Part shown: positions 1 to 64,000 of the stretch, piece by piece
Layout: every line of letters begins with the position of its first letter
Position numbering within the stretch: position 1 is the stretch's first letter
From: an uncultured Candidatus Binatia bacterium
Lineage (GTDB): Bacteria > Desulfobacterota > Binatia > Bin18
Assembly: GCA_965214755.1 (NCBI GenBank)
Contig: OZ243979.1
Location: 3,530,229 to 3,594,228, forward strand
Reading direction: 5' to 3'
Length of the DNA: 64,000 nucleotides
Position numbers and translations under genes: made by a program
Notes under the pieces: model-generated
The model's database searches: none
What the model saw: only the letters and a program-made list of their open reading frames with translations
What the model was told of the DNA's origin: nothing

Positions 1-348
1 TTCACGAAACTCGGCGAGTCTGGCGGCCTTGAGACCCACGTTATACACGGCACTGTCACCTGTCCCAATGCCCAGAAAAGCGCGCCCGTCCGACAGTTCG
101 TTGATCGAGGCAATGGCCCCTGCCGTGACCGCGGGATGGCGGGTCAGGGGGTTGGTCACAAACGTTCCCATCCGCAGCCGCTGACTGTTCAGCGCACACT
201 GGGTCAGGGTCACATAGCAGTCTGGCCACAGCCAATGCGCATCCGGCACACCCACCATCTCAAAGCCCCAGGCTTCAATCCGATGCACCAGCCCCGGCAG
301 GTCAGGATAGTTATGTGCAAGAGGAATTGTTGCGAATTGAACCCGCAT
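1..348 (-). CDS. LLM-class (luciferase-like) flavin/F420-dependent oxidoreductase, N-terminal part (3' end outside window)
   Basis: Absent from the ORF track because it runs off the window. Own translation from ATG 348-346: MRVQFATIPLAHNYPDLPGLVHRIEAWGFEMVGVPDAHWLW...LSDGRAFLGIGTGDS. LLM-like N-terminus, similar to the paralogue at 46825-47706. Confidence 0.65.
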   Translation of the reverse strand, partial: MRVQFATIPLAHNYPDLPGLVHRIEAWGFEMVGVPDAHWLWPDCYVTLTQCALNSQRLRMGTFVTNPLTRHPAVTAGAIASINELSDGRAFLGIGTGDSAVYNVGLKAARLAEFRE

Positions 349-354
349 CGGCCT

Positions 355-408
355 AAAGAGTAAACGCGTCCTCTTCATGGTACAAGGCTGTTGACACGTT
401 TTCCTTCC
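355..408 (-). repeat. HPE hairpin element copy 0 (degenerate, orientation B)
   Basis: aaagagtaaacgcgtcctcttcatggtacaaggctgttgacacgttttccttcc. Left arm matches the family consensus; right arm is decayed. Sits in a divergent intergenic region. Confidence 0.6.
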
Positions 409-485
409 TTGTGGGTATACCCTACCCGCTTCGGTTCAAGAGCACCATTGCCGCGGGTTCCCGCCTGACCTATGCTGCCTTACTC

Positions 486-1598
486 ATGCAGGTCCGTTTG
501 CTCACCCAATTCGAGACGCCGCCGGCGCAAAGCGTGGCCACGGACCGGTATTTTCTTCACACCGTGATTGAGACGCAGCTTCCAGTCCTGCGCGTTTGTA
601 CGTATCCAGATGATGTGCTGCTGCTGGGTCGGTATCATGCTGCCGGCGCACAAAGCGGAAACGTGTCAACATCTCGGGTCAGATTGGAGGACACGTTTCC
701 GCTTCTCAGACCAGACCCAGGTCTGACGATTATCCGGCGTCTGACTGGCGGACGAGCCTTTCCGAGTGGCAACGGGTTTGTCCAATTTTCACTCATCGTG
801 CCGCACCGTTCATTTTTCTTTTCCGCCGACCCGCAGCACATCGCGCCGTTTCAGATCCTTAACCGTTACGTCCGCGGGGTGCTGCACGGCCTGAAAACAG
901 GTGGAGTTGAAGTCTTTTATCCAGGCCAGGATTTTCTGACGGTCCGGCGGCTGCCGGTTGGCTGGCACTCTTTTGTGACAGAGGACAGCGGAGCCGTGCT
1001 GTATGAAGGAGGTGTGTTTGTCCAGCGGGATATGAGTCTCCTGCCCCATTTGCTTGACCGGGCGGACCCGCAGGGGACGCTTCCCTGCCAGCTCTTTATG
1101 CCGGATCAAGTCCACAATCTTGGCAAAGTCCTCGGACGATCTCTTGCACCGGACCAGGTCGTTCGTCTGCTCCGGAACGGCTTTACTCAGCAGTTCGGGC
1201 TGGAATGCCTCGACCAAGACCTCAATCCAAACGAGCGTGCGGCCATTCCGGGAAAACAGGAACGGTCTGACCCCATTCCGAACCGGCGTCCTCCACGCTC
1301 CGACCTCCCATACGTAGCAACGAGGCAAACTCCACTTGGAGAACTCCAGATTCGTTTCGCTCTCACTCCCGAGCGGACAATCGAGACGATCCAGTTCTCG
1401 GGCGACTTCATTGCCAATCCGGCCGGGATGCAAGCGTTGGAGCACAATCTCAAAGGTTGTCCACTGGAGAAAGCCGCACTCTGGCAGGTCATTGATGGGA
1501 CGTTTCTTGATCCAGAGCATTATCTGATCGGGGCGGGGAAGTTAGCCGACTTACCCGGATTGCTGCTAAGCGCTTCTCCGGTCCCGCCCGCCAGGTAG
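486..1598 (+). CDS. biotin/lipoate A/B protein ligase family protein (LplA-like) with long C-terminal extension
   Basis: ORF 411..1598. ATG 486 (MQVRLLTQFE...) preferred because family members start close to this segment. RRLTGGRAF..GNGF resembles the RRxSGGGAV.HD.GN ligase motif (from memory). Carries HPE copy 1 in frame. Confidence 0.6.
   Translation: MQVRLLTQFETPPAQSVATDRYFLHTVIETQLPVLRVCTYPDDVLLLGRYHAAGAQSGNVSTSRVRLEDTFPLLRPDPGLTIIRRLTGGRAFPSGNGFVQFSLIVPHRSFFFSADPQHIAPFQILNRYVRGVLHGLKTGGVEVFYPGQDFLTVRRLPVGWHSFVTEDSGAVLYEGGVFVQRDMSLLPHLLDRADPQGTLPCQLFMPDQVHNLGKVLGRSLAPDQVVRLLRNGFTQQFGLECLDQDLNPNERAAIPGKQERSDPIPNRRPPRSDLPYVATRQTPLGELQIRFALTPERTIETIQFSGDFIANPAGMQALEHNLKGCPLEKAALWQVIDGTFLDPEHYLIGAGKLADLPGLLLSASPVPPAR
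652..704 (+). repeat. HPE copy 1 (orientation A), intragenic and in frame
   Basis: aaagcggaaacgtgtcaacatctcgggtcagattggaggacacgtttccgctt. Arms AAGCGGAAACGTGTC / GACACGTTTCCGCTT pair perfectly over 15 bp. Two positions differ from consensus on both arms in a compensatory way. Confidence 0.85.
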
Positions 1599-1601
1599 GC
1601 T

Positions 1602-2486
1602 ATGGAATCTACTCAGAACACCACCCTCCAACTCGACCAGCTTGCAGCCGGACTGCTCGCCGACGATGACCACACACGACTTTCGGCGCTCGATCGACTT
1701 GAGGCGGAGAGAACACTAACGTCTCTCCCACAAGATGTGATGCGTAATCTTCTCGCGTGTCTGGGACATACGACGAAAAAAATACAACGCGGTGCGGCGA
1801 CCGTCCTCACCCGCTTTGCCTCCCGACAGCCTGAAATTATCGAGGCACTGACATACAGGCTGACGGACCCGAACCCGCGGCTGCGCTGGACCGCGGCTTT
1901 TACCCTCTCTCAGCTCGACCTGCCGAGCCCCTCGCCTCAAAGAGTAAACGTGTCCTCCAATCAGACACTACTGCTGGACACGTCTACTCTTCTTCCCGTT
2001 TTGATCGAGAACCTGGGACACCAGGAAAGTGACCTGCGCTGGGCCGCGGCAACCGCTGTCTTGCAGCTCGCCCAGCGCTGTTCTCAAGACGTTGCTCACG
2101 CCATGATCCGGCTTGTGCATACGGGTAATGCCGTGCAACGCCGCATGGCTCTCTACTGCCTGCGCGACCTGAAGCAAACGGATCAAGCGGCCCAGGAAGC
2201 CTATCTGACGAGCCTGAATGACGCGGACCCAATGGTTCGCCTCGGCGGTCTATCCTGTTTGGGTAAGCTCCGATTGACCAGCAGAGCAATTCGAGAAGCG
2301 ATTCTCCGGCTTTTAGAACACGACCCGGACATGGGTGTCCGTCGTTCGGCTGCCATGACCTGCGGACAGATAGGCGACACGGACACACATATCGTTGAGG
2401 CGTTACAGCGAACGGTTCAATCGGCTGACACCAGCCTCAGAAAAGCATCGACCGGAGCACTCAGGCAACTGCCGACCGACTCGTAA
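1602..2486 (+). CDS. HEAT/ARM-like repeat protein
   Basis: 294 aa ORF. Repeated motif of the type D.D..VR..AA.aLg.. (e.g. DPNPRLRWTAAFTLSQL, DADPMVRLGGLSCLGKL, DPDMGVRRSAAMTCGQIG). Carries HPE copy 2 in frame. Confidence 0.75.
   Translation: MESTQNTTLQLDQLAAGLLADDDHTRLSALDRLEAERTLTSLPQDVMRNLLACLGHTTKKIQRGAATVLTRFASRQPEIIEALTYRLTDPNPRLRWTAAFTLSQLDLPSPSPQRVNVSSNQTLLLDTSTLLPVLIENLGHQESDLRWAAATAVLQLAQRCSQDVAHAMIRLVHTGNAVQRRMALYCLRDLKQTDQAAQEAYLTSLNDADPMVRLGGLSCLGKLRLTSRAIREAILRLLEHDPDMGVRRSAAMTCGQIGDTDTHIVEALQRTVQSADTSLRKASTGALRQLPTDS
1940..1992 (-). repeat. HPE copy 2 (orientation B), intragenic and in frame
   Basis: aaagagtaaacgtgtcctccaatcagacactactgctggacacgtctactctt. Translated as [19 protein letters not shown] within the HEAT-repeat ORF. 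Confidence 0.85.
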
Positions 2487-2569
2487 CGGGCTGCCATTCT
2501 TCTTGTAATTGACGCGCCCCGCGGGCAGGTCTCGCCGGTGACCGGGATCAATCTTGACGCGCGTTCTTG

Positions 2570-2680
2570 TCATATTCCTCGACCTCCCTCTATCGCGTCT
2601 ACGACGTGCGCGGCGACCTCGTCCACATCCAGCGCTCGGTCAGCCAGATTCGGATTGGCGTCGCCTTGGTCAAGGACGAG
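2570..2680 (-). pseudogene. relic of the C-terminus of an SDR paralogue
   Basis: Own minus-strand translation: LVLDQGDANPNLADRALDVDEVAAHVVDAIEGGRGI*. About 20 of 29 residues are identical to VLDQGEDNPNLAGRVLNVEDVATQVVDAI near the C-terminus of the SDR at 3383-4213. No matching upstream SDR sequence in any frame. Confidence 0.45.
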
Positions 2681-2691
2681 TGGTGACGACG

Positions 2692-2991
2692 TTATGCACC
2701 GGCATGGCTGCCCCCTTCCCGCGGCGCGGTGCGTTCAATGAGGATTTCAAGGGCTCGACGTTGTACGTCAAACGCGGCCAAGGTTCCGGCATGGCGCTGA
2801 TCGGCGCGGCGGCTATCCTGTTTCAATTCTTCGGACCGTTCGACAGCGGCTTCGCGCATCCGGCGCAACCCCCGCAGAATCAACACGGCGCTGACGCCGC
2901 CGCCGGCGACGCTGGCGAGAATCTGCCCGACGCCTATCCACAAGGCTTGGCCGTGGGCGGCGTGTTGAGCGACCAAGGCGGCTTCCTGCAA
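2692..2991 (-). CDS. hypothetical protein (possible single-pass membrane protein)
   Basis: 99 aa ORF with a TTG start; frame is open to 3102. Third-codon positions are mostly G/C, as expected for coding in this genome. The overlapping plus-strand ORF 2554..3078 looks less protein-like. No homology recognised. Confidence 0.35.
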   Translation of the reverse strand: MQEAALVAQHAAHGQALWIGVGQILASVAGGGVSAVLILRGLRRMREAAVERSEELKQDSRRADQRHAGTLAAFDVQRRALEILIERTAPREGGSHAGA

Positions 2992-3102
2992 GGCCAGCGT
3001 CGCGGTTTGAAATTCGGTCGTGGTGACGTGCTCTCTTCTTCCGTTTTGATAATCGTGGGGCAGATTAGCGAAATATAATCCGCCGGCGCGCGTATCGGCA
3101 GG

Positions 3103-3312
3103 TCAGGACAAGTACCCCATGGGCTCGTTTTTCAGCAGTTCAACAATGACTTGCTGCCGGGTCTTGGACCGTGTTCGTTTTTGTCCTGCTCCATACAAGA
3201 CAAATAATCCACGCTTGTATTGCCCTCCGCCGTGCTGGCACGTGTCCCACAACCGCTGCCACCGCTCGGGTGAGCGGACCCACTGTCTAAGGATTTTCTC
3301 TTGGTTGGTCAT
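3103..3312 (-). CDS. small hypothetical protein (69 aa)
   Basis: Internal ATG at 3312 of ORF 3103..3528, preceded by AAGGA. This start avoids overlap with the SDR gene. MTNQEKILRQWVRSPERWQRLWDTC... Confidence 0.45.
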   Translation of the reverse strand: MTNQEKILRQWVRSPERWQRLWDTCQHGGGQYKRGLFVLYGAGQKRTRSKTRQQVIVELLKNEPMGYLS

Positions 3313-3382
3313 ATCCTTGTCTTTGCTGAATTCTGTCTCCGGTGCAAGAGAGGGTCGTGAGGGCCAATTCAGGTATGAAGAC

Positions 3383-4213
3383 TCATTCCGTGGCCTTTTG
3401 TTCATCGTAGGTTTGATCGATCCGTTCAAACCGTCGCCGGATGGGCGTCCGGCTTTCCTCGTGGGGCAGGATGTAGAGTTGGTTGGCAACAATGGCATCC
3501 ACGACTTGCGTTGCAACATCCTCCACATTCAGGACCCGCCCGGCGAGATTCGGATTGTCTTCTCCCTGGTCGAGCACGGGCGGTGACGCCTCCGGACCCC
3601 CTAGTTCGTCGGGACGATTGCGCTCCGAGTGACCAATATTGGTTGCCACGCGCATCGGACACAGGACAGACACGCCGATAGCGTGCGCCCGCAGTTCTCG
3701 GCGCAGGACTTCGGCTAAAGCCACGACTCCATACTTGGACACACAGTACGGACCAAGCCCGACATTGGGGACGAGACCGGCAAACGAGGCGGTAAACAGC
3801 ATGTGACCGCCCTGACCTTGGGCGATCATGCGTTGCGTAAAGGCTTCAACACCGTGGATCGGACCCCATAAATTGACCCGTAGGGTCCACTCCCAGTCGC
3901 TATGCTGCATCTCAGCGATTGGCCCGCCAACGGCAACCCCAGCATTATGGAACACAATATGCACCGCGCCCATTTTTTCAAACGCAGTGTCAGCCAGGTG
4001 TTGAACGGCCTTCAGGTCGCCGACATCGCAGACTACTCCCTCTACGGCGGTTCCCGTCGCCGCTAGTTCGGCGACTGCCCGGTCCAAGGCCGCCTCTTCA
4101 ATATCGGCTAACACGAGTCGGACGCCTCGACTGGCAAGGCGGCGGGCAGTGGCAAATCCTATCCCACTTGCTCCACCCGTGATGACGGCAACTTTGGCGG
4201 TGAGGTGTTCCAT
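3383..4213 (-). CDS. short-chain dehydrogenase/reductase (SDR)
   Basis: TGGASGIG cofactor motif, NAGV, and catalytic YCVSKYG (YxxxK). Confidence 0.9.
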   Translation of the reverse strand: MEHLTAKVAVITGGASGIGFATARRLASRGVRLVLADIEEAALDRAVAELAATGTAVEGVVCDVGDLKAVQHLADTAFEKMGAVHIVFHNAGVAVGGPIAEMQHSDWEWTLRVNLWGPIHGVEAFTQRMIAQGQGGHMLFTASFAGLVPNVGLGPYCVSKYGVVALAEVLRRELRAHAIGVSVLCPMRVATNIGHSERNRPDELGGPEASPPVLDQGEDNPNLAGRVLNVEDVATQVVDAIVANQLYILPHEESRTPIRRRFERIDQTYDEQKATE

Positions 4214-4218
4214 ACTTC

Positions 4219-4270
4219 AAAGAGTAAACGTGTCCTCCAATAAATACAAACTGTTGACACATTTACTCTT
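4219..4270 (-). repeat. HPE copy 3 (orientation B on +, A in the sense of the SDR gene)
   Basis: aaagagtaaacgtgtcctccaataaatacaaactgttgacacatttactctt. Ends 5 nt from the SDR ATG (4213-4211). Confidence 0.85.
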
Positions 4271-4309
4271 CATTCCCTTTCCTGTGTCGGGCAGCGTATG
4301 CCACCTTCC

Positions 4310-6019
4310 TTACGCAACGACCAGAAGCCCCTCAACAAAGCGGAGATCGGCGGTCTGAATATCGATGGTCAGGACCTCTTCAATCTTGTCACGGGCGTAG
4401 GTCACAAGGGGGCCAAGGGCGTACAACTCCTGTGGTGTGATTACGAGCGGTGAGCGGCGAGCCCCCCCTATGAAGGGGGGTTGGGGGGATAGAAAGTGCG
4501 TTTGGAACGTCTCCCAACGTTTTTCGAGGGTGGCATGCGGAAGCCGGTCGTGAAGCGCCTGAAGCTCAGCCCGGTTCAAGGGGTGAATAGTGAGCTGATT
4601 TTCGAGGACCCAACGTGCAAAGGCCGTATTCCAGAGAGCGGTCAGCCCGACTCCCTCAGTCGCCGTTTCTTCGGGCAGTATGCCCCAGCGCCGGAAGACC
4701 CGGAACCAGGTCGGGATCTGGGCCAGCAGCGATTCGACCTGCCGCACTTCAGACAGGTGTCCAAAGCGTCGGGACACGATTTCGCCGGGCGTCTCCAGCC
4801 CGACAAAAAAGAGCGGCTCGCGTCGCTTGATCCCGGCATACATTTCCCGAAACGGCGGATCGAGATAGCTCTCCCATTCGGGCATCTCCTCTAACTGCGC
4901 GTCCATGAGACTGGCCTGATGCTGAAGCCGCTGTAACAAGCCCCAGCCAGTCTGGAAGAACGGACGAATTCGTGTCGTTTGGAGAAGCTCGCGCGCCGCT
5001 GTCTCATCTTCTTTGGCCGCATAGGACAGGCCAATATTGACATAGTCGTGCGCCATGCCAACGCAGCGACGAATTTCGCTGACTTCTCCGGTATCCCGGG
5101 CCTCAGCCGTGACAATACTATTGGTCAGATAGGCAAGTTCCTGACCGATCTGCGCAATCGTCCGGCGTGGCAGGCGCGCCAATACCTGGGAGAAAAAGGA
5201 CGTAGGCTCGACGAGTAGCGCCAAAGCGTGATCGGGTGGCGTAATCGTGGCGTCCCCGGTAGCAAGATGCAGCGTGTCGGGAATGCGTTGATAGGCCTGT
5301 AACGGAATGGAGTCCGGCGGGATAAAGCGGAAGAGCGCTTGCGCCTCTTCATATCTCGGATAGCCACGATCTTCGAGGCGCGCCGCCCGCCAGCGAAACG
5401 CCTGCTCTTCAAGGCCGCTTTCGAGTTCAAACAAACTGTTTTCGAGCGCATGGAGATACCGGCGGTAATCAAGTGTGCGGAGCTGCTCAAGCAGGAGGTA
5501 GAGAATCGGTTCTGACTTGCCCCGGAAGCGGAGCAGATACTGCTCATCGAAGGTGAAATATTTTGACTCGTCAAAGTCAGGCTCCTCCTCGATATCCACT
5601 TTGCGGACCACCTCAAAGTGGCGTTGAATCAGGAGGACCAGGAGTTCGATGTCGGCGTGCAAAATCCATTCAGCCAGCTTACTGCTTCCGCTCTCATCGA
5701 GCAGCATCAGCCAGTTCGTTAAGCGTCCGTCATCCAATCTGTCCTTGCGCCAACAGTCCAGATCCAACATGTCACGCACCTGTTCAGGCGACGCCAGTGC
5801 CAGGAGTCCAACCGCATCGTGCAGCCCAATCTCCTTGAGGGTGTACAACAAGGTCTCAGAGGAGAGCGCCCGGACTATTGCCACACCGTTCTTTGCCGAG
5901 AGGAGGAACTCTTGCCGCTCCTTGACATCAAGCTGTACCAACTGGGCAGCTTGCTCGGTGACTGATAGCTCGGGCAGACCGGCCAAGTCAGGATGGAGCA
6001 CCTGCTCAGAATCTGCCAT
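4310..6019 (-). CDS. conserved hypothetical protein (569 aa)
   Basis: ORF 4310..6121. ATG at 6019 (MADSEQVLHPDLAGL...) preferred. Long uninterrupted frame with protein-like composition. Family not named with confidence. Confidence 0.7.
   Translation of the reverse strand: MADSEQVLHPDLAGLPELSVTEQAAQLVQLDVKERQEFLLSAKNGVAIVRALSSETLLYTLKEIGLHDAVGLLALASPEQVRDMLDLDCWRKDRLDDGRLTNWLMLLDESGSSKLAEWILHADIELLVLLIQRHFEVVRKVDIEEEPDFDESKYFTFDEQYLLRFRGKSEPILYLLLEQLRTLDYRRYLHALENSLFELESGLEEQAFRWRAARLEDRGYPRYEEAQALFRFIPPDSIPLQAYQRIPDTLHLATGDATITPPDHALALLVEPTSFFSQVLARLPRRTIAQIGQELAYLTNSIVTAEARDTGEVSEIRRCVGMAHDYVNIGLSYAAKEDETAARELLQTTRIRPFFQTGWGLLQRLQHQASLMDAQLEEMPEWESYLDPPFREMYAGIKRREPLFFVGLETPGEIVSRRFGHLSEVRQVESLLAQIPTWFRVFRRWGILPEETATEGVGLTALWNTAFARWVLENQLTIHPLNRAELQALHDRLPHATLEKRWETFQTHFLSPQPPFIGGARRSPLVITPQELYALGPLVTYARDKIEEVLTIDIQTADLRFVEGLLVVA
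4462..4488. repeat. C-run/G-run mini-palindrome P1
   Basis: CCCCCCC-TATGAA-GGGGGG-TT-GGGGGG inside the CDS, read on the minus strand as PQPPFIGGA. Confidence 0.7.
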
Positions 6020-6214
6020 GCCGTTCACTCTGCTGGACCATAATAAAAAGATCCTCCTGACAAATAGCGCTGCGGGGGGACGCGAGTTTCCAAAGGGCCA
6101 TTTCTGACATGTCAAGGTCACTTGTCAAGGGAGGAAAGAAAACGTCTCACCTCTTGCTTTTCAATGCTGAGTCAGCAACAAGGGCAGAAAGAGGGAATTA
6201 CAGGAGGGAAGCGT

Positions 6215-6832
6215 ATGAGTAATCTTGCGTATCAAGACGACAGCCTCTACACGCTCGAACAGCTTGCCGAGGATGTGGAAGCGCTGGTCGCCCGTGAACA
6301 GGAACACGCTGCGATTGTTGCGGCGGCGGAACCCCTGCTGGAACGTTTTCTGGCCGCCGGCAGCCTGCCGGAAGAATATTGTCAGCCGGCTCCTGGTCGT
6401 ATTACGACCGAGCATAAAGACTTCACCCTGTATCGCCTCTATCGTGGGCCTGAAGACTGCTTCAATATTATGGCCGCAATATGGCCTCCGGGCGGATCGA
6501 GCGGTGTGCACGATCATGCCGGGAACTGGGTCGTCGAAGGCGTGTATCGGAACCAGCTCCATACCATTCGGTATAAACGTCTCGACGCTGGGACACAGCC
6601 GGGGCATGCGGAACTGCGCGAAACCACCGCGCTCGACCTCCGTCCGGGCGATGTCGCCCACGTCCTGTCTCCGAACGAAGAAATCCATGATTTTCTGAAC
6701 CAGACCGACGAGCCGGTTGTGAGCGTCCATATTTATGGTGGGGATATCAGCACCGAAACGCTGAACTATTTTGACCCGGCCAGCAAGTCGGTCGAGCGTG
6801 TGGCGCACGACCTGCAGTACGATAACGAATAG
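6215..6832 (+). CDS. cupin-fold protein, cysteine-dioxygenase-type-I-like
   Basis: ATG 6215 preceded by CAGGAGGGAAG. GSSGVHDHAGNW...VHIYGG resembles metal-binding cupin motifs. Confidence 0.55.
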   Translation: MSNLAYQDDSLYTLEQLAEDVEALVAREQEHAAIVAAAEPLLERFLAAGSLPEEYCQPAPGRITTEHKDFTLYRLYRGPEDCFNIMAAIWPPGGSSGVHDHAGNWVVEGVYRNQLHTIRYKRLDAGTQPGHAELRETTALDLRPGDVAHVLSPNEEIHDFLNQTDEPVVSVHIYGGDISTETLNYFDPASKSVERVAHDLQYDNE

Positions 6833-6869
6833 GCGCTTCGGGGAATAGACTGCCCCTAACTCTGCGCGG

Positions 6870-7625
6870 TCAGTCCCTCACCCTTCCCATTAAGGAGAGC
6901 GTGACCGCCGCAGCCTCTGGGCTGGGCAGGGAAGGGGTTTTCCCCGGAAGCAGCATAAAGTCGTCATAGGCCGCTTCGGATACACTGGTCATCGTGTCGG
7001 AGTCCGAGAGCACGGCGATACCGCGCACCTCTCCCGGTTCAAAGCCAAAAAGGTCTTTATAGTCCTGGTAGAAATTAATGGTTTCTTGTCGCCATTCACC
7101 AGGCTCGGCTGGTCCACGCTGTAAGACGACAACCTTGGCGCGCCAATAGACCGGACTGTCGAAACGCGTACCAACCGCGAGCGTCGAACTCCAGACGTAT
7201 TTAATCACGCGCGGCATGAGGAGGCTGTCAAATATCACGTAGACGGCCGCGGCCGAATCATTCGTTTTTTTTACGCGTTCGTCGGCACCAGGAGGGAGTT
7301 TGGTTGCGCGCCAACGCCAGCGCAAGATGGGATAGTCCTGTGGCTTACATGTATACTCTATGCCGATCTGGACATCCTGGTTGTTGGCATACGCATGGAG
7401 AAATCGATTGCCCTCTTCTTCGGCAATACGGTAGACGGCCTGCGCCGTCGCTTCGTTGCCACGTACTTTCCAGCCCGACGGGAATACGCCAGTCGGGTAG
7501 TGTTGAAAGGTCTCCTGAAAAGGCGTCAAGCCCTGGAGTGTCTGCGCTATCCCAGCATCAGGATCGGCTGTTCTGGGAGTCAACACGCAGGCGAGCAGGA
7601 ATAGTGTGAACCACGTAACATGCAT
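6870..7625 (-). CDS. secreted DUF3047-like protein
   Basis: ATG 7625 preceded by GGGAGG. N-terminal signal-like MHVTWFTLFLLACVL. The LRWRWR... segment is recalled from DUF3047. Confidence 0.6.
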   Translation of the reverse strand: MHVTWFTLFLLACVLTPRTADPDAGIAQTLQGLTPFQETFQHYPTGVFPSGWKVRGNEATAQAVYRIAEEEGNRFLHAYANNQDVQIGIEYTCKPQDYPILRWRWRATKLPPGADERVKKTNDSAAAVYVIFDSLLMPRVIKYVWSSTLAVGTRFDSPVYWRAKVVVLQRGPAEPGEWRQETINFYQDYKDLFGFEPGEVRGIAVLSDSDTMTSVSEAAYDDFMLLPGKTPSLPSPEAAAVTLSLMGRVRD

Positions 7626-7850
7626 TCTCGCCTCCCTAATCCTTTTTGTTGACCGAGCCGGGCCCGAACCGTGTTCCAATGAGCCATTGTGAATAGAAGC
7701 ATGGATAGAGGAAGGACCACTGGAGTGCAAGTCCGACCAGGATGGCCGCTCTCTCGGCATTGGCACGTCTCCCGGGACTATGGTATCTAGGCGGCACGCT
7801 ATCGAGAATAAGCAAAGACCTGTTCGAGCTTTTTGAGGAGGCTGCTGCAC

Positions 7851-8822
7851 ATGGAAATTCTGGCAGAAGGGCAGGGCGCATATCTTCCACCTGATCCCGA
7901 TGGATTCCGCGCCTGGGTGAGAGACAACAAGCCGCGGACGCTCGTGCCTAAAATGCTGAACGAGCACGAGGCCATCGAGAAGTTTGTCTCTGATGGAGAC
8001 TATGTGGCGTATGACTGCAACTACTTCCAGCGGGGGCCGAGTTCGCTGATCCGCGAGATTCTTCGCCAAAAGAAAAAGGACCTGTGGGTCTGCGGGAAAT
8101 TCACCTATGTTGCGCTCGCGCTACTTGTCGAAGGAGGCTGTGCCACCAGGGCGGATATCGGGTTCGTTGGTTTTGGTCCGTGGTTGTCCAAGGCGGTCGC
8201 AGCGGGTCGCCTCCAAACCTACGAGTACTCAAATGTAGTGATGACCTATCGTCTACAGGCAGGCGCCCAAGGCTTACCGTTTATTGGCGTGCGGTCGTTT
8301 GGTGGGACCGAGGGCTTTCCCCAATCCGGGGCCAAGCTGGTCAAAGACCCGTTTTCGGGTAAGCCGGTTGTCCTGCTGCCCGCACTGAACCCAGATGTTT
8401 CGATCATCCATGCGCATCAGGCTGACGTGTACGGCAACGCCCGCGTCTTTGGCACTGGCATCTCCCATGTTGACTGTGCCTTAGCGTCCAAAAGGGTCAT
8501 TGTGTCCGCCGAAGAGATCATTGAAACGGATGAATTTCGACGCGACCCGGCCCGGACCGCTATCCCCCACTTTACGGTCGATGCCGTCGTCCATGCGCCG
8601 TTTGGTGCCTATCCGGGAACGGTCCAGGGACGCTATACCTCAGATGTCCCGCACGTTGTCGAGTGTTTCGGCGGGACCATGCGCGGCGACCTGCAACCCT
8701 ATCTTGAAAAATGGGTGTATAGTGTCGATTCGCACGACGAAATGTTGGAAAAGCGCGTGGGGTGGAAAAAACTCCAAGAGCTACAACGACGCGAAACCAT
8801 TCGGGAGGGCTACTCGATATGA
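7851..8822 (+). CDS. CoA-transferase subunit A (glutaconate CoA-transferase-like, family I)
   Basis: ATG 7851 after GAGGAGG. Sequence character of family I CoA-transferase A subunits. ATGA overlap with the following subunit B gene. Confidence 0.75.
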   Translation: MEILAEGQGAYLPPDPDGFRAWVRDNKPRTLVPKMLNEHEAIEKFVSDGDYVAYDCNYFQRGPSSLIREILRQKKKDLWVCGKFTYVALALLVEGGCATRADIGFVGFGPWLSKAVAAGRLQTYEYSNVVMTYRLQAGAQGLPFIGVRSFGGTEGFPQSGAKLVKDPFSGKPVVLLPALNPDVSIIHAHQADVYGNARVFGTGISHVDCALASKRVIVSAEEIIETDEFRRDPARTAIPHFTVDAVVHAPFGAYPGTVQGRYTSDVPHVVECFGGTMRGDLQPYLEKWVYSVDSHDEMLEKRVGWKKLQELQRRETIREGYSI

Positions 8823-9670
8823 CACCGGCCACACATTTTGCGGAACGAGAGCATTTGATCTGTGCCGTCTCGCGGGTCATTGAGGAAGAAAAAAGCTATT
8901 GGGTCGGTGGCGGCGGAGAACCCTTATACAGCATTTTACTGGCCCAGCGGCTGTACGCATCAGGCGTCCAATACATGACCGAGGATGGCGTGATTGCCCC
9001 GCAATCCATGATGCCCTGGGACCCCCTGATGACCATGGTGGCCTCACGCGCCGGCTATCGCGCGCTCCAGTGGGGGACCATGAATACGGCGGGCAATTTT
9101 GCCCAACTCGGCTATGTCGATGTCGGTATCCTCAACACTCTCCAGGTCGATCGCTACGGGAATATCAATTCCACCGTACTGGGAGAATACGAAGGTGGCC
9201 AGGGTCGGCGCTTTGGCGGACCGGGTGGTGCCGATACGATTGCCGCTCAGTGCTGGCGCACAATTCTGATGACCGACCAGCAAAAGCGGAAGTTCCCCGA
9301 ACGGGTGGATTTTATCTCATCCCCGGGCTTTCTCGACGGACCAGGCGCGCGCGAGGCAAACGGCCTGCCCCTGGGCACCGGTCCGTGGCGTGTGTTCACC
9401 CCGTGGGCGATGTTCGGCTATGAAGAAAAGTCGTGTGAGCTGATGCTTATGGCGATTTCCCCGTTTGTTACGATTGATATGGTCCTGGCAGAGATGTCCT
9501 TTGAGCCGAAGATGGCCCCGGCCATCGAAACGCTTGATCCACCCATGGAAGAAGAGTTGGAGATCATCCGCACCCAGCTTGATACGGATGGACAAACAAC
9601 GGGCCGCGGGCAGTGGGTCGAAAAACGGGACGGCAAATACGTCTTTGCCGAAACGCAGGGACGCGAGTAA
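8819..9670 (+). CDS. CoA-transferase subunit B
   Basis: ATG 8819 overlaps the stop of subunit A (ATGA). MTPATHFAEREHLICAVSRVI... is typical of B subunits. Confidence 0.75.
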   Translation: MTPATHFAEREHLICAVSRVIEEEKSYWVGGGGEPLYSILLAQRLYASGVQYMTEDGVIAPQSMMPWDPLMTMVASRAGYRALQWGTMNTAGNFAQLGYVDVGILNTLQVDRYGNINSTVLGEYEGGQGRRFGGPGGADTIAAQCWRTILMTDQQKRKFPERVDFISSPGFLDGPGAREANGLPLGTGPWRVFTPWAMFGYEEKSCELMLMAISPFVTIDMVLAEMSFEPKMAPAIETLDPPMEEELEIIRTQLDTDGQTTGRGQWVEKRDGKYVFAETQGRE

Positions 9671-9727
9671 GGGGTCTCAACGTCTTTGCGTCTGTCTTTT
9701 GCTGGTAGGCAAGGGGCGAGCGATGTA

Positions 9728-10312
9728 TTACTCCTCGCCGCTCCTCACACGATCAATATTCTGCCCTGTTTCTTCCGCCCATTGCCGAGTGATTTTTTCC
9801 AGCCGTGCCGCGTTTGTGTTCGTCAGACCATGAATAAAGCGTCCCACCTTTGTCTGCCGCCAGATGGGAAGCCTTTTGTGCTCCGGCATTGACTCAAAGG
9901 GGAAAAAGGTCTCACGATACAGTGCAGCTGCGATTTCACGGGTCTGTTTTTTGTCAAGATTGTCCCAGCACCAACGGAAAAACTCTTGGAGTTGAAAGAC
10001 GACGAGGGTGAAGAAAAAAGTTTCTAGCCACTCCTTGGGTGCCATCTTTTTTGGTTGCCGCGGGGCCGGCTCGCTCTCCTTTGCCTTCTTTTGGGAGGCT
10101 TCAGCTTTTTTCTTTGTGACCGATTTCTTCACGGTCCGTGCTGTCTGTGGTCGCGCCACTTTTTTCAGCCGTGCTGCTGTTTTCTGCTCTTTTTGCACCT
10201 CCCTCGCCATCGCTGTATCATACCAAGACTTCTCCTTGCGTCCATCGCTTTCTGAAATGGGCTGATAATTTTTCTCTGTAATATATTCCCCCCGTTGGTC
10301 TGTTTTGGACAA
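9728..10312 (-). CDS. hypothetical Lys-rich protein
   Basis: 194 aa ORF with a TTG start (start uncertain). Basic low-complexity centre and a structured-looking C-terminal half. No family recognised. Confidence 0.5.
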   Translation of the reverse strand: MSKTDQRGEYITEKNYQPISESDGRKEKSWYDTAMAREVQKEQKTAARLKKVARPQTARTVKKSVTKKKAEASQKKAKESEPAPRQPKKMAPKEWLETFFFTLVVFQLQEFFRWCWDNLDKKQTREIAAALYRETFFPFESMPEHKRLPIWRQTKVGRFIHGLTNTNAARLEKITRQWAEETGQNIDRVRSGEE

Positions 10313-10440
10313 AAGTCTTTTTACAACAGTGACTTAAACAATGTCCGACGAAGAGCTTTCTCTGGGAAAGGCCGTTCTCTCCACGGTGATGAAGGTAGTG
10401 TAGACAAGGCGACCTTACCTCTGGAATCGGCGGTTAAAGG

Positions 10441-11511
10441 CTAGATACCTCCGGACGAATCCGCAGGCGTCTCTTCTCGTCGAGGGCCAGAGTCCAGCAG
10501 CCCGCACGCTTCGGCGATGAGTTCATAGGAGCGCACGCGCTTGGAAAAGTCATAACAGATCGTAACAATGCCGAGGTCCGTGGTCTGAAAGACCTCGGCC
10601 AAGTGTTCGAGTTGCTCTTTCACCTGCTGCGGGTCTCCGTCAACATTAGAACGGCGGTACTGTTCCAGATAGGCCAGTTCGTCAGTGCTGTACGGATAGG
10701 TGCGGGCTTCCTCAGGTGTGGGGACCCCCTGCCGGCGGCCCCGAATGATATTCAGCCGCACCAGACTTCTACTGGCCGACAGATAGTGCGCCTCTTCTTC
10801 GGTCTCCGCACATAAAGCCTGCACGGCCACATTGACTTTGGGCTCGGCCAGCAACTCCGAGGGACGAAAGTGGCGGCGGTAGCTCTCAACAATGGCCGGA
10901 CCATGCTGAACACCCATACCGAAGAAATAGGCATAGCTGAACGGCAGACCCCGCTCAGCAGCAATAAGGGCAGAGTCAATGCCCGAGCCGAGCAACCACA
11001 CTTCCGGCGTGGTGCCGGCTGTGGGTCCGGCATGCACATCGGCAAAACGATGGTCCGGAGGGAGATCATCTGCCAGGTAGGCGATCAGGTCATCGACCTG
11101 TTCGGGGTAATACCGAATATCGCGGGGTTGACCAGGATAGGAGAGCGCAACCGCGGTTCGTTGATCGCTTCCGGGCGCGCGGCCAAGACCGAGGTCTATG
11201 CGGCCAGGATAAAAGGATTCAAGGACGCGGAATATCTCGGCAACTTTGAGGGCGCTGTAGTGGGACAGCATCACGCCCCCGCTTCCGACTCGAATATGTT
11301 GCGTGTGGGCAGCAATCTGGCCAATCACGATTTCCGGGCTGGTACCGGCGAAACCGGGCAGATTGTGATGCTCGGCCACCCAGAAGCGTTCATAGCCGAA
11401 TTTTTCCACCGCCTCAGCAAGCGCGACCGTCTCCCGTAACGCTTGGGCGGCCGTGCCTCCTTGTCGGACAGGAGACTGGTCCGCCACGCTCAAATGCAGT
11501 TGTTGGGCCAT
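10441..11511 (-). CDS. LLM-class flavin-dependent oxidoreductase (YhbW/MsnO8-like)
   Basis: N-terminus LSVADQSPV...ETVALAEAVEKFGYERFWVAEHHN..FAGTSPEIVIGQIAA.T..IRVGSGGVML.HY is characteristic of this subfamily (from memory). Confidence 0.85.
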   Translation of the reverse strand: MAQQLHLSVADQSPVRQGGTAAQALRETVALAEAVEKFGYERFWVAEHHNLPGFAGTSPEIVIGQIAAHTQHIRVGSGGVMLSHYSALKVAEIFRVLESFYPGRIDLGLGRAPGSDQRTAVALSYPGQPRDIRYYPEQVDDLIAYLADDLPPDHRFADVHAGPTAGTTPEVWLLGSGIDSALIAAERGLPFSYAYFFGMGVQHGPAIVESYRRHFRPSELLAEPKVNVAVQALCAETEEEAHYLSASRSLVRLNIIRGRRQGVPTPEEARTYPYSTDELAYLEQYRRSNVDGDPQQVKEQLEHLAEVFQTTDLGIVTICYDFSKRVRSYELIAEACGLLDSGPRREETPADSSGGI

Positions 11512-11516
11512 GGCTT

Positions 11517-11545
11517 AAAAAAAGGGCAGCCCCATAAGGCTGCCC
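11517..11545 (-). terminator. rho-independent terminator after the esterase gene
   Basis: Minus-strand GGGCAGCC-ttatgg-GGCTGCCC followed by TTTTTTT, about 27 nt after the stop at 11573. Confidence 0.75.
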
Positions 11546-11572
11546 CGTGCTGCACTGTCTACGGAGAAGGGT

Positions 11573-12457
11573 CTAGGCCGTCTGTTCCTTAAAGAACGCC
11601 CCGATCTCTTCAATAGCCTGCTGGCCTTCGGGAAGAATCGGTGCAAACAAATGCCACACATGCGGCATTTCATCCCAGACTTTCAATGTTACATCGACAT
11701 CGGCTTTCCGGGCTCGTTCTGTGATTCTTGTGGAGTCGTCCAACAAGGTCTCTGCATCCCCGACCTGGATCAGCAATGGCGGCAGACCCGCAAGATTGGC
11801 GTGCAACGGAGCGGCCAGCGGGTTTTTCGGGTCCGCGCCGCCCAAATACAGCTTGGCCATACCGAGCAGGCCTTCTTTCTGGACAACCGGATCGACCGCC
11901 GCCCGGGTGGTCATCGACTCTCCTGCGCCCTCCATATCGACCCAGGGCGAAATACCAATGCCCGCCGCAGGCAAAGGCTCCCCCGCGTCACGAATAGCGA
12001 TGAGTGCGGCAAGCGCAAGGCCGCCGCCGGCCGAGTCTCCGGCAATAGCGATATGTGAGGCCTGAATCCCTTGTCCGAGCAACCACCGGTAGGCCGCCAC
12101 CGCATCATCGACTGGAGCGGGGAAGGGATGCTCTGGAGCCAGACGATAGTTGAGAGAGAGCACACGGGCACCCGCTGCCTGCGACAGACGACCGGTCATG
12201 TCCCGGTGGGAGCCGGCGGAGCCCATCACATAGCCGCCCCCATGGACATACAAGATGACCTTATCCTGGTCAGCGCCATCGGCAACGCTCCATTCGGCAG
12301 ACACCCCACCCGCGTCAACCGGGGTACACGTCACCCCAGCCGGGGCTTGCGCTTCAATCATGATCGCGCGCATATCGTTGATATCCTTGGCCTCGGCCAT
12401 CTGCGCCCCCATCTCTTTGAACATATCGAGGGCCTGCTGTAGTTGTGGACTTGCCAT
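11573..12457 (-). CDS. alpha/beta hydrolase, HSL-type esterase/lipase
   Basis: HGGGY oxyanion motif and GDSAGG nucleophile elbow. Confidence 0.85.
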   Translation of the reverse strand: MASPQLQQALDMFKEMGAQMAEAKDINDMRAIMIEAQAPAGVTCTPVDAGGVSAEWSVADGADQDKVILYVHGGGYVMGSAGSHRDMTGRLSQAAGARVLSLNYRLAPEHPFPAPVDDAVAAYRWLLGQGIQASHIAIAGDSAGGGLALAALIAIRDAGEPLPAAGIGISPWVDMEGAGESMTTRAAVDPVVQKEGLLGMAKLYLGGADPKNPLAAPLHANLAGLPPLLIQVGDAETLLDDSTRITERARKADVDVTLKVWDEMPHVWHLFAPILPEGQQAIEEIGAFFKEQTA

Positions 12458-12540
12458 AAAGAACCTCCTTTTTACAGATCAATCGTAGAGACGTATAACC
12501 GGTACAGCCCCGGCTGGGTATTGTCAACTCAAAACGGACC

Positions 12541-12595
12541 GAAGAGTACACGTGTCCTCCAATCGTTTATACAAAGCTGGACACGTGTACTCTTT
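12541..12595 (-). repeat. HPE copy 4 (orientation B), intergenic
   Basis: gaagagtacacgtgtcctccaatcgtttatacaaagctggacacgtgtactcttt. Perfect 16 bp arms with a compensated A>C / T>G pair relative to consensus. Confidence 0.9.
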
Positions 12596-12603
12596 AGGAC
12601 GCC

Positions 12604-12873
12604 CTAGGCGACCCAGCCATACTGAAAGGTATGGATCGTGCCGGGCGGATACCACCACTGGCCGGTCTGACATAAGGGACACGTTTTTGGCGTGGACCCC
12701 CGTTTATATTCCGGGACACCGGCCATGGCTTGCACTGCGCCTTCAAAGGTCCCATCTCGGGTGACCTTCTTCGTCAGCAAGTAGAGTCCCATGCCACAAT
12801 CAGGACACGACAGAATCGTGCCGGCATTCAAAAACGGGAGCGAAGTAATCTGATCCGGGAAGGGCTGCGGCAT
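12604..12873 (-). CDS. small zinc-ribbon protein (89 aa)
   Basis: ATG 12873 preceded by GGAGGGGACA. CPDC...CPLC cysteine pairs. Confidence 0.55.
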   Translation of the reverse strand: MPQPFPDQITSLPFLNAGTILSCPDCGMGLYLLTKKVTRDGTFEGAVQAMAGVPEYKRGSTPKTCPLCQTGQWWYPPGTIHTFQYGWVA

Positions 12874-12889
12874 TGTCCCCTCCAAATAC

Positions 12890-14164
12890 TCAGACCCGCC
12901 GTTGGCGCTGGGTCTGCTGCGCCTGAGCCGCAAACTCAGACGGCTTCATAATGAGCGAGCCTTTGGATTCTTCCTGTTGGTGTTGCTTTTCTTCCGTGTA
13001 GTGCAGGCCGATGCTCTGCTGGACCAATCCTTCACAAAAGGGAATGCCACTGCCACTCGCCCCCTCTTTTTGGAGGGCAAGCGACACGGCCAGGGCGCGT
13101 TGGGCTGACGTTACACGTCCGGTTGCCGCAAAATACAGCGCCATTTCTTCCAAGCGCCGTGCGTAGACCTGACCGCTCTCCCCTGAGAACACTTCGGCAA
13201 TCGCTTGTTTGATGACATCGTCCACCCGGTCTTTTTGCTGGTGCTGATTCAGCACCAAGGGGCTCTCCTGCGCACTGGTTATCTTTTCGACATAGGGCTT
13301 GGCCTGTTCAGCGTCAAACACCCACCGCTGCATTTCCGGCTCTTCGGCAAGCTGGATGGATGTGGCCAGGAACGTTTCGTCGGCGGCGACCGTCTGACGA
13401 TCTACACTGTCCGGTAGTGGCACTGTTTGGGGTAAAGAGTGAACGTGTCCAGCTTCGTCGGAACGATTGGAGGACGCGTTTACTCTTTCTGTCGGCGTAG
13501 TTAAAACAAAAGACCGAAGCGCGGGGTAGGATTCGACCTCTTTTTTGTCCTGTTCCTTGGCCCGTTCATAGCCTTCCTGCATCAGAAAAGCACAATACTG
13601 CCACGACACCTGAACCATGGTCACGCCGCGGTGGTTGAGCAAGTCCTGAAGCACCTGACGCAGCGTTTTTCTCGATATTTCCGTGCCATCAATAGAGCGC
13701 ATCCCCTCGGGCTCGTTGATTAGCGCAGACAAGAAATGCAGCCCGCCGCCAACACGCGATTTCACTATCCAAACGAGGCGATCACCGCGCCCATCCATTG
13801 CGGACAGATACCCTTCCGGTTCAATCGGGGTGAGAATGGACTTGCCCGCTCCCTTTTGCGGTCGGTCGGTCTGTATCCCTTTTTGCGACAGGCGATAGAG
13901 GGCACGGCTAATCTCTTTACGTAAACGCTTATCAGTGGCCTGCTCTGTCCAATCCACTAGGAACTGGGCCGACTCTGCCGTCTGGACCTCGCCCAGTAAA
14001 GCGGCCAAAGCCACGTCGGCGTCAGCATCCTGTCCTATGCGCTCACGCAGGCTGGCAATATCCAGGCTACGGTCTTGTCCGGCAGAGGGCTGAATTCCCC
14101 ATTCTTCCAGCGCTTTTTTGCCTCGTGCCAGGCATGGGTCGTGCTTCGCACTCTTTTTCGCCAT
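12890..14164 (-). CDS. hypothetical protein (424 aa)
   Basis: Long ORF with protein-like composition. No family recognised. Carries HPE copy 5 in frame. Confidence 0.65.
   Translation of the reverse strand: MAKKSAKHDPCLARGKKALEEWGIQPSAGQDRSLDIASLRERIGQDADADVALAALLGEVQTAESAQFLVDWTEQATDKRLRKEISRALYRLSQKGIQTDRPQKGAGKSILTPIEPEGYLSAMDGRGDRLVWIVKSRVGGGLHFLSALINEPEGMRSIDGTEISRKTLRQVLQDLLNHRGVTMVQVSWQYCAFLMQEGYERAKEQDKKEVESYPALRSFVLTTPTERVNASSNRSDEAGHVHSLPQTVPLPDSVDRQTVAADETFLATSIQLAEEPEMQRWVFDAEQAKPYVEKITSAQESPLVLNQHQQKDRVDDVIKQAIAEVFSGESGQVYARRLEEMALYFAATGRVTSAQRALAVSLALQKEGASGSGIPFCEGLVQQSIGLHYTEEKQHQQEESKGSLIMKPSEFAAQAQQTQRQRRV
13434..13488 (+). repeat. HPE copy 5 (orientation A), intragenic and in frame
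   Basis: aaagagtgaacgtgtccagcttcgtcggaacgattggaggacgcgtttactcttt. Read on the minus strand as ERVNASSNRSDEAGHVHSL. Confidence 0.85.
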
Positions 14165-14293
14165 GTATTCCTCCCTAGGGCTGCTCGCAGCTTATCCAGC
14201 CGGCTCCTTGACTGTCAACTGGATTCGCTCCCTCACTGGTCTAGCCTGCATAGGGTATTGTTGTTAGGTAGGGGGCACGGAGGTTGAGGCAGG

Positions 14294-15481
14294 ATGGCGA
14301 CAGCGCGTTTTTGTCCACAGTGCGGGACAAAGACTATCCCCAAAGCACATTTCTGTACGAATTGTGGGGAAGCCCTTGGAGGCAAGGCCGGTGGGCAGCA
14401 GGCCCAGAAATCGGCCACCCCATCAGCGGCAGGCGCCCAGCGGTTGCCACTCCCCGGCCTCATCGTTTTGTCCTGCTACCTCGCCGTGGGTATCGGACTC
14501 TGGGTATTTGTCCTGCGGACAGAGCCGTTCGCCCCGACCCCGACCGGTTCCCCTCAAGCCAGTACGGGCGGCTCGGCCTTGCCCCAGAATCATCCCGAGG
14601 TTGCCTTGCCCGAGGAGGTGAAGAGGCGTATTGCGGAACTGGTTGCCCAGGCCAATGCCGCCCCGCAAGACCCCAACGCCTGGCGGACTCTGGCTGAAGT
14701 CCAGTTTCGGGCGTCGCAGCTTGATGCCAGCTATCGCAGTGCGGCCCTGGCTTCCTATCGCAAGCTGTTTGAGCTTGCCCCGAGTGATCTGGATGCGCTG
14801 CGCGGCTTGGGGAATGTCTACTACGACCTTGAGGAACATCACCAGGCGATCGAGTATTATCAGCGCTACTTGGCGCTGAAACCGGATGATGCCAGCGTGG
14901 CGACCGACCTCGGGACCATGTATCTCTATACCGGCCAGGTCGACCAAGCCATCGCGTTCTATCAATCCGTCCTGGCCAAGCAGCCAACCTTCTTTCAGGC
15001 CCATTTTAACCTGGGGGTTGCCTACCAAGAGAAGGGTATGCCCGACCAAGCGGTCGCCTCATTACAGCAGGCCAAGAGTCTGACGGATAACACGGCCATT
15101 CAGGCCCGTATCGACCAGCTCCTGGAACAATTCTCGAACGGGACGGCCCCATCCCGAACCGCATCACCCCCCCCTAATAGGGGGGGGCAGGGAGAGGCGT
15201 CACCGTTTCAGCAAGCAGTGGAAGCGCTCTTTCGCTCGCATGAAATGATGGCGCCCAAAATCGTCCGTATCGAGTGGCTGTCGCAAACCCAGGCCAGGGT
15301 CTTCTTTCGCAATTTTCCCATGGCTGGTATGCCTCAGACTGTCCGAGACAGTTTCAGAGAAAAACTTCAGAGCCAGCTTAGCGCCGCCCGGCAAAAGACC
15401 GGTAGCAGTGGCTTGGCGACCGTTGAGCTTATCGATATTGATACCCGGCAAGTCATGGAGACTCTCACGACTCCCTCATAA
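14294..15481 (+). CDS. zinc-ribbon / transmembrane / TPR-repeat protein
   Basis: N-terminal CPQCG...CTNCG, a hydrophobic segment (LIVLSCYLAVGIGLWVFVL), then TPR-like repeats (NVYYDLEEHHQAIEYYQRYLALKPDD etc.). Confidence 0.8.
   Translation: MATARFCPQCGTKTIPKAHFCTNCGEALGGKAGGQQAQKSATPSAAGAQRLPLPGLIVLSCYLAVGIGLWVFVLRTEPFAPTPTGSPQASTGGSALPQNHPEVALPEEVKRRIAELVAQANAAPQDPNAWRTLAEVQFRASQLDASYRSAALASYRKLFELAPSDLDALRGLGNVYYDLEEHHQAIEYYQRYLALKPDDASVATDLGTMYLYTGQVDQAIAFYQSVLAKQPTFFQAHFNLGVAYQEKGMPDQAVASLQQAKSLTDNTAIQARIDQLLEQFSNGTAPSRTASPPPNRGGQGEASPFQQAVEALFRSHEMMAPKIVRIEWLSQTQARVFFRNFPMAGMPQTVRDSFREKLQSQLSAARQKTGSSGLATVELIDIDTRQVMETLTTPS
15167..15187. repeat. C-run/G-run mini-palindrome P2
   Basis: CCCCCCCC-TAATA-GGGGGGGG (followed by CA-GGGAGAGG) inside the TPR CDS, read as SPPPNRGGQGE. 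Confidence 0.7.
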
Positions 15482-15535
15482 AAGAGTACACGTGTCCAGC
15501 TTTGTATGAACGATTGGAGGAGACGTTTACTCTTT
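15481..15535 (+). repeat. HPE copy 6 (orientation A), between the TPR gene and the AAA+ gene
   Basis: aaagagtacacgtgtccagctttgtatgaacgattggaggagacgtttactcttt. Its first base is the last base of the TAA stop (15479-15481). Confidence 0.9.
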
Positions 15536-15551
15536 GGAAACGAACACGATT

Positions 15552-16379
15552 ATGAGCGAAGATACTACTCCGAATGGTATGGTTCCGTTTTATTTACCCA
15601 TAGGTGATGAGGTCGAAATTTTTCGGGCCGCCTATGAGTGTCGTCTGCCCGTGCTGCTCAAAGGCCCGACCGGCTGCGGCAAGACCCGTTTTGTCGAGCA
15701 TATGGCCCATGTGCTCATGCCGAACCGCGGTGAGGAAGCCCCCGAAAACATTGTTACAGTCGCCTGCCATGAAGACCTGACGGGAAGTGATCTGGTCGGA
15801 CGGTATCTGATCAAGGGCGATGATACCGTCTGGGTGGACGGACCGCTGACCCAGGCGGTCCGCACTGGGGCGATTTGTTATCTGGACGAGATCGTGGAAG
15901 CGCGCAAGGATACCATTGTCCTCATCCATCCGCTGACCGACCATCGGCGCATTCTGCCGGTCGATAAGCGGGCCGAAATCCTTGAGGCGCATGAGAACTT
16001 TCTGCTGGTTATCTCGTATAACCCCGGCTACCAGAGTATCCTCAAAGACCTCAAACACTCCACGCGGCAGCGCTTTGTCACGGTTGAGTTCACCTACCCG
16101 CCCCGCGATAAGGAAGCCGAGATCATTGCCCACGAGAGCGATTTGCCCCTGGAAACCGCGCTCGACCTTGCCAAGCTGGGCGAAAAGGTCCGCCATCTGA
16201 AAGCCAGTGGCCTTGAAGAAGGCGTCAGCACTCGGTTGCTCATTTATTCTGGCCAGCTCATTCGCCAGGGCGTGACACCGCGTCGCGCGTGTACGGTTGC
16301 CGTCTCCCGTTCACTGACGGACGATAACGACTCCCAGCGCGCGATTGATGAGGTCATTAACGCGATTTTTCCAGAATAG
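15552..16379 (+). CDS. CbbQ/NirQ/NorQ-family MoxR-type AAA+ ATPase
   Basis: [11 protein letters not shown]...[21 protein letters not shown] (Walker A), YLDEIVEA (Walker B). ATG 15552 preferred over the TTG at 15534 listed by the ORF track. Confidence 0.85.
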
Positions 16380-16595
16380 GTTTATTGCCCGGTCTACTGA
16401 AGGCGTACCAGGCGAAGACTCTTCTCCGTATCAAAACTCAGCGCTCTTGGGTAAACCAACACACAGATGGCGCAATATGCCAAGGAGTAGAAAATCGAAG
16501 AGGTTGGGGGGTGTTTTTCTGCAATCGCCCATACTGTCGGCGAAAGGCGACTGGCAGACAAGACATGGAGGGCATCTGTCGCGTAGGGCCATGAT

Positions 16596-17381
16596 CTAGT
16601 CGCTAGACGCAGGGGGCATTTTTCTCCATTCGCTGAGAGTCTCGGCCTCTATCGCTTGCAAGTCTTCCCTGGTAAGAGCCTTCGTTTTTTCCCGGCTCAT
16701 AAGTCCAGCCAGCTCACAGCTGACCATAGTCGTAACCACGAACTCTTGCCAATTCTCGCGGTCATCGCTGCCGCTGAATGGGAGGCTCACCTCTCGTCCC
16801 AGCTGCCAGAGCCGGAAGCTCAGAAATTTGACTCGGGCGTCAGCATCTCGGACGGCCCAAACGTACTCGGAACTGAGATCGCAATCAAGGTCGCTAAGAT
16901 GGTGGAGAGCCGCGAAGTCTTCTCCACGAAGGTCTTGGCAGATACGCTCCAAAAAATATCCGTGGAGGCCATAATGGCGAAGGTCAGCGTGCTCCAAAGC
17001 CCTTTCCTCCCCTAGCCTCGATAGGTCGTCACCCGATGGGACGATCTTCTCAATATCTGGGACAAAGTCGCTGGGGAGGTCGCTTACGTAGCGGCTATTA
17101 GCAGCGGCGACCTCGCAGCCTAGCACTATCCCGCGAGCAAACTGCGTAAGCTCAAGACGGTCGGTAAATACCGGCGGCGGTGTGATTGTCCACGGACTTG
17201 AGCCTGAACCGGGAGCAGACCAGAGCCCCCAGAGCCTGGACGAGAGAAACTCCAGCCTGCCGTTCGCCTCGTTTTCGTAGGTGTCGGTCGTCTGAATATC
17301 CAGAGCGCGGCCTTGCGGGAGGCGCTTTAGAACTGCATTGCGTGCCATTCTCCGTATCGCGTTCATCCGTCTCATCATCAT
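16596..17381 (-). CDS. hypothetical protein (261 aa)
   Basis: ORF with protein-like composition. No family recognised. Borders a low-GC patch. Confidence 0.5.
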   Translation of the reverse strand: MMMRRMNAIRRMARNAVLKRLPQGRALDIQTTDTYENEANGRLEFLSSRLWGLWSAPGSGSSPWTITPPPVFTDRLELTQFARGIVLGCEVAAANSRYVSDLPSDFVPDIEKIVPSGDDLSRLGEERALEHADLRHYGLHGYFLERICQDLRGEDFAALHHLSDLDCDLSSEYVWAVRDADARVKFLSFRLWQLGREVSLPFSGSDDRENWQEFVVTTMVSCELAGLMSREKTKALTREDLQAIEAETLSEWRKMPPASSD

Positions 17382-18029
17382 GAAGTACGGCCTCCTTTTC
17401 GACTGTGATGGAGTGATAGTTTTGAATCAAATACAACATTTCAAAGGCACTTCTCTATTATCGCCAAAAGCGTTTGCGATTGGACATTCCAGAAGCGCCG
17501 GAAAACCCACAGGAAACACTTGTAGGGACTCCTCATAAGGCTGTCCCTCGCTTCCCTGGTATGTCTGAGGAAGGAGAAGCGTCAAGGCATTACCTCCTCG
17601 TCTGTCTTTTGCCCGTTATCCATAAGGTCCACCTGTTTCAAATATACTCCCTCTCGCTTTGATACCACTCCACGACTTCGTTTTGGACAAAAAAGTGAGT
17701 AGAGATATTACTCCTTCGTGTCGTACTCTTCGTCCTATGTTCGTCGTAATTATCATGCGCCAAGTCTCGGAGGGTGCCGTCTCACCGGTGCTGAATGTGC
17801 CAACCACTTTGAAGACGGCCGTCATTGTTTTACCCAAAGGGCCTGACAAAAACGGATATAGAATAGGTAAGGGAGATCCGAAAATGGATCGCGAGCAGGA
17901 AGGGAAGCAAGAAGGTATTTGTAATTTTGTGTCTTCTATGCATTTCCCATGTGTGGACGATTTTTAGCCCCTACCCTGATTGGATGAGGGATTCTCCGAA
18001 AATTACTCGGTGCCACTTTATACATCGAT

Positions 18030-18752
18030 TCACACCCCAATGATCTCCCGGGCCGTGCGGAAGACGGCATGGAACATGGGCTGTGTGAGCCGCCCGGTAA
18101 AGGTGTTCTGTTGGCTGGGATGGTAGGAACCAATGAGGGTGACGCCATCCAAATCGTAACGCCTGCCATGTCCGAATTTTGGTCTGGGCGTCGGAACCCG
18201 CAGGCCGACTTCTCGCCGGGCTTTGAGATAGGCTGAAAAAGCCAACTGTCCCAGCGCCACAACGACCCGGACCTGTTTCAGCAGTTGGATTTCCCGTAGC
18301 AAATAGGGTTGACAGGCTTCGAATTCGTCTCGCGACGGCTTGTTGTCCGGCGGTGCACAGTGGACGGCCGCGGTGATATACGCGCCCTGTAACCTGAGGC
18401 CATCATCAATATGGATTGAGGTCGGCTGGTTGGCGAAGCCAGAGGCGTGTAATGCACCGAACACCCAGTCCCCGCTGCGATCTCCGGTAAACACCCGCCC
18501 CGTTCGGTTGCCGCCATGCGCCGCTGGCGCAAGGCCGACAATATACAGGCGAGCGGTGCGGTCACCAAGGCTCGGGACCGGCTTGCCCCAATAGTCCCAG
18601 GCGCGGTAGCGTTTGACTTTATCCTGGGCCGTACGCTGGCAGTGCCGGATGAGCCGGGGACAGCGCCGGCAGGCAACGATCCGGCGTTGGAGTTGGGCGA
18701 TGGTCCGCGAAGAGTAAACGTGTCCAGCTTTTTTGTCTGTATTGGAGGACAC
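18030..18752 (-). CDS. uracil-DNA glycosylase superfamily protein (family 4/5; GLAPA motif suggests family 5)
   Basis: CRRCPRL...GLAPAAHGGNRTGRVFTGD...SYHPSQQN. The only in-frame start is the GTG at 18752, inside HPE copy 7. Confidence 0.8.
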   Translation of the reverse strand: MSSNTDKKAGHVYSSRTIAQLQRRIVACRRCPRLIRHCQRTAQDKVKRYRAWDYWGKPVPSLGDRTARLYIVGLAPAAHGGNRTGRVFTGDRSGDWVFGALHASGFANQPTSIHIDDGLRLQGAYITAAVHCAPPDNKPSRDEFEACQPYLLREIQLLKQVRVVVALGQLAFSAYLKARREVGLRVPTPRPKFGHGRRYDLDGVTLIGSYHPSQQNTFTGRLTQPMFHAVFRTAREIIGV

Positions 18753-18763
18753 GTTTACTCTTT
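18709..18763 (+). repeat. HPE copy 7 (orientation A), spans the 5' end of the glycosylase gene
   Basis: gaagagtaaacgtgtccagcttttttgtctgtattggaggacacgtttactcttt. Confidence 0.9.
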
Positions 18764-18776
18764 ATCCCCGCTGGCT

Positions 18777-20255
18777 TTACAAACTCAATATATACTGCAC
18801 GAGCGTCCGCACGCCAAAGCCGGTCCCGCCTCTCGGAGCGTGTGGCAGGGCCCGCTCTGAAAAGGCCGGACCGGCAATATCCAGATGCGCCCAGGGAACA
18901 TCCGAGACAAACTCTTCAAGAAAAAGCGCCGCGGTAATAGCGCCCCCATAGCCCCCACCGATATTTTTAATGTCGGCAATGGGACTCTTGATGTCGTCCT
19001 TATACTCCTTCACCAAGGGCATGGGCCATAATTGTTCGCCCGTCTCTCTGCTGCTGGCTAACAAATCATCCGTCAGTTGCTGATTATTACTGAATAGCCC
19101 GGCGACTCGGGATCCCAGGGCGACCATGCAGGCGCCGGTTAGGGTGGCCAGGTCAATAATAACGTCGGGCTGGTCTTCGACGGCACAGATCAGGGCATCA
19201 GCCAGGATCAAACGGCCCTCTGCATCCGTATTGAGGACCTCGACGGTTTTGCCGTTTCGATAGCTGATAATATCACCGGGTTTCTGAGCCGTGCCGCTCG
19301 GCATATTTTCAGATGAGGGCACATAGCCCGTGACCTGGACCTGCGGTTTGAGCTGGGCAATCGCCCGCATCGTCCCCAGCACGGTTGCCCCACCCGACAT
19401 ATCAATCTTCATCGTCTCCATGGACTTCGCCGGCTTGAGCGAAAGTCCGCCGGAGTCAAAGGTGAGCCCCTTCCCGACCAGGGCCACTTTCTTTTTGGGT
19501 TTTGCGGAAGGGATATAGCGCAGCTTGATGAAGCGCGGCTCTTCCGGACCGCCACGCGAAACTGCCAGCAGGCCATGCATTTTGGCCGCCTTGATCTTGT
19601 TCACGCCCCAGACTTCGGTCTTGAGTCCGTTTCCGGCAGAGAGTTTTTTGGCTTGATTCGCCAAATACGTTGGCGTGGAGACCGAGGCCGGTTCATTGAC
19701 CAGATCGCGTGCCAGAAAGACACCCGGAACAGTATTGTGAACCGTTTCGAGGGCGCGGCTCAGCCGAGCACTTTTCTTGAGACCGGGACCAACCAGGGTG
19801 AAGGTCCCGATTGCCGTCTTTTTCCCGTTGTCGGATTTATACTTCTGGAAGACATAACCGGACAGCAGTAGCCCTTCGAGGATAGCCGCACCTATATCCT
19901 GAACATCCAGACTTGGTTCGACGAACCACGCCATGCTCTTCGCGCGTTGCTCCTGAGCCTGGCGGCGGGCCGTTGCTCCAACTTGACGCCAGGTGGACGA
20001 CTCAATGCTCCCTTGCTTCCCGAGTCCAACCAGCAGAACCAATACGCTGGGGAGGCGTTTATGCGTATGGAACAGGAGCGTCTCGCCCCGTTTGCCTTGG
20101 AATCGGCTGCGTCTCATCTGCTCGCGCAGCGCACCATCCACCGCAGTGTCAAGGGCTTTCAGGTGTGCGGCGTTTTGTTTCCCCTGAGCGACCGAGACAA
20201 CCAGCAGATCGCTACGTACTGCCGTAATGGACTGCGATTGAACCCGAATGTTCAT
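18777..20255 (-). CDS. pepA: leucyl aminopeptidase (M17)
   Basis: NTDAEGRL motif and M17-like sequence throughout. ATG 20255 (MNIRVQSQ...) preceded by GGAAGAAGG, preferred over the ORF-track start at 20300. Confidence 0.9.
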   Translation of the reverse strand: MNIRVQSQSITAVRSDLLVVSVAQGKQNAAHLKALDTAVDGALREQMRRSRFQGKRGETLLFHTHKRLPSVLVLLVGLGKQGSIESSTWRQVGATARRQAQEQRAKSMAWFVEPSLDVQDIGAAILEGLLLSGYVFQKYKSDNGKKTAIGTFTLVGPGLKKSARLSRALETVHNTVPGVFLARDLVNEPASVSTPTYLANQAKKLSAGNGLKTEVWGVNKIKAAKMHGLLAVSRGGPEEPRFIKLRYIPSAKPKKKVALVGKGLTFDSGGLSLKPAKSMETMKIDMSGGATVLGTMRAIAQLKPQVQVTGYVPSSENMPSGTAQKPGDIISYRNGKTVEVLNTDAEGRLILADALICAVEDQPDVIIDLATLTGACMVALGSRVAGLFSNNQQLTDDLLASSRETGEQLWPMPLVKEYKDDIKSPIADIKNIGGGYGGAITAALFLEEFVSDVPWAHLDIAGPAFSERALPHAPRGGTGFGVRTLVQYILSL

Positions 20256-20329
20256 AGCCTTCTTCCTTTTCTCGTAGAAGCCTGGACTGAGCCGGAGCAA
20301 AAGAGTATTACGCAGCCGGGGCTACTTCA

Positions 20330-20383
20330 AAAGAGTAAACGTGTCCAGCATCTACATGCTGTTGGAGGACACGTTTACTCTTT
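20330..20383 (+). repeat. HPE copy 8 (orientation A)
   Basis: aaagagtaaacgtgtccagcatctacatgctgttggaggacacgtttactcttt. A partial half-site, aaaagagtattacgc, lies at about 20299-20313. Confidence 0.9.
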
Positions 20384-20528
20384 GTGCCAGAGCGCGCAAC
20401 TGCCGTTTGACAGAACGGATGTTGCGTCGGATCTTTTTGAGTTCTTTATGTTCCTTTTGCGCTAGTGCCGTATCACGTCGCCCTTTGAGCTCTTTCATCT
20501 GTTTTTTCAGGTCAGCCTTTTCTGCCAT
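20352..20528 (-). CDS. small Lys/Arg-rich coiled-coil-like protein (58 aa)
   Basis: ATG 20528 preceded by AAGGAAGAGAG. MAEKADLKKQMKELKGRRD... The last ~10 codons and the stop lie inside HPE copy 8. Confidence 0.5.
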   Translation of the reverse strand: MAEKADLKKQMKELKGRRDTALAQKEHKELKKIRRNIRSVKRQLRALAQRVNVSSNSM

Positions 20529-20548
20529 ACTCTCTTCCTTCACTCTAC

Positions 20549-20602
20549 AAAGAGTAACCGTGTCGTCCACCCTTGTCTGATTAGTGGACACGTTTACTCT
20601 TT
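20549..20602 (+). repeat. HPE copy 9 (orientation A, divergent loop)
   Basis: aaagagtaaccgtgtcgtccacccttgtctgattagtggacacgtttactcttt. Confidence 0.8.
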
Positions 20603-20907
20603 TCTTCCTTTTCTTCTTGGCCTTGGTTTGGCTTGAACGTCTTTTTTGCCAGATAAAACATTACCGCGCCAGCCGCCCCATACATCAGTATGCCCTCAAC
20701 CAGTCCGACTCCGCCAGCGAGCATGAGCACCAGGACAACCAGCGCTGTCCCAATGACAGCCACAACCTTTTCAATCCGTTCCTCCCGCTCGCGAACCTCT
20801 TCCACATGCGTACTCACCCGTGTTCCGCACTCCGGACAACGCCCCTTGCGCTTACGGTAGAGAATTTTTCCGCACTGGGGGCAGGGAATCCGAAGATGGA
20901 GTGGCAT
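20581..20907 (-). CDS. zinc-ribbon membrane protein (108 aa)
   Basis: CPQCG...CPECG, then two hydrophobic helices. The last ~6 codons (KSKRVH) and the stop lie inside HPE copy 9. Confidence 0.6.
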   Translation of the reverse strand: MPLHLRIPCPQCGKILYRKRKGRCPECGTRVSTHVEEVREREERIEKVVAVIGTALVVLVLMLAGGVGLVEGILMYGAAGAVMFYLAKKTFKPNQGQEEKEEKSKRVH

Positions 20908-20921
20908 ACGCTCGAAACACG

Positions 20922-20978
20922 AAAAAAAATATCACCGCCATCATTACCATGAATAAAGGTTGGGCGGTGATATTTTTT
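20922..20978 (-). terminator. hairpin flanked by A/T runs downstream of korB (possible bidirectional terminator)
   Basis: AAAAAAAATATCACCGCC-(23 nt loop)-GGCGGTGATATTTTTT. The large loop lowers confidence. Confidence 0.5.
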
Positions 20979-21034
20979 GCCCCCGGCTCGTCACACACCG
21001 CGACAAACAGGGGCCTTCTCAACTGTTGACAAGA

Positions 21035-22048
21035 CTATTCTACGGACCAGACATCCCCGCGACGCAGGAGGGTGTCAATATTCCCTGGGCCAGACTTCTC
21101 AACAGCATCCTGAATCTGTTGGTTCATCAAAGACTCAATCGTTGGCCGTTCAGTTGAAAACAGGATCCCAACCGGTGTGGGGAAGTTGGGCGGTGTCATG
21201 CGACCGAGCAAATAGGCCAGCGTTTGATCGTGTTCGTCGTGAACCAAGAGATCTGAGGTGCTGACACCATTCCCAATAGTGACCACTTCAGGAGTTAAGC
21301 CCTTGAGGCGAATGCCTCGGTCTTTGTTCTTGCCAAAAATCATGGGCTTCCCGTGCTCAAGCAGCAGTTGGGTATCGGCCTTGGAGTCTTTCGCCTTCAG
21401 GTATTCCCAGGCGCCGTCATTATAGACATTACAGTTTTGCAGGATTTCAATAAATGCTCCGCCCTGATGTGCGGCTGCCCGCCTCAGCGTTTCCTGCTGA
21501 TGCTTGGCTTCGGTGTCGATACTGCGGGCGATAAACGTGGCCTCTGCTCCCATCGCCAAGGCTATCGGGTTGAGCGGATGGTCGGCCGAACCCATGGGCG
21601 TGGATTTGGCAACTTTGCCGAGTTCTGAAGTGGGTGAGTATTGGCCTTTCGTCAGACCGTAAATCCGGTTGTTGAAGAGCATGATCTTGAGCTCAACATT
21701 CCGGCGCAACGCATGGATGAGATGATTGCCACCAATGCTCAAACCGTCGCCGTCACCCGTGACCAGCCAGATGTGCAGGTCGGGGCGGGAGATCTTGAGC
21801 CCGGTTGCAATCGCCGGCGCCCGCCCGTGGATGGTATGAAAGCCATACGTATTCATGTAGTACGGGAAACGACTCGAACAGCCGATGCCGGAAATGAACA
21901 CCGCTTTTTCTTTTGGAATGCCGAGTTCAGGGAAGATTTTTTGGACCTGAGCCAGAATGGCATAATCTCCACAGCCCGGACACCAACGGACATCCTGGTC
22001 TGAAACAAAGTCTTTCCGCGTCAATTTTACCGCAGCTTCTGTACTCAT
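21035..22048 (-). CDS. korB: 2-oxoacid:ferredoxin oxidoreductase subunit beta
   Basis: CPGCGD...GIGCSSRFPYY...GDGD TPP-binding pattern. Confidence 0.9.
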   Translation of the reverse strand: MSTEAAVKLTRKDFVSDQDVRWCPGCGDYAILAQVQKIFPELGIPKEKAVFISGIGCSSRFPYYMNTYGFHTIHGRAPAIATGLKISRPDLHIWLVTGDGDGLSIGGNHLIHALRRNVELKIMLFNNRIYGLTKGQYSPTSELGKVAKSTPMGSADHPLNPIALAMGAEATFIARSIDTEAKHQQETLRRAAAHQGGAFIEILQNCNVYNDGAWEYLKAKDSKADTQLLLEHGKPMIFGKNKDRGIRLKGLTPEVVTIGNGVSTSDLLVHDEHDQTLAYLLGRMTPPNFPTPVGILFSTERPTIESLMNQQIQDAVEKSGPGNIDTLLRRGDVWSVE

Positions 22049-22053
22049 GGTCC

Positions 22054-23913
22054 TTAGTCCTCCAACATACGGGCAATGCGGGTTGCAACTTCAGACACCT
22101 TAAATGGACGGCCTTGGATCTTATTCAGCCCAACCGCGTCAACCAGGTATTCGGCCCGGATCAGCTTGAGGAGTTGGCCCATATTCATCTCAGGGACCAG
22201 CACCTTTTCATACCGGCTCAGGACATCACCGAGGTCGGCGGGAAGCGGATTCAGATAGCGCAGATGCGCCTGGGCGACCGAATGGCCCTGCGCCTGCGCG
22301 GCCTCAACCGCCGCGGCAATAGCGCCATACGTACTGCCCCAACCCAGAACTAACAGCTTGCCCTGCTCGGGCCCCTTCACTTGCGTAGGAGGAATCTCCT
22401 GCGTGATTTTCGCCACCTTTTGATGTCGGACGCGCACCATCTGTTCGTGGTTGGCCGGGGCGTAGCTGATATTTCCAGTCAGATAATCCTTTTCAATGCC
22501 GCCAATACGGTGCTCAAGACCGGGTGTTCCCGGTTTGACCCAGGGTCGGGCCAGGGTTTCTTCATCTCGCAGATAGGGGAAGAAGCCCTGCGGATCAGTC
22601 CGAAATTCGACCGGGATACTGGGCAGGTCATCGACACTCGGCAGGATCCAGGGCTCCGAGGCGTTGGCCAGGAATCCGTCGGTCAGCAGGATGACCGGGG
22701 TCATATACTTCATCGCGATCCGGGCCGCCTCAAAGGCGGCGTGAAAACAGTCTGCCGGTGTTGAGGCGGCAATAACGGGCAGGGGCGATTCTCCATGCCG
22801 TCCGTATATCGCCTGGAGGAGGTCGGTTTGTTCGGGCTTGGTCGGCATCCCCGTACTCGGCCCGGCCCGTTGGATATTGGTAATCACCATGGGCAGTTCA
22901 ACCGAGGCGGCCAGACCCATGGTCTCACCCTTGAGGTTCATCCCTGGGCCACTTGTGGTCGTAATGGCCAGCGCCCCACCAAAAGCGGCGCCCAGGGCAG
23001 CCCCGACCCCGGCAATTTCATCTTCCGCCTGGAACGTATAGACGTTGTAGTTTTTGTATTCGGCGAGTTCGTGCAGCACATCGCTGGCCGGCGTGATGGG
23101 ATAGCTGCCCAAGAAGAGGGGTAGCCCGGCCTTTTGGGCGGCTATCACAAAGCCCAGAGCGGTGGCCGAGTTTCCCGTGATATTGCGATACGTCCCAGGA
23201 TCAATCTCGGCCGGCTTGATCTCATAGGACGAGGCAAACATGTCGGTATTTTCACCCAGATGATAGCCGCCTTTGATGGCCAGGGTGTTGGCCTCGGCGA
23301 CCACCGGGGTCTTCCCGAACCGCTGTTGTATCCATTCCAGGGTGGGCTCAATCGGACGGTTAAAGAGCCAGGAGACAACGCCGAGGGCAAAAAAGTTCCG
23401 ACTCCGCATGACCGACCGGTTTGGCAGGCCCGTGTCCTTCAGGGCCAGGGTCGTCATTTTGGTGACTTCCACCTGATAGACCTGGTATTTATCCAGCGAG
23501 CTGTCCTCAAGCGGGTTCGTTTCGTATTCGGCTTTTCTCAGGTTGGCCGTGTTGAATTCAGCCGGATCAACGATGAGAATGCCGTTCTGCTTCAGGTCGG
23601 CGATATTGGTTTTGAGCGCTGCCGGATTCATGCACACCAGGGCATCGAGATCATCCCCAGGTGTATAGACATTTTTATTACTAAAATTGATCTGAAAGGC
23701 GCTTACGCCGTACAGTGTTCCAGTAGGAGCCCGGATTTCCGCCGGAAAGTCCGGCAGGGTCCCGACATCATTCCCGGCAAGAACGGATTCGGATGTAAAA
23801 CGGGTGCCGGTCAACTGCATGCCGTCCCCGGAATCACCGGCAAAACGAATAACGACGCTTTCCCGTTCTTGCGTCGCTTTCTCCAGGGGCCCTCCCGCTG
23901 GATTGGTGGCCAT
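22054..23913 (-). CDS. korA: 2-oxoacid:ferredoxin oxidoreductase subunit alpha
   Basis: 619 aa, typical KorA layout. Immediately upstream of korB. Confidence 0.9.
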   Translation of the reverse strand: MATNPAGGPLEKATQERESVVIRFAGDSGDGMQLTGTRFTSESVLAGNDVGTLPDFPAEIRAPTGTLYGVSAFQINFSNKNVYTPGDDLDALVCMNPAALKTNIADLKQNGILIVDPAEFNTANLRKAEYETNPLEDSSLDKYQVYQVEVTKMTTLALKDTGLPNRSVMRSRNFFALGVVSWLFNRPIEPTLEWIQQRFGKTPVVAEANTLAIKGGYHLGENTDMFASSYEIKPAEIDPGTYRNITGNSATALGFVIAAQKAGLPLFLGSYPITPASDVLHELAEYKNYNVYTFQAEDEIAGVGAALGAAFGGALAITTTSGPGMNLKGETMGLAASVELPMVITNIQRAGPSTGMPTKPEQTDLLQAIYGRHGESPLPVIAASTPADCFHAAFEAARIAMKYMTPVILLTDGFLANASEPWILPSVDDLPSIPVEFRTDPQGFFPYLRDEETLARPWVKPGTPGLEHRIGGIEKDYLTGNISYAPANHEQMVRVRHQKVAKITQEIPPTQVKGPEQGKLLVLGWGSTYGAIAAAVEAAQAQGHSVAQAHLRYLNPLPADLGDVLSRYEKVLVPEMNMGQLLKLIRAEYLVDAVGLNKIQGRPFKVSEVATRIARMLED

Positions 23914-24055
23914 GGAATCTCCTCCCCCCTCTGCTGTGACAGCGATGTTCGCTCAGGATTGTTACAGATTTAGTCTGAATACGACACGGAAGATTATGGA
24001 CCGATAGAGTATCCGACGTTATCAGTTCAAGGCAAGAGTCAGGCTGTCACCTAGG

Positions 24056-25795
24056 TTACAAAAAACGCAGAGAAAACGGGAGAATTGCCCATATCCGGTC
24101 TCGCTCCCAGGGCCAGCCGGTCCCGCGGACTCTCCCCCCCCAAGGCAGAAGGCGTAAAAGGGAGGGGAAGCGGAGGAGCGAAGCGGGCTTGGGGAAACGT
24201 TCGACCCCAACCGGCCAGTGGTCAGGTAGCCCGACTCGATATTTGAGTTCGGCCAGGGCTTCTTCCAGCCCACCTATCCGGTCAACCAAACCACGCGCCA
24301 CGGCCTGTCTCCCGCTCCAGACCCGCCCTTGGGCGCAGGCGTCAACCGTCTCATAACTGAGCGACCGACACTGGGCGACCTTCTTCACAAAGTCCCGATA
24401 GAAACTTTGGATCTCGCTATTCATGCGCTCCTGTTCCGCCGGACCAAAGGCCAGATAGTCAGAGAACAGCGCCGCGCGCTTGCCCCGGGTCAGGATTTCC
24501 TTATCCAGGCCAAGCTGGGCATACAGACCGTGTAATACCGCCTTGCCGGCAATGACACCAATCGAGCCGGTCACCGTCCCTTCCTCAGCAAAAACCGTCG
24601 TTCCGGCCAGAGCGATATAATATCCTCCGGAAGCTGCCACATCGCCCAGAGAGATAATCACGGGCTTCTCTTCTTTGGTCTGAAGAATCTCGTGCCAGAC
24701 CAGATCAGAGGCCAGCCCGGACCCGCCCGGACTCGACACGCGGATAAGAACCCCGGCAATATCGGGATTTTCGCGGATGTGTCTGAGGTCTCGGATCACA
24801 CTGCTGGAGCCGGTGGATTGAATACCGTCACTCCCGGTCTCGGTTTCGCCGCGCGTAATCGTTCCACCCACCGTCATGAAGGCAATCCGCGCGGGAGGAT
24901 ACCGGAGCGCCTGACGCCGTATGAGTCGCCCGCGGCGCCGCAGATAGGCACCTGCTTCAATGATCTGCACGCTCTTGGCCGAGTTCACGACCGCTGTCTG
25001 TCCTCCTTTTTCAGTCTGTCCCTGTTCGGCCTGTCGCTCGCGGCTTTCGAGCCAGTGCGGGATATCATCCTCATAGCCACTATGATCGATCAGGCCCATT
25101 TCTTGGGCTTCGTGAGGGAGAAACAGCCCTTGGTCAATGAGTTCCCGCACGGTGGCTTTGTCTGTATTCCGGGTTGCGGCGACCCCCTCAACAATCTGAT
25201 CGTATAGATCGTCCAGCAGGCTGTTCATCATCTCCCGATGGGGCTCCGACAGCGATGTCCGCGTAAATGGCTCTCCCGCCGACTTATACTGCCCAGCTTG
25301 GCTGACCTGAGCTTCTATACCCAGCTTGTCGAGTGCGCCCTTAAAGAACATTGTTTCTGCCGCAAGACCGGTGATGGTCAGGTGACCAGCCGGCGCCATC
25401 GCCACCGCGTTGGCCGCACTGGCGAGGTAGTATTCCTGGGTGCCCCCCTCGGCGAGATAGACGAGGACGTATTTCCCGGCGTGACGGAGGGCCTGAATGG
25501 AGCGCCGCAGGTTTTGCAGGCGCGCCCAGCCCGTGTCCAGATGGTCGATAGTGAGAATAACAGCGCTGAGCTGCTCGTCCTCCCGCGCCCAGCGCAGCAG
25601 GGTGGTCAGGCTGAACAGGTCCGGAGCGGTTGGACGTCGAAACGGCAGGAGGCCCAGAACACCATCTTCGGCAAGATGGCCAGTCAGCTCTATCTGAAGG
25701 GTGTTATACGGCTGGCGCCGTCCGGTGAGGCGCGCAAGAAGATCGATGGTCCAAAGAACGCAACGCGTAATGCGGCGGAACAGGAAACGTATCAC
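24056..25795 (-). CDS. sppA: signal peptide peptidase SppA, 67K type
   Basis: Two tandem S49 peptidase-like halves (...SPGGS...; ...AASGGYY...). Confidence 0.85.
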   Translation of the reverse strand: MIRFLFRRITRCVLWTIDLLARLTGRRQPYNTLQIELTGHLAEDGVLGLLPFRRPTAPDLFSLTTLLRWAREDEQLSAVILTIDHLDTGWARLQNLRRSIQALRHAGKYVLVYLAEGGTQEYYLASAANAVAMAPAGHLTITGLAAETMFFKGALDKLGIEAQVSQAGQYKSAGEPFTRTSLSEPHREMMNSLLDDLYDQIVEGVAATRNTDKATVRELIDQGLFLPHEAQEMGLIDHSGYEDDIPHWLESRERQAEQGQTEKGGQTAVVNSAKSVQIIEAGAYLRRRGRLIRRQALRYPPARIAFMTVGGTITRGETETGSDGIQSTGSSSVIRDLRHIRENPDIAGVLIRVSSPGGSGLASDLVWHEILQTKEEKPVIISLGDVAASGGYYIALAGTTVFAEEGTVTGSIGVIAGKAVLHGLYAQLGLDKEILTRGKRAALFSDYLAFGPAEQERMNSEIQSFYRDFVKKVAQCRSLSYETVDACAQGRVWSGRQAVARGLVDRIGGLEEALAELKYRVGLPDHWPVGVERFPKPASLLRFPSLLRLLPWGGRVRGTGWPWERDRIWAILPFSLRFL

Positions 25796-25868
25796 AACTA
25801 CGCAACAGTCTATGCTCCTTCTGTCGGCTTCGGCAAGAGCATCGCCTGTGTCTGATTACTAACCGGAA

Positions 25869-26081
25869 TTAGGCGTTCTCCTCTTTATATATTTCCAGCC
25901 AGGCCATTTGGATGGCTTCGAGTTTGCCCTCACTCGACTCCTGGGGGTCGTCGCTGAAATCCTCCAGGGCGGTGACCCAGCGGAGCAAATCGGTAAAACG
26001 GATGCTCAACGGATCGGTCTCGGGCTGCGCTTCGAAGAGCCGCTCGGCAATATCCTCGGGCGTGTCCCAGTATAGCTTCAT
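25869..26081 (-). CDS. iscX: Fe-S assembly protein IscX
   Basis: 70 aa acidic protein, MKLYWDTPEDIAERL...FTDLLRWV. Follows hscA. Confidence 0.8.
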   Translation of the reverse strand: MKLYWDTPEDIAERLFEAQPETDPLSIRFTDLLRWVTALEDFSDDPQESSEGKLEAIQMAWLEIYKEENA

Positions 26082-26101
26082 GACTCCCTCCCGTGCGGTT
26101 G

Positions 26102-27925
26102 CTATAAGTCGGAGAGCTGTTTCTCACCCAGCGCCTCCTGGATTGAAGAGTCCATAATCCGTTGGGCAAACGGCGTTGTCACCTGGCTCAACTCCTCGGT
26201 CAGGTCTCGGATCAGATCGTAGTCTTCTCCAGCGCACGCCTCCCGGACCTTTTGCACGACCTGAGCAATCTGCTCTTCCTCACCCTCTTGCAGAAACGAG
26301 GCATTCTGGCTCAGGGCTTTGTCGGTGGCGTGCAGCACGGTATCGGCTTCAGTCCGGGCCTCAATCAGCAAACGCTGCTCAATGTCTTCCTCCGCAAAAT
26401 CTATGGATTCTTCCAGCAGCCGCTCCACCTCTTCGTCGGTCAAGCCATAGGACGGTTTCACTTCAAGCGAACGTTCGAGCCCGGTTCGTAAGTCGGTTGC
26501 GGAAACGTTCAGAATACCGTTGGCGTCGATCATAAACGTCACTTCGACGCGGGGAACTCCGGCCGGCTTGGGCTCAATGGGAATGGAGAAGCGGGCCAGG
26601 CTGCGACAATCCTGGACCAGTTCGCGTTCTCCTTGCAGGACATGAACGGCGACCGCGGTCTGGTCATCAACCGCGGTAGTGAACATTTCCTTCACGCTTG
26701 CCGGGATCGTCGTATTGCGTTCAATGAGGTGACTCATGACCCCGCCCATGGTCTCAATCCCTAAGGATAACGGCACCACATCGAGCAGCAGCATATCCCG
26801 CCGCCGCCCGGACAAAGTATCCGCCTGGACCGCTGCTCCGAGGGCAACGACCTCATCCGGGTCGATATCGGTGAGTGGTGTCCGACCAAAAAATTCCCCC
26901 ACCCGCTGGCGCACCAGCGGCATGCGGGTCGAGCCACCGACCAGGACGACTTCTTCAATATACTGGGTCTCAAGACCGGCATCTTTGAGCGCCTGCCGAC
27001 ACGGCTCCAGCGTGCGAGCCACAATCTCGTCCACCGCGGCTTCCATCTCGTGACGGGTCAGGCGGCGAGAGAGCTGAACGCCTTTGTCCGGGACAGTCAG
27101 ACTGAGGGTTGTCTCGTCCTGCTCGGATAAGACCTGCTTGGCCTTTTCGGCAGCACGTAGCGCACCATTCAGCACCTGCAAGTCGCCGCGCAGGTCTTCG
27201 GCCAGTTCCGCCAGGATAAAGCGCTCGGCTATACACTGATCGATATCGTCACCACCCAAGCGGGTGTTGCCGTTGGTGGATAACACTTCGAAGATGCCGG
27301 TGTGGAGCCGCAGAATCGACACATCAAACGTGCCCCCGCCAAAGTCATACACCGCAATCAGCCCCTCTTCTTTTGCATTGAGGCCATAGGCGAGAGAGGC
27401 GGCCGTCGGTTCGTTGAGGAGGCGAATGACCTCAAGGCCGGCCAGCTTGCCGGCGTCTTTGGTCGCCTGACGCTGCGAGTCGTTGAAGTACGCCGGGACG
27501 GTAATGACCACCTTACGGACCTCTTCCTGGAGTACCGTCGCGGCCCGGTCCCGCAAGGCACGGAGAATAACTGCCGAGACCTCCGGTGGTGTCACCTGCC
27601 GGTCGTGGAGGGCAAAACGGACCAGACTGGCGGAGTCCTCTTGATCGTCAACAAAGCGATACCGCTGCCGGTCCTCAGGACTCACATGCTCCATACCGAG
27701 GCCCATAAAGCGCTTCACCGACCGAATGGTTGAGAGCGGTTGTGTTCGGGCTAACTCGCCCGCCTCCCGGCCAACAACAACCCGGTCGTTGGGCAAAAAA
27801 CTGACGATAGACGGGAGCGTCTTCTGCCCAGTTCCGCTATCGGCAATGACCCGCGGGCCAGCGTCGTCTGCACTCGCAATCAGACTATTGGTCGTCCCCA
27901 GATCAATCCCAACTATAGGTTCCAC
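26102..27925 (-). CDS. hscA: Fe-S cluster assembly chaperone HscA (Hsp70 family)
   Basis: GIDLGTTNS..., DEPTAA, Hsp70 architecture. isc operon context. Confidence 0.9.
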
Positions 27926-27941
27926 GATTCGCCTCTATTTT

Positions 27942-28601
27942 TCACAAGGTGGAGAGGGCCTTTTTCACGTCGCGTGTTAATGTCCGCAGATAGGCCATAT
28001 CCGACAGCACCCGTTTCAGTTCGCTCAAGAGTTCAGCCGCACCGTTCGTCTGCCCCCATTTGGAGAAGTTTGCCCCCAGCTTTCGCTGCAATTCCTGCAT
28101 CCGGTCGTCTAGATCATCTCGTACCTGCGTCACCTCAGCTTTGAGCCCCGCCAGCGCGTCATCGGTTCCGGCACTCTGGGCTTCCCGGACGGCTGCCAGC
28201 TTTTCCTGCACCTCAAACACGAAGAGGGCCAACTCAGGGGGGACTGTATTATTTTCCTTGCCGAGGTGTTCTCCGTTGAGCTCAAGCCAGTACCGGCCGC
28301 GCTGGACAGGATCGCGCAGTGTCCGGTAGGCCCGGTTCACCAGCGCCGTATTCTGAAGGCTCGCTTCCTGCTCCTCCGCAGCCCCGATCTGGTGCAGGTC
28401 CGGATGGAGTTGGCGGCTCAGATCGTAATACGTCTTGGCAAGCGCCTGCTCATCAAGCATCGGATCCCGGGCCAAACCAAAGACCGCGAAATAGTCAATG
28501 TCTGGAGGTAAAAGTTGAAGAGCCTCGCAGGCCGGGCAGAACAGCTGGGGCGTATGCTCGTCCTGACAGCGCCAGCAGCGCACCACCGTCGGCGTTGGCA
28601 T
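27942..28601 (-). CDS. hscB: co-chaperone HscB with N-terminal CxxC..CxxC zinc ribbon
   Basis: J-domain with HPD (QLHPDLH). Position between iscA and hscA. Confidence 0.85.
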   Translation of the reverse strand: MPTPTVVRCWRCQDEHTPQLFCPACEALQLLPPDIDYFAVFGLARDPMLDEQALAKTYYDLSRQLHPDLHQIGAAEEQEASLQNTALVNRAYRTLRDPVQRGRYWLELNGEHLGKENNTVPPELALFVFEVQEKLAAVREAQSAGTDDALAGLKAEVTQVRDDLDDRMQELQRKLGANFSKWGQTNGAAELLSELKRVLSDMAYLRTLTRDVKKALSTL

Positions 28602-28612
28602 AGTGTGTTAGG

Positions 28613-28960
28613 CTAGACAGAGAATGAGCTACCGCAGCCGCACGAGCGTTTGATATTGGGATTCGTCAGCTTAAAGCCCGAATCCATTAAGGTCTCGGAA
28701 AAATCCAGCTCTGTCCCGCGGAGATAGATAAAGCTTTTGCGGTCAACAATCACTTTGGCACTTTCCCGTTCAAAAACGCGGTCGCCGTCACGGGGAATAT
28801 CCAGGTCCATCTTATAGGACAAACCCGAACAGCCCCCCCCAACCACCTTGACTCGCAAGCCGCAATCCTGCCGCTCGTCCTGCCCCGTCAGGTCTCCAAT
28901 CTTTTTGGCTGCGTTTTCGCTGATTTCGATTTTGAGCTTTGCTTTCGCGCTTGCTGCCAT
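28613..28960 (-). CDS. iscA: Fe-S cluster insertion protein IscA/HesB family
   Basis: GGGCSG ... CGCGSSF C-terminal motif. Confidence 0.9.
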   Translation of the reverse strand: MAASAKAKLKIEISENAAKKIGDLTGQDERQDCGLRVKVVGGGCSGLSYKMDLDIPRDGDRVFERESAKVIVDRKSFIYLRGTELDFSETLMDSGFKLTNPNIKRSCGCGSSFSV

Positions 28961-29002
28961 GCCCGTTGTCCCAATCTGCTGCTGGTTTCCGTGCGGCCTT
29001 GT

Positions 29003-29404
29003 CTAGGCGGCATCCTTCTTGGGTGCGTCCTGTCCCCGCCAGTCCGCCACCGCCGCCTTGATCGCATCCTCCGCTAACACCGAACAGTGAATCTTCACCG
29101 GCGGTAACGCTAACTCCTCCACGATCTGCGTGTTCTTGATCGCCCCCGCCTCGGCCACCGTCTTCCCCTTCACCAACTCCGTCACATAACTCGACGACGC
29201 AATCGCCGACCCACACCCAAAGGTCTTGAACTTCGCATCTTCGATCACTTCCGTCTGCGGGTTGATCTTCAACTGCAACTTCATCACGTCCCCGCACTCC
29301 GGGGCTCCCACCACGCCCGTGCCCACGTGCGCTTCCCCGCTCCCAAAACTCCCCACGTTCCGCGGCCGCTCGTAATGCTCTATGACTCGCTCGGTGTAGG
29401 CCAT
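29003..29404 (-). CDS. iscU: Fe-S scaffold protein IscU
   Basis: GAPECGDVMKL, FGCGSAIASSS, LPPVKIHCSVLAEDA. Confidence 0.95.
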   Translation of the reverse strand: MAYTERVIEHYERPRNVGSFGSGEAHVGTGVVGAPECGDVMKLQLKINPQTEVIEDAKFKTFGCGSAIASSSYVTELVKGKTVAEAGAIKNTQIVEELALPPVKIHCSVLAEDAIKAAVADWRGQDAPKKDAA

Positions 29405-29457
29405 CGCTCGCTTCTCCTTTAATATACGGTTCTATCGGTGTTGAATGCTTGTCGTAT

Positions 29458-30678
29458 TCAGGTTTTCCACTGGACAGATTTAAGGTCTATGCCTGCCTTG
29501 GCCATTTCGTACAGGGGAGACATCTCCCGCAATCGAACGACCACCTCGGAGACACGCGTGATCACATAGTCCACGTCCTCTTCGGTGTTAAAGCGTCCCA
29601 GGCCAAATCGAATCGATGTATGGGCCAACTCTTCTCCGACCCCCAGCGCTTTGAGCACATACGAGGGTTCAAGGGTCGCCGAGGTACAGGCGGAGCCGGA
29701 CGAAAGCGCGATCTCCCGGTTGAGTCCCATCAGGAAGGACTCGCCTTCCACATAGGAAAAGCTCAGATTCAGGTTACCGGGAATCCGCTCTGTTGGATGC
29801 CCATTCAAATACACCTCTTCCAGGTTTTCGGTCAGACCGGTATAGAGTCTCTGCCGCAGACTCATAAGGCGGCCAGCCTCGGCTTCCAATTCCTGCCCGC
29901 ACAGCTCGCACGCCTTGCCAAACCCGACAATGCCCGCCACGTTCAGCGTCCCCGAGCGCATCCCTCGCTCGTGGCCGCCGCCGTGCATCTGGGCGCGCAG
30001 GCGGACCCGGGGTCCCCGCGACCTGACGTATAAGGCCCCACAACCCTTGGGTCCATACATTTTGTGGGCGCTCATCGACATCAGGTCGATGCTGTCTTCA
30101 TCAACGTTCACCGGGATCTTGCCCACGCCCTGAGTCGCATCACAGTGAAACAGGATGCCCCGCTCTTTGGCGAGCTTGCCAATCTCTCTAATGGGGTGCA
30201 GCGTTCCAATCTCGTTGTTGGCATACATCAGAGAGATCAGGATCGTATTGTCTCGGATCGCCTTCTTCACATCATCGACATCCACCCGCCCATACTGATC
30301 CACCGGTAAATAGGTCACTTCCGCGATATTCGCCCGTTCGAGGGCCTGACAGGTATCCAAGACCGCCTTGTGCTCTGTGACCGCCGTAATAATGTGATTG
30401 CCTTTATCCGCGTAGAACTCCGCCACTCCCTTAATCGCCAGATTGTCCGACTCGGTCGCACCACTGGTGAAGATGATCTCTTTGGGTCGGGCGCCGACCA
30501 AATCCGCAATCTGGCTTCGCCCCCGATCCACGGCCTCTTCGGCCGCCCACCCAAAAGCATGATTCCGGCTGGCCGCATTCCCGTATATCTCACCGAGAAA
30601 CGGGACCATCGCCTCAATCACGCGCGGGTCTACTGGCGTGGTAGCTTGGTTATCCATGTAGATCGGATCGCGCTCCAT
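29458..30678 (-). CDS. iscS: cysteine desulfurase IscS
   Basis: [10 protein letters not shown] (PLP lysine) and SSGSACTS active-site loop. Confidence 0.95.
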
Positions 30679-30736
30679 AATGCCCCTTCATTATTCAAAA
30701 CGAGTTGGAATTTTCTAAAGTGGACTCTAAGGGTCT

Positions 30737-30765
30737 AATTTAGGATTTCTTCCTGGGCCTGTCAA
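30737..30765 (-). promoter_or_regulatory. candidate sigma70 promoter of the isc operon
   Basis: Minus strand TTGACA-17 nt-TAAATT, about 60 nt upstream of the iscS ATG. GAAGGGG RBS before the ATG. Confidence 0.5.
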
Positions 30766-30815
30766 CCTACACGGTAAGGTCAGGGCGAGAGACAGCGCGT
30801 GGGTGAAGCCAATGC

Positions 30816-33344
30816 TCACAAGAGGCTTTTCAAAAACCGGCCGGTGTACGATTGCTCAACGCGCGTAATCTCCTCGGGTGTCCCGCAGGCAACGACGTTG
30901 CCCCCGGCTTCTCCCCCTTCGGGACCCAAGTCGATGACCCAATCCGCGGTTTTGACCACCTCCAGGTTATGCTCAATCACTACAACGGTATTCCCCGCTT
31001 CAACGAGGAGGGTGAAAATGTCCAGCAGGCGCTGAATATCGGCCAGATGGAGGCCGGTAGTTGGTTCATCAAAGAGGAATAAGGTCTGTCCCGTGCTTTT
31101 CCGGCTCAACTCTTTGGCCAGCTTGAGCCGCTGCGCTTCTCCACCGGACAACGTTGGGGCGGCTTGCCCCAGGCGTATATAGGACAGCCCAACCGCGCGT
31201 AAGGTTTCCAACCGCGACCGGATTTCCGATAGGTCGCCATAGAGTGCGAGCGCCTCGGCGACCGTCATCTTCAGGACATCGGCAATACTCCGGCCACGCA
31301 AGGTGACCGCGAGAGTCTCTCGATTATAGCGCTGGCCGTGGCATACATCACATTGGACATAGACATCGGGTAAAAAGCTCATCTCAACCGCGAAGACGCC
31401 GTTTCCCTCACACGCCTCACACCGTCCCCCTTTGACGTTAAAAGAGAAGCGGTCCAGGTTATAGCCGCGCACCCGTGCCTCGGGCAGTTGGGCAAACAGG
31501 GCGCGCAGCGGGCGGAGGAGCCCGATATACGTTGCTGGGGTGGAACTGGGCGTTCGCCCAATAGGAGCCTGGTCAACCACGATCATTTTATTGAGCTGCT
31601 GCCAGCCTGAGAGCTGGCCGACCTCTGCTGTGGTCGATTGCGTCCCTGCCAGCACAGCCGCGAGAGCGGGCACCAGGGCATCACTGATGAGCGAACTCTT
31701 TCCTGAGCCCGAGACGCCAGTCACACAGGTCAATGCCCCGAGCGGGAAGTCTACGCTGATGTCTTTAAGATTATGCACCCTGGTATGCGCGAGGGTGAGA
31801 AGGTTTTTCGCTGCGCGCCGTTTTGTCGGGACTGGAATCTTCGACTCGCCGGAAAGATACTGGCCGGTCAGCGAATCCGGGGCGTTTTTGACGTCCTGCG
31901 GTGTTCCTACGGCACAGACCCACCCCCCCTGCTCGCCGGCACCCGGACCTAAATCAATCAGATGGTCAGCCGCCAGCATGGTCTCAGGGTCGTGCTCGAC
32001 CACCACCACCGTATTCCCCTGCCCACACAGCCGTTTGAGCATCTCCAGGAGTTGGCTTGTATCCCGCGGATGCAACCCCACCGACGGTTCGTCCAGAATA
32101 TGGATGACCCCGGATAAGCCATTCCCAAGCAAGGTCGCCAGCCGGACACGCTGGGCTTCGCCCCCGGATAGCGACACCAGCGTGCGGTCCAGGGTGAGAG
32201 AGGCTAACCCCAGATCAACCAAGGCCTGGAGACGCGAGACAATCTCCTGACAGAGCGGTCGGGCAATCCGCTCCGTCTGTCCAGAAAAACCAAGCTGAGA
32301 AAAAAAGTCGAGTACTGCTCCAAGCGGCTGAGCGTTGAGCTCAGCCAAGTGTCTGTCCTTGATGCGTATGCCCTGGGTCTCTGGTCGGAGGCGCGAGCCG
32401 TTACACTGGGAACAGACCTGCGAGTCGCCCGCGGCCTGGGCTTTCCCCCGCTTTTTTGTCACTCGCTCCTGTTGCACGCCAAGACCCTCACAGGCCGGAC
32501 AGGCTCCTTCTGGGCTATTGGGTGAAAAAAAGGCCGGGCTCAGTTCCGGGTAGGCAAAACCACAGGCGGGACAGATGAGACGCTGGGTGAAGAGCCGCTC
32601 CTCGTTTTCTTCAATCAGGACTTTGACCACATCCTTGCCATAGCGTAACGCCGTATCCAGCGAATCGGCCAGGCGTTGGGCCACGCCGCTTTTGACCACG
32701 AGCCGGTCAACGACGATATCGAGTTGCGTAGCGGCGATCTCACCGGGACTCAGACCCGCAATCTTTTCAGCCAGCTCCAGGTCCATCAGGTCGTGGATGG
32801 TTCCGTTCAACCGGATACGGACAAATCCCGCTTTGTGCAGGTCTTGGAGGACGGTGTCACAGTCCTCAGGATGAAAGAGGCGGAGGGGCGCCAAAAGCTG
32901 GAGCCGACTCCCTTCGGGTACATCAAGCAATTGATCGACAATCTGGGGCACGCTGTGGCGTTCGATCACTCGTCCGCATTCCAGGCAGTGAGGGGTGCCA
33001 ACTCGGGCGTAGAGCAACCGCAGATAGTCGGCAATCTCGCTGACCGTGCCAACGGTCGAGCGGGGTGAGGGCGCCGTGCGACGCTGTTCAAGCGCGACCG
33101 CGGGAGACAGGCCACTGATGGCATCAACATCGGGTTTGGCATGCTGGGTCAGAAACTGACGAGCCGAGGCGGACAGCGAGGCCATATAACGTCGTCGTCC
33201 TTCGGCGTAGAGGACGTCAAAGGCCAGGGTCGATTTTCCCGACCCGGAGACGCCGGTAATCACCACAAACTGCTGGCGCGGAATCTCAAGGCTGATGTTT
33301 TTGAGATTATGTTGGCGCGCGCCTCGAATCCGAATCGTCTCCAC
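30816..33344 (-). CDS. UvrA-family ABC ATPase, short form (842 aa) lacking the insertion domain
   Basis: Two ABC modules (GVSGSGKST twice, LSGGEAQR twice) and zinc modules CLEC / CPAC..CPAC / CSQC / CEAC..CDVC. Only ~25 aa between CPACEGLG and CSQCNG. Confidence 0.85.
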
Positions 33345-33398
33345 ACCGCGCAGCCTAGCAGAAAGCTGAAATGGGGGTTAGAGATTGGAGGTTGGGGA

Positions 33399-34898
33399 TT
33401 AGGAGTCTGGCGAGCGGCTCCAGCGTAATACTGGTCGGCGAGCGGCGCGGGTTTCATCCAGGCGGCTGACTGGGGTGGTGAAGGGCGCTTGCCTGAGCAG
33501 GTCAGGCTGGGCGATAATTTCCTGGGCAATGGCCAGCAGCGCATCGGCAAATTCGTCCAGGGTCTCTTTGGTTTCCGTTTCCGTCGGCTCAATCATCAGT
33601 GCCCCGCTCACCACCAGCGGAAAATAAATCGTCGGCGCATAAAAGCCATAATCAAGCAGACGTTTGGCAATATCCAGGGTCTTGATGCCAGTCTGCTGAA
33701 ACGAGCGATCCGAGAAGACACATTCGTGCATGCACGGCTCATGGGTGGCCAGGGTGTACACGGATTCGAGCCGTTTGCGCAGGTAGTTGGCATTCAGAAT
33801 GGCCATGCGTGTGGCGTGCGTGAGTCCATCTCTACCCATTGCCAGAATATAGGCGTAAGCTCGCACCAGGATGCCAAAATTACCGTAGAACGAGCGCACC
33901 CGCCCAATTGATTGAGGCGCGGCGTCACTCCAGGAATAGGTGTCGTTCTTATGGACAATCCGAGGGATGGGCAGATAGGGCTCTAAAATCTTTTTTACGC
34001 CGACCGGCCCGGCACCGGGGCCGCCTCCGCCGTGCGGAGTGGAGAACGTTTTATGCAGATTGAACTGAATAACATCCGCGCCCATATGGCCCGGCTTGGC
34101 CACACCCATCAGAGCGTTGAGGTTGGCTCCGTCCATATACACCAGCGCCCCGTGCGCGTGCAGCACGTCGGTTATCTGAAGAATCTCGCGCTCAAAGAGT
34201 CCGAGTGTGTTCGGGTTAGTCACCATCAGGGCAGCCACTTCGGTGTCCGTACATGAGGCTACGGCGTCGGCGCTAAGCATGCCGTCCGAGCCGGTGGCGA
34301 CCTGTACAACGTCATAGCCACATAAGGCCGCCGAGGCGGGATTGGTGCCGTGGGCACTCGCCGGAATCAAGACTTTCTTACGCGGCGTTGCCCGGTCCTG
34401 ATGATAGGCCCGAACGAGCTTCATGCCGGTCAACTCACCCTGCGCCCCGGCCGCGGGCTGCAAGCTGATCGCCTCCATGCCGCTGATCTCGGCCAGACAG
34501 CGCTCAAGTTCAGCGAGCAACATCAATGCCCCCTGGGCCTGATCGTCCGGAGTCAGGGGGTGGAGCTGAGCCAAACCCGGCAGGCGGGCCATATACTCAT
34601 TCACCACCGGGTTATACTTCATCGTGCACGACCCCAGGGGATAGAGGGTCGTTGCCGCGCTCATATTCCACTGGGACAGCCGCGTGAAATGGCGCACCAC
34701 TTCGCCTTCGCTGACCTCGGGAAAATCATTGAGCACCTCCCGACACAGTTCGGCCGGCAGATCGCGGGCCTGATCCCGCTCAGGGATATCGTCTCGTGGG
34801 AGCGCGTAGCCGACCCGTCCAGCTGATCCCCGCGCCGAGATCAGGGGTTCGTTCAGCATTGTCCGTTTACCAGGGCTGGTAGTGCGCGTCGAAGCCAT
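33399..34898 (-). CDS. gcvPB: glycine dehydrogenase (decarboxylating) subunit 2
   Basis: Typical GcvPB sequence (FNLHKTFSTPHGGGGPG). The start at 34898 overlaps the gcvPA stop (TAATG); ATG 34859 is an alternative. Confidence 0.9.
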   Translation of the reverse strand: MASTRTTSPGKRTMLNEPLISARGSAGRVGYALPRDDIPERDQARDLPAELCREVLNDFPEVSEGEVVRHFTRLSQWNMSAATTLYPLGSCTMKYNPVVNEYMARLPGLAQLHPLTPDDQAQGALMLLAELERCLAEISGMEAISLQPAAGAQGELTGMKLVRAYHQDRATPRKKVLIPASAHGTNPASAALCGYDVVQVATGSDGMLSADAVASCTDTEVAALMVTNPNTLGLFEREILQITDVLHAHGALVYMDGANLNALMGVAKPGHMGADVIQFNLHKTFSTPHGGGGPGAGPVGVKKILEPYLPIPRIVHKNDTYSWSDAAPQSIGRVRSFYGNFGILVRAYAYILAMGRDGLTHATRMAILNANYLRKRLESVYTLATHEPCMHECVFSDRSFQQTGIKTLDIAKRLLDYGFYAPTIYFPLVVSGALMIEPTETETKETLDEFADALLAIAQEIIAQPDLLRQAPFTTPVSRLDETRAARRPVLRWSRSPDS

Positions 34899-36250
34899 TA
34901 TGCAACCGCCTGCCGGAGTTGCTGTCCGAAGCGTTCAATCGCCTCCCGCGTGTGGAGCTCGGTTGCGCACACTAAGAGACAATCGTCGAGTTCCTCATAC
35001 CAATCCTCCAAAACGAGGCCGGCAATGACTCCCTGCTCTTTGAGACGGGCCCACACGCTACGGGCGTGTGGCACGGTCAGCACACATTCATTGAAAAAGG
35101 GACTCGGAAAACGCGGCTGCACGCCAGCCGCCTGCTGGAGGACCTCTGCCAGATAGTGACTGTTCTTCACATTCCGGAGCGCCAATTCCCGCAGCCCCTG
35201 TTTGCCCAACAGGCACAGAAAGACGGTGGCTGCCAGGGCGCACAGGCCGTGATTGGTACAAATGTTTGAGGTCGCCCGCTCCCGCCGGATGTGTTGTTCG
35301 CGGGTCGCCAGAGTGAGGACAAATCCGCTACGTCCATCCTGATCGACCGTCTCCCCAACCAGACGACCGGGCATATTGCGGACATAGCGACTCCGGCAGG
35401 CAAAGAGACCCAGGCCGGGTCCACCATAGCTGAGGGGAATACCCAGACTCTGTCCTTCTGCAACCGCGATATCGGCCCCGAGTTCACCGGGGGACTTGAG
35501 AATGCCTAAGGCCGCGGACTCGGGGGTCACGGACAGGGTCAGTGCGCCAGCGTCTTGTGCGCTGCGACTAATGGTCGCAATATCCTCGATCACGCCAAAG
35601 ACGTTTGGATAGCCGACGACCACGCCGCACACACGTTCATCCAAGTGCTGTGCCAGGGCCGTCTGCTCAAGCTGGCCGGTTTTATCCCAATCCAGCTCAA
35701 CAAGCGACAGACCGGGGAACCCATCCAAATAGGTCTGGATGACCTGGCGGTATTGTGGATGCAGAGAGCGAGCGACCAGCACCCGCGGGCGTTTGGGCAA
35801 AATGCGCTTGGCCATGAGGACGGCTTCAGCGGTCGCAGACGCGCCATCGTACATACTGGCGTTGGCAACTTCCAATCCCAACAGGGAAGCGACCAGCGAC
35901 TGGAACTCGAAAATACCCTGGAGCGTCCCCTGGCTCACCTCGGGCTGATAGGGCGTATAGGCCGTGGCAAACTCCGCCCGCTGCACAATCTGGTCAACCA
36001 CGACCGGAACGAGGTGAGCATAGGCTCCGGCTCCAAGAAAAGACTGCTCTGGGCTGTATCCGACCTGCTGTTCTGCGAACGTAGTCAGGCGCTTGGTGAT
36101 CTCGGACTCCGCCAGGCCGGGGGCGAGATTCAGGCTGGCGTTTTGCCGCAGGTTCTCGGGCAGGTGGCGAATCAGGTCCTCAACGGAATCCACCCCAAGG
36201 ACGGCCAGCATGGCCTGAATATCGCGCTCAGTATGCGGGATATAACGCAT
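34898..36250 (-). CDS. gcvPA: glycine dehydrogenase (decarboxylating) subunit 1
   Basis: MRYIPHTERDIQAML..., typical GcvPA. Confidence 0.9.
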   Translation of the reverse strand: MRYIPHTERDIQAMLAVLGVDSVEDLIRHLPENLRQNASLNLAPGLAESEITKRLTTFAEQQVGYSPEQSFLGAGAYAHLVPVVVDQIVQRAEFATAYTPYQPEVSQGTLQGIFEFQSLVASLLGLEVANASMYDGASATAEAVLMAKRILPKRPRVLVARSLHPQYRQVIQTYLDGFPGLSLVELDWDKTGQLEQTALAQHLDERVCGVVVGYPNVFGVIEDIATISRSAQDAGALTLSVTPESAALGILKSPGELGADIAVAEGQSLGIPLSYGGPGLGLFACRSRYVRNMPGRLVGETVDQDGRSGFVLTLATREQHIRRERATSNICTNHGLCALAATVFLCLLGKQGLRELALRNVKNSHYLAEVLQQAAGVQPRFPSPFFNECVLTVPHARSVWARLKEQGVIAGLVLEDWYEELDDCLLVCATELHTREAIERFGQQLRQAVA

Positions 36251-36296
36251 GACGAGTGAGGTTTGTTCAGTCTGTTGGGTCTATTGAGTCTCGACC

Positions 36297-36330
36297 CCAT
36301 AGACCCCATGACTCCATAGACCCCATGACT
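36297..36330. repeat. 17-bp tandem duplication in the gcvH-gcvPA spacer
   Basis: ccatagaccccatgact x2, itself built from (a)gac(c/t)ccat sub-repeats. Nested in inverted repeats GGGTCTAT/ATAGACCC and TTGAGTCTC/GAGACTCAA. Confidence 0.85.
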
Positions 36331-36351
36331 CCAGGAGACTCAACAGACGCT

Positions 36352-36756
36352 TTATTCCTCGGCGTCTTTCTGTTCTTCTTCAACAAAGTGTTCATATTCC
36401 TCGGCGGTCATGAGCGCGGCCAGCTCCTCGGGATCATTCATCTCCACCTGGACCAGCCAGGCGTCGCCGTACGGGTCTTCATTGATCGTCTCCGGCGTGT
36501 TCTGCAACTCAGTATTGACTTCTTTGACCGTACCACTCACCGGAGCGTAGATGTCAGACACGGCTTTGACCGATTCAACCACGCCAAAGGGCTCATCTTG
36601 GGTGAGCTGGGTATCAGGCTCGGGCAACTCAACAAACACGACATCCCCAAGCTGGTCTTGGGCGTAATCGGTGATGCCGATGGTTGCCAGATTATCCTCC
36701 TCCACCAAGACCCACTCGTGCTCCTGTGAGTAGCGTAACTCCCTTGGGGCTTCCAT
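36352..36756 (-). CDS. gcvH: glycine cleavage system H protein
   Basis: Lipoyl-lysine motif VESVKAVSDIYAPVSG. Confidence 0.95.
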   Translation of the reverse strand: MEAPRELRYSQEHEWVLVEEDNLATIGITDYAQDQLGDVVFVELPEPDTQLTQDEPFGVVESVKAVSDIYAPVSGTVKEVNTELQNTPETINEDPYGDAWLVQVEMNDPEELAALMTAEEYEHFVEEEQKDAEE

Positions 36757-36767
36757 AACCTCCTCCC

Positions 36768-37919
36768 TTACTTACTCCTCCGATAAAATGGCGGCTTGAT
36801 GACCGTCGCCGGAATATGGCGATTCCGGATCGCAACTGCCAGCGGTGTCCCAGAAGAGTAAACGTGCCCAGCTTTGTTGGTTTGGAGGGCGCGTTTACTC
36901 TTTTCGTCCGCGCACGACGGGGAAACATAGCCTAACGCAATACCAACGCCCAGCATGGGAGACTGGGTGCCACTCGTCACCACCCCGACCTGACGTTGAC
37001 TCTTTTGTTCACTCCAAATCGCATACCCCTGGCGAGGAATGCCAGCGCCTTCCATCCTGATCCCCACCAGGTGTTTTTCAATCCCATCAGCCTGCTGCTT
37101 GCGCAATGCCTCGGACCCAATAAAGGGGCCGGCCTCAAAATGGACGAGACGCTGTAAACCAGCCTCCAGCGGCGTGGTATGGGCATCAATATCGTTGCCA
37201 TATAAGAGATAGCCGGCCTCCAGGCGGAGCGTATCTCGTGCTCCCAGGCCGACGGGGACCAGGTTCGCCGCACCTCCTGCCTCGCCGCACGCCTGCCAGA
37301 TATGTTCAGCCCGCTCAGCCGGGACAAACAGCTCAAAGCCATCTTCCCCGGTATAGCCGGTCCGTGCCACAAGAGTCGGCACCCCGGTTACCTCCCCCTG
37401 GGCCGCCCAATAGCGACGAATGGCCGAAAGATCGTGTGATGTCAGCCGAGACAGAACCGTCTCCGCCTGCGGACCCTGGAGGGCGACCAATGCGTACTCG
37501 TCACTCCGGTCAATCACCTCAGCCCGGCCGCGATTGTGCTCTACCATCCACTCGTAGTCGGTCGTGCGGTTGGCGGCGTTCACACACACCAGATAGCGTT
37601 CCTCGGCCAGGCGATAGATAATGACGTCGTCGACTATGCCGCCATCGGCAAAACACATGACCGAGTACTGGGCCTGCATGATCCGTATGCGGGCAATATC
37701 GGTAACGAATAATTCCTGACAGACCTCATACGCCCGAGGACCGGCTATTTCGATCTCGCCCATATGGCTCAGATCGAACAGGCCGACCTGTGTCCGCACG
37801 GCCCGGTGTTCGGCAAGAATCCCGGTATACTGCACGGGCATCTGCCAGCCACCGAATTCAATCATGCGCGCCCCCACGGCACGATGCAGCTTATACAGCG
37901 GCGTTCGGTTGGCCCCCAT
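36768..37919 (-). CDS. gcvT: glycine cleavage system T protein (aminomethyltransferase) with a 17-codon HPE insertion near the C-terminus
   Basis: RTPLY..H...GA.M.EF.GW.MP..Y N-terminus, C-terminal ..V.IRN...PA.V.K.PF. Operon context. Confidence 0.9.
   Translation of the reverse strand: MGANRTPLYKLHRAVGARMIEFGGWQMPVQYTGILAEHRAVRTQVGLFDLSHMGEIEIAGPRAYEVCQELFVTDIARIRIMQAQYSVMCFADGGIVDDVIIYRLAEERYLVCVNAANRTTDYEWMVEHNRGRAEVIDRSDEYALVALQGPQAETVLSRLTSHDLSAIRRYWAAQGEVTGVPTLVARTGYTGEDGFELFVPAERAEHIWQACGEAGGAANLVPVGLGARDTLRLEAGYLLYGNDIDAHTTPLEAGLQRLVHFEAGPFIGSEALRKQQADGIEKHLVGIRMEGAGIPRQGYAIWSEQKSQRQVGVVTSGTQSPMLGVGIALGYVSPSCADEKSKRALQTNKAGHVYSSGTPLAVAIRNRHIPATVIKPPFYRRSK
36853..36903 (+). repeat. 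HPE copy 10 (orientation A), inside gcvT, exactly 51 bp
   Basis: gaagagtaaacgtgcccagctttgttggtttggagggcgcgtttactcttt. GCCC/GGGC replaces GTCC/GGAC (compensated). Confidence 0.85.
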
Positions 37920-37920
37920 A

Positions 37921-38790
37921 TCACATCCGAACGTTGGTCTGCCTTTCCGCAGCCTGGACAGTGTTGGCTAAGAGCATGGCAACAGTCAGCGGTCCGACCC
38001 CGCCTGGGACAGGAGAAATATAGGCGGCGCGTTCCTTGGCAATAGCGAACTCCACATCCCCTTTCAGCGACCCATCAGGACTCCGCGAGATGCCAACATC
38101 AATGACACCTGCTCCGTGTTTTATCCAGTCCCCTTTGATGGCGTCAATTTGCCCGACTGCGGCCACGACAAGATCGGCCTGGCGGATGTGGTCGGCGAGG
38201 TCGGCCGTGTGCGAGTGGCAGCTCGTCACGGTCGCGTTTCGCTCCAGTAACAGGAGAGCCAACGGTTTGCCAACCAGATTGCTGCGACCAACGACGACCG
38301 CGCGTTTGCCCTCGATAGCCATCCCGCTCTGTTCAATGAGATGCATCACCCCCAGCGGGGTGCAGGGGCGGAGCCCGGCCTGGCCTAATACCAGGCGGCC
38401 CTGATTCACCGGATGGAGCCCGTCAACGTCCTTGTCCGGCCGGATAACCTCAATCAGAGACGCCGAATCCAAATGATCCGGCAGCGGAAGTTGGAGCAGA
38501 ATACCGTTGACATCGGGACGTGCGTTGAGCCGATCAATGAGCGTAGTGACTTCGTCGGCTGATGCGGTCGCCGGCAGGCGATGGCCGAACGGCGCAATAC
38601 CGACCTCACGGCAGGCTTTTTCCTTGGCGTCAACATAGGCGCACGAGGCCGGGTCCTCGCCGATCAGAATCGTTGCCAGCCCCGGTTGCCAGTCGTGGCG
38701 GCCCTGCTGTTGCCGAATCTGCGCAATGCGTTCCTTCAGGCCCCGGCGGACTGTCTGCGCGTACTGCTTTCCATCAAGTATCACACCCAT
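37921..38790 (-). CDS. folD: bifunctional methylenetetrahydrofolate dehydrogenase/cyclohydrolase
   Basis: MGVILDGKQYA... N-terminus. PGGVGP.T near the C-terminus. Confidence 0.9.
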   Translation of the reverse strand: MGVILDGKQYAQTVRRGLKERIAQIRQQQGRHDWQPGLATILIGEDPASCAYVDAKEKACREVGIAPFGHRLPATASADEVTTLIDRLNARPDVNGILLQLPLPDHLDSASLIEVIRPDKDVDGLHPVNQGRLVLGQAGLRPCTPLGVMHLIEQSGMAIEGKRAVVVGRSNLVGKPLALLLLERNATVTSCHSHTADLADHIRQADLVVAAVGQIDAIKGDWIKHGAGVIDVGISRSPDGSLKGDVEFAIAKERAAYISPVPGGVGPLTVAMLLANTVQAAERQTNVRM

Positions 38791-38795
38791 GCTAC

Positions 38796-38851
38796 AAAGA
38801 GTAAACGTGTCCAGCTTTTTTATATCTCATTGGAGGACACGTTCACTCTTT
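38796..38851 (+). repeat. HPE copy 11 (orientation A on +, B in the sense of folD)
   Basis: aaagagtaaacgtgtccagcttttttatatctcattggaggacacgttcactcttt. Ends 5 nt from the folD ATG (38790-38788). Confidence 0.9.
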
Positions 38852-38905
38852 CGTCAGGATACGCGAAGCACTTCTCCAATGTAAAGCAAAGACGGGAGCG
38901 CTCGT

Positions 38906-40033
38906 ATGGTGATTGGTATTCCCCAGGAAATCAAAGCCGAGGAGACCCGCGTGGCCATCACGCCCAGCGGCGTCGCCGCGTTGGTGGCACACGGTCACCG
39001 GGTTGTGGCTGAAACCCAGGCCGGTGCTGGAAGCAGTATTCCGGATGAGCGGTACGCCGCGGCCGGGGCGGATATTCAGGGCTCCGCCCAAGAGGTCTGG
39101 GCGCAGGCCGATCTTATCCTCAAGGTCAAAGAACCCCTGGCCGCCGAGTACCCCTTGCTGCGGCCCGGCCTCATCCTGTTTACCTACCTCCATCTCGCCG
39201 CAGCAGAACAGCTCACCCGAGTGCTGCTGGACCGGCAGGTAACGGCGCTCGGCTATGAAACCATTCAGTTAGACGATGGCTCCCTGCCACTGCTCGCGCC
39301 CATGAGCGAGGTGGCCGGGCGTTTGGCTCTCCAAGTGGGAGCCTGGAGTCTCCAGGCCCATAATGGGGGCCGGGGCGTATTGCTGAGCGGTGCATCCGGG
39401 GTGAAACCCGGCCATGTAGTCATTCTCGGTGCCGGCATTGCCGGCGCAAATGCCTGTCAGGTGGCTGTTGGCGTGGGTGCCTATGTGAGCATTCTTGACG
39501 TCAATCCGGCGCGCTTGCGCTACGTTCACGACATTCTTGGGGGCCATGTCACCACCGTCATGTCCAACCGGGCCAACATCGAAGAGGAGGTAACGGCTGC
39601 CGACTTGGTCATCAGTTCGGTCTTGGTGCCGGGCGCCCGCGCGCCTACGCTTTTGACGCGGGACCTGTTCCGGAAGATGCGTGCAGGTGCGGCTTTTGTC
39701 GATATCTCCATCGACCAGGGTGGCAGTGCCGAAACCTCGTGTCCGACCACCCACCACGATCCGATTTACCGCGAGGAAGAGGTTGTGCATTACTGCGTCA
39801 CTAATATGCCGGCCATTGTGCCCCACACCTCGACCTATGCCCTGACCAGTGTCACCCTGTCCTACGCCCTTGAGCTGGCCGACAAGGGGGTAACCGCCGC
39901 CCTCCGCGAGAACCCCGCCCTGCAACGCGGACTGAACACCATGAACGGCGAGGTTGTCCACCCCGGCGTAGCCGCAGCCTTCAATCTGCCCCGCGCCGAC
40001 ACAACCGAGAAACTGTTCGCCAATACCGGATAA
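38906..40033 (+). CDS. ald: alanine dehydrogenase
   Basis: MVIGIPQEIKAEETRVAITP..., GAGIAG NAD motif. Typical Ald length (375 aa). Confidence 0.9.
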   Translation: MVIGIPQEIKAEETRVAITPSGVAALVAHGHRVVAETQAGAGSSIPDERYAAAGADIQGSAQEVWAQADLILKVKEPLAAEYPLLRPGLILFTYLHLAAAEQLTRVLLDRQVTALGYETIQLDDGSLPLLAPMSEVAGRLALQVGAWSLQAHNGGRGVLLSGASGVKPGHVVILGAGIAGANACQVAVGVGAYVSILDVNPARLRYVHDILGGHVTTVMSNRANIEEEVTAADLVISSVLVPGARAPTLLTRDLFRKMRAGAAFVDISIDQGGSAETSCPTTHHDPIYREEEVVHYCVTNMPAIVPHTSTYALTSVTLSYALELADKGVTAALRENPALQRGLNTMNGEVVHPGVAAAFNLPRADTTEKLFANTG

Positions 40034-40198
40034 GCGTGGTTTTCGGTGTGGACCCGTGCTTCGACTTCGCCCCTCCGGGGCTACGCTCAGCACGAACGGT
40101 GGCCCGGGTGAAGGGCGGGCGCCTCGGCGGCTGGGCCACCACAGGGGGTTGCCTCTTTTGCCGCCTGTATCCGATATACAAAAGCTTATCTCGCGCAT

Positions 40199-40228
40199 CT
40201 TCATTACGCCCTGCATTGCGTAATGAAG
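40199..40228. repeat. perfect 11-bp-stem hairpin in the ald / R-M island spacer
   Basis: CTTCATTACGC-cctgcatt-GCGTAATGAAG. No adjacent U-run, so not a canonical terminator. Confidence 0.6.
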
Positions 40229-40293
40229 AAACGCATCTAAGCCTTTTACGCCCGAGCCACGAATCAACGCCGTAAAAAATAAAGTCCATCCGG

Positions 40294-43101
40294 CTAACCT
40301 AGCCTGCGGGATGGGGCGCTACGCCTCCGGCGTTTCGGCTTCGGCTTCACTGTCAACGGAGCCATCATCTTCTCATACAACCCAAACAGATGTTCCACCC
40401 GCTCGCGTTCGGAGGCAAAGCCGCCGGACCGGTACAGCCGGTCTACGGCCCGGTCAAGGGTGGTGTGGGCTTTGCGCAGGTTGGGCGGCATCAGGTCAGG
40501 GTCGTACAGGTCGGCCAGGGTTGCGCCCGGATGGACCGCACGGGCGTCGAGTACGGCTTGAGCCAATGGCTCCAACTTTGACAGGTCTGCGCCTTCGGGC
40601 GGGATGGGGAAGGTATTGTAGACCAAGCCGATGGAATAACGGTAATCGCTTTTCAGCCGCCCGCCGACATGACGCAGCCAAGCCATGTGCATGGCAGAGG
40701 TCAGTAACGCGAACAGCGGCTTCGTGGCGTTTTCAATGATACGGACCAGATTGCTCGGAATCACTGGCGGTTCCAACCACCCTATCGGTACATATTCCCG
40801 CCGCTCTGAACTGACTTCCGGGATAACCAGAAACGGCGCGGTCGGGATGACTTCGCCACCATACCGTGCCGGATAATCGGCAATCACCAAGGTACTTTTG
40901 CGCCTGCTCTGAGCGCGAAACGCCTTCACCGCCCGCATTCGCTTGACGACCTTCGGCAGCGCTTTGAGGTCCGCCGGGTCCGTGGCCTGAAGGGCCAGAA
41001 TCCAACGTTCGCCACCCCGGATGTATTCCCGCGCCCCAACGTAAGGGCGCAGGAACGGGGCCGCGTCCGGTTCCTCGGCAAGGAAGGTCGCGCGTTCGTC
41101 TCTGGTAAAAATGTAGTGGCCGCCATCTATGGGCATGGATCCGATAGTCAGCTTGGGGAAGCCATTGATCGGCTGCCTCTCCTCGCGTACCGTTTGGCGC
41201 GGGTCGGTCAAGCAGCCGGCATCGAACAGATAAGGCGACAGCACCGTGTGGTGCGTCTCCTCTGGGTCGCCATTGAGGGTGGGGTAGGAAAACAATCGCT
41301 TCTCGGATCGTGTATTTTCTCGTCGGTCCAACCCAAGAACGACGACATGCACATGCGCTTTGCCGCGTGCATCCGAGCCCCAGGCGAAGGTACGGTGCGC
41401 AAAGGCGATTTCCAGCTTGTATTCGTCGAAGAGGCGCGGCCATAGCAGGGCCACCTGTTCTCCTTGCGTGATTGAATTTGTGGACACAAACCCGATGCGC
41501 GTCTTCCCGGTCACGTATGCCCCGGCCTTCAGGAACCATGCGCCCACATAGTCAAGTGGAGATGCCGTCCTGCCATGAGGATTGGTCAGCCCCCGCATCT
41601 GCTCTCGCTGTTGCTTCGATTGATAGCTCTGTCCGCCGAACGGCGGATTGCCGAACACATACGAGCATTCTTCCGGCGGCAGCAGGCGTGCCCAGTCGGT
41701 TTCCAGAGCGTCGGCGTGCAGAATGTGGGGCGATTTCGTCAGCGGGATACGCACGAAGGTCTGGCCGAACTCCAGGCTGAGCCGGTTGTTCATGATGTGG
41801 TCCATCATCCACAGCGCAGTCTCGGCGATGTGGGTCGGGAACTCTCCGATTTCAATGCCGTAGCACTGGTCCACGTTGACGACCGACAGGGCCGCAGCGT
41901 CCAACTCGCCGGTCCCAACGTCACGATAGGCGTGCAATTCCTTTAAGACTGCGATCTCCAACTCGCGCAACTCGCGGTAGGCAATGATAAGAAAATTGCC
42001 GCAGCCGCAGGCGGGGTCGAGAAAACGGAGCGTCCCCAAACGCTGGTGAAAGCGATGCAGTTCCCGCCGTCGATGGGTGTCCTTGCGGGCCTTCAGCCGT
42101 GCGAACTCGGCCCGCAGGTCGTCCAGAAACAGTGGCTCGATTACCTTCAGGATGTTCTTCTCGGTGGTGTAGTGCGCACCCTGAGAGCGGCGCTGCGCGG
42201 GGTGCATGACCGATTGGAACAGCGCCCCGAAAATTGCCGGAGAGATAGCGGTCCAGTCGAACCGACAGGCGTCGAGCAATGCCCGCCGCATAGGAGCGTC
42301 CCAGTCGGGAATGCGCAGCGGTCCACGAAAAAGGTCGCCGTTCACGTAGGGAAAGCGAGCCAAGGCTTCGTCCAGAGCCTTTTGGCGTTTGTCCTCTGGC
42401 GTGTCGAGGACTTGAAAGAGCCGCGAGAGCCATAAGCCCAGGTCCGAACCGTCCTCGCGGCTGCGGGTTTCCAGGAAATCAAGAAAGATATCGCGCGGCT
42501 CGAAGATGCCGGTATCGTCGGCAAACAGGCAGAACACGGTACGCACGAGAAATCGTTCGAGGTCGTGGCCGGTGTAGCCGGACTGTTGGAGCGCGTCGTG
42601 CAGGTTGCCCATGAGTTCGGAGGCCTGAATGTTGACCGGGTCCTGATCCTTGAAGGTGCGCTTTTGCACGCCCAGGATAAAGCCGAACTTCTCGACATTG
42701 TGGGACAGGTCGGCCAAGGCGAAAACCGCGCGTTCCCGCTCGTCCAGGTCGTGCAATGCAAAGGTCTGAAAATCGCTGACCAGGATGTAGCGCGGCCGCT
42801 CTTGCTCGGGCAGGGCGTCGAAGTAGTCGCCGGCCTGTCCGTACGCCTGGGTCAGGTCGCGGCCAGCACTCTTTTGCTCAACCAGCAGGACACCCGGCCA
42901 GAACAGGTCGATGAAGCCCGAACGATTGTCCAGCTTCTTAATATGCTCTTCGTAGCGCGCCACCGAACGGCGCTGTACGCCGAAGACCTCGAAGAAGTCA
43001 TTATAGAAGCTCTGCGTCTCGCCTTTCTCATAGGTCGCACCGGCCCACTTCCGGGCAAACCCCGCAGCTCGGGCGCGTACTTCGTTCCAGGAGAGGCGCA
43101 T
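40294..43101 (-). CDS. MmeI-family type IIL (IIG) restriction-modification enzyme (fused endonuclease-methyltransferase-TRD)
   Basis: 935 aa. N-terminus MRLSWNEVRARAAGFARKWAGATYEKGETQSFYNDFFEVFGV...IDLFWPGVLLVEQKS is the characteristic MmeI-type nuclease head (from memory). NPPF motif (FGNPPFGG). Confidence 0.85.
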   Translation of the reverse strand: MRLSWNEVRARAAGFARKWAGATYEKGETQSFYNDFFEVFGVQRRSVARYEEHIKKLDNRSGFIDLFWPGVLLVEQKSAGRDLTQAYGQAGDYFDALPEQERPRYILVSDFQTFALHDLDERERAVFALADLSHNVEKFGFILGVQKRTFKDQDPVNIQASELMGNLHDALQQSGYTGHDLERFLVRTVFCLFADDTGIFEPRDIFLDFLETRSREDGSDLGLWLSRLFQVLDTPEDKRQKALDEALARFPYVNGDLFRGPLRIPDWDAPMRRALLDACRFDWTAISPAIFGALFQSVMHPAQRRSQGAHYTTEKNILKVIEPLFLDDLRAEFARLKARKDTHRRRELHRFHQRLGTLRFLDPACGCGNFLIIAYRELRELEIAVLKELHAYRDVGTGELDAAALSVVNVDQCYGIEIGEFPTHIAETALWMMDHIMNNRLSLEFGQTFVRIPLTKSPHILHADALETDWARLLPPEECSYVFGNPPFGGQSYQSKQQREQMRGLTNPHGRTASPLDYVGAWFLKAGAYVTGKTRIGFVSTNSITQGEQVALLWPRLFDEYKLEIAFAHRTFAWGSDARGKAHVHVVVLGLDRRENTRSEKRLFSYPTLNGDPEETHHTVLSPYLFDAGCLTDPRQTVREERQPINGFPKLTIGSMPIDGGHYIFTRDERATFLAEEPDAAPFLRPYVGAREYIRGGERWILALQATDPADLKALPKVVKRMRAVKAFRAQSRRKSTLVIADYPARYGGEVIPTAPFLVIPEVSSERREYVPIGWLEPPVIPSNLVRIIENATKPLFALLTSAMHMAWLRHVGGRLKSDYRYSIGLVYNTFPIPPEGADLSKLEPLAQAVLDARAVHPGATLADLYDPDLMPPNLRKAHTTLDRAVDRLYRSGGFASERERVEHLFGLYEKMMAPLTVKPKPKRRRRSAPSRRLG

Positions 43102-43154
43102 CAGGTTATTACGTCCCTGGCTGCCCGTAATGTTGTATTCGCTTCAGGTATTAC

Positions 43155-43223
43155 CCCTGTTGGCACCGACCGGAACCGTTCGCGTCGGGCATCCCTCTTC
43201 CGTCTTCGTAACAAGAGGAGACG
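43155..43223. repeat. island direct repeat R1 (69 nt)
   Basis: ccctgttggcaccgaccggaaccgttcgcgtcgggcatccctcttccgtcttcgtaacaagaggagacg. About 60 of 69 positions identical to R2 by eye. Confidence 0.85.
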
Positions 43224-43233
43224 GGGGTGCTGC

Positions 43234-43728
43234 TCACTCCGCTTCGTCTGGAGGAGATTGTGACGCCAGAGGAGGAGAAACGAGTTGTGAGGAAGTACTA
43301 TTTTTCCGTGCTCCATAGACAAAGACCCCGGCCAGGACGGCCAGACCGCCGGTCCCGATAATGCCCCCGGCTAAAGGGGACCCAAGGACGGACGTTATCA
43401 CCCCGGCAACAAGACCTGCCGCCGCAAGGATAAAACCGAAGGTCTGTCCTCGTCTTTCGAGTGTTTGATATTCCGAGACGATCTTTATGTTGGCGGCCAT
43501 GCTCTCCTTTTCAACAACATGGTCATGAGCCTGTTGCTTTTCAGCCATCGAGAAGAACCGCTCGGGAAAGCTCGGATCAATCTCGGCGTATTCCTTCATG
43601 TGGGCAGGAGAAGGGACAGGGCCAAAGAACCGAGAAGCAAGGATTGACTCTTCGACAATGATTTCTTCAAGGTCTTCTTCAGCAGTGTGGGCCGGAGGGG
43701 TGATTGGGGGCTTTTGCTCTGAAGACAA
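43234..43728 (-). CDS. DUF2335-like membrane protein
   Basis: ...PSPAHMKEYAEIDPSFPERFFSMAEKQQAHDH... followed by two hydrophobic helices. Matches my memory of DUF2335. Confidence 0.65.
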   Translation of the reverse strand: MSSEQKPPITPPAHTAEEDLEEIIVEESILASRFFGPVPSPAHMKEYAEIDPSFPERFFSMAEKQQAHDHVVEKESMAANIKIVSEYQTLERRGQTFGFILAAAGLVAGVITSVLGSPLAGGIIGTGGLAVLAGVFVYGARKNSTSSQLVSPPLASQSPPDEAE

Positions 43729-43733
43729 CGAGC

Positions 43734-44063
43734 CTACTCCTTCGCTGCCTGAAATGCTCTGTTCCAGGTGTGGACGACTCTCCGGTTGGTTTCAGCAAAG
43801 GAACCAATCGCGCTACGTCGAAGCAGGGGAGGTGGGCTCGGCATCAACGCGACAATGGAACCGGCCCCTTTCAGGATAGACTTGAAACGCTGCTTTCTGT
43901 CGTGCTGAAAATTTATGGACATGAGATGAGTAGGGCGAGGCTTGACGACAACCTTGATTCGTCTTTTCCCCTCCTTCGTAGCAAGGGTGACAATATACGC
44001 GCGAGGAGACGGCTGGCCCGCTTTGCCATTGGGAGGGTGGTCAGCTTTCTTCAATGTTGTCAT
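43734..44063 (-). CDS. hypothetical basic protein (109 aa)
   Basis: ATG 44063 preceded by a purine-rich GAGAGAGAGAAG. Stop is 5 nt before the DUF2335 gene start. No family recognised. Confidence 0.45.
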   Translation of the reverse strand: MTTLKKADHPPNGKAGQPSPRAYIVTLATKEGKRRIKVVVKPRPTHLMSINFQHDRKQRFKSILKGAGSIVALMPSPPPLLRRSAIGSFAETNRRVVHTWNRAFQAAKE

Positions 44064-44143
44064 GCGTACTTCTCTCTCTCGCCGCCGCGCCTGTGCACCC
44101 AGTATGAAGATAACACCCTATTCTACTTCATTCCAGTAATCGT

Positions 44144-44212
44144 CCCTGTTGGCACCGACTGGAACCGTTCGTGTAAGGCATCTCTCTTCCATCTCCGTAA
44201 AAAGAGGAAACG
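44144..44212. repeat. island direct repeat R2 (69 nt)
   Basis: ccctgttggcaccgactggaaccgttcgtgtaaggcatctctcttccatctccgtaaaaagaggaaacg. Confidence 0.85.
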
Positions 44213-44246
44213 AGGCCGACGGAATAGCGGTATTCGCTTTTCAGTA

Positions 44247-45914
44247 TCACCTCTCATACGGTCCCAAGAATCGTTCGCCGTTGAAGTGGATGAGATGCGT
44301 AGGCGCGTCAGCACACCAGACTTCGGTTTCCCAGGAAAGCTCTCCAAGGTAACGTGCCATGACGCCGCGATTGGGAAAGGCCGTTACATAGACCAGACCG
44401 GGCGTTGCGTCAGAAAACAATTTACCTAGTTCGTTATGACGCTTCGCATCAACGGGGCCGTGGCTGGTGACAGATTCAACAAGAAGCAACCAATCCTTTT
44501 TCCTGAAATACAGCACCACGTCCGGCATTTTTCCGTGCTGATCGACAGTAACTCCCAGCTCGGCAAGGCGTTGTTCCTGAAAATACCCGATCTTGTCTCC
44601 GGTATCGCCAACGTAAGTGACCTCGGCGGCTGGCGCGAAGCGTGGAGCAAATTCGGTGATGATGTCTTTGATCAACTCGGAATGCGCGCCCGGTGTTAAG
44701 TTGGTCTCCTGACCCTCGGCCACCTGAACCGGAATCATCTGCATCTTACGATGCTTCGCCCATTTTGCCGCGAGCGTTTCCCGCCCTGCGAAATATTCGT
44801 CGAGGACTGCCTGCCATGCATCAGTCCCGAACGTCTGGATAACGGCGAAAGCTTCTGCGCTGATCTGGTAGCAGGCTTTCGGGTTGTTGACGGGTCGATC
44901 TGGCTGATCGGGATTGTAAAGAGCGATGCCCGCTTCAACGAATTGATGTATAGTTTGCCGTCGGAAAGTCTCACGGGTGTTCGGGGCATATTCACGACCG
45001 TAATGCTCGCGGCAATACTCCATGATGGGCGTAATCCCCATGAGCGGTTTTTCTACCGTATCCCACGCGCCGCCTGGCTTGAGATTGAGAAGGGCTAACA
45101 AGGTGAGTGCGGATCGCTCGTTCTGTTGCCCCCTTGGCATACCAAGCGCCCGAACGATTTGAAGCGCCTCCTCGATCTTCTGTTGCGCTAAGAGTGGGTT
45201 TTCTTCATCTGTCATGAGTGCAAGCTCTCCCTCGATAAGATCGTCAATCTCCTGCCGGGAGAGTGCGGTCTTGCTCGTCTTTTTCCCGAGACGTTCCAGC
45301 GTCTCCCGAGTTGGATAGTGAAGCGAACGTAAATCCGCGGCGTTCACCTGGGTATGGCCGTTGAACTGACGGAAATAGTGATCAACAAGACTGCTGTTCA
45401 GATATACGCTCAGCCCATGCGCCAAGGATCGGGACACCCTTTTCTGGTTGGCGTGAAAAACATTGAGGTGATTCTCGAAACCCACCATCTCGCCCGGCAG
45501 CTCAGACGAGTAGACGGATGCAACGACGCGTCGCTTTTCTTCCTTTGAGGTGAAACGCCGTGTCACGACGAAGGGGCCTTCATTCGGATAGAGCCACCTG
45601 CGACTTTTCTCCGTCACAACAATGGCGTTTGGCTTCTTCATTGTCTTTGGCCATTCCAGCCGTCCGCCCTGAAAATGCGCAGCGTACAGCAGCGGCACAG
45701 TGCCTTCGCCCGGCCCGGCGCGTAAATCCTGACACAGCCGAAAATCGACGACCGGGCCAGTCGATACCTCCATACCCAAATCACTGAGCGATGCCGTGAA
45801 GTGGGCCATCCGATTGACGATTCCCTGTTCGAAGTCGGTCGAAGCGATATGCACAACCTTGTCAGGATCATCAGGCCCAATAACCGACGCGGAATCGACG
45901 ATCCGCTGTGTCAT
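44247..45914 (-). CDS. C-terminal (TRD) half of an N6-adenine DNA methyltransferase fused to a BsuBI/PstI-family restriction endonuclease
   Basis: First ~235 aa (..STGPVVDFR...FENHLNVF...) look like the target-recognition part of Eco57I/PstI-type methylases. The last ~320 aa (QQNERSALTLLALLNLKPG...LVESVTSHGPVD...) match my memory of the BsuBI_PstI_RE domains. Confidence 0.7.
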   Translation of the reverse strand: MTQRIVDSASVIGPDDPDKVVHIASTDFEQGIVNRMAHFTASLSDLGMEVSTGPVVDFRLCQDLRAGPGEGTVPLLYAAHFQGGRLEWPKTMKKPNAIVVTEKSRRWLYPNEGPFVVTRRFTSKEEKRRVVASVYSSELPGEMVGFENHLNVFHANQKRVSRSLAHGLSVYLNSSLVDHYFRQFNGHTQVNAADLRSLHYPTRETLERLGKKTSKTALSRQEIDDLIEGELALMTDEENPLLAQQKIEEALQIVRALGMPRGQQNERSALTLLALLNLKPGGAWDTVEKPLMGITPIMEYCREHYGREYAPNTRETFRRQTIHQFVEAGIALYNPDQPDRPVNNPKACYQISAEAFAVIQTFGTDAWQAVLDEYFAGRETLAAKWAKHRKMQMIPVQVAEGQETNLTPGAHSELIKDIITEFAPRFAPAAEVTYVGDTGDKIGYFQEQRLAELGVTVDQHGKMPDVVLYFRKKDWLLLVESVTSHGPVDAKRHNELGKLFSDATPGLVYVTAFPNRGVMARYLGELSWETEVWCADAPTHLIHFNGERFLGPYER

Positions 45915-46813
45915 GTCCTCAGCGACGTAAGCCTGAGATTCAGATCGAACGCGAAAGCCCCGACTCCGCTTGTCGTGATCCGAACTTGCGTGCCCGCGAC
46001 TCCCTTCACTGCGTGAATGATGATGTTTTCCTGCAGCACCTCATCGCCCTTAAAGGCAGCATCCCGTTGCTCGAAAACGTGGATATGCCGCAAGTTCATC
46101 AGCGAGAAGAACTGCTCTCGAAACGGTTTGAAGTACGGCCCGTTACAAAATGATCGGGGCACGATAGCGACCATTTCGCCGCCCTCGGTAAGACGCAGGG
46201 CGGCAAGAAACAGAAATCCGGTATAGAGGTTTGACGTTTCAATGCCCGCACGGCGGAGCGCTGATCGATGAGCCGATGCGGAACGAATCTTCTTGTACGG
46301 AGGATTCATGATCACATGCGTAAACGGCTTGTCCTCTGACTCTGCGCTCTGGAACAAACCTTCCTGCGAACCATGCGTATAGGACAGGATGAAGTCATCC
46401 GCATGGATCGTACCGTTCACATCGATCCCGACCGTCCGGCCCTGAATTTCAGCCTCATTCAGGGTTGATTCGAGATAGTCGATTAACACTGGTTCGATCT
46501 CATAACAGTCCAGCGAAACGGATTGAGGCTTCTTTGTTTCGTGTGAACACCGCTCGATAAAAGCAGCGGACCGGGAACCGATTCCCGCTCCGGGATCAAG
46601 CAGGCATACCTCACCGGAAACAATATCGAATAAACTCACCATGAAACGGCCAATAGAGACCGGGGTCATGTATTGGCCAAGGCCTGACCGTCTCTTGGGG
46701 TCGAGTTGTAAGGAAGCAGCAATGCGGTAGAAATCGGCGGTTTCGGCGCAATCCGGCTGCATCACATAGTTCCCGTATTTGAGGCCGGGATCTCCAATGC
46801 GGGATGGAAGCAT
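45911..46813 (-). CDS. N-terminal catalytic half of an N6-adenine DNA methyltransferase (gamma-type, NPPY)
   Basis: GQYMTPVSIGRFMV, LLDPGAGIGS (AdoMet site), VIMNPPYKK. ATG 46813 preferred over 46873 to avoid overlap with the neighbouring gene. Stop overlaps the next ORF start (ATGA at 45911-45914). Confidence 0.75.
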   Translation of the reverse strand: MLPSRIGDPGLKYGNYVMQPDCAETADFYRIAASLQLDPKRRSGLGQYMTPVSIGRFMVSLFDIVSGEVCLLDPGAGIGSRSAAFIERCSHETKKPQSVSLDCYEIEPVLIDYLESTLNEAEIQGRTVGIDVNGTIHADDFILSYTHGSQEGLFQSAESEDKPFTHVIMNPPYKKIRSASAHRSALRRAGIETSNLYTGFLFLAALRLTEGGEMVAIVPRSFCNGPYFKPFREQFFSLMNLRHIHVFEQRDAAFKGDEVLQENIIIHAVKGVAGTQVRITTSGVGAFAFDLNLRLTSLRT

Positions 46814-46824
46814 CTCTTCAACAA

Positions 46825-47706
46825 TCACACCCCTTGCGCCCGGTCCACGATTGGGGCCACGCGGTCGAGCCATTCGTGCGCTTTCCCGTCTGCAATCTCG
46901 GTACCCATCTGTTGGTTGAACACCACGACTCCGGCCACGCCGGCATCCTGATAGCGCTTCAGCGTATCCGCGGACAGGTTGCCGTTGTCCGGATCGATGA
47001 TAGGCGTCACCGGCACGCTGTCAGGGTCACGGCCCGCCTCTGTGACGAGCTTTCGGAGCTCTTCGATCTCGGCCCCCAACGCCTGTGGGTTCCACGCCAG
47101 CGGAAACCAGCCGTCGTAGGAACGCGCGACACGTTCCAGGGCTTTGGGACCGTGCGCGCCAAGTAACACCGGCGGACCGTTTGGCTGCGCCGGCTTGGGC
47201 TCGCAGCGGACCGCCGGGAATTGAACCAGTTCTCCGTCATAACCGGTCTCTTTCTGCGTCCACAGCAACCGCATGGCCTCGACGGTCTCGCGTAGGCGTC
47301 TCCAGCGCAGCCGAAATGAGGTCCCCATGAGCTCGGTTTCTTCACGCAGCCAGCCGCCGCCAATGCCCAAGATCACCCGGCCGTTGGAATACAAATCAAG
47401 GCTGGCAATCACCTTGGCCGTCATGAGCGGGTCACGTTCGGGCAGCAGACAAATCCCGGTGCCGAGTTTGATGCGATTCGTCACCCCGGCCGCTACGGTC
47501 AGCGCAATAAACGGATCAGCCCAACGATTATAGTGCTCCGGTAGAACGCCATCGTCCCCCCCAGGAAACGGCGTCGTATGCCCAACCGGGATGACCGGGT
47601 GTTCAGGAATCCATAGAGAGTCAAACCCCAGCGCCTCTGCCCTGCGGGCCACCGCGCTCAGGTCTCCGCTCTCCGCCGTCGCTGTCACCAGTACGCCAAC
47701 GTCCAT
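46825..47706 (-). CDS. LLM-class F420-dependent oxidoreductase
   Basis: ATG 47706 preceded by AAGGAGGGG. MDVGVLV...AEALGFDSLWIPEHP... Confidence 0.85.
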   Translation of the reverse strand: MDVGVLVTATAESGDLSAVARRAEALGFDSLWIPEHPVIPVGHTTPFPGGDDGVLPEHYNRWADPFIALTVAAGVTNRIKLGTGICLLPERDPLMTAKVIASLDLYSNGRVILGIGGGWLREETELMGTSFRLRWRRLRETVEAMRLLWTQKETGYDGELVQFPAVRCEPKPAQPNGPPVLLGAHGPKALERVARSYDGWFPLAWNPQALGAEIEELRKLVTEAGRDPDSVPVTPIIDPDNGNLSADTLKRYQDAGVAGVVVFNQQMGTEIADGKAHEWLDRVAPIVDRAQGV

Positions 47707-47889
47707 GATCCCCTCCTTAAATAATATGCGCCTCAAAACACCATATTCCCCACCTCTGGACAAGCCTTTCCTTGACAGGGTTCTCAAGCTCCAGATAGCC
47801 TTACACGCTATGCAGCGACACGGCCCCTTCGCCCTTTTTGTGTTCTCTTTCCTGTGTAGCGTTTCCTCTGTAGTGAGGAGCGCCCCCCA

Positions 47890-49179
47890 TTGAGTAGCTC
47901 CCCGTCCACACCCTCAGCGGTTGAAATCGAAAAGACTGACAAGACCCTTTTTGGTTGCTCCCTGCCCTATGCCTTCCGGGCGCTCGGCCATCGGAACTTT
48001 CGGCTTTTTTTTGTCGGCCAGTTTGTCTCCCGCACCGGCTTCTGGATGCAGAACATGGCCCAGGCCTGGCTGATCTATCGGCTGACCGAGTCCTCCCTGA
48101 TGCTCGGGCTGGTCGCCTTTGCCGGTCAGGTGCCGACCCTTCTGTTCGGGCTGCTGGCCGGGGTGGTTGCCGACCGCTTCAACCGCTACCGGGTCATTCT
48201 GATTGCCCTCTATCTCGCCATGTTGCAGGCCTTCGTGCTGGGTATTCTCACTATGAGTGAGTGGATTACCGCCTGGCAGGTCTTCGTCCTGGCCCTGGTT
48301 GCCGGCACGATTCAGGCCTTTGAGATGCCCGCCCGCCAGAGTTTTCTGATGGAGATCGTCGGCAAAGACGACCTGGCGAGTGCGATTGCCCTCAACTCTA
48401 CTCTGGTCAACGCGGCCCGGATTGTCGGTCCGGCCCTGGCCGGGCTGCTGGTGGCCCAGTTTGGCGAGGGCGTGTGCTTCACCTTTAATGGCTGTACCTT
48501 CCTAGCCATTATCGTGGGCTTTCTCGCCATGCGACTCCCCCCGCGAGTTGTTGAACCTCACCCCGCGCGATCAACCTCCACCTTTATTGGGGAAGGTATC
48601 CGCTATGCCCTGCGTACCCCGGCGATCCGGCTGTTGTTGATCCTGGTCAGCTTGCTCAGCCTGCTCAGTACCCCGTACACCGTTCTGATGCCGGTCTTTG
48701 CCGGCGATATTTTACACAGCGGGCCAAACGGTATGGGTCTACTGATGGGCGCGGCCGGCGCAGGAGCTGTGGTAGGCGCCCTGCTGATGGCCCGTCACCA
48801 AGGCACGGAACAGCTCGGCCGGGTCATGGCCTTTGCCTTTATTCGGTTTGGTCTTGGCCTCATCTTGTTCTCCCTGTCCCATAACTTCTGGCTGTCCATG
48901 CTCGTCCTGCCGCTTGTCGGCTCCGGCTTCATGGTGCCTATGGCCGCCACCAACACTTTGCTCCAGACATTATCGCCGGACCATCTGCGCGGGCGGATCA
49001 TGAGCCTGTTCTTTATCATGCTTATGGGGGCCACACCTCTCGCCAGTCTGTTGGCGGGTTTTCTGGCTCCCCTTATTGGTGCCCCACTGACGGTCGGCGG
49101 TACGGGCGTTCTATGTCTGCTCGTGTCGGCCTATGTCTTCCTGAAGCTGCATGTATTACGGGAAGCCCAGCGTTCCTAG
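47890..49179 (+). CDS. MFS transporter
   Basis: About 12 hydrophobic segments. N-terminal ALGHRNFRLFFVGQFVSRTGFWMQ is typical of the EntS/MFS_3 group. TTG start. Confidence 0.8.
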   Translation: MSSSPSTPSAVEIEKTDKTLFGCSLPYAFRALGHRNFRLFFVGQFVSRTGFWMQNMAQAWLIYRLTESSLMLGLVAFAGQVPTLLFGLLAGVVADRFNRYRVILIALYLAMLQAFVLGILTMSEWITAWQVFVLALVAGTIQAFEMPARQSFLMEIVGKDDLASAIALNSTLVNAARIVGPALAGLLVAQFGEGVCFTFNGCTFLAIIVGFLAMRLPPRVVEPHPARSTSTFIGEGIRYALRTPAIRLLLILVSLLSLLSTPYTVLMPVFAGDILHSGPNGMGLLMGAAGAGAVVGALLMARHQGTEQLGRVMAFAFIRFGLGLILFSLSHNFWLSMLVLPLVGSGFMVPMAATNTLLQTLSPDHLRGRIMSLFFIMLMGATPLASLLAGFLAPLIGAPLTVGGTGVLCLLVSAYVFLKLHVLREAQRS

Positions 49180-49203
49180 ACCCGGGGCCGGCTCTGGAGC
49201 GCC

Positions 49204-50187
49204 CTAGCCGACGGCATCGGCCTTTTTCTGCTGCAAGATCGGCAGGGCTTTCCGTGCAGCGGCCGACGATGGGGACGTCCTGCTGCTATTCACGATATAA
49301 ATGCCGACGCACACGCCGGCCACGCCGAGTAACTGGACCACGCCCATGTGTTCACTCAGCAGCAGCCAGCCGAAGAGCACGGCGAACACCGGGGTGAGAA
49401 ACGTCAGCGAGGCAACGCGCGTGGGCGAATGTCGCTGAATCAACCAGGCGTAGGCCACAAACCCGAAGGCCGCGGAAATCGTACTCAGATAGACAATGGA
49501 GACGACCACGCGGGTCGAGAGGAGAAACGGCTGATCCGCTTCAAACATCCAGGAGAATAGGGTCAGGATGGGCCAGGTGATCCAGGTCTGCCAACACACC
49601 AGCGCAACGGGATGAATCCGTCCTGCGACGCGCTTGGTGATAATGCCGGAGACGCCAATCGTCAGGGCCGAACTCAGGACAATGGCGTCGCCTATAAGTG
49701 CGTCGCTCAGGCCGCCGCCGAACTTGGCCGAGAAGAGGACGACGATGCCGCTAAAGGCCACGCCCAGGCCGCAGACCTTGCGGACCGTCAGGCGGTCCCC
49801 AGGCAGGAAAAAGGGTGCCAGCAGAGCGATAAAAATAGGCTGGGCGCTAAAGAATACGGCCGAACGGCCGGAGGTCGTGAGCGCGGTCCCCAGATAGACC
49901 GCCATATTGCCGTAGCAGAACAATATGCCCAGCAGACCCAATATCTTGAGTTCGCTCCAGCCAAAGCGGAGTTGCACCCGCTGATACCAGGCCAGAGCCA
50001 GGAGCACGACAGCCGTCACGCCGAACCGAAGGGCCGCGGCCCCAAGGGGCGGCATATCAAAAACCCCGACCTTGATCGCCACGAACGCCCCGCCCCAGAT
50101 CGCGCTCAGCAGCGCCGTCAGCGCAATCGCGGACAGCTCCAGCGGCCGGTCGTCCGTGTGCGGACTCGGTCTGGAGGACGCGCTCAC
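49204..50187 (-). CDS. DMT superfamily (EamA-type) transporter
   Basis: About ten hydrophobic segments in two EamA-like halves. GTG start overlaps the upstream stop (GTGA). Confidence 0.8.
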   Translation of the reverse strand: MSASSRPSPHTDDRPLELSAIALTALLSAIWGGAFVAIKVGVFDMPPLGAAALRFGVTAVVLLALAWYQRVQLRFGWSELKILGLLGILFCYGNMAVYLGTALTTSGRSAVFFSAQPIFIALLAPFFLPGDRLTVRKVCGLGVAFSGIVVLFSAKFGGGLSDALIGDAIVLSSALTIGVSGIITKRVAGRIHPVALVCWQTWITWPILTLFSWMFEADQPFLLSTRVVVSIVYLSTISAAFGFVAYAWLIQRHSPTRVASLTFLTPVFAVLFGWLLLSEHMGVVQLLGVAGVCVGIYIVNSSRTSPSSAAARKALPILQQKKADAVG

Positions 50188-50624
50188 GACCGCTCTTCTC
50201 GCTCCACAAAATGGATCAGCACGCCACCGGTGCTCTTGGGATGAATAAAGGCGACTTTGGAGCCGCGCGCGCCTGGGCGGCCCTTCTCGTCAAGGACGCG
50301 CAAGCCTTTGGCTTTGACCTCCTGAATGGCGGCGTCAATATCGTCCACCCGCACGGCAATATGATGGATGCCCTCGCCCCGTTTCGCTATCCAGCGCGAG
50401 ATGTCGCGCTGATCCGTCACCTTGTCGCCCAGGTCAGGCATCCGGTCCTGTAAAAACTCGAAGTCGGCCTCACCAATCCTGGCAAAGGCAATCCGCAGGC
50501 CCTCATACGGGTCGGCCTCCTCAAAGTCGTGGATTTCCAGCCCCAGGATATCTCCAAAGACGGTGAGGTAGGTATCGAGGTCTTTTACGGCTACGCCAAT
50601 ATGATCGATTTGACGGATATTCAT
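50184..50624 (-). CDS. methylmalonyl-CoA epimerase / VOC family protein
   Basis: IDHIGVAV.DLD....F...LG...., GEGIHHIAV.VDDI, FIHPKSTGGVLI. Confidence 0.75.
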   Translation of the reverse strand: MNIRQIDHIGVAVKDLDTYLTVFGDILGLEIHDFEEADPYEGLRIAFARIGEADFEFLQDRMPDLGDKVTDQRDISRWIAKRGEGIHHIAVRVDDIDAAIQEVKAKGLRVLDEKGRPGARGSKVAFIHPKSTGGVLIHFVEREERS

Positions 50625-50632
50625 ACGCGCTC

Positions 50633-52093
50633 CTAGATGTCATCAAGGGGAAAGACCGGCCGCCGGATTTTTTCATACGGCAAACGCGCATGCACCTGGG
50701 TTGCCAGCCCCGGCGTGTCCACGTCAATAAACGTGCTGGCGATGCCGGCAAAGCCGGCGCGGTGTTGCAGTTCGGATTTCACCGCCAGGATTTTCCGTTG
50801 GGTCGGTTCAATGCCCAGACTGCGGAAATGGTTGGCTTCAAAGCCGTGGGTCGGACGCGAGGTCAAAATCACCTCAACCCCGCCACAATCCACCACCGCG
50901 GTTGCCCCGCGTCGATACGTGCCCGCATTGAACGCGGTCGCCGCAGTATAGACTCCATCCTGAATGACGCGCACCCGGCCGCTGATCTCAACCGGCTCGC
51001 CGTGGAAGGTGTCTACCTTGCCGCCCACGCTGAGAGTGACCTGTTTGCCAATCCCGGCCCGGACAGCCTCCTGCACGGCTGCCGGATCGGTAATATTCCC
51101 GACCACCGCCCCCTGGGCGTTCTGCTTGAGCAGTTCCGCCAGCAGGACAGTCCCGTCGCCGGGCGTGCCGGCCCCGCCACTATCGGCCAGGTCTCCAAGC
51201 ACGACCAGGCCGTCCTCCGCTTCAATGGCCGCTCGCACGCCTTCCTCCACCGGAACCATGTCGGTATGAAACGCCTGCCGCTTGGCCCAGCAGGCTTCTT
51301 TCACACGCTCGGCAATATCGTGAGCCAGGGCCGGCTCGTTATTCGTGGTCACCGTCACATTGATGCCGGTCTCGGGAATGTCGGCACAGAAGAATCCGCC
51401 CAGCAACGACACATCAAGCACACGGGGATCACGTCCCAGGCAATGCGCCTGCCGCATCAGCGCCTCCATGGGCCAGCCGGGGGCGATATAGATTTTTTGC
51501 AGGGCCGGGGCCATGGCCGGTTGGGCCCGGGCAGATGTCGGCGTGACATTCCCGTCAAACATGCCGGCCATGACCCGAGCCGCCTGTTCGCCGCCGGGAA
51601 AAAAATCATAGTGTGGGTTGGTTTTCACACCAATCAGCATACTGGCCTGCTCAACCATCAGCGGGGTGGTATTGGAATGGCCATCCAGGGTAGCCAGGAT
51701 GGGCACCTTGTCGCCCAGAAACTCCCGGAGCGTTTTGAGCAAATCGCCTTCGCAGTCATCGCACTCGTCTGACACGGCCGTGCCGTGCAGTTGGAGAAAC
51801 ACGCCGTCCACCGGCGGCTGCTTGCGCAAAAGATCGAGAAAGCCGGCTTTGGCCGCTTCGTGCGCTTCCGTTGTCACCCGCCCCCCAACGCCGGGTACCA
51901 CGAACTGAAGCGGAACAAGGTCCCAGTGATGCTGCCGGGCTCCGTGCAGAAAGCCGGCAATCGAGCCCTGACTACCGCCTACCCGCAGCACCCGTTCTCC
52001 GCTCAGCGTTGCGCGCTGAAACCGATCCAGACCCATTCTCTGGGTTGCAAAGGTATTCACGGCGACCAGATATCCACCAACGGCTATCCGCAT
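50633..52093 (-). CDS. M81 family metallopeptidase (MlrC-like)
   Basis: MRIAVGGYLVAVNTF... N-terminus and ~490 aa length match my memory of the MlrC/DUF1485 family. Confidence 0.7.
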   Translation of the reverse strand: MRIAVGGYLVAVNTFATQRMGLDRFQRATLSGERVLRVGGSQGSIAGFLHGARQHHWDLVPLQFVVPGVGGRVTTEAHEAAKAGFLDLLRKQPPVDGVFLQLHGTAVSDECDDCEGDLLKTLREFLGDKVPILATLDGHSNTTPLMVEQASMLIGVKTNPHYDFFPGGEQAARVMAGMFDGNVTPTSARAQPAMAPALQKIYIAPGWPMEALMRQAHCLGRDPRVLDVSLLGGFFCADIPETGINVTVTTNNEPALAHDIAERVKEACWAKRQAFHTDMVPVEEGVRAAIEAEDGLVVLGDLADSGGAGTPGDGTVLLAELLKQNAQGAVVGNITDPAAVQEAVRAGIGKQVTLSVGGKVDTFHGEPVEISGRVRVIQDGVYTAATAFNAGTYRRGATAVVDCGGVEVILTSRPTHGFEANHFRSLGIEPTQRKILAVKSELQHRAGFAGIASTFIDVDTPGLATQVHARLPYEKIRRPVFPLDDI

Positions 52094-52515
52094 ATATGAC
52101 CTTCCTTCTCAATTTTCGCTCCCAGCCAGCTCTGAATCTCGTCCTCAATACTGTCTATCGAGCTCCACGTCACAAAATCCGGCCGACCCGTCGGGCGTTG
52201 GCGTTTGATATAGCGCACCCGTGTGTCGTCTTGCAGCAGGTCGAGCCGAGGACCGACCGGACAACTCGACATACACACCGCCTCGCGGACTTCCGCCACC
52301 CCTCCGAGCTGTCGTTCAGCAATGAGTTTCCGCGTCGCAGTCAGCAGCGTGAGCCCGGTATGGACACCAGGCGCAGCCTCGACGCTGCGGACCTTGACCT
52401 CAACCGTTCTGTTCGTACACTTGGTCTTGGTACAGATATGAATTTCGAGTTTTCCCACCAGCGTCCCGGTTCGTCTACGGTACTTTTCCGACCCCGTCCA
52501 CAAAGACATAGGCAT
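52084..52515 (-). CDS. thioredoxin-like [2Fe-2S] ferredoxin-domain protein (tentative)
   Basis: IHICTKTKC...VCMSSCPVGP cysteine pattern. Confidence 0.45.
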   Translation of the reverse strand: MPMSLWTGSEKYRRRTGTLVGKLEIHICTKTKCTNRTVEVKVRSVEAAPGVHTGLTLLTATRKLIAERQLGGVAEVREAVCMSSCPVGPRLDLLQDDTRVRYIKRQRPTGRPDFVTWSSIDSIEDEIQSWLGAKIEKEGHICG

Positions 52516-52577
52516 GGAAGAAATACAAGGGGAAGCACAACGACCCTATGACTCAACGAACCAGGAAAGGAACCCCT

Positions 52578-53696
52578 ATGCATCCAGACGACATCAAAGA
52601 ATACCGCCGCCGACACGTCCCCGTCTTTAATGACAATAAAATGAAGCTGGGTATTTTTGGTCAGAACTGTAGCTATGGCTGTACCATCACGCATGCCGAG
52701 TCCACCTTTGAGCCCACCTATGAACATAGTGTGCTGATTGCCCAGCAGGCCGATGACCTGGGATTCGAGCTCCTGGTGCCCGTCGGGCGATGGAAGGGCT
52801 TTGGCGGGAGCACCGATTTTAATGGCACCTGCATGGAGACCTATACCTGGGCCACGGCCATGGCCACCCAGACCAAAAACATCATGCTCTTCTCCACCTC
52901 GCACGTCCCGACCATTCATCCGATTATGGCCGCCAAGCAGGGCGCCACGATTGACCATATTTCCCACGGACGCTGGGGTTTGAACATCGTGTGCGGCTGG
53001 TTCTCGCCCGAGATGGAAATGTTTGCGGCCAAGCAGATGGAACACGACGAGCGCTATCGCTATGCCGGCGAGTGGCTCCAGGTTATCAAGCGCCTGTGGA
53101 CTGAGCAGAATTTTGATCACACCGGCGAGTTCTTTCAGGTCAAAGACGGCTATCTGCTGCCCAAGCCAGTCCAACAGCCCTATCCGGCTTTGATTAACGC
53201 TGGCTTCTCGCCCGCCGGCCAGGATTTCTCTGCGCGGGAAGTGGACTTTAATTTTATCCAGGTCGATACTCTGGAGCACGGCAAAGAGGTCGTCGCGGAT
53301 GTGAAGAAACAGGCCAATGCCTATAGGCGAGAGATCGGCATGATGTCCTACGGTTTTGTCGTCTGCCGCGACACGGAAAAAGAGGCCAAACAGGCCTATG
53401 ATTACGTCGTTGAAAAAGGGGACTGGACCGCGGCCCGCAATATCCTGAACCTCCTCGGCGTCGAGAGCCAGTCCTTCAGCGAAGCAACTCTCACCCAGTT
53501 TGCCGAACGTTTTATTGCCGGCTGGGGCGGCTATCCCCTGGTCGGCACGCCGGAGCAGGTCGTCGATGCAATGGTCAAAATCGCACACACCGGTATCGAA
53601 GGGCTGATTGTTTCCTGGCTGGATTATAACCAAGAGCTGAAGTATTTCGGCGAGCGCGTCATGCCGCTGATGCGCCAGGCCGGGCTACGGGAGTAA
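52578..53696 (+). CDS. LLM-class flavin-dependent monooxygenase
   Basis: ATG 52578 preceded by AGGAAAGGA. MKLGIFGQNCSYG.... is typical of the SsuD/RutA-like LLM group. Confidence 0.8.
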   Translation: MHPDDIKEYRRRHVPVFNDNKMKLGIFGQNCSYGCTITHAESTFEPTYEHSVLIAQQADDLGFELLVPVGRWKGFGGSTDFNGTCMETYTWATAMATQTKNIMLFSTSHVPTIHPIMAAKQGATIDHISHGRWGLNIVCGWFSPEMEMFAAKQMEHDERYRYAGEWLQVIKRLWTEQNFDHTGEFFQVKDGYLLPKPVQQPYPALINAGFSPAGQDFSAREVDFNFIQVDTLEHGKEVVADVKKQANAYRREIGMMSYGFVVCRDTEKEAKQAYDYVVEKGDWTAARNILNLLGVESQSFSEATLTQFAERFIAGWGGYPLVGTPEQVVDAMVKIAHTGIEGLIVSWLDYNQELKYFGERVMPLMRQAGLRE

Positions 53697-53771
53697 ACCT
53701 TTCTTCCCAGCTCTCGGCGTTGCCGTCTGACTCATTGCCCCGGCCCGCCCTTCGGCAGTACAATACCGTTT

Positions 53772-54596
53772 ATGCCCCAGGCCAAACCGGACCTGACATA
53801 CGAGTCCTATCTCCGCCTGCCGGAACTGCTCAGCCTTCAGACGCTCCAGTCCGATCCCCCCGCTCACGACGAACTTCAGTTCATCATTGTCCATCAAAGC
53901 TATGAACTCTGGTTTCGGTTGCTGCTGTACGAAGTCCGTACCATCATCGGCCATCTGCGGGCCGGACGGGTGCGACAGGCGATTTGGCTGATACGGCGAC
54001 TTATTGAAATCGAGCGGGTGATGATCCAGCAGGTCCAGGTGCTGGAAACCATGTCGCCGGTGCACTTTCTTGAGTTTCGCGATTTGCTCAGACCGGCCAG
54101 CGGCTTGCAGTCCTTACAGTTTCGAGAGCTCGAATTCCTGTCCGGCCTTCGAGACGAACGCTTCTTTGAAGTGTTCGCCGGGAGTGAGGCTTCCCGGCAG
54201 CGGCTCCGGGCGGCCTATGACGGTCCCAATCTGTGGAGCACGTTTTGTGAACTCTTGCACAGCCGCGGCTTTGAGACGAACACGGCGGAGCAACAGGAGC
54301 GGGCGGTTGCGCATATCTATACCGACCCCCGGCATTTGGATCTGCACCAGCTGTGTGAAGTCATGGTTGAATATGATGAACAGTTTTGTATCTGGCGCTC
54401 CCGCCACGCCTTAATGGCCGAACGCATGGTTGGAGCAAAGCCCGGTACGGGAGACGCCTACACCGGAAAACTTGTCGGTCGCGCATCCTTCCAGACCCCC
54501 GGCGTACGCTATCTCCAGGGACGGGTCAGCGTCCATTTTTTCCCTGTTCTCTGGAATGTCCGAACCCACCTCGGTGGAGGGCCCTATGACACATGA
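53772..54596 (+). CDS. kynA: tryptophan 2,3-dioxygenase
   Basis: LTYESYLRLPELLSLQ...HDELQFIIVHQSYELWF... Confidence 0.85.
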   Translation: MPQAKPDLTYESYLRLPELLSLQTLQSDPPAHDELQFIIVHQSYELWFRLLLYEVRTIIGHLRAGRVRQAIWLIRRLIEIERVMIQQVQVLETMSPVHFLEFRDLLRPASGLQSLQFRELEFLSGLRDERFFEVFAGSEASRQRLRAAYDGPNLWSTFCELLHSRGFETNTAEQQERAVAHIYTDPRHLDLHQLCEVMVEYDEQFCIWRSRHALMAERMVGAKPGTGDAYTGKLVGRASFQTPGVRYLQGRVSVHFFPVLWNVRTHLGGGPYDT

Positions 54597-55728
54597 TCTA
54601 TACCGCTGGCGGACGGCGTTTCCCATCCTCGAAACCTCGACCTATCTGATTTCCCATTCCATGGGCGCAATGCCCAGGGCCACAACAGACCGGCTGCACG
54701 AGTATGCCGAAAGCTGGCAGCGGGAAGGGAGCGCGGTGTGGGATCGCTGGATGGGATTTTTCGAGGAAACCGCCGGACTCATCGGCCGATTTCTCAGTGC
54801 CGAGCCGAGCAGCGTGGTCATGCACCAGAATGTGTCCGCCCTGTTTAACGCCGTACTGTCCTGCTTTGACTTGGGCGGCAAGCGCAATAAAATCCTGTAT
54901 GCCGAACTGACCTTTCCCACCCTGCGCTATAATATTCAGTCCCGAGCCCGACACGGCGCCCGGCCCGTGATGATCTCCTCTCCTGACGGCATCCGGCAAC
55001 CCGCCGAACGCTTTATTGAGGCCATTGATGACGAGACGCTACTGCTGGTCTTGGACCATGGCCTATACCGCTCGGGCGCATTGATCGATATTGTCCCTAT
55101 TGTTCAGGCCGCTCATGCACGTGGCGCCCAGGTTATTGTCGATGCTTATCAAACCGTTGGGACCGTCCCAATCGACGTGCAAGCCTGGCAGGCCGACTTT
55201 GTGGTCGGAGGCTCACACAAATGGTTATGCGGCGGACCCGGCGCGGCCTATCTATACGTCCGTCCGAATGGGCTGCTGTCTCGCCACCCCGTCATGACCG
55301 GCTGGTTCTCGCAGGAGCAGCCTTTTGCCTTTGGCGATGATATTGATTACGCTCACAGCGCGCGGCGTTTTCTGGGCGGCACGCCTGGCATGTCAGCCAT
55401 ATACGCCGCCCGCTCCGGCTATGAGATTCTCCTTGAGGTCGGCGTGGAACGGATTCGGCAGCGCAATATCGAGTTATGCCAGCGCTTGATCGATAGTGCG
55501 CTTGTCCGCGGCATCCATATCAACACGCCTCAAGACGCCCAGGAACGCGGTGGCCTGGTGTGCATCGATTTCGACGGTGCGGCTCAAGCCGAAGCGCAAC
55601 TCGTCGCCCGGCGGGTCTTTGTCGATTACCGCCCGCGCTGTGGTCTCCGTATTTCGCCCCATTTTTACACCACGGAAGACGAAATTGACCGTCTGTTTGA
55701 GGAGCTTGACGCGATCGGCACGGGATAA
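54586..55728 (+). CDS. kynU: kynureninase / class V aminotransferase-fold enzyme
   Basis: ATG 54586 preceded by GGTGGAGGG, overlapping the kynA stop. GGSHKWLCGGPGAAYLYV PLP-lysine region. Context next to kynA. Confidence 0.7.
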   Translation: MTHDLYRWRTAFPILETSTYLISHSMGAMPRATTDRLHEYAESWQREGSAVWDRWMGFFEETAGLIGRFLSAEPSSVVMHQNVSALFNAVLSCFDLGGKRNKILYAELTFPTLRYNIQSRARHGARPVMISSPDGIRQPAERFIEAIDDETLLLVLDHGLYRSGALIDIVPIVQAAHARGAQVIVDAYQTVGTVPIDVQAWQADFVVGGSHKWLCGGPGAAYLYVRPNGLLSRHPVMTGWFSQEQPFAFGDDIDYAHSARRFLGGTPGMSAIYAARSGYEILLEVGVERIRQRNIELCQRLIDSALVRGIHINTPQDAQERGGLVCIDFDGAAQAEAQLVARRVFVDYRPRCGLRISPHFYTTEDEIDRLFEELDAIGTG

Positions 55729-55823
55729 GTCTTCTCCTATGACAGAGAACAGCCAGCCTCACCCTCGGATGTTGGTTTCGCATTGAATCCACACGCGGAC
55801 TTATGGCAAGATGCGGGGCCGAC

Positions 55824-56243
55824 ATGTCAACCGTACAGGAAAAACCGCGGCCCCTGATTGACGACCTCACCCGTCCGTTCTGGGAGGCGGCCAGGGAACA
55901 TCACCTCATTATCCAGCGCTGCCAGGAGTGTCGCCATTTTCATCACCCGCCACGCCCGGTGTGCGATGCCTGTCACAGCGCAGTTCTCACATTCGAGCAG
56001 GTCAGCGGCCGCGGCACGATCTACAGTTTTAGTGTGATGTATCAACCCAACGTGACCGGTTTCGGGGACGAACTGCCCTACCTCAGTATTCTCGTCGAGC
56101 TTGAAGAACAGCCACGCCTCTTTCTGGTCTCCGACCTGCCTGCGACGCAACGTGAGCAGGTCCGAATCGGTAGCAAAGTCGAGGTCTATTTCGAGGATGT
56201 TGATGCGGAGCTGACGCTGCCCAAGTTTCGTCTCGTTGCTTGA
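55824..56243 (+). CDS. DUF35 Zn-ribbon/OB-fold protein
   Basis: FWEAAREHHLIIQRCQECRHFHHPPRPVCDAC. Precedes a thiolase-like gene, as is typical. Confidence 0.8.
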   Translation: MSTVQEKPRPLIDDLTRPFWEAAREHHLIIQRCQECRHFHHPPRPVCDACHSAVLTFEQVSGRGTIYSFSVMYQPNVTGFGDELPYLSILVELEEQPRLFLVSDLPATQREQVRIGSKVEVYFEDVDAELTLPKFRLVA

Positions 56244-56258
56244 CCAAAGGGCGCACCC

Positions 56259-57446
56259 ATGAGCTGGCAAGGGAAAGGCAAAACCGCCATCGTTGGCATT
56301 GGCTACTCCGAACTGAGCCGCCGTCCGCAGAAGTCCCTCGGTGCGCTGAGCCTGGATGCGTGTCGGACCGCCCTTGATGACGCCGGGCTGCCGGCCGAGC
56401 GGGTTGATGGCCTTGCTACTTTTCCTGAAGCGCCTTTTCACGGCGCGGGTACCCAGGATGGCGAGCATATTGTCAGCGTCGAATACATGATGAACCATCT
56501 CCCGCTCGCGCCTGATATTCGGTGGTATGCGCAAATCGAAACCGGTCTGATTGCGAGTGCGGTTATTGAAGGGGTCAACGCCCTCTTGGCCGAGGCGTGC
56601 GAGTATGTGCTGGTCTGGCGCGCGCTCCACAACCCGCGCGGCCGCTATGGGGCATGGTCCGGCAACCGGGCTCCTGGCGACGCCCAATTCATGGCCCCCT
56701 ACGGTTGTACGAGTATTTTTCAGTGGCACGCCATGGCCTGGCAGCGCTATATGCATCGCCACGGCGCCACCCGGGAGCATCTCGCGACCCTTGTAACGAA
56801 TAGCCGACGGAATGCGAACCGCAATCCGAACGCCTATTTTTACACCACGCCCATGACCCGTGAGGATTATTTTGCTGCGCGCTGGATCGCCGAGCCCTTA
56901 TGTTTGTTTGACTGCGATATACCGGTTGAAGGCTGTGTCGCCCTCGTCCTGACTACTGCAGAGCGGGCGGCAGACCTCCGCCGCCCACCGGCCTATATTG
57001 CCGGCTACGGGCAGAACACGAGTCGTCGCCGAGCACTGTTTCACTATGCGTTGGATAATTATATGGAGTCCGGCCACTCGCTGGCCAGCAAGCTCTGGGC
57101 GTCTTCGGGCTTGGGCCCCCAGGATATGAGTGCCGCCGAGCTGTACGATGGATTCAGTCCCTCCACGCTGTATTGGCTGGAAGCGGCGGGCTTCTGTGGA
57201 GAAGGCGAAGCCTACAGCTTCATCCAGGACGGGCGCATTGCCCTGGAAGGCGAACTGCCGGTCAATACGTTCGGTGGCAGCCTGAGCGAGGGTCGGCTGC
57301 ACGGCATGGGGCATATTGCCGAAGCCGTCATGCAGGTGACCGACCGGGCGGAAAAGCGTCAGGTCCCCAACGCCTCAGCCGTATGTGCCATTGACGGCTC
57401 CCCCATGCTGCGGGGGAGCGGTCTGGTGATCACCCGGGAGCCGTGA
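56259..57446 (+). CDS. thiolase-like (SCP-x type) protein
   Basis: 395 aa; ..NTFGGSLSEGRLHGMGHI.. C-terminal thiolase-like motifs. Paired with DUF35. Confidence 0.75.
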   Translation: MSWQGKGKTAIVGIGYSELSRRPQKSLGALSLDACRTALDDAGLPAERVDGLATFPEAPFHGAGTQDGEHIVSVEYMMNHLPLAPDIRWYAQIETGLIASAVIEGVNALLAEACEYVLVWRALHNPRGRYGAWSGNRAPGDAQFMAPYGCTSIFQWHAMAWQRYMHRHGATREHLATLVTNSRRNANRNPNAYFYTTPMTREDYFAARWIAEPLCLFDCDIPVEGCVALVLTTAERAADLRRPPAYIAGYGQNTSRRRALFHYALDNYMESGHSLASKLWASSGLGPQDMSAAELYDGFSPSTLYWLEAAGFCGEGEAYSFIQDGRIALEGELPVNTFGGSLSEGRLHGMGHIAEAVMQVTDRAEKRQVPNASAVCAIDGSPMLRGSGLVITREP

Positions 57447-57572
57447 TGGAGGAGCTCATCGTCGGTCTAGCGTAGAGACATACCCCTTAGCCATTCTGGC
57501 AGTTTATTCATCGTCTAGGGCGGCCCGCGTCCGACCTTCCCTACGCTCGTGAATCCTGGAATACTAGACGCC

Positions 57573-58556
57573 ATGGCCGAGCAAAAAGAGCGGATTGTTT
57601 TCTGTGACGCTGAGCGTATTCCGGTCCATTTGATTTCCGGCTTTCTGGGCAGTGGTAAGACCACCCTCCTGCGCCGCCTGCTTGATTATTGTCTGAGCCA
57701 GGGCCTTAAACCCGCGGTCATGATGAATGAGTATGGGGAAGTCAACATCGATGGCGAGTTGCTGCGCGGGCAGGGCTACACCATCCGGGAAATGACCAAT
57801 GGCTGCATTTGCTGCACGATTGGCGGCACCCTGGGCCTCGCCCTCCAGGATGTTGCCGCCCTCAAGCCAGATGTCATTTTTATTGAAGCTACTGGTCTCG
57901 CCGACCCGGTCGAACTCATGGATCAAGCCACAAAAGAAGAAGTCCTGCCCCTGGTCCGCCTGGCCTCGCTGATTGCCGTTCTTGACCCTATTAATTTCAG
58001 TCGCTTGGCCGAAGAAGTGCACTCGGGCATTCGGCAACAGACGGAACTCGCCGATGTGGTGGTCTTAAACAAACGGGACCTGGCAGACGAGTCTGTCCTG
58101 GCCAAACTGGAAAAACAGATTCGTCAGTTAAATCCGCGTACGGAGATTGTTCGGACAGAACGCGGGGACATGGATTACGCCCAGATTGTCTACCGCCAAA
58201 CAGACAAAAATGCTAGGCTCGTTTCCTCTCCACGTCAGGCACCGGTACACGACCATTTTCATACGCTGACATGTCTGTGCGAGGTCCCACTGGTCCGAGA
58301 ACGGTTCGAGCGGCTGATGCGCAGCCTGCCGGACACGGTGTGGCGCGCCAAAGGGTTTGTGCGGTTTACCGACTCGGACGAGCAGTGGATGTTTCAATAT
58401 GTGACCGGCGAATTCGACATGGAGTGGCTGGATTTATTACCCGAACCACCCGAGCACGTCGTTTTTATCGGCAAGGGTTTTGACCGGGACGGGCTGCAAC
58501 AGGTTCTGCGGGAGTGCCAACCCAGGGACAACCCGGAAGTCGCATGGACACGCTAG
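57573..58556 (+). CDS. COG0523 / CobW-family G3E GTPase
   Basis: GFLGSGKTTLL P-loop, GCICCT motif, C-terminal CobW_C-like part. The GTG at 57549 is an alternative start. Confidence 0.85.
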   Translation: MAEQKERIVFCDAERIPVHLISGFLGSGKTTLLRRLLDYCLSQGLKPAVMMNEYGEVNIDGELLRGQGYTIREMTNGCICCTIGGTLGLALQDVAALKPDVIFIEATGLADPVELMDQATKEEVLPLVRLASLIAVLDPINFSRLAEEVHSGIRQQTELADVVVLNKRDLADESVLAKLEKQIRQLNPRTEIVRTERGDMDYAQIVYRQTDKNARLVSSPRQAPVHDHFHTLTCLCEVPLVRERFERLMRSLPDTVWRAKGFVRFTDSDEQWMFQYVTGEFDMEWLDLLPEPPEHVVFIGKGFDRDGLQQVLRECQPRDNPEVAWTR

Positions 58557-58723
58557 GCTGGGACAAGATTCTATGGGGAGTGCTCATCGGCGCGCTGACA
58601 GGAATGATTGTGTCCCTTATGCTGTTGCCGTTCGGTGTGCGTCGCGCCGAATGGATGATGTCTGCCTGTGCAACCCTAGGGGTGTTTATCGGACTCCTCA
58701 AAATAGCAGACGCGGAAAGATAG
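58544..58723 (+). CDS. small two-helix membrane protein (59 aa)
   Basis: ATG 58544 overlaps the end of the GTPase gene. ILWGVLIGALTGMIVSLMLLPF / ACATLGVFIGLL. Confidence 0.45.
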   Translation: MDTLGWDKILWGVLIGALTGMIVSLMLLPFGVRRAEWMMSACATLGVFIGLLKIADAER

Positions 58724-58745
58724 AAAGCCGACAAGGAGGACTCGT

Positions 58746-59360
58746 ATGCTTTATGAAGTCCGGACCTATCGCCTCAAACCAGGGACGCTTGCCGAATGCG
58801 AACGAATTTTTGGTGACGCCCTGTCGCGACGCGAGGAATTTTCCTCACTCGGAGCGTTTTGGCATACCGAGATTGGCCCGCTCAACGAGATCATCCATGT
58901 CTGGCCGTACGAGAGCCTTCAGCAGCGGACGGAGGCGAGAGCGCGGGCCATGCAAAGCGGGGCGTGGCCTCCTCCGATCGGTACGTTCATCGAACACATG
59001 GAATCCGAAATTTTTATTCCTGCGCCCTTTATGGAACCGCTCGGCAAGCGGCAGCTTGGCCCGGTATATGAGATACGTACCTATATGTACCGGCCAGGTG
59101 CCGTGCCAACCGTGTTGGAGCGCTGGACCAAAGCCCTTCCCGCCCGGACCCAGCTCTCACCCCTGGCCGCCTGCTGGTATAGCGACCTCGGGACGCTCAA
59201 CAAATTCGTCCATATCTGGCCCTACGCGAGCCTGGACGAACGTAGCCGCGTCCGGGCCGAAGCCGCCCAACTGCCCACCTGGCCGCCCGGCACCAAGGAT
59301 CTGCTGCTGAGCCAGCAGAGCAAAATAGTCCTGCCGGCCGCGTTTTCGCCCATGCGATAG
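58746..59360 (+). CDS. NIPSNAP family protein
   Basis: Two repeats of the type YE.R.Y.(L/Y).PG.. Confidence 0.75.
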   Translation: MLYEVRTYRLKPGTLAECERIFGDALSRREEFSSLGAFWHTEIGPLNEIIHVWPYESLQQRTEARARAMQSGAWPPPIGTFIEHMESEIFIPAPFMEPLGKRQLGPVYEIRTYMYRPGAVPTVLERWTKALPARTQLSPLAACWYSDLGTLNKFVHIWPYASLDERSRVRAEAAQLPTWPPGTKDLLLSQQSKIVLPAAFSPMR

Positions 59361-59461
59361 AGCCTGATGCGAATTTTATGAACGCCGCATTGACTCGGAT
59401 AGGAGCGGTTGCAAAATTTTTCGTGTATCGTAGAAAGGTCAATAGAGAGAGGGGGCCGTTC

Positions 59462-59713
59462 ATGACAAAACAGGAAAAAAGTCGTGGACGCTTTGGAGAC
59501 GTGCTGAAGGTGCATACCAACTTTGAGGGGAGACAGACCGTTTCCATTGCAGAGATCATGTTCCGAAACCTTGATAAGGAGAAGTTCAAGAGCGATTATC
59601 TTGCCGGCAAATATACCCCCCCCGCTCAAACAAGAAGAGAGTGCAGAAGAGTCATAATCGAGGGCAGGAGCGTTCGTGCACGGCACAGGGCTTCAGTTAC
59701 CACTTGCGTGTAG
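59462..59713 (+). CDS. hypothetical protein (83 aa) in a low-GC patch
   Basis: ATG 59462 preceded by GAGAGGGGG. Contains a C8 tract at 59616-59623. No family recognised. Confidence 0.4.
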   Translation: MTKQEKSRGRFGDVLKVHTNFEGRQTVSIAEIMFRNLDKEKFKSDYLAGKYTPPAQTRRECRRVIIEGRSVRARHRASVTTCV

Positions 59714-60029
59714 CCTTGTTGCGGGCTTCCTGATCATACGTCTTCTCCCACTCACGCGGTACTACACCAACCGTCAACAAGGCTACGCCCTTTTCCTTCT
59801 TTCAATAACCGCAGGTTTGTCTCTACTGATTATCGCGTCGCCTGTCGTGTATTACGCGCGTAGTTGGCAGATTGTTGACGTTGAAGCGGTGCACCGCTTC
59901 ATACACGCGGTGCTGCCAGTACCACATGCAGGGAAGAGTCTCGTTACGCTTATTCTCGGTGTCGCGCTTCCGGTAGTTTCATGGCTAGTGTCGAAAGACA
60001 CTAGCCATGAATTTTGTCATTGGATTTAA
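59676..60029 (+). CDS. hypothetical membrane protein (117 aa)
   Basis: GTG 59676 preceded by AGGAG at 6 nt. Three hydrophobic segments. Confidence 0.5.
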   Translation: MHGTGLQLPLACSLVAGFLIIRLLPLTRYYTNRQQGYALFLLSITAGLSLLIIASPVVYYARSWQIVDVEAVHRFIHAVLPVPHAGKSLVTLILGVALPVVSWLVSKDTSHEFCHWI

Positions 60030-60327
60030 GGGAGACCCTCTGGAAGTCTTACTTCGCCGATCATTTGAGCGGGGCAGAGAAATTTCTGTCACACTGCGTA
60101 GCGAAAAAGTGTATGTCGGCTACCTAGATGCCTTATTTAATCCATCCTACGACGTAAATTATATTGAACCCTCTCTCACGCATAGCGGATACCGAACCGA
60201 AACCGAAAAGCGCCTCGTGCTCACAAACGATTATCGAGAAAAAACAGAAGAAGTGTACACGCAACGACTGGCAGAGCGCGTCGAGTTTTACGCCCGTGAC
60301 TTTCCAGAACAGGACTTTGATTGGTAG
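60007..60327 (+). CDS. hypothetical protein; frame continues past an in-frame TAG to 60507
   Basis: 106 aa ORF ending at TAG 60325-60327. Own translation shows the same frame stays open for 59 more codons (LAKAEGDLVRQTGIERELSAYQVVIPTSEVVSVSYFDHELYKAFEDD...) up to a TGA overlapping the next gene's ATG. Confidence 0.45.
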   Translation: MNFVIGFKGDPLEVLLRRSFERGREISVTLRSEKVYVGYLDALFNPSYDVNYIEPSLTHSGYRTETEKRLVLTNDYREKTEEVYTQRLAERVEFYARDFPEQDFDW

Positions 60328-60503
60328 CTGGCGAAAGCCGAAGGTGACCTCGTGCGACAAACAGGGATCGAACGTGAACTGAGCGCGTATCAGGTCGTCA
60401 TTCCAACCTCAGAGGTCGTCTCGGTCAGCTACTTTGATCACGAGTTGTACAAGGCGTTTGAAGACGACGGATCAGCTACAGACAGAACAGCAGGGCACTC
60501 CAC

Positions 60504-62063
60504 ATGAGCTGGGAAAAAGAAGTCAAAGGCATTGAGCAACGCAGACAGTTAGCCCAAGAGCTGGGCGGACCTGAAGCGATTGCCAAGCAACATGAGCGGG
60601 GACGGTTGACCATCCGCGAGCGCGTGGTCCAGTTGCTCGACGCCGATTCTTTCCGCGAGCAAGGGCCGATTGCCGGCTACTCCGAAACTGATGAACAGGG
60701 ACAGCTCCGCTCGTTTTCTCCAGCGAATTACGTAGTCGGCTTTGGCAAGATCAATAACCGTCCCTGCGTGGTTGGCGGTGAGGACTTTACCCTCAAGGGT
60801 GGCTCGCCCTCGTCCGCCGGCTTTCGCAAGAGCGTGTGGGCCGAAGAGCTCGCGTGTCGCTACCGACTGCCCCTCATTCGCTTTCTCGAAGGCGGCGGCG
60901 GGAGTGTCCCGCGAGGGAAGAACAGCGGCGAAACGACCGGGAGTACGGAATCGGTGAACGCCCCGCCCCGGTTCATGTCGGTGATGCAGGCCATGTCCAT
61001 GGTGCCGGTCGCATCCGCCGCGGTTGGTGCAGTGGCCGGACTGCCGGCCGCACGCCTGGTTGCCTCCCATTTCTCGGTCATGACTCAAAAGTCCTCACAA
61101 GTGATGATCGGCGGTCCGGCCCTGGTTGAGCGCGCCTTTGGACAGCCGATCACCAAGGAGGAACTCGGCGGCCCGCACATCCACCTGCGCAGCGGAGTTG
61201 TGGATAATGTTGCGGAGGATGAATCCGGTGTATTCGCTCAGATTCGGCAATTTCTGAGCTATCTGCCGACGAATGTCTGGGAAGCGGCTCCGGTCCGTCC
61301 GGGCGAAGACGATCGCAACCGTCAGGAAGAAGAACTGCTCGGTATTATTCCGCGCAACCGCAGACGCGCGTATCCGATGCGGCGAGTGATCGAGGGCGTT
61401 GTTGACCGCGGCTCATTTTTTGAGATTGCGCCCCTGTACGGTCCGTCCCAGATTACCGGCTTGGCCCGGCTGAACGGCCAGCCGGTCGGGATTCTGGCCA
61501 ACGACCCGCAGTGGTATGCCGGGGCCATGACCGCGGCGGGCGCCCAAAAGGTGAAGCGCCATATTGATCTGTGTGACACGTTTCATCTGCCCATGGTCAG
61601 CCTGGTGGACGAACCCGGTTTCATGATTGGACCGGAGGCCGAGCAGAGCGCCACCATTCGCTATGGGACGGCGACCATCTTTGCCCTCATGCAATCCACC
61701 ATTCCCTGGGTGTCAGTCATCGTCCGCAAGGTCTACGGCGTTGCCGGCGTGGCTCACTTTGGGCCGGGCGGGATGGTGTTTGCCTGGCCGTCTGCCGAGA
61801 GTGGCGCCCTGCCGCTGGAAGGAGGTGTGGCGGTGGCCTACCGGCGCGAGATCGCCGCCGCGTCAGACCCGGAGGCCAAGCGACGAGAGCTTGAAGAAGC
61901 GCTCGCCAGTAAACGCTCCGTCTACGCCCGAGCCGAAGGCTTTGCCGTCCACGACATGATCGACCCCAGACACACCCGGCCGGTGCTGTGTGATTGGGTT
62001 GAGTGGATTCAACCCCAACTCAAAGCGCATACCGGCCCGCGGGCCTATACGATCCGTCCCTAG
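60504..62063 (+). CDS. acyl-CoA carboxylase carboxyltransferase (beta) subunit
   Basis: 519 aa. Typical N- and C-terminal carboxyltransferase halves (..RERV..LLD..SF.E......; ..PG.M.G...E..). Confidence 0.85.
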   Translation: MSWEKEVKGIEQRRQLAQELGGPEAIAKQHERGRLTIRERVVQLLDADSFREQGPIAGYSETDEQGQLRSFSPANYVVGFGKINNRPCVVGGEDFTLKGGSPSSAGFRKSVWAEELACRYRLPLIRFLEGGGGSVPRGKNSGETTGSTESVNAPPRFMSVMQAMSMVPVASAAVGAVAGLPAARLVASHFSVMTQKSSQVMIGGPALVERAFGQPITKEELGGPHIHLRSGVVDNVAEDESGVFAQIRQFLSYLPTNVWEAAPVRPGEDDRNRQEEELLGIIPRNRRRAYPMRRVIEGVVDRGSFFEIAPLYGPSQITGLARLNGQPVGILANDPQWYAGAMTAAGAQKVKRHIDLCDTFHLPMVSLVDEPGFMIGPEAEQSATIRYGTATIFALMQSTIPWVSVIVRKVYGVAGVAHFGPGGMVFAWPSAESGALPLEGGVAVAYRREIAAASDPEAKRRELEEALASKRSVYARAEGFAVHDMIDPRHTRPVLCDWVEWIQPQLKAHTGPRAYTIRP

Positions 62064-62314
62064 CGGGTGTTCGGGACTTGGGTCGTGCTCGGCTCTGCCG
62101 GAAGGACGGACCGCAACGCCGCTTCGAGTGTTGTCAGTGATAAGGAGTGGGCGTTATTCGCCTCTATCTTGCCATCCCTGAAATCCGATAGTGTATTTTC
62201 TGATAAAATCAGCTTGACTTAATCCTTTGGCTGGCGGGAGAGCAGACCGAGACGCGCCTCCCTTCCCACGTCCTAGCGGCCCATTCCAGGTGGGAATCGG
62301 CGGAGACCGGATCG

Positions 62315-62755
62315 TCAGCCCTCGTCCGGGCTCTTCTCCGTGGTCTTCTTTTTGAGGGTCACGATATTGCAGCCCTCTTCTCGCCGATACTCGACGCTAT
62401 CCATCATCTGATGCACGAGGAAGAGGCCGAGTCCGCCCAGGGGCCGCTCTTCAAGGGAGGCTCCGATATCGGGTGTCGGCGCGTTTGACAGGTCGAACGC
62501 CGCGCCATCATCCACGATCACGATGACCAGCGCTTCCGCTTCCAGACGGACGATAATCTCGATCCGATGCGGCGCGTCATCGTCGTACCCGTAGCTGATG
62601 GTATTGGTCAGGATCTCGTCTAGCGCCAGGTTGACCGCATAGGTGACTTCCGCCGTCATATCCTGGGAGGTGCAGAACTCGTCAATCTGCGCCGCGACGC
62701 GGGCGATCTCCTGCAGATCGTTCACCAGTGAGATTTCCAGCGTTTCTTCGTTCAC
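62315..62755 (-). CDS. anti-sigma regulatory factor (RsbW/SpoIIAB-like Ser/Thr kinase, HATPase_c)
   Basis: ...ALDEILTNTISYGY...VDDGAAFD...GGLGLFLV... Confidence 0.75.
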   Translation of the reverse strand: MNEETLEISLVNDLQEIARVAAQIDEFCTSQDMTAEVTYAVNLALDEILTNTISYGYDDDAPHRIEIIVRLEAEALVIVIVDDGAAFDLSNAPTPDIGASLEERPLGGLGLFLVHQMMDSVEYRREEGCNIVTLKKKTTEKSPDEG

Positions 62756-62815
62756 GGCCCCTCCTTCCTCCCGGAGCGTGCGGAGAAAAAATCCGTCAAC
62801 GGTTTGGACAGATAG

Positions 62816-63715
62816 CTACGACGAAGACCGTCCGGCGGGTGAGGTATCCGTCTCCATCGGCAGACTCGCATCCGCGGCCCATTCCATGAGCGAACCATCG
62901 TAGACGGCAACGTCTTCCAGCCCCAACAGGGTGAGGACGAATGCCTCGCTGCTGGCCGCGATCCCAGCCCCACAATAGGTAATGATCCGCTTCGCGCCGG
63001 TTGCGCCAACGGCCTCGAATTTTTCGCGGAGTTGCTCAGCAGGCAGATAGGCGTGCATCTCCGGATCGACCAGATCATAAAAGGAGACATTCTCACTCGA
63101 CGCAATGCGTCCCGGCCGGGGATACCGAATCATCCCTCCCGTGCCCGCGTGATCCTCGGCGGTCAGGGCGTTCAGCAGGCAGCTTGACGGTGTCCGTATC
63201 GCCTCCAGAACTTCTTGCTTACCCACCATCAGCGTGGGCCGCGGGATGGCCACGAACTGGCCTCGCACGGGGACCGCGGGACGGTTCGAGACGGGCCGCC
63301 CCTCCTGCGTCCACTTGTGCCAGCCGCCGTTGAGGACTGTCGCATTGTCAAAACCACTCGCGCGGAGCATCCACCAGACTCGGGCCGCCCAGATGTGATA
63401 GAAATCGTCATAGAGAATAACGCGAGTGTGGGCACTCACTCCGACGCGCGCCATGGCGTCGGCAAATTGGTCGGCGGGCGGCATCATCAGCGGCAGGTCG
63501 CTGTGCCGGTCGGACAGGTCGGTGGTGAAATCGACGAAGCCGCTCCCAGGGATATGGCCCTCCTCCCAGGCGGACCGACCGCTCTCCAGGCGGAAGCCGC
63601 CGGAATCCTCGGGAATCAGGCGAACACGGCAGTCGAGCAGGCACAGGTCCGTATCGTTCAGATGTTCTTCCAACCAGTTCGTCTCAACGAGAGCGCGGGA
63701 ATTGCCATGCGACAT
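62816..63715 (-). CDS. sseA: rhodanese-domain sulfurtransferase (thiosulfate/3-mercaptopyruvate type)
   Basis: ATG 63715 preceded by AAGGAGGACACC. Two rhodanese halves and active-site YCGAGIAAS. The ORF-track N-terminal extension to 63979 is rejected. Confidence 0.8.
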   Translation of the reverse strand: MSHGNSRALVETNWLEEHLNDTDLCLLDCRVRLIPEDSGGFRLESGRSAWEEGHIPGSGFVDFTTDLSDRHSDLPLMMPPADQFADAMARVGVSAHTRVILYDDFYHIWAARVWWMLRASGFDNATVLNGGWHKWTQEGRPVSNRPAVPVRGQFVAIPRPTLMVGKQEVLEAIRTPSSCLLNALTAEDHAGTGGMIRYPRPGRIASSENVSFYDLVDPEMHAYLPAEQLREKFEAVGATGAKRIITYCGAGIAASSEAFVLTLLGLEDVAVYDGSLMEWAADASLPMETDTSPAGRSSS

Positions 63716-63817
63716 GGTGTCCTCCTTGCTGTTTGCCGGCTGGTGTGAATGGTATATATTCAGCGTCGGTTGGGCTAGAGTGAATATAGCGCAGCAGCCT
63801 ATCGATCTTCTGAGCCA

Positions 63818-64000
63818 ATGAGCCCGCAAATGAGTACCCAGACCACCCGCCATTTTATTAACGGCGCCTATACCGAAGGGACGAGCGGCCACACTTTTGA
63901 GAACCGCCGGCCTACTGATAATGCGCTCATCAGCCATGTGTGCGAAGCCCGCCGGGCCGATGTTGATGCAGCCGTCCACGCGGCCAGGGCCGCCCTCAGC
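63818..64000 (+). CDS. aldehyde dehydrogenase family protein, N-terminal part (continues beyond window)
   Basis: Own translation: MSPQMSTQTTRHFINGAYTEGTSGHTFENRRPTDNALISHVCEARRADVDAAVHAARAALS. Classic ALDH N-terminus (..INGE......F...NP......V..A...DVD.AV.AA..A). Confidence 0.75.
   Translation, partial: MSPQMSTQTTRHFINGAYTEGTSGHTFENRRPTDNALISHVCEARRADVDAAVHAARAALS

What the first reader, a model, noticed from the sequence alone, without database searches (positions are those of the whole stretch)
36853..36903. Exactly 17-codon HPE insertion inside the conserved C-terminus of the glycine cleavage T protein
The gcvT frame reads ...GYVSPSCADE-KSKRALQTNKAGHVYSS-GTPLAVAIRNRHIPATVIKPPFYRR. The 51-bp hairpin accounts for the middle segment. 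From memory of T-protein alignments (E. coli ends ...[35 protein letters not shown]), the flanks align contiguously in homologues, so this looks like a true insertion into an essential-pathway enzyme that keeps the frame. It is the cleanest test case for whether HPE peptides are tolerated in the protein or somehow removed.
Basis: partly seen in the sequence, partly recalled or inferred. Interest (0 to 1): 0.8.

Follow-up and report, generated by a model that had tools for sequence, protein, structure and literature searches.

The report
Hairpin repeat inserted in-frame in gcvT
A 51-base copy of a small palindromic repeat that litters this Candidatus Binatia genome sits in frame inside the glycine-cleavage T-protein gene. 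It adds 17 amino acids in a loop of an otherwise intact enzyme, much as the "Rickettsia palindromic elements" do, so it is a real and neat example of a known kind of event.

Summary
gcvT (36768-37919, minus strand, 383 aa) carries a 51-nt hairpin: 16-nt arms at 36854-36869 and 36887-36902, with a 17-nt loop. It is a copy of a ~54-nt palindromic repeat with 12 copies in the window. Fourteen close Binatia orthologues and all distant GcvTs lack exactly these 17 codons. Nine other genomes or contigs carry the same insert.

The insert is stop-free and a multiple of three. An AlphaFold model (pLDDT 92) has only one segment below pLDDT 50, and it lies inside the insert. The rest superposes on T-protein crystal structures (TM 0.94). 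The gene stays under purifying selection (dN/dS 0.12-0.24). The insert is therefore most likely translated and tolerated as a loop excursion.

The same family sits in frame in other genes, and about a quarter of the copies surveyed lie in long ORFs. That makes it an analogue of Rickettsia palindromic elements, in a new phylum and much smaller.

Two points are less ordinary. The insert's nucleotides are far more conserved than the surrounding gene, while its few changes are nearly all amino-acid-changing. Filled alleles are also scattered across the tree. Whether the cause is nucleotide-level selection, recombination or precise excision is unresolved.

The parts
36768..37919 (-). [quoted passage not shown] It is 383 aa and hosts the insertion.
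   Evidence: ORF. Pfam GCV_T and GCV_T_C. PDB hits 1yx2 and 1woo. The AF2 model superposes on T-protein crystals with TM 0.94. The operon order is folD-gcvT-gcvH-gcvPA-gcvPB.
36854..36904 (-). The inserted 51-nt element. On the sense strand it reads AAAAGAGTAAACGCGCCCTCCAAACCAACAAAGCTGGGCACGTTTACTCTT and lies between GGACG and CTGGG. It encodes residues 339-355, EKSKRALQTNKAGHVYS.
   Evidence: Filled versus empty DNA alignment. Protein alignment. nhmmer family hit 36851-36903, E = 4e-14.
36887..36902 (-). The 5' arm of the hairpin in the mRNA sense (AAGAGTAAACGCGCCC).
   Evidence: Inverted repeat I1 and RNA fold.
36870..36886 (-). The 17-nt loop, shorter than in any other copy of the family. 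This shortening gives the 51-nt length.
   Evidence: Core lengths run from 49 to 54 with a mode of 52, and this copy is 49.
36854..36869 (-). The 3' arm of the hairpin in the mRNA sense (GGGCACGTTTACTCTT).
36990..37006 (-). A second site in gcvT. The sequence AAAAGAGTCAACGTCAG resembles a lone left arm of the element. It lies in a 3-codon indel (codons for EQKSQRQ) that the 363-aa orthologues lack. In L007 this very place holds a full in-frame element.
   Evidence: A 1-mismatch hit at 36994-37004. The alignment shows a 9-nt indel. The L007 insertion encodes KSKPANSIPPCPPYQGGRRGDGARVYSS.
38795..38852 (-). An intergenic copy of the same family in the leader of the folD-gcvT operon. It lies between a promoter-like site and the folD start. 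It is present at the same place in most related genomes and absent in eight.
   Evidence: This is a clean filled/empty pair with no target-site duplication.
13433..13489 (-). Another in-frame copy of the family, in a 424-aa ORF of unknown function (12890-14164). Its peptide is ERVNASSNRSDEAGHVHSL.
   Evidence: The orthologous copy in L038 differs at 3 of 55 nt, while the flanks differ by 12-18%.
1938..1993 (+). Another in-frame copy, in a HEAT-repeat protein (1602-2486). Its peptide is [19 protein letters not shown].
   Evidence: The orthologous copy in L034 differs at 2 of 54 nt, while the flanks differ by 14-16%.
652..705 (-). A diverged copy lying in frame in an LplA-like lipoate-protein ligase ORF (411-1598, + strand). 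Its peptide is QSGNVSTSRVRLEDTF.
36352..36756 (-). gcvH, the next gene of the operon. It starts 12 nt after the gcvT stop codon.
   Evidence: and synteny with Pfam GCV_H in the related loci.
37921..38790 (-). folD, the gene upstream of gcvT in the operon.
   Evidence: and Pfam THF_DHG_CYH on the syntenic genes.

Best explanation
**What it is**
- A small non-autonomous palindromic repeat is dispersed through these Candidatus Binatia genomes. It is about 54 nt long, with 17-bp arms AAAGAGTAAACGTGTCC / GGACACGTTTACTCTTT and an asymmetric loop.
- It lies between genes and inside them.
- One copy landed once in gcvT, without a target-site duplication. The site is the loop between two strands of the C-terminal beta-barrel domain.
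- The surviving copy is 51 nt and stop-free.

**How it works**
- The copy stays in the mRNA and is translated.
- GcvT therefore carries 17 extra, hydrophilic, probably disordered residues (EKSKRALQTNKAGHVYS) that project from an otherwise normal fold.
- The enzyme keeps working.
- In behaviour this matches a Rickettsia palindromic element (RPE).

**Shown**
- It is an insertion and a member of the repeat family.
- The frame is kept.
- The gene is under purifying selection.
- The rest of the fold is predicted with confidence.
- The stem co-varies across the family.

**Inferred**
- Translation of the insert.
- Surface exposure of the extra residues.
- A single origin of the filled allele.
- The cause of its scattered distribution: homologous recombination between co-occurring lineages, or precise excision.
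For: **It is an insertion of a repeat-family copy**
- There is an exact 17-codon gap in 14 related loci and in 15 close protein clusters.
- The empty site reads GAC-(AGT/GCT/GGT)-GGG. The filled site reads GACG[51 nt]CTGGG.
- nhmmer scores the copy at E = 4e-14. The window holds 12 copies, and the window plus 20 metagenome loci (212 kb) hold 48.

**Single origin**
- All 10 filled alleles share this copy's peculiar features: GCGCCC/GGGCAC arms and a 17-nt loop.

**It is translated and tolerated**
- It is a multiple of three and stop-free in all 10 alleles.
- dN/dS of the gene is 0.12-0.24 at dS 0.27-0.36 between most lineage pairs. The 27 codons after the insert are conserved.
- The AF2 model has pLDDT 92 and pTM 0.88. 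Its only segment below pLDDT 50 is residues 341-353.
- The model matches 1woo and 1yx2 at TM 0.94 and rmsd 1.8-1.9 Å.
- The operon is intact.

**The family does this elsewhere**
- In-frame copies lie in an LplA-like ligase, a HEAT protein, an unknown ORF, two TonB receptors, a UvrD-like helicase and an AddB-like nuclease.
- A second, independent in-frame insertion sits in another loop of the same gcvT domain in L007.

**No target-site duplication**
- The clean filled/empty pair upstream of folD shows none.

**The hairpin matters**
- On the 17-bp stem, 95% of cells are paired.
- Seven pairs show compensatory changes, and 0 of 500 shuffles reach that number.

**Precedent**
- RPEs insert in frame into conserved genes.
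- RPE-bearing guanylate kinase is translated and active (PMC2229807; PMC10969869).
Against: - There are no transcript or protein data, so translation of the 17 residues is inferred.
- Surface exposure and distance from the H-protein and folate sites could not be measured, because no coordinates were available. Domain 3 of the T protein does take part in H-protein handling (PMC7733448), so some functional cost or effect is possible.
- Filled alleles are not monophyletic in the gcvT tree, the folD tree or the 4.2-kb downstream tree (bootstrap 0/200). A simple 'one insertion, vertical descent' history is therefore not enough.
- The insert is much more conserved than a tolerated neutral passenger should be. 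Third codon positions vary at 1 of 17 sites, against 43% in the rest of the gene. Four divergent lineages have identical inserts.
- A divergent second gcvT elsewhere in the genome was not excluded.
Confidence: 0.8

Rival explanations
1. The hairpin is not just tolerated. It has been co-opted, or is actively maintained, as a nucleic-acid element inside the coding sequence. It could be a protein-binding DNA site like a REP/BIME, or an mRNA structure that affects processing, stability or ribosome pacing in the folD-gcvTHP transcript. On this view the 17 residues are a by-product. This is compatible with the main explanation and differs only on why the insert persists.
For: - Synonymous positions in the insert are the most conserved in the whole gene. 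Every 17-codon window with at most 1 variable third position overlaps the insert.
- Seven of the 8 substitutions fall at first or second codon positions.
- The immediate flanks are variable, at 7 of 18 sites.
- Two other orthologous in-ORF copies differ by 4-5%, while their flanks differ by 12-18%.
- The stem co-varies across the family.
- The copy upstream of folD keeps its arms across lineages while its loop varies.
Against: - In L001 the insert has decayed. It carries 5 changes and folds at -16.8 against -23.9 kcal/mol. That is no better than random sets of 5 substitutions, 39% of which fold at least as well.
- L025-L027 carry a change that breaks a pair.
- Recent exchange of the allele would also give low diversity, and distances between filled alleles dip mildly around the site.
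- Gene conversion among family copies could keep near-consensus copies alike.
- There is no terminator-like or Rfam signal.
Confidence: 0.25
2. The scattered distribution reflects an element that is still mobile. It would be lost repeatedly by precise excision, or re-inserted at the same site, in the manner of single-strand 'peel-and-paste' transposons. The alternative is recombination between lineages.
For: - Insertion leaves no target-site duplication.
- A single 51-nt deletion of the filled allele would give GAC-GCT-GGG, which is exactly what L013, L016 and L017 have.
- Filled and empty alleles share polymorphisms 4-9 nt from the junction.
- The folD-upstream copy and the 24-nt element are scattered in the same way.
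Against: - Most empty alleles read AGT or GGT. These cannot arise by one precise excision.
- No transposase was seen among 30 window ORFs.
- All filled alleles carry the same idiosyncratic copy. Independent insertions from other copies are therefore excluded.
Confidence: 0.2
3. The 51 nt are removed from the message or skipped by the ribosome, by splicing-like excision or by programmed translational bypass as in T4 gene 60 or the mitochondrial 'byp' elements. The mature protein would then lack the 17 residues.
For: - The segment is a stable hairpin of about the size of known bypass gaps (about 50 nt; from my own knowledge).
- The peptide itself shows no sign of selection.
Against: - The length is an exact multiple of three, there is no in-frame stop, and both hold in all 10 alleles. 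This is what selection on read-through predicts, and it is unnecessary for excision or bypass.
- There is no stop codon after a take-off codon, and no matching landing codon in frame (sequence).
- No intron or ribozyme family is detected.
- The other in-ORF copies also keep the host frame.
Confidence: 0.03
4. The insertion has inactivated gcvT, leaving a pseudogene or a truncated function.
For: None directly. The insert lies in a conserved domain, and domain 3 contacts the H protein.
Against: - The reading frame is open over the full length in 10 genomes.
- dN/dS is 0.12-0.24.
- The C-terminal 27 codons are conserved.
- The fold is confidently predicted.
- The gene is embedded in an intact folD-gcvTHP operon.
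Confidence: 0.03
5. The 17 residues are a native, lineage-specific loop of GcvT rather than an insertion of repeat DNA.
For: Ten orthologues share it.
Against: - Equally close orthologues lack exactly these codons.
- The DNA is a recognisable member of a dispersed repeat family with the same arms.
Confidence: 0.01

Closest known systems
Rickettsia palindromic elements (RPE; Ogata et al. 2000 and 2002, as reviewed in PMC2229807 and PMC10969869)
   Same: - Both are dispersed palindromic repeats found between genes and, often, in frame inside conserved housekeeping genes.
- Both add a peptide while the host gene stays functional.
- Both form a long stem-loop with inverted termini.
- Neither shows an obvious TA target duplication.
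   Different: - RPEs are 105-146 bp and specific to Rickettsia. This family is 51-55 nt (17-18 codons) and occurs in Candidatus Binatia.
- Sequence relatedness was not tested and is not expected.
- Here the element's nucleotides are more conserved than the host gene, and filled alleles are scattered among lineages.
REP/BIME elements and their RAYT transposases (PMC3733652)
   Same: - Both are short, high-copy imperfect palindromes.
- Both show stem covariation and no target duplication.
- Both have possible host roles in mRNA stability or DNA-protein binding.
   Different: - REPs are 20-40 nt, extragenic, and carry a GTAG or CGTC head.
- This element is longer and starts AAAGAGTAAACG.
- About a quarter of its copies lie inside ORFs.
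- No RAYT gene was looked for genome-wide.
Bacterial MITEs (Correia/NEMIS, ERIC, RUP, Nezha, Chunjie)
   Same: - Both are non-autonomous, have terminal inverted repeats and give stem-loop transcripts.
- Some MITEs are fused in frame to ORFs (PMC2229807).
   Different: - MITEs are usually 100-400 bp and have target-site duplications, often TA.
- Neither of the two filled/empty comparisons here shows a duplication.
- No parent IS was found.
Translational-bypass inserts (T4 gene 60 coding gap; mitochondrial byp elements of Magnusiomyces). Cited from my own knowledge.
   Same: Both are hairpin-forming inserts of about 50 nt inside essential coding sequences.
   Different: - Bypass elements break the frame or contain stops, and need matching take-off and landing codons.
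- This insert is in frame and stop-free, so no bypass is needed.

Membership tests
GcvT (glycine cleavage T protein), the host gene | GCV_T folate-binding domain plus GCV_T_C barrel, the T-protein fold, and a gcv operon context | tested here: met
   Pfam 1e-95 and 3.6e-19. PDB 1yx2 at 2.5e-97. AF2 model TM 0.94 to 1woo and 1yx2. folD-gcvT-gcvH-gcvPA-gcvPB order.
RPE-like protein-coding palindromic elements (by behaviour) | A dispersed palindromic repeat with many copies, a sizeable fraction of them in frame in conserved ORFs | tested here: met
   There are 48 copies in 212 kb. About 12 lie in long ORFs, at least 8 of them robustly so. These include gcvT, LplA-like, HEAT, TonB-receptor, UvrD-like and AddB-like genes.
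RPE (the Rickettsia families RPE-1 to RPE-10 themselves) | Length 105-146 bp, restriction to Rickettsia, and sequence membership in an RPE family | tested here: not met
   The element is 51-55 nt and the host is Candidatus Binatia. Direct sequence comparison with RPEs was not done.
RPE-like protein-coding palindromic elements (by behaviour) | The inserted peptide is retained in the mRNA and the protein, and the enzyme remains active | not testable with these tools
   Only indirect evidence is available: the frame and stop-free state are conserved, dN/dS is 0.12-0.24, and the predicted fold is intact.
MITE (derived from a DDE transposon) | Terminal inverted repeats | tested here: met
   Arms of 16-17 nt.
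MITE (derived from a DDE transposon) | Target-site duplication flanking the element | tested here: not met
   The folD-upstream filled/empty pair reads TTGAC|...|TGTAGC with no duplication. The gcvT junction GACG|...|CTGGG shows none either. Flank logos show no repeat.
MITE (derived from a DDE transposon) | A parent insertion sequence with matching termini | not tested
   No transposase was found among 30 window ORFs scanned. Whole genomes were not searched.
REP / RAYT system | A 20-40 nt extragenic palindrome with a GTAG or CGTC head | tested here: not met
   The consensus AAAGAGTAAACGTGTCC...GGACACGTTTACTCTTT is about 54 nt. It has no GTAG or CGTC head, and many copies are intragenic. The definition comes from the PMC3733652 abstract.
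REP / RAYT system | An associated RAYT (Y1 transposase) gene flanked by the repeats | not tested
   This needs a search of complete Binatia chromosomes such as OY729511.1 and OY282457.1.
IS200/IS605-type palindrome-associated elements | Insertion without duplication, next to a fixed short target motif | tested here: inconclusive
   There is no duplication. The two resolved sites share GAC|G on the left, but 35 copies show no conserved flank beyond A/G at -1 and T/C at +1.
Intron, intein or translational-bypass insert | Ribozyme or intron structure, intein splicing motifs, or a take-off/landing codon pair with an in-frame stop | tested here: not met
   There are no Rfam hits in the window. Seventeen residues are far too few for an intein. 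There is no stop and no matching landing codon.

The most novel reading that the evidence does not exclude
The hairpin repeats of these Binatia genomes are not decaying selfish passengers. They would be actively maintained nucleic-acid elements, kept by selection for a DNA- or RNA-level function or by a site-faithful copy/excision mechanism. They are conserved better than the genes that host them. Proteins such as GcvT simply carry the encoded 17-18 residues as a tolerated cost. The filled gcvT allele would then spread or persist because of the hairpin, not in spite of it.
Probability: 0.25. Interest if true: 0.7.

Novelty: new member of a known kind. Interest (0 to 1): 0.5.

Why it matters
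**Reach of the phenomenon.** In-frame colonisation of conserved enzymes by palindromic repeats is not a peculiarity of Rickettsia. It also occurs in a large-genome, marine and sponge-associated lineage, Candidatus Binatia, and with an element of only 17-18 codons.

**A natural experiment in gcvT.**
- Filled and empty alleles coexist among close relatives.
- A second insertion site lies in the same domain.
- A further 24-nt in-frame element also occurs in the gene.
- This gives a tractable system for asking how much loop insertion a central metabolic enzyme tolerates.

**An open question about persistence.** The element is conserved more strongly than its host gene. That raises the question of whether such repeats persist because of a function at the nucleic-acid level.

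**A practical point.** These inserts will create spurious 'lineage-specific loops' in protein alignments and structure predictions for these genomes.

Tried and rejected
- **Rfam** at gathering thresholds over the whole window gave no hit.
- **Terminator and promoter scan** around the hairpin: the hairpin is not terminator-like.
- **Viral contigs:** there are no copies of the element.
- **First AF2 run** with a shallow 35-sequence alignment gave a poor model (pLDDT 70.9). I replaced it with the 120-sequence run.
- **Orientation bias of in-ORF copies:** the idea was avoidance of a GGAGG motif in the sense strand. Among independent events the split is 7 to 2, which is not significant, so I dropped it.
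- **Apparent compensatory change in the L001 allele:** its hairpin is no more stable than random sets of 5 substitutions (39% are as stable or more), so it is not evidence of selection.
- **Target-site motif or duplication:** none was found.
- **Monophyly of filled alleles:** rejected.
- **Long hitch-hiking tract around the insert:** only a mild dip was seen, partly caused by the junction codon itself.
- **Mapping the site onto the T-H complex 3A8I:** not possible. No coordinates were available, and the 2010 JBC paper is not held.
- **Transposase in the window:** none was found among 30 ORFs.
Full report
**1.

The minus-strand ORF at 36768-37919 encodes a 383-aa protein. It has the two Pfam domains of the glycine cleavage T protein, GCV_T at 1e-95 and GCV_T_C at 3.6e-19. 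Its best solved relatives are the T proteins of B. subtilis, T. maritima, E. coli and human.

It sits in the order folD-gcvT-gcvH-gcvPA-gcvPB (synteny).

Inside it, 36854-36869 and 36887-36902 form a 16-nt inverted repeat that is 94% complementary, with 17 nt between the arms. As RNA, the 76-nt stretch around it folds at -29.9 kcal/mol. The z-score is -4.4, and none of 200 shuffles folds as well.

The arm motif AAGAGTAAACG (up to 1 mismatch) occurs 23 times in the window. Chance expectation is 0.54.

A profile of the repeat finds 12 copies in the window, all in the first 39 kb.

**2. It is a true insertion of 17 codons**

The closest 23 protein clusters in the large protein collection are 81-92% identical to the query. 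They fall into two classes.
- Eight clusters carry EKSKRALQT[N/D/G]KAGH[V/I]YS.
- Fifteen have a gap of exactly 17 columns between ...SPSCAD and SGTPLAVAIR.

All more distant GcvTs aligned have the same gap. B. subtilis GcvT aligns with 17 fewer residues at this place.

At DNA level, 14 related Candidatus Binatia loci read GAC-(AGT, GCT or GGT)-GGG at the site. The window and nine other loci (L001-L003, L024-L029) instead read GACG-AAAAGAGTAAACGCGCCCTCCAAACCAACAAAGCTGGGCACGTTTACTCTT-CTGGG. That is a net gain of 51 nt.

The simplest junction is an insertion between G and C of a GAC-GCT-GGG allele, which still exists in L013, L016 and L017. In window coordinates the insert is 36854-36904, give or take 1-2 nt.

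The filled allele is seen in HiFi assemblies, a Tara scaffold and a Logan contig, so it is not an assembly artefact.

**3. The organism and the repeat family**

All close loci are 'Candidatus Binatia bacterium' genomes recovered from metagenomes. Their chromosomes are 3.9-5.2 Mb.

The repeat consensus is AAAGAGTAAACGTGTCC-TCCAAT...(variable)...GCT-GGACACGTTTACTCTTT.
- The core length is 49-54 nt, with a mode of 52. With the terminal A and T this is 54 nt, or 18 codons.
- The gcvT copy is the shortest (49-nt core), and that gives its 51 nt.

On 36 copies, the 17-bp stem is paired in 95% of cells. Seven pairs show changes on both sides, and 0 of 500 shuffles reach that number. Stem integrity is therefore maintained copy by copy.

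A clean filled/empty comparison for the copy in the folD leader reads TTGAC|element|TGTAGC against TTGAC|TGTAGC. It shows no target-site duplication. The flanks of 35 copies show no conserved target beyond the terminal A and T.

No Rfam family matches. There are no copies in viral contigs. No transposase was found among 30 window ORFs.

**4. The family often sits in frame in genes**

Four of the 12 copies in the window lie inside ORFs without breaking them:
- gcvT;
- an LplA-like lipoate-protein ligase (411-1598);
- a HEAT-repeat protein (1602-2486);
- a 424-aa ORF of unknown function (12890-14164).

A metagenome scan for perfect-armed copies gave 20 further loci. Across the window and these loci there are 48 copies, and about 12 lie within long ORFs. 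These include two TonB-dependent receptors, a UvrD-like helicase and an AddB-like nuclease. A few others near N-termini may lie upstream of the true start codon.

In L007, gcvT lacks the 17-codon insert. It carries a different, longer in-frame element with the same termini in another loop of the same C-terminal domain. The peptide is KSKPANSIPPCPPYQGGRRGDGARVYSS.

At that second site the window reads AAAAGAGTCAACGTCAG, which looks like a lone left arm. It lies within a 9-nt indel that the 363-aa orthologues lack.

This behaviour matches that described for Rickettsia palindromic elements. Those insert in frame into many conserved genes, and the RPE-bearing guanylate kinase is translated and active (PMC2229807; PMC10969869).

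**5. Is the peptide tolerated or removed?**

Nothing here tests this directly, but every indirect line points to read-through and tolerance.
- **Frame.** All ten filled alleles keep a length that is a multiple of three and have no stop. That constraint would not exist if the segment were spliced out or bypassed.
- **Selection on the gene.** Among filled alleles, dN/dS is 0.12-0.24 at dS 0.27-0.36 between most lineage pairs. The 27 codons after the insert remain conserved.
- **Structure.** With a 120-sequence alignment, AlphaFold2 gives mean pLDDT 92.0 and pTM 0.88.
  - The only segment below pLDDT 50 is residues 341-353, inside the insert.
  - It lies between strand 326-332 plus a short helix at 334-337 and strand 359-364 of the C-terminal barrel.
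  - The model superposes on T-protein crystal structures at target-normalised TM 0.94 and rmsd 1.8-1.9 Å.
- **Peptide character.** The peptide is hydrophilic.

I could not measure the distance to the H-protein or folate sites. Domain 3 does move against the H protein in simulations (PMC7733448), so a functional effect is not excluded.

**6. What is unusual**

(a) *The insert is the most conserved stretch of the gene at 'silent' positions.*
- Third codon positions vary at 1 of 17 sites (0 of 17 without L001). In the rest of the gene the figure is 43%.
- Every 17-codon window with at most one variable third position overlaps the insert.
- Seven of the eight variable sites are at first or second codon positions.
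- L002, L003, L028 and L029 come from four different clades yet have identical inserts.
- The 18 nt just upstream vary at 7 sites.
- Two other orthologous in-ORF copies show the same pattern. They differ at 2 of 54 and 3 of 55 nt, while their flanks differ by 12-18%.

(b) *Filled alleles are not monophyletic.*
- This holds in trees of gcvT, of folD and of 4.2 kb downstream. There are at least four filled groups interspersed with empty ones, and bootstrap support for a filled/empty split is 0 of 200.
- The folD-leader copy, a 3-codon indel and a separate 24-nt element are scattered in the same way.

(c) *A single 51-nt deletion of the filled allele can only leave TCT, GCT, GAT or GAA at the junction.* GCT alleles exist, but most empty alleles read AGT or GGT.

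Because all filled alleles share this copy's idiosyncrasies, they descend from one insertion. The scatter then needs one of three things: homologous exchange between co-occurring lineages, repeated precise loss, or both. The low diversity needs either selection at the nucleotide level or recent exchange of a very short tract.

A mild local dip in distance among filled alleles around the site is compatible with some exchange (0.08, against 0.11 among empty alleles). It is too weak to explain the contrast with the immediate flanks.

Against a universal constraint, the L001 allele has five changes and a weaker hairpin (-16.8 against -23.9 kcal/mol). That is no better than random sets of 5 substitutions, 39% of which fold at least as well.

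**7. Verdict**

- The feature is a new family member of a known kind of event: a protein-coding palindromic repeat, RPE-like in behaviour.
- It is not a member of the RPE families themselves, nor of REP or classical MITE families as defined. It differs in size, head motif, intragenic location and lack of target duplication.
- The open and more interesting question is why the hairpin is conserved better than its host gene, and how the allele came to be scattered across lineages.

**8. Caveats**
- The trees are neighbour-joining on short loci with midpoint rooting.
- Counts of in-ORF copies rest on ORF length and Pfam hits, not on curated gene models.
- The metagenome loci were selected for perfect arms, which biases the family sample towards consensus copies.
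- A second, divergent gcvT elsewhere in the genome was not excluded.

Noticed in passing
window 36990-37006 (-); L007:6901-6995; L015 at the same site: A second element site in gcvT, about 45 codons upstream of the main insert. L007 carries a full in-frame element with an 82-nt core. Its termini are those of the family, and a C-rich/G-rich palindrome is nested inside it. The window and L015 keep only a look-alike of the left arm (AAAAGAGTCAACGT / AAAAGAGCAAACGTG) within a 9-nt indel that the 363-aa orthologues lack. This could be a remnant of an old insertion or a preferred target.
   Followed up: partly
L001:6660-6681, L028:5500-5521 (in gcvT); L001, L003 and L010 at 4966-4987, L013:5002-5023, L024 and L027 at 9002-9023, L026:2070-2091 (alaDH-folD spacer); absent from the window: A separate 24-nt element, CTTCGACC(A/G)GGCTCAGGACAGGC, is present or absent in the alaDH-folD spacer. 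The same 24 nt lie in frame in gcvT of some lineages as the 8-residue insert PSTGLRTG. It is scattered across the tree, like the hairpin.
   Followed up: partly
window 38795-38852: A hairpin copy lies between a promoter-like site (TTTACA...TATCCT, 38885-38856) and the folD start. It would therefore sit at the very 5' end of the folD-gcvTHP mRNA. Its arms are conserved across lineages while its loop varies. It is absent in 8 related loci.
   Followed up: partly
window 652-705, 1938-1993, 13433-13489: Three more copies of the family lie in frame inside ORFs: an LplA-like lipoate-protein ligase, a HEAT-repeat protein and an unknown 424-aa ORF. The LplA-like case means that two genes of the glycine-cleavage and lipoylation system in this window carry such inserts.
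   Followed up: partly
window 1939-1992 vs L034:4961-5014; window 13434-13488 vs L038:3712-3766: Orthologous element copies differ by 4-5%, while the 300 nt of host gene on either side differ by 12-18%. The repeats evolve more slowly than the genes they sit in.
   Followed up: yes
window 40294-43101 and 44247-46873; L024, L025, L027 and L028 at the corresponding place: There is a variable restriction-modification island next to the alanine dehydrogenase gene. The window has both an MmeI-type enzyme and a BsuBI/PstI endonuclease with an Eco57I-type methylase. Related genomes have one or the other, or a SIR2-like or DUF2806 gene.
   Followed up: partly
proteins P0027, P0028 (GcvT relatives); L011 gcvT 3' end; P0024: There are other small length changes in GcvT relatives. 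P0027 and P0028 have tandem PSQGG repeats in a loop of the folate-binding domain. In L011 the C-terminus is replaced after a C-rich stretch (FYPPCSTPPVRGVEQGG). P0024 is truncated after GYVFPIMRGRKE.
   Followed up: no
L031:856-2217: A related metagenome contig encodes a PmoB/AmoB-like 'Monooxygenase_B' protein. A hairpin copy lies at or just upstream of its N-terminus.
   Followed up: no
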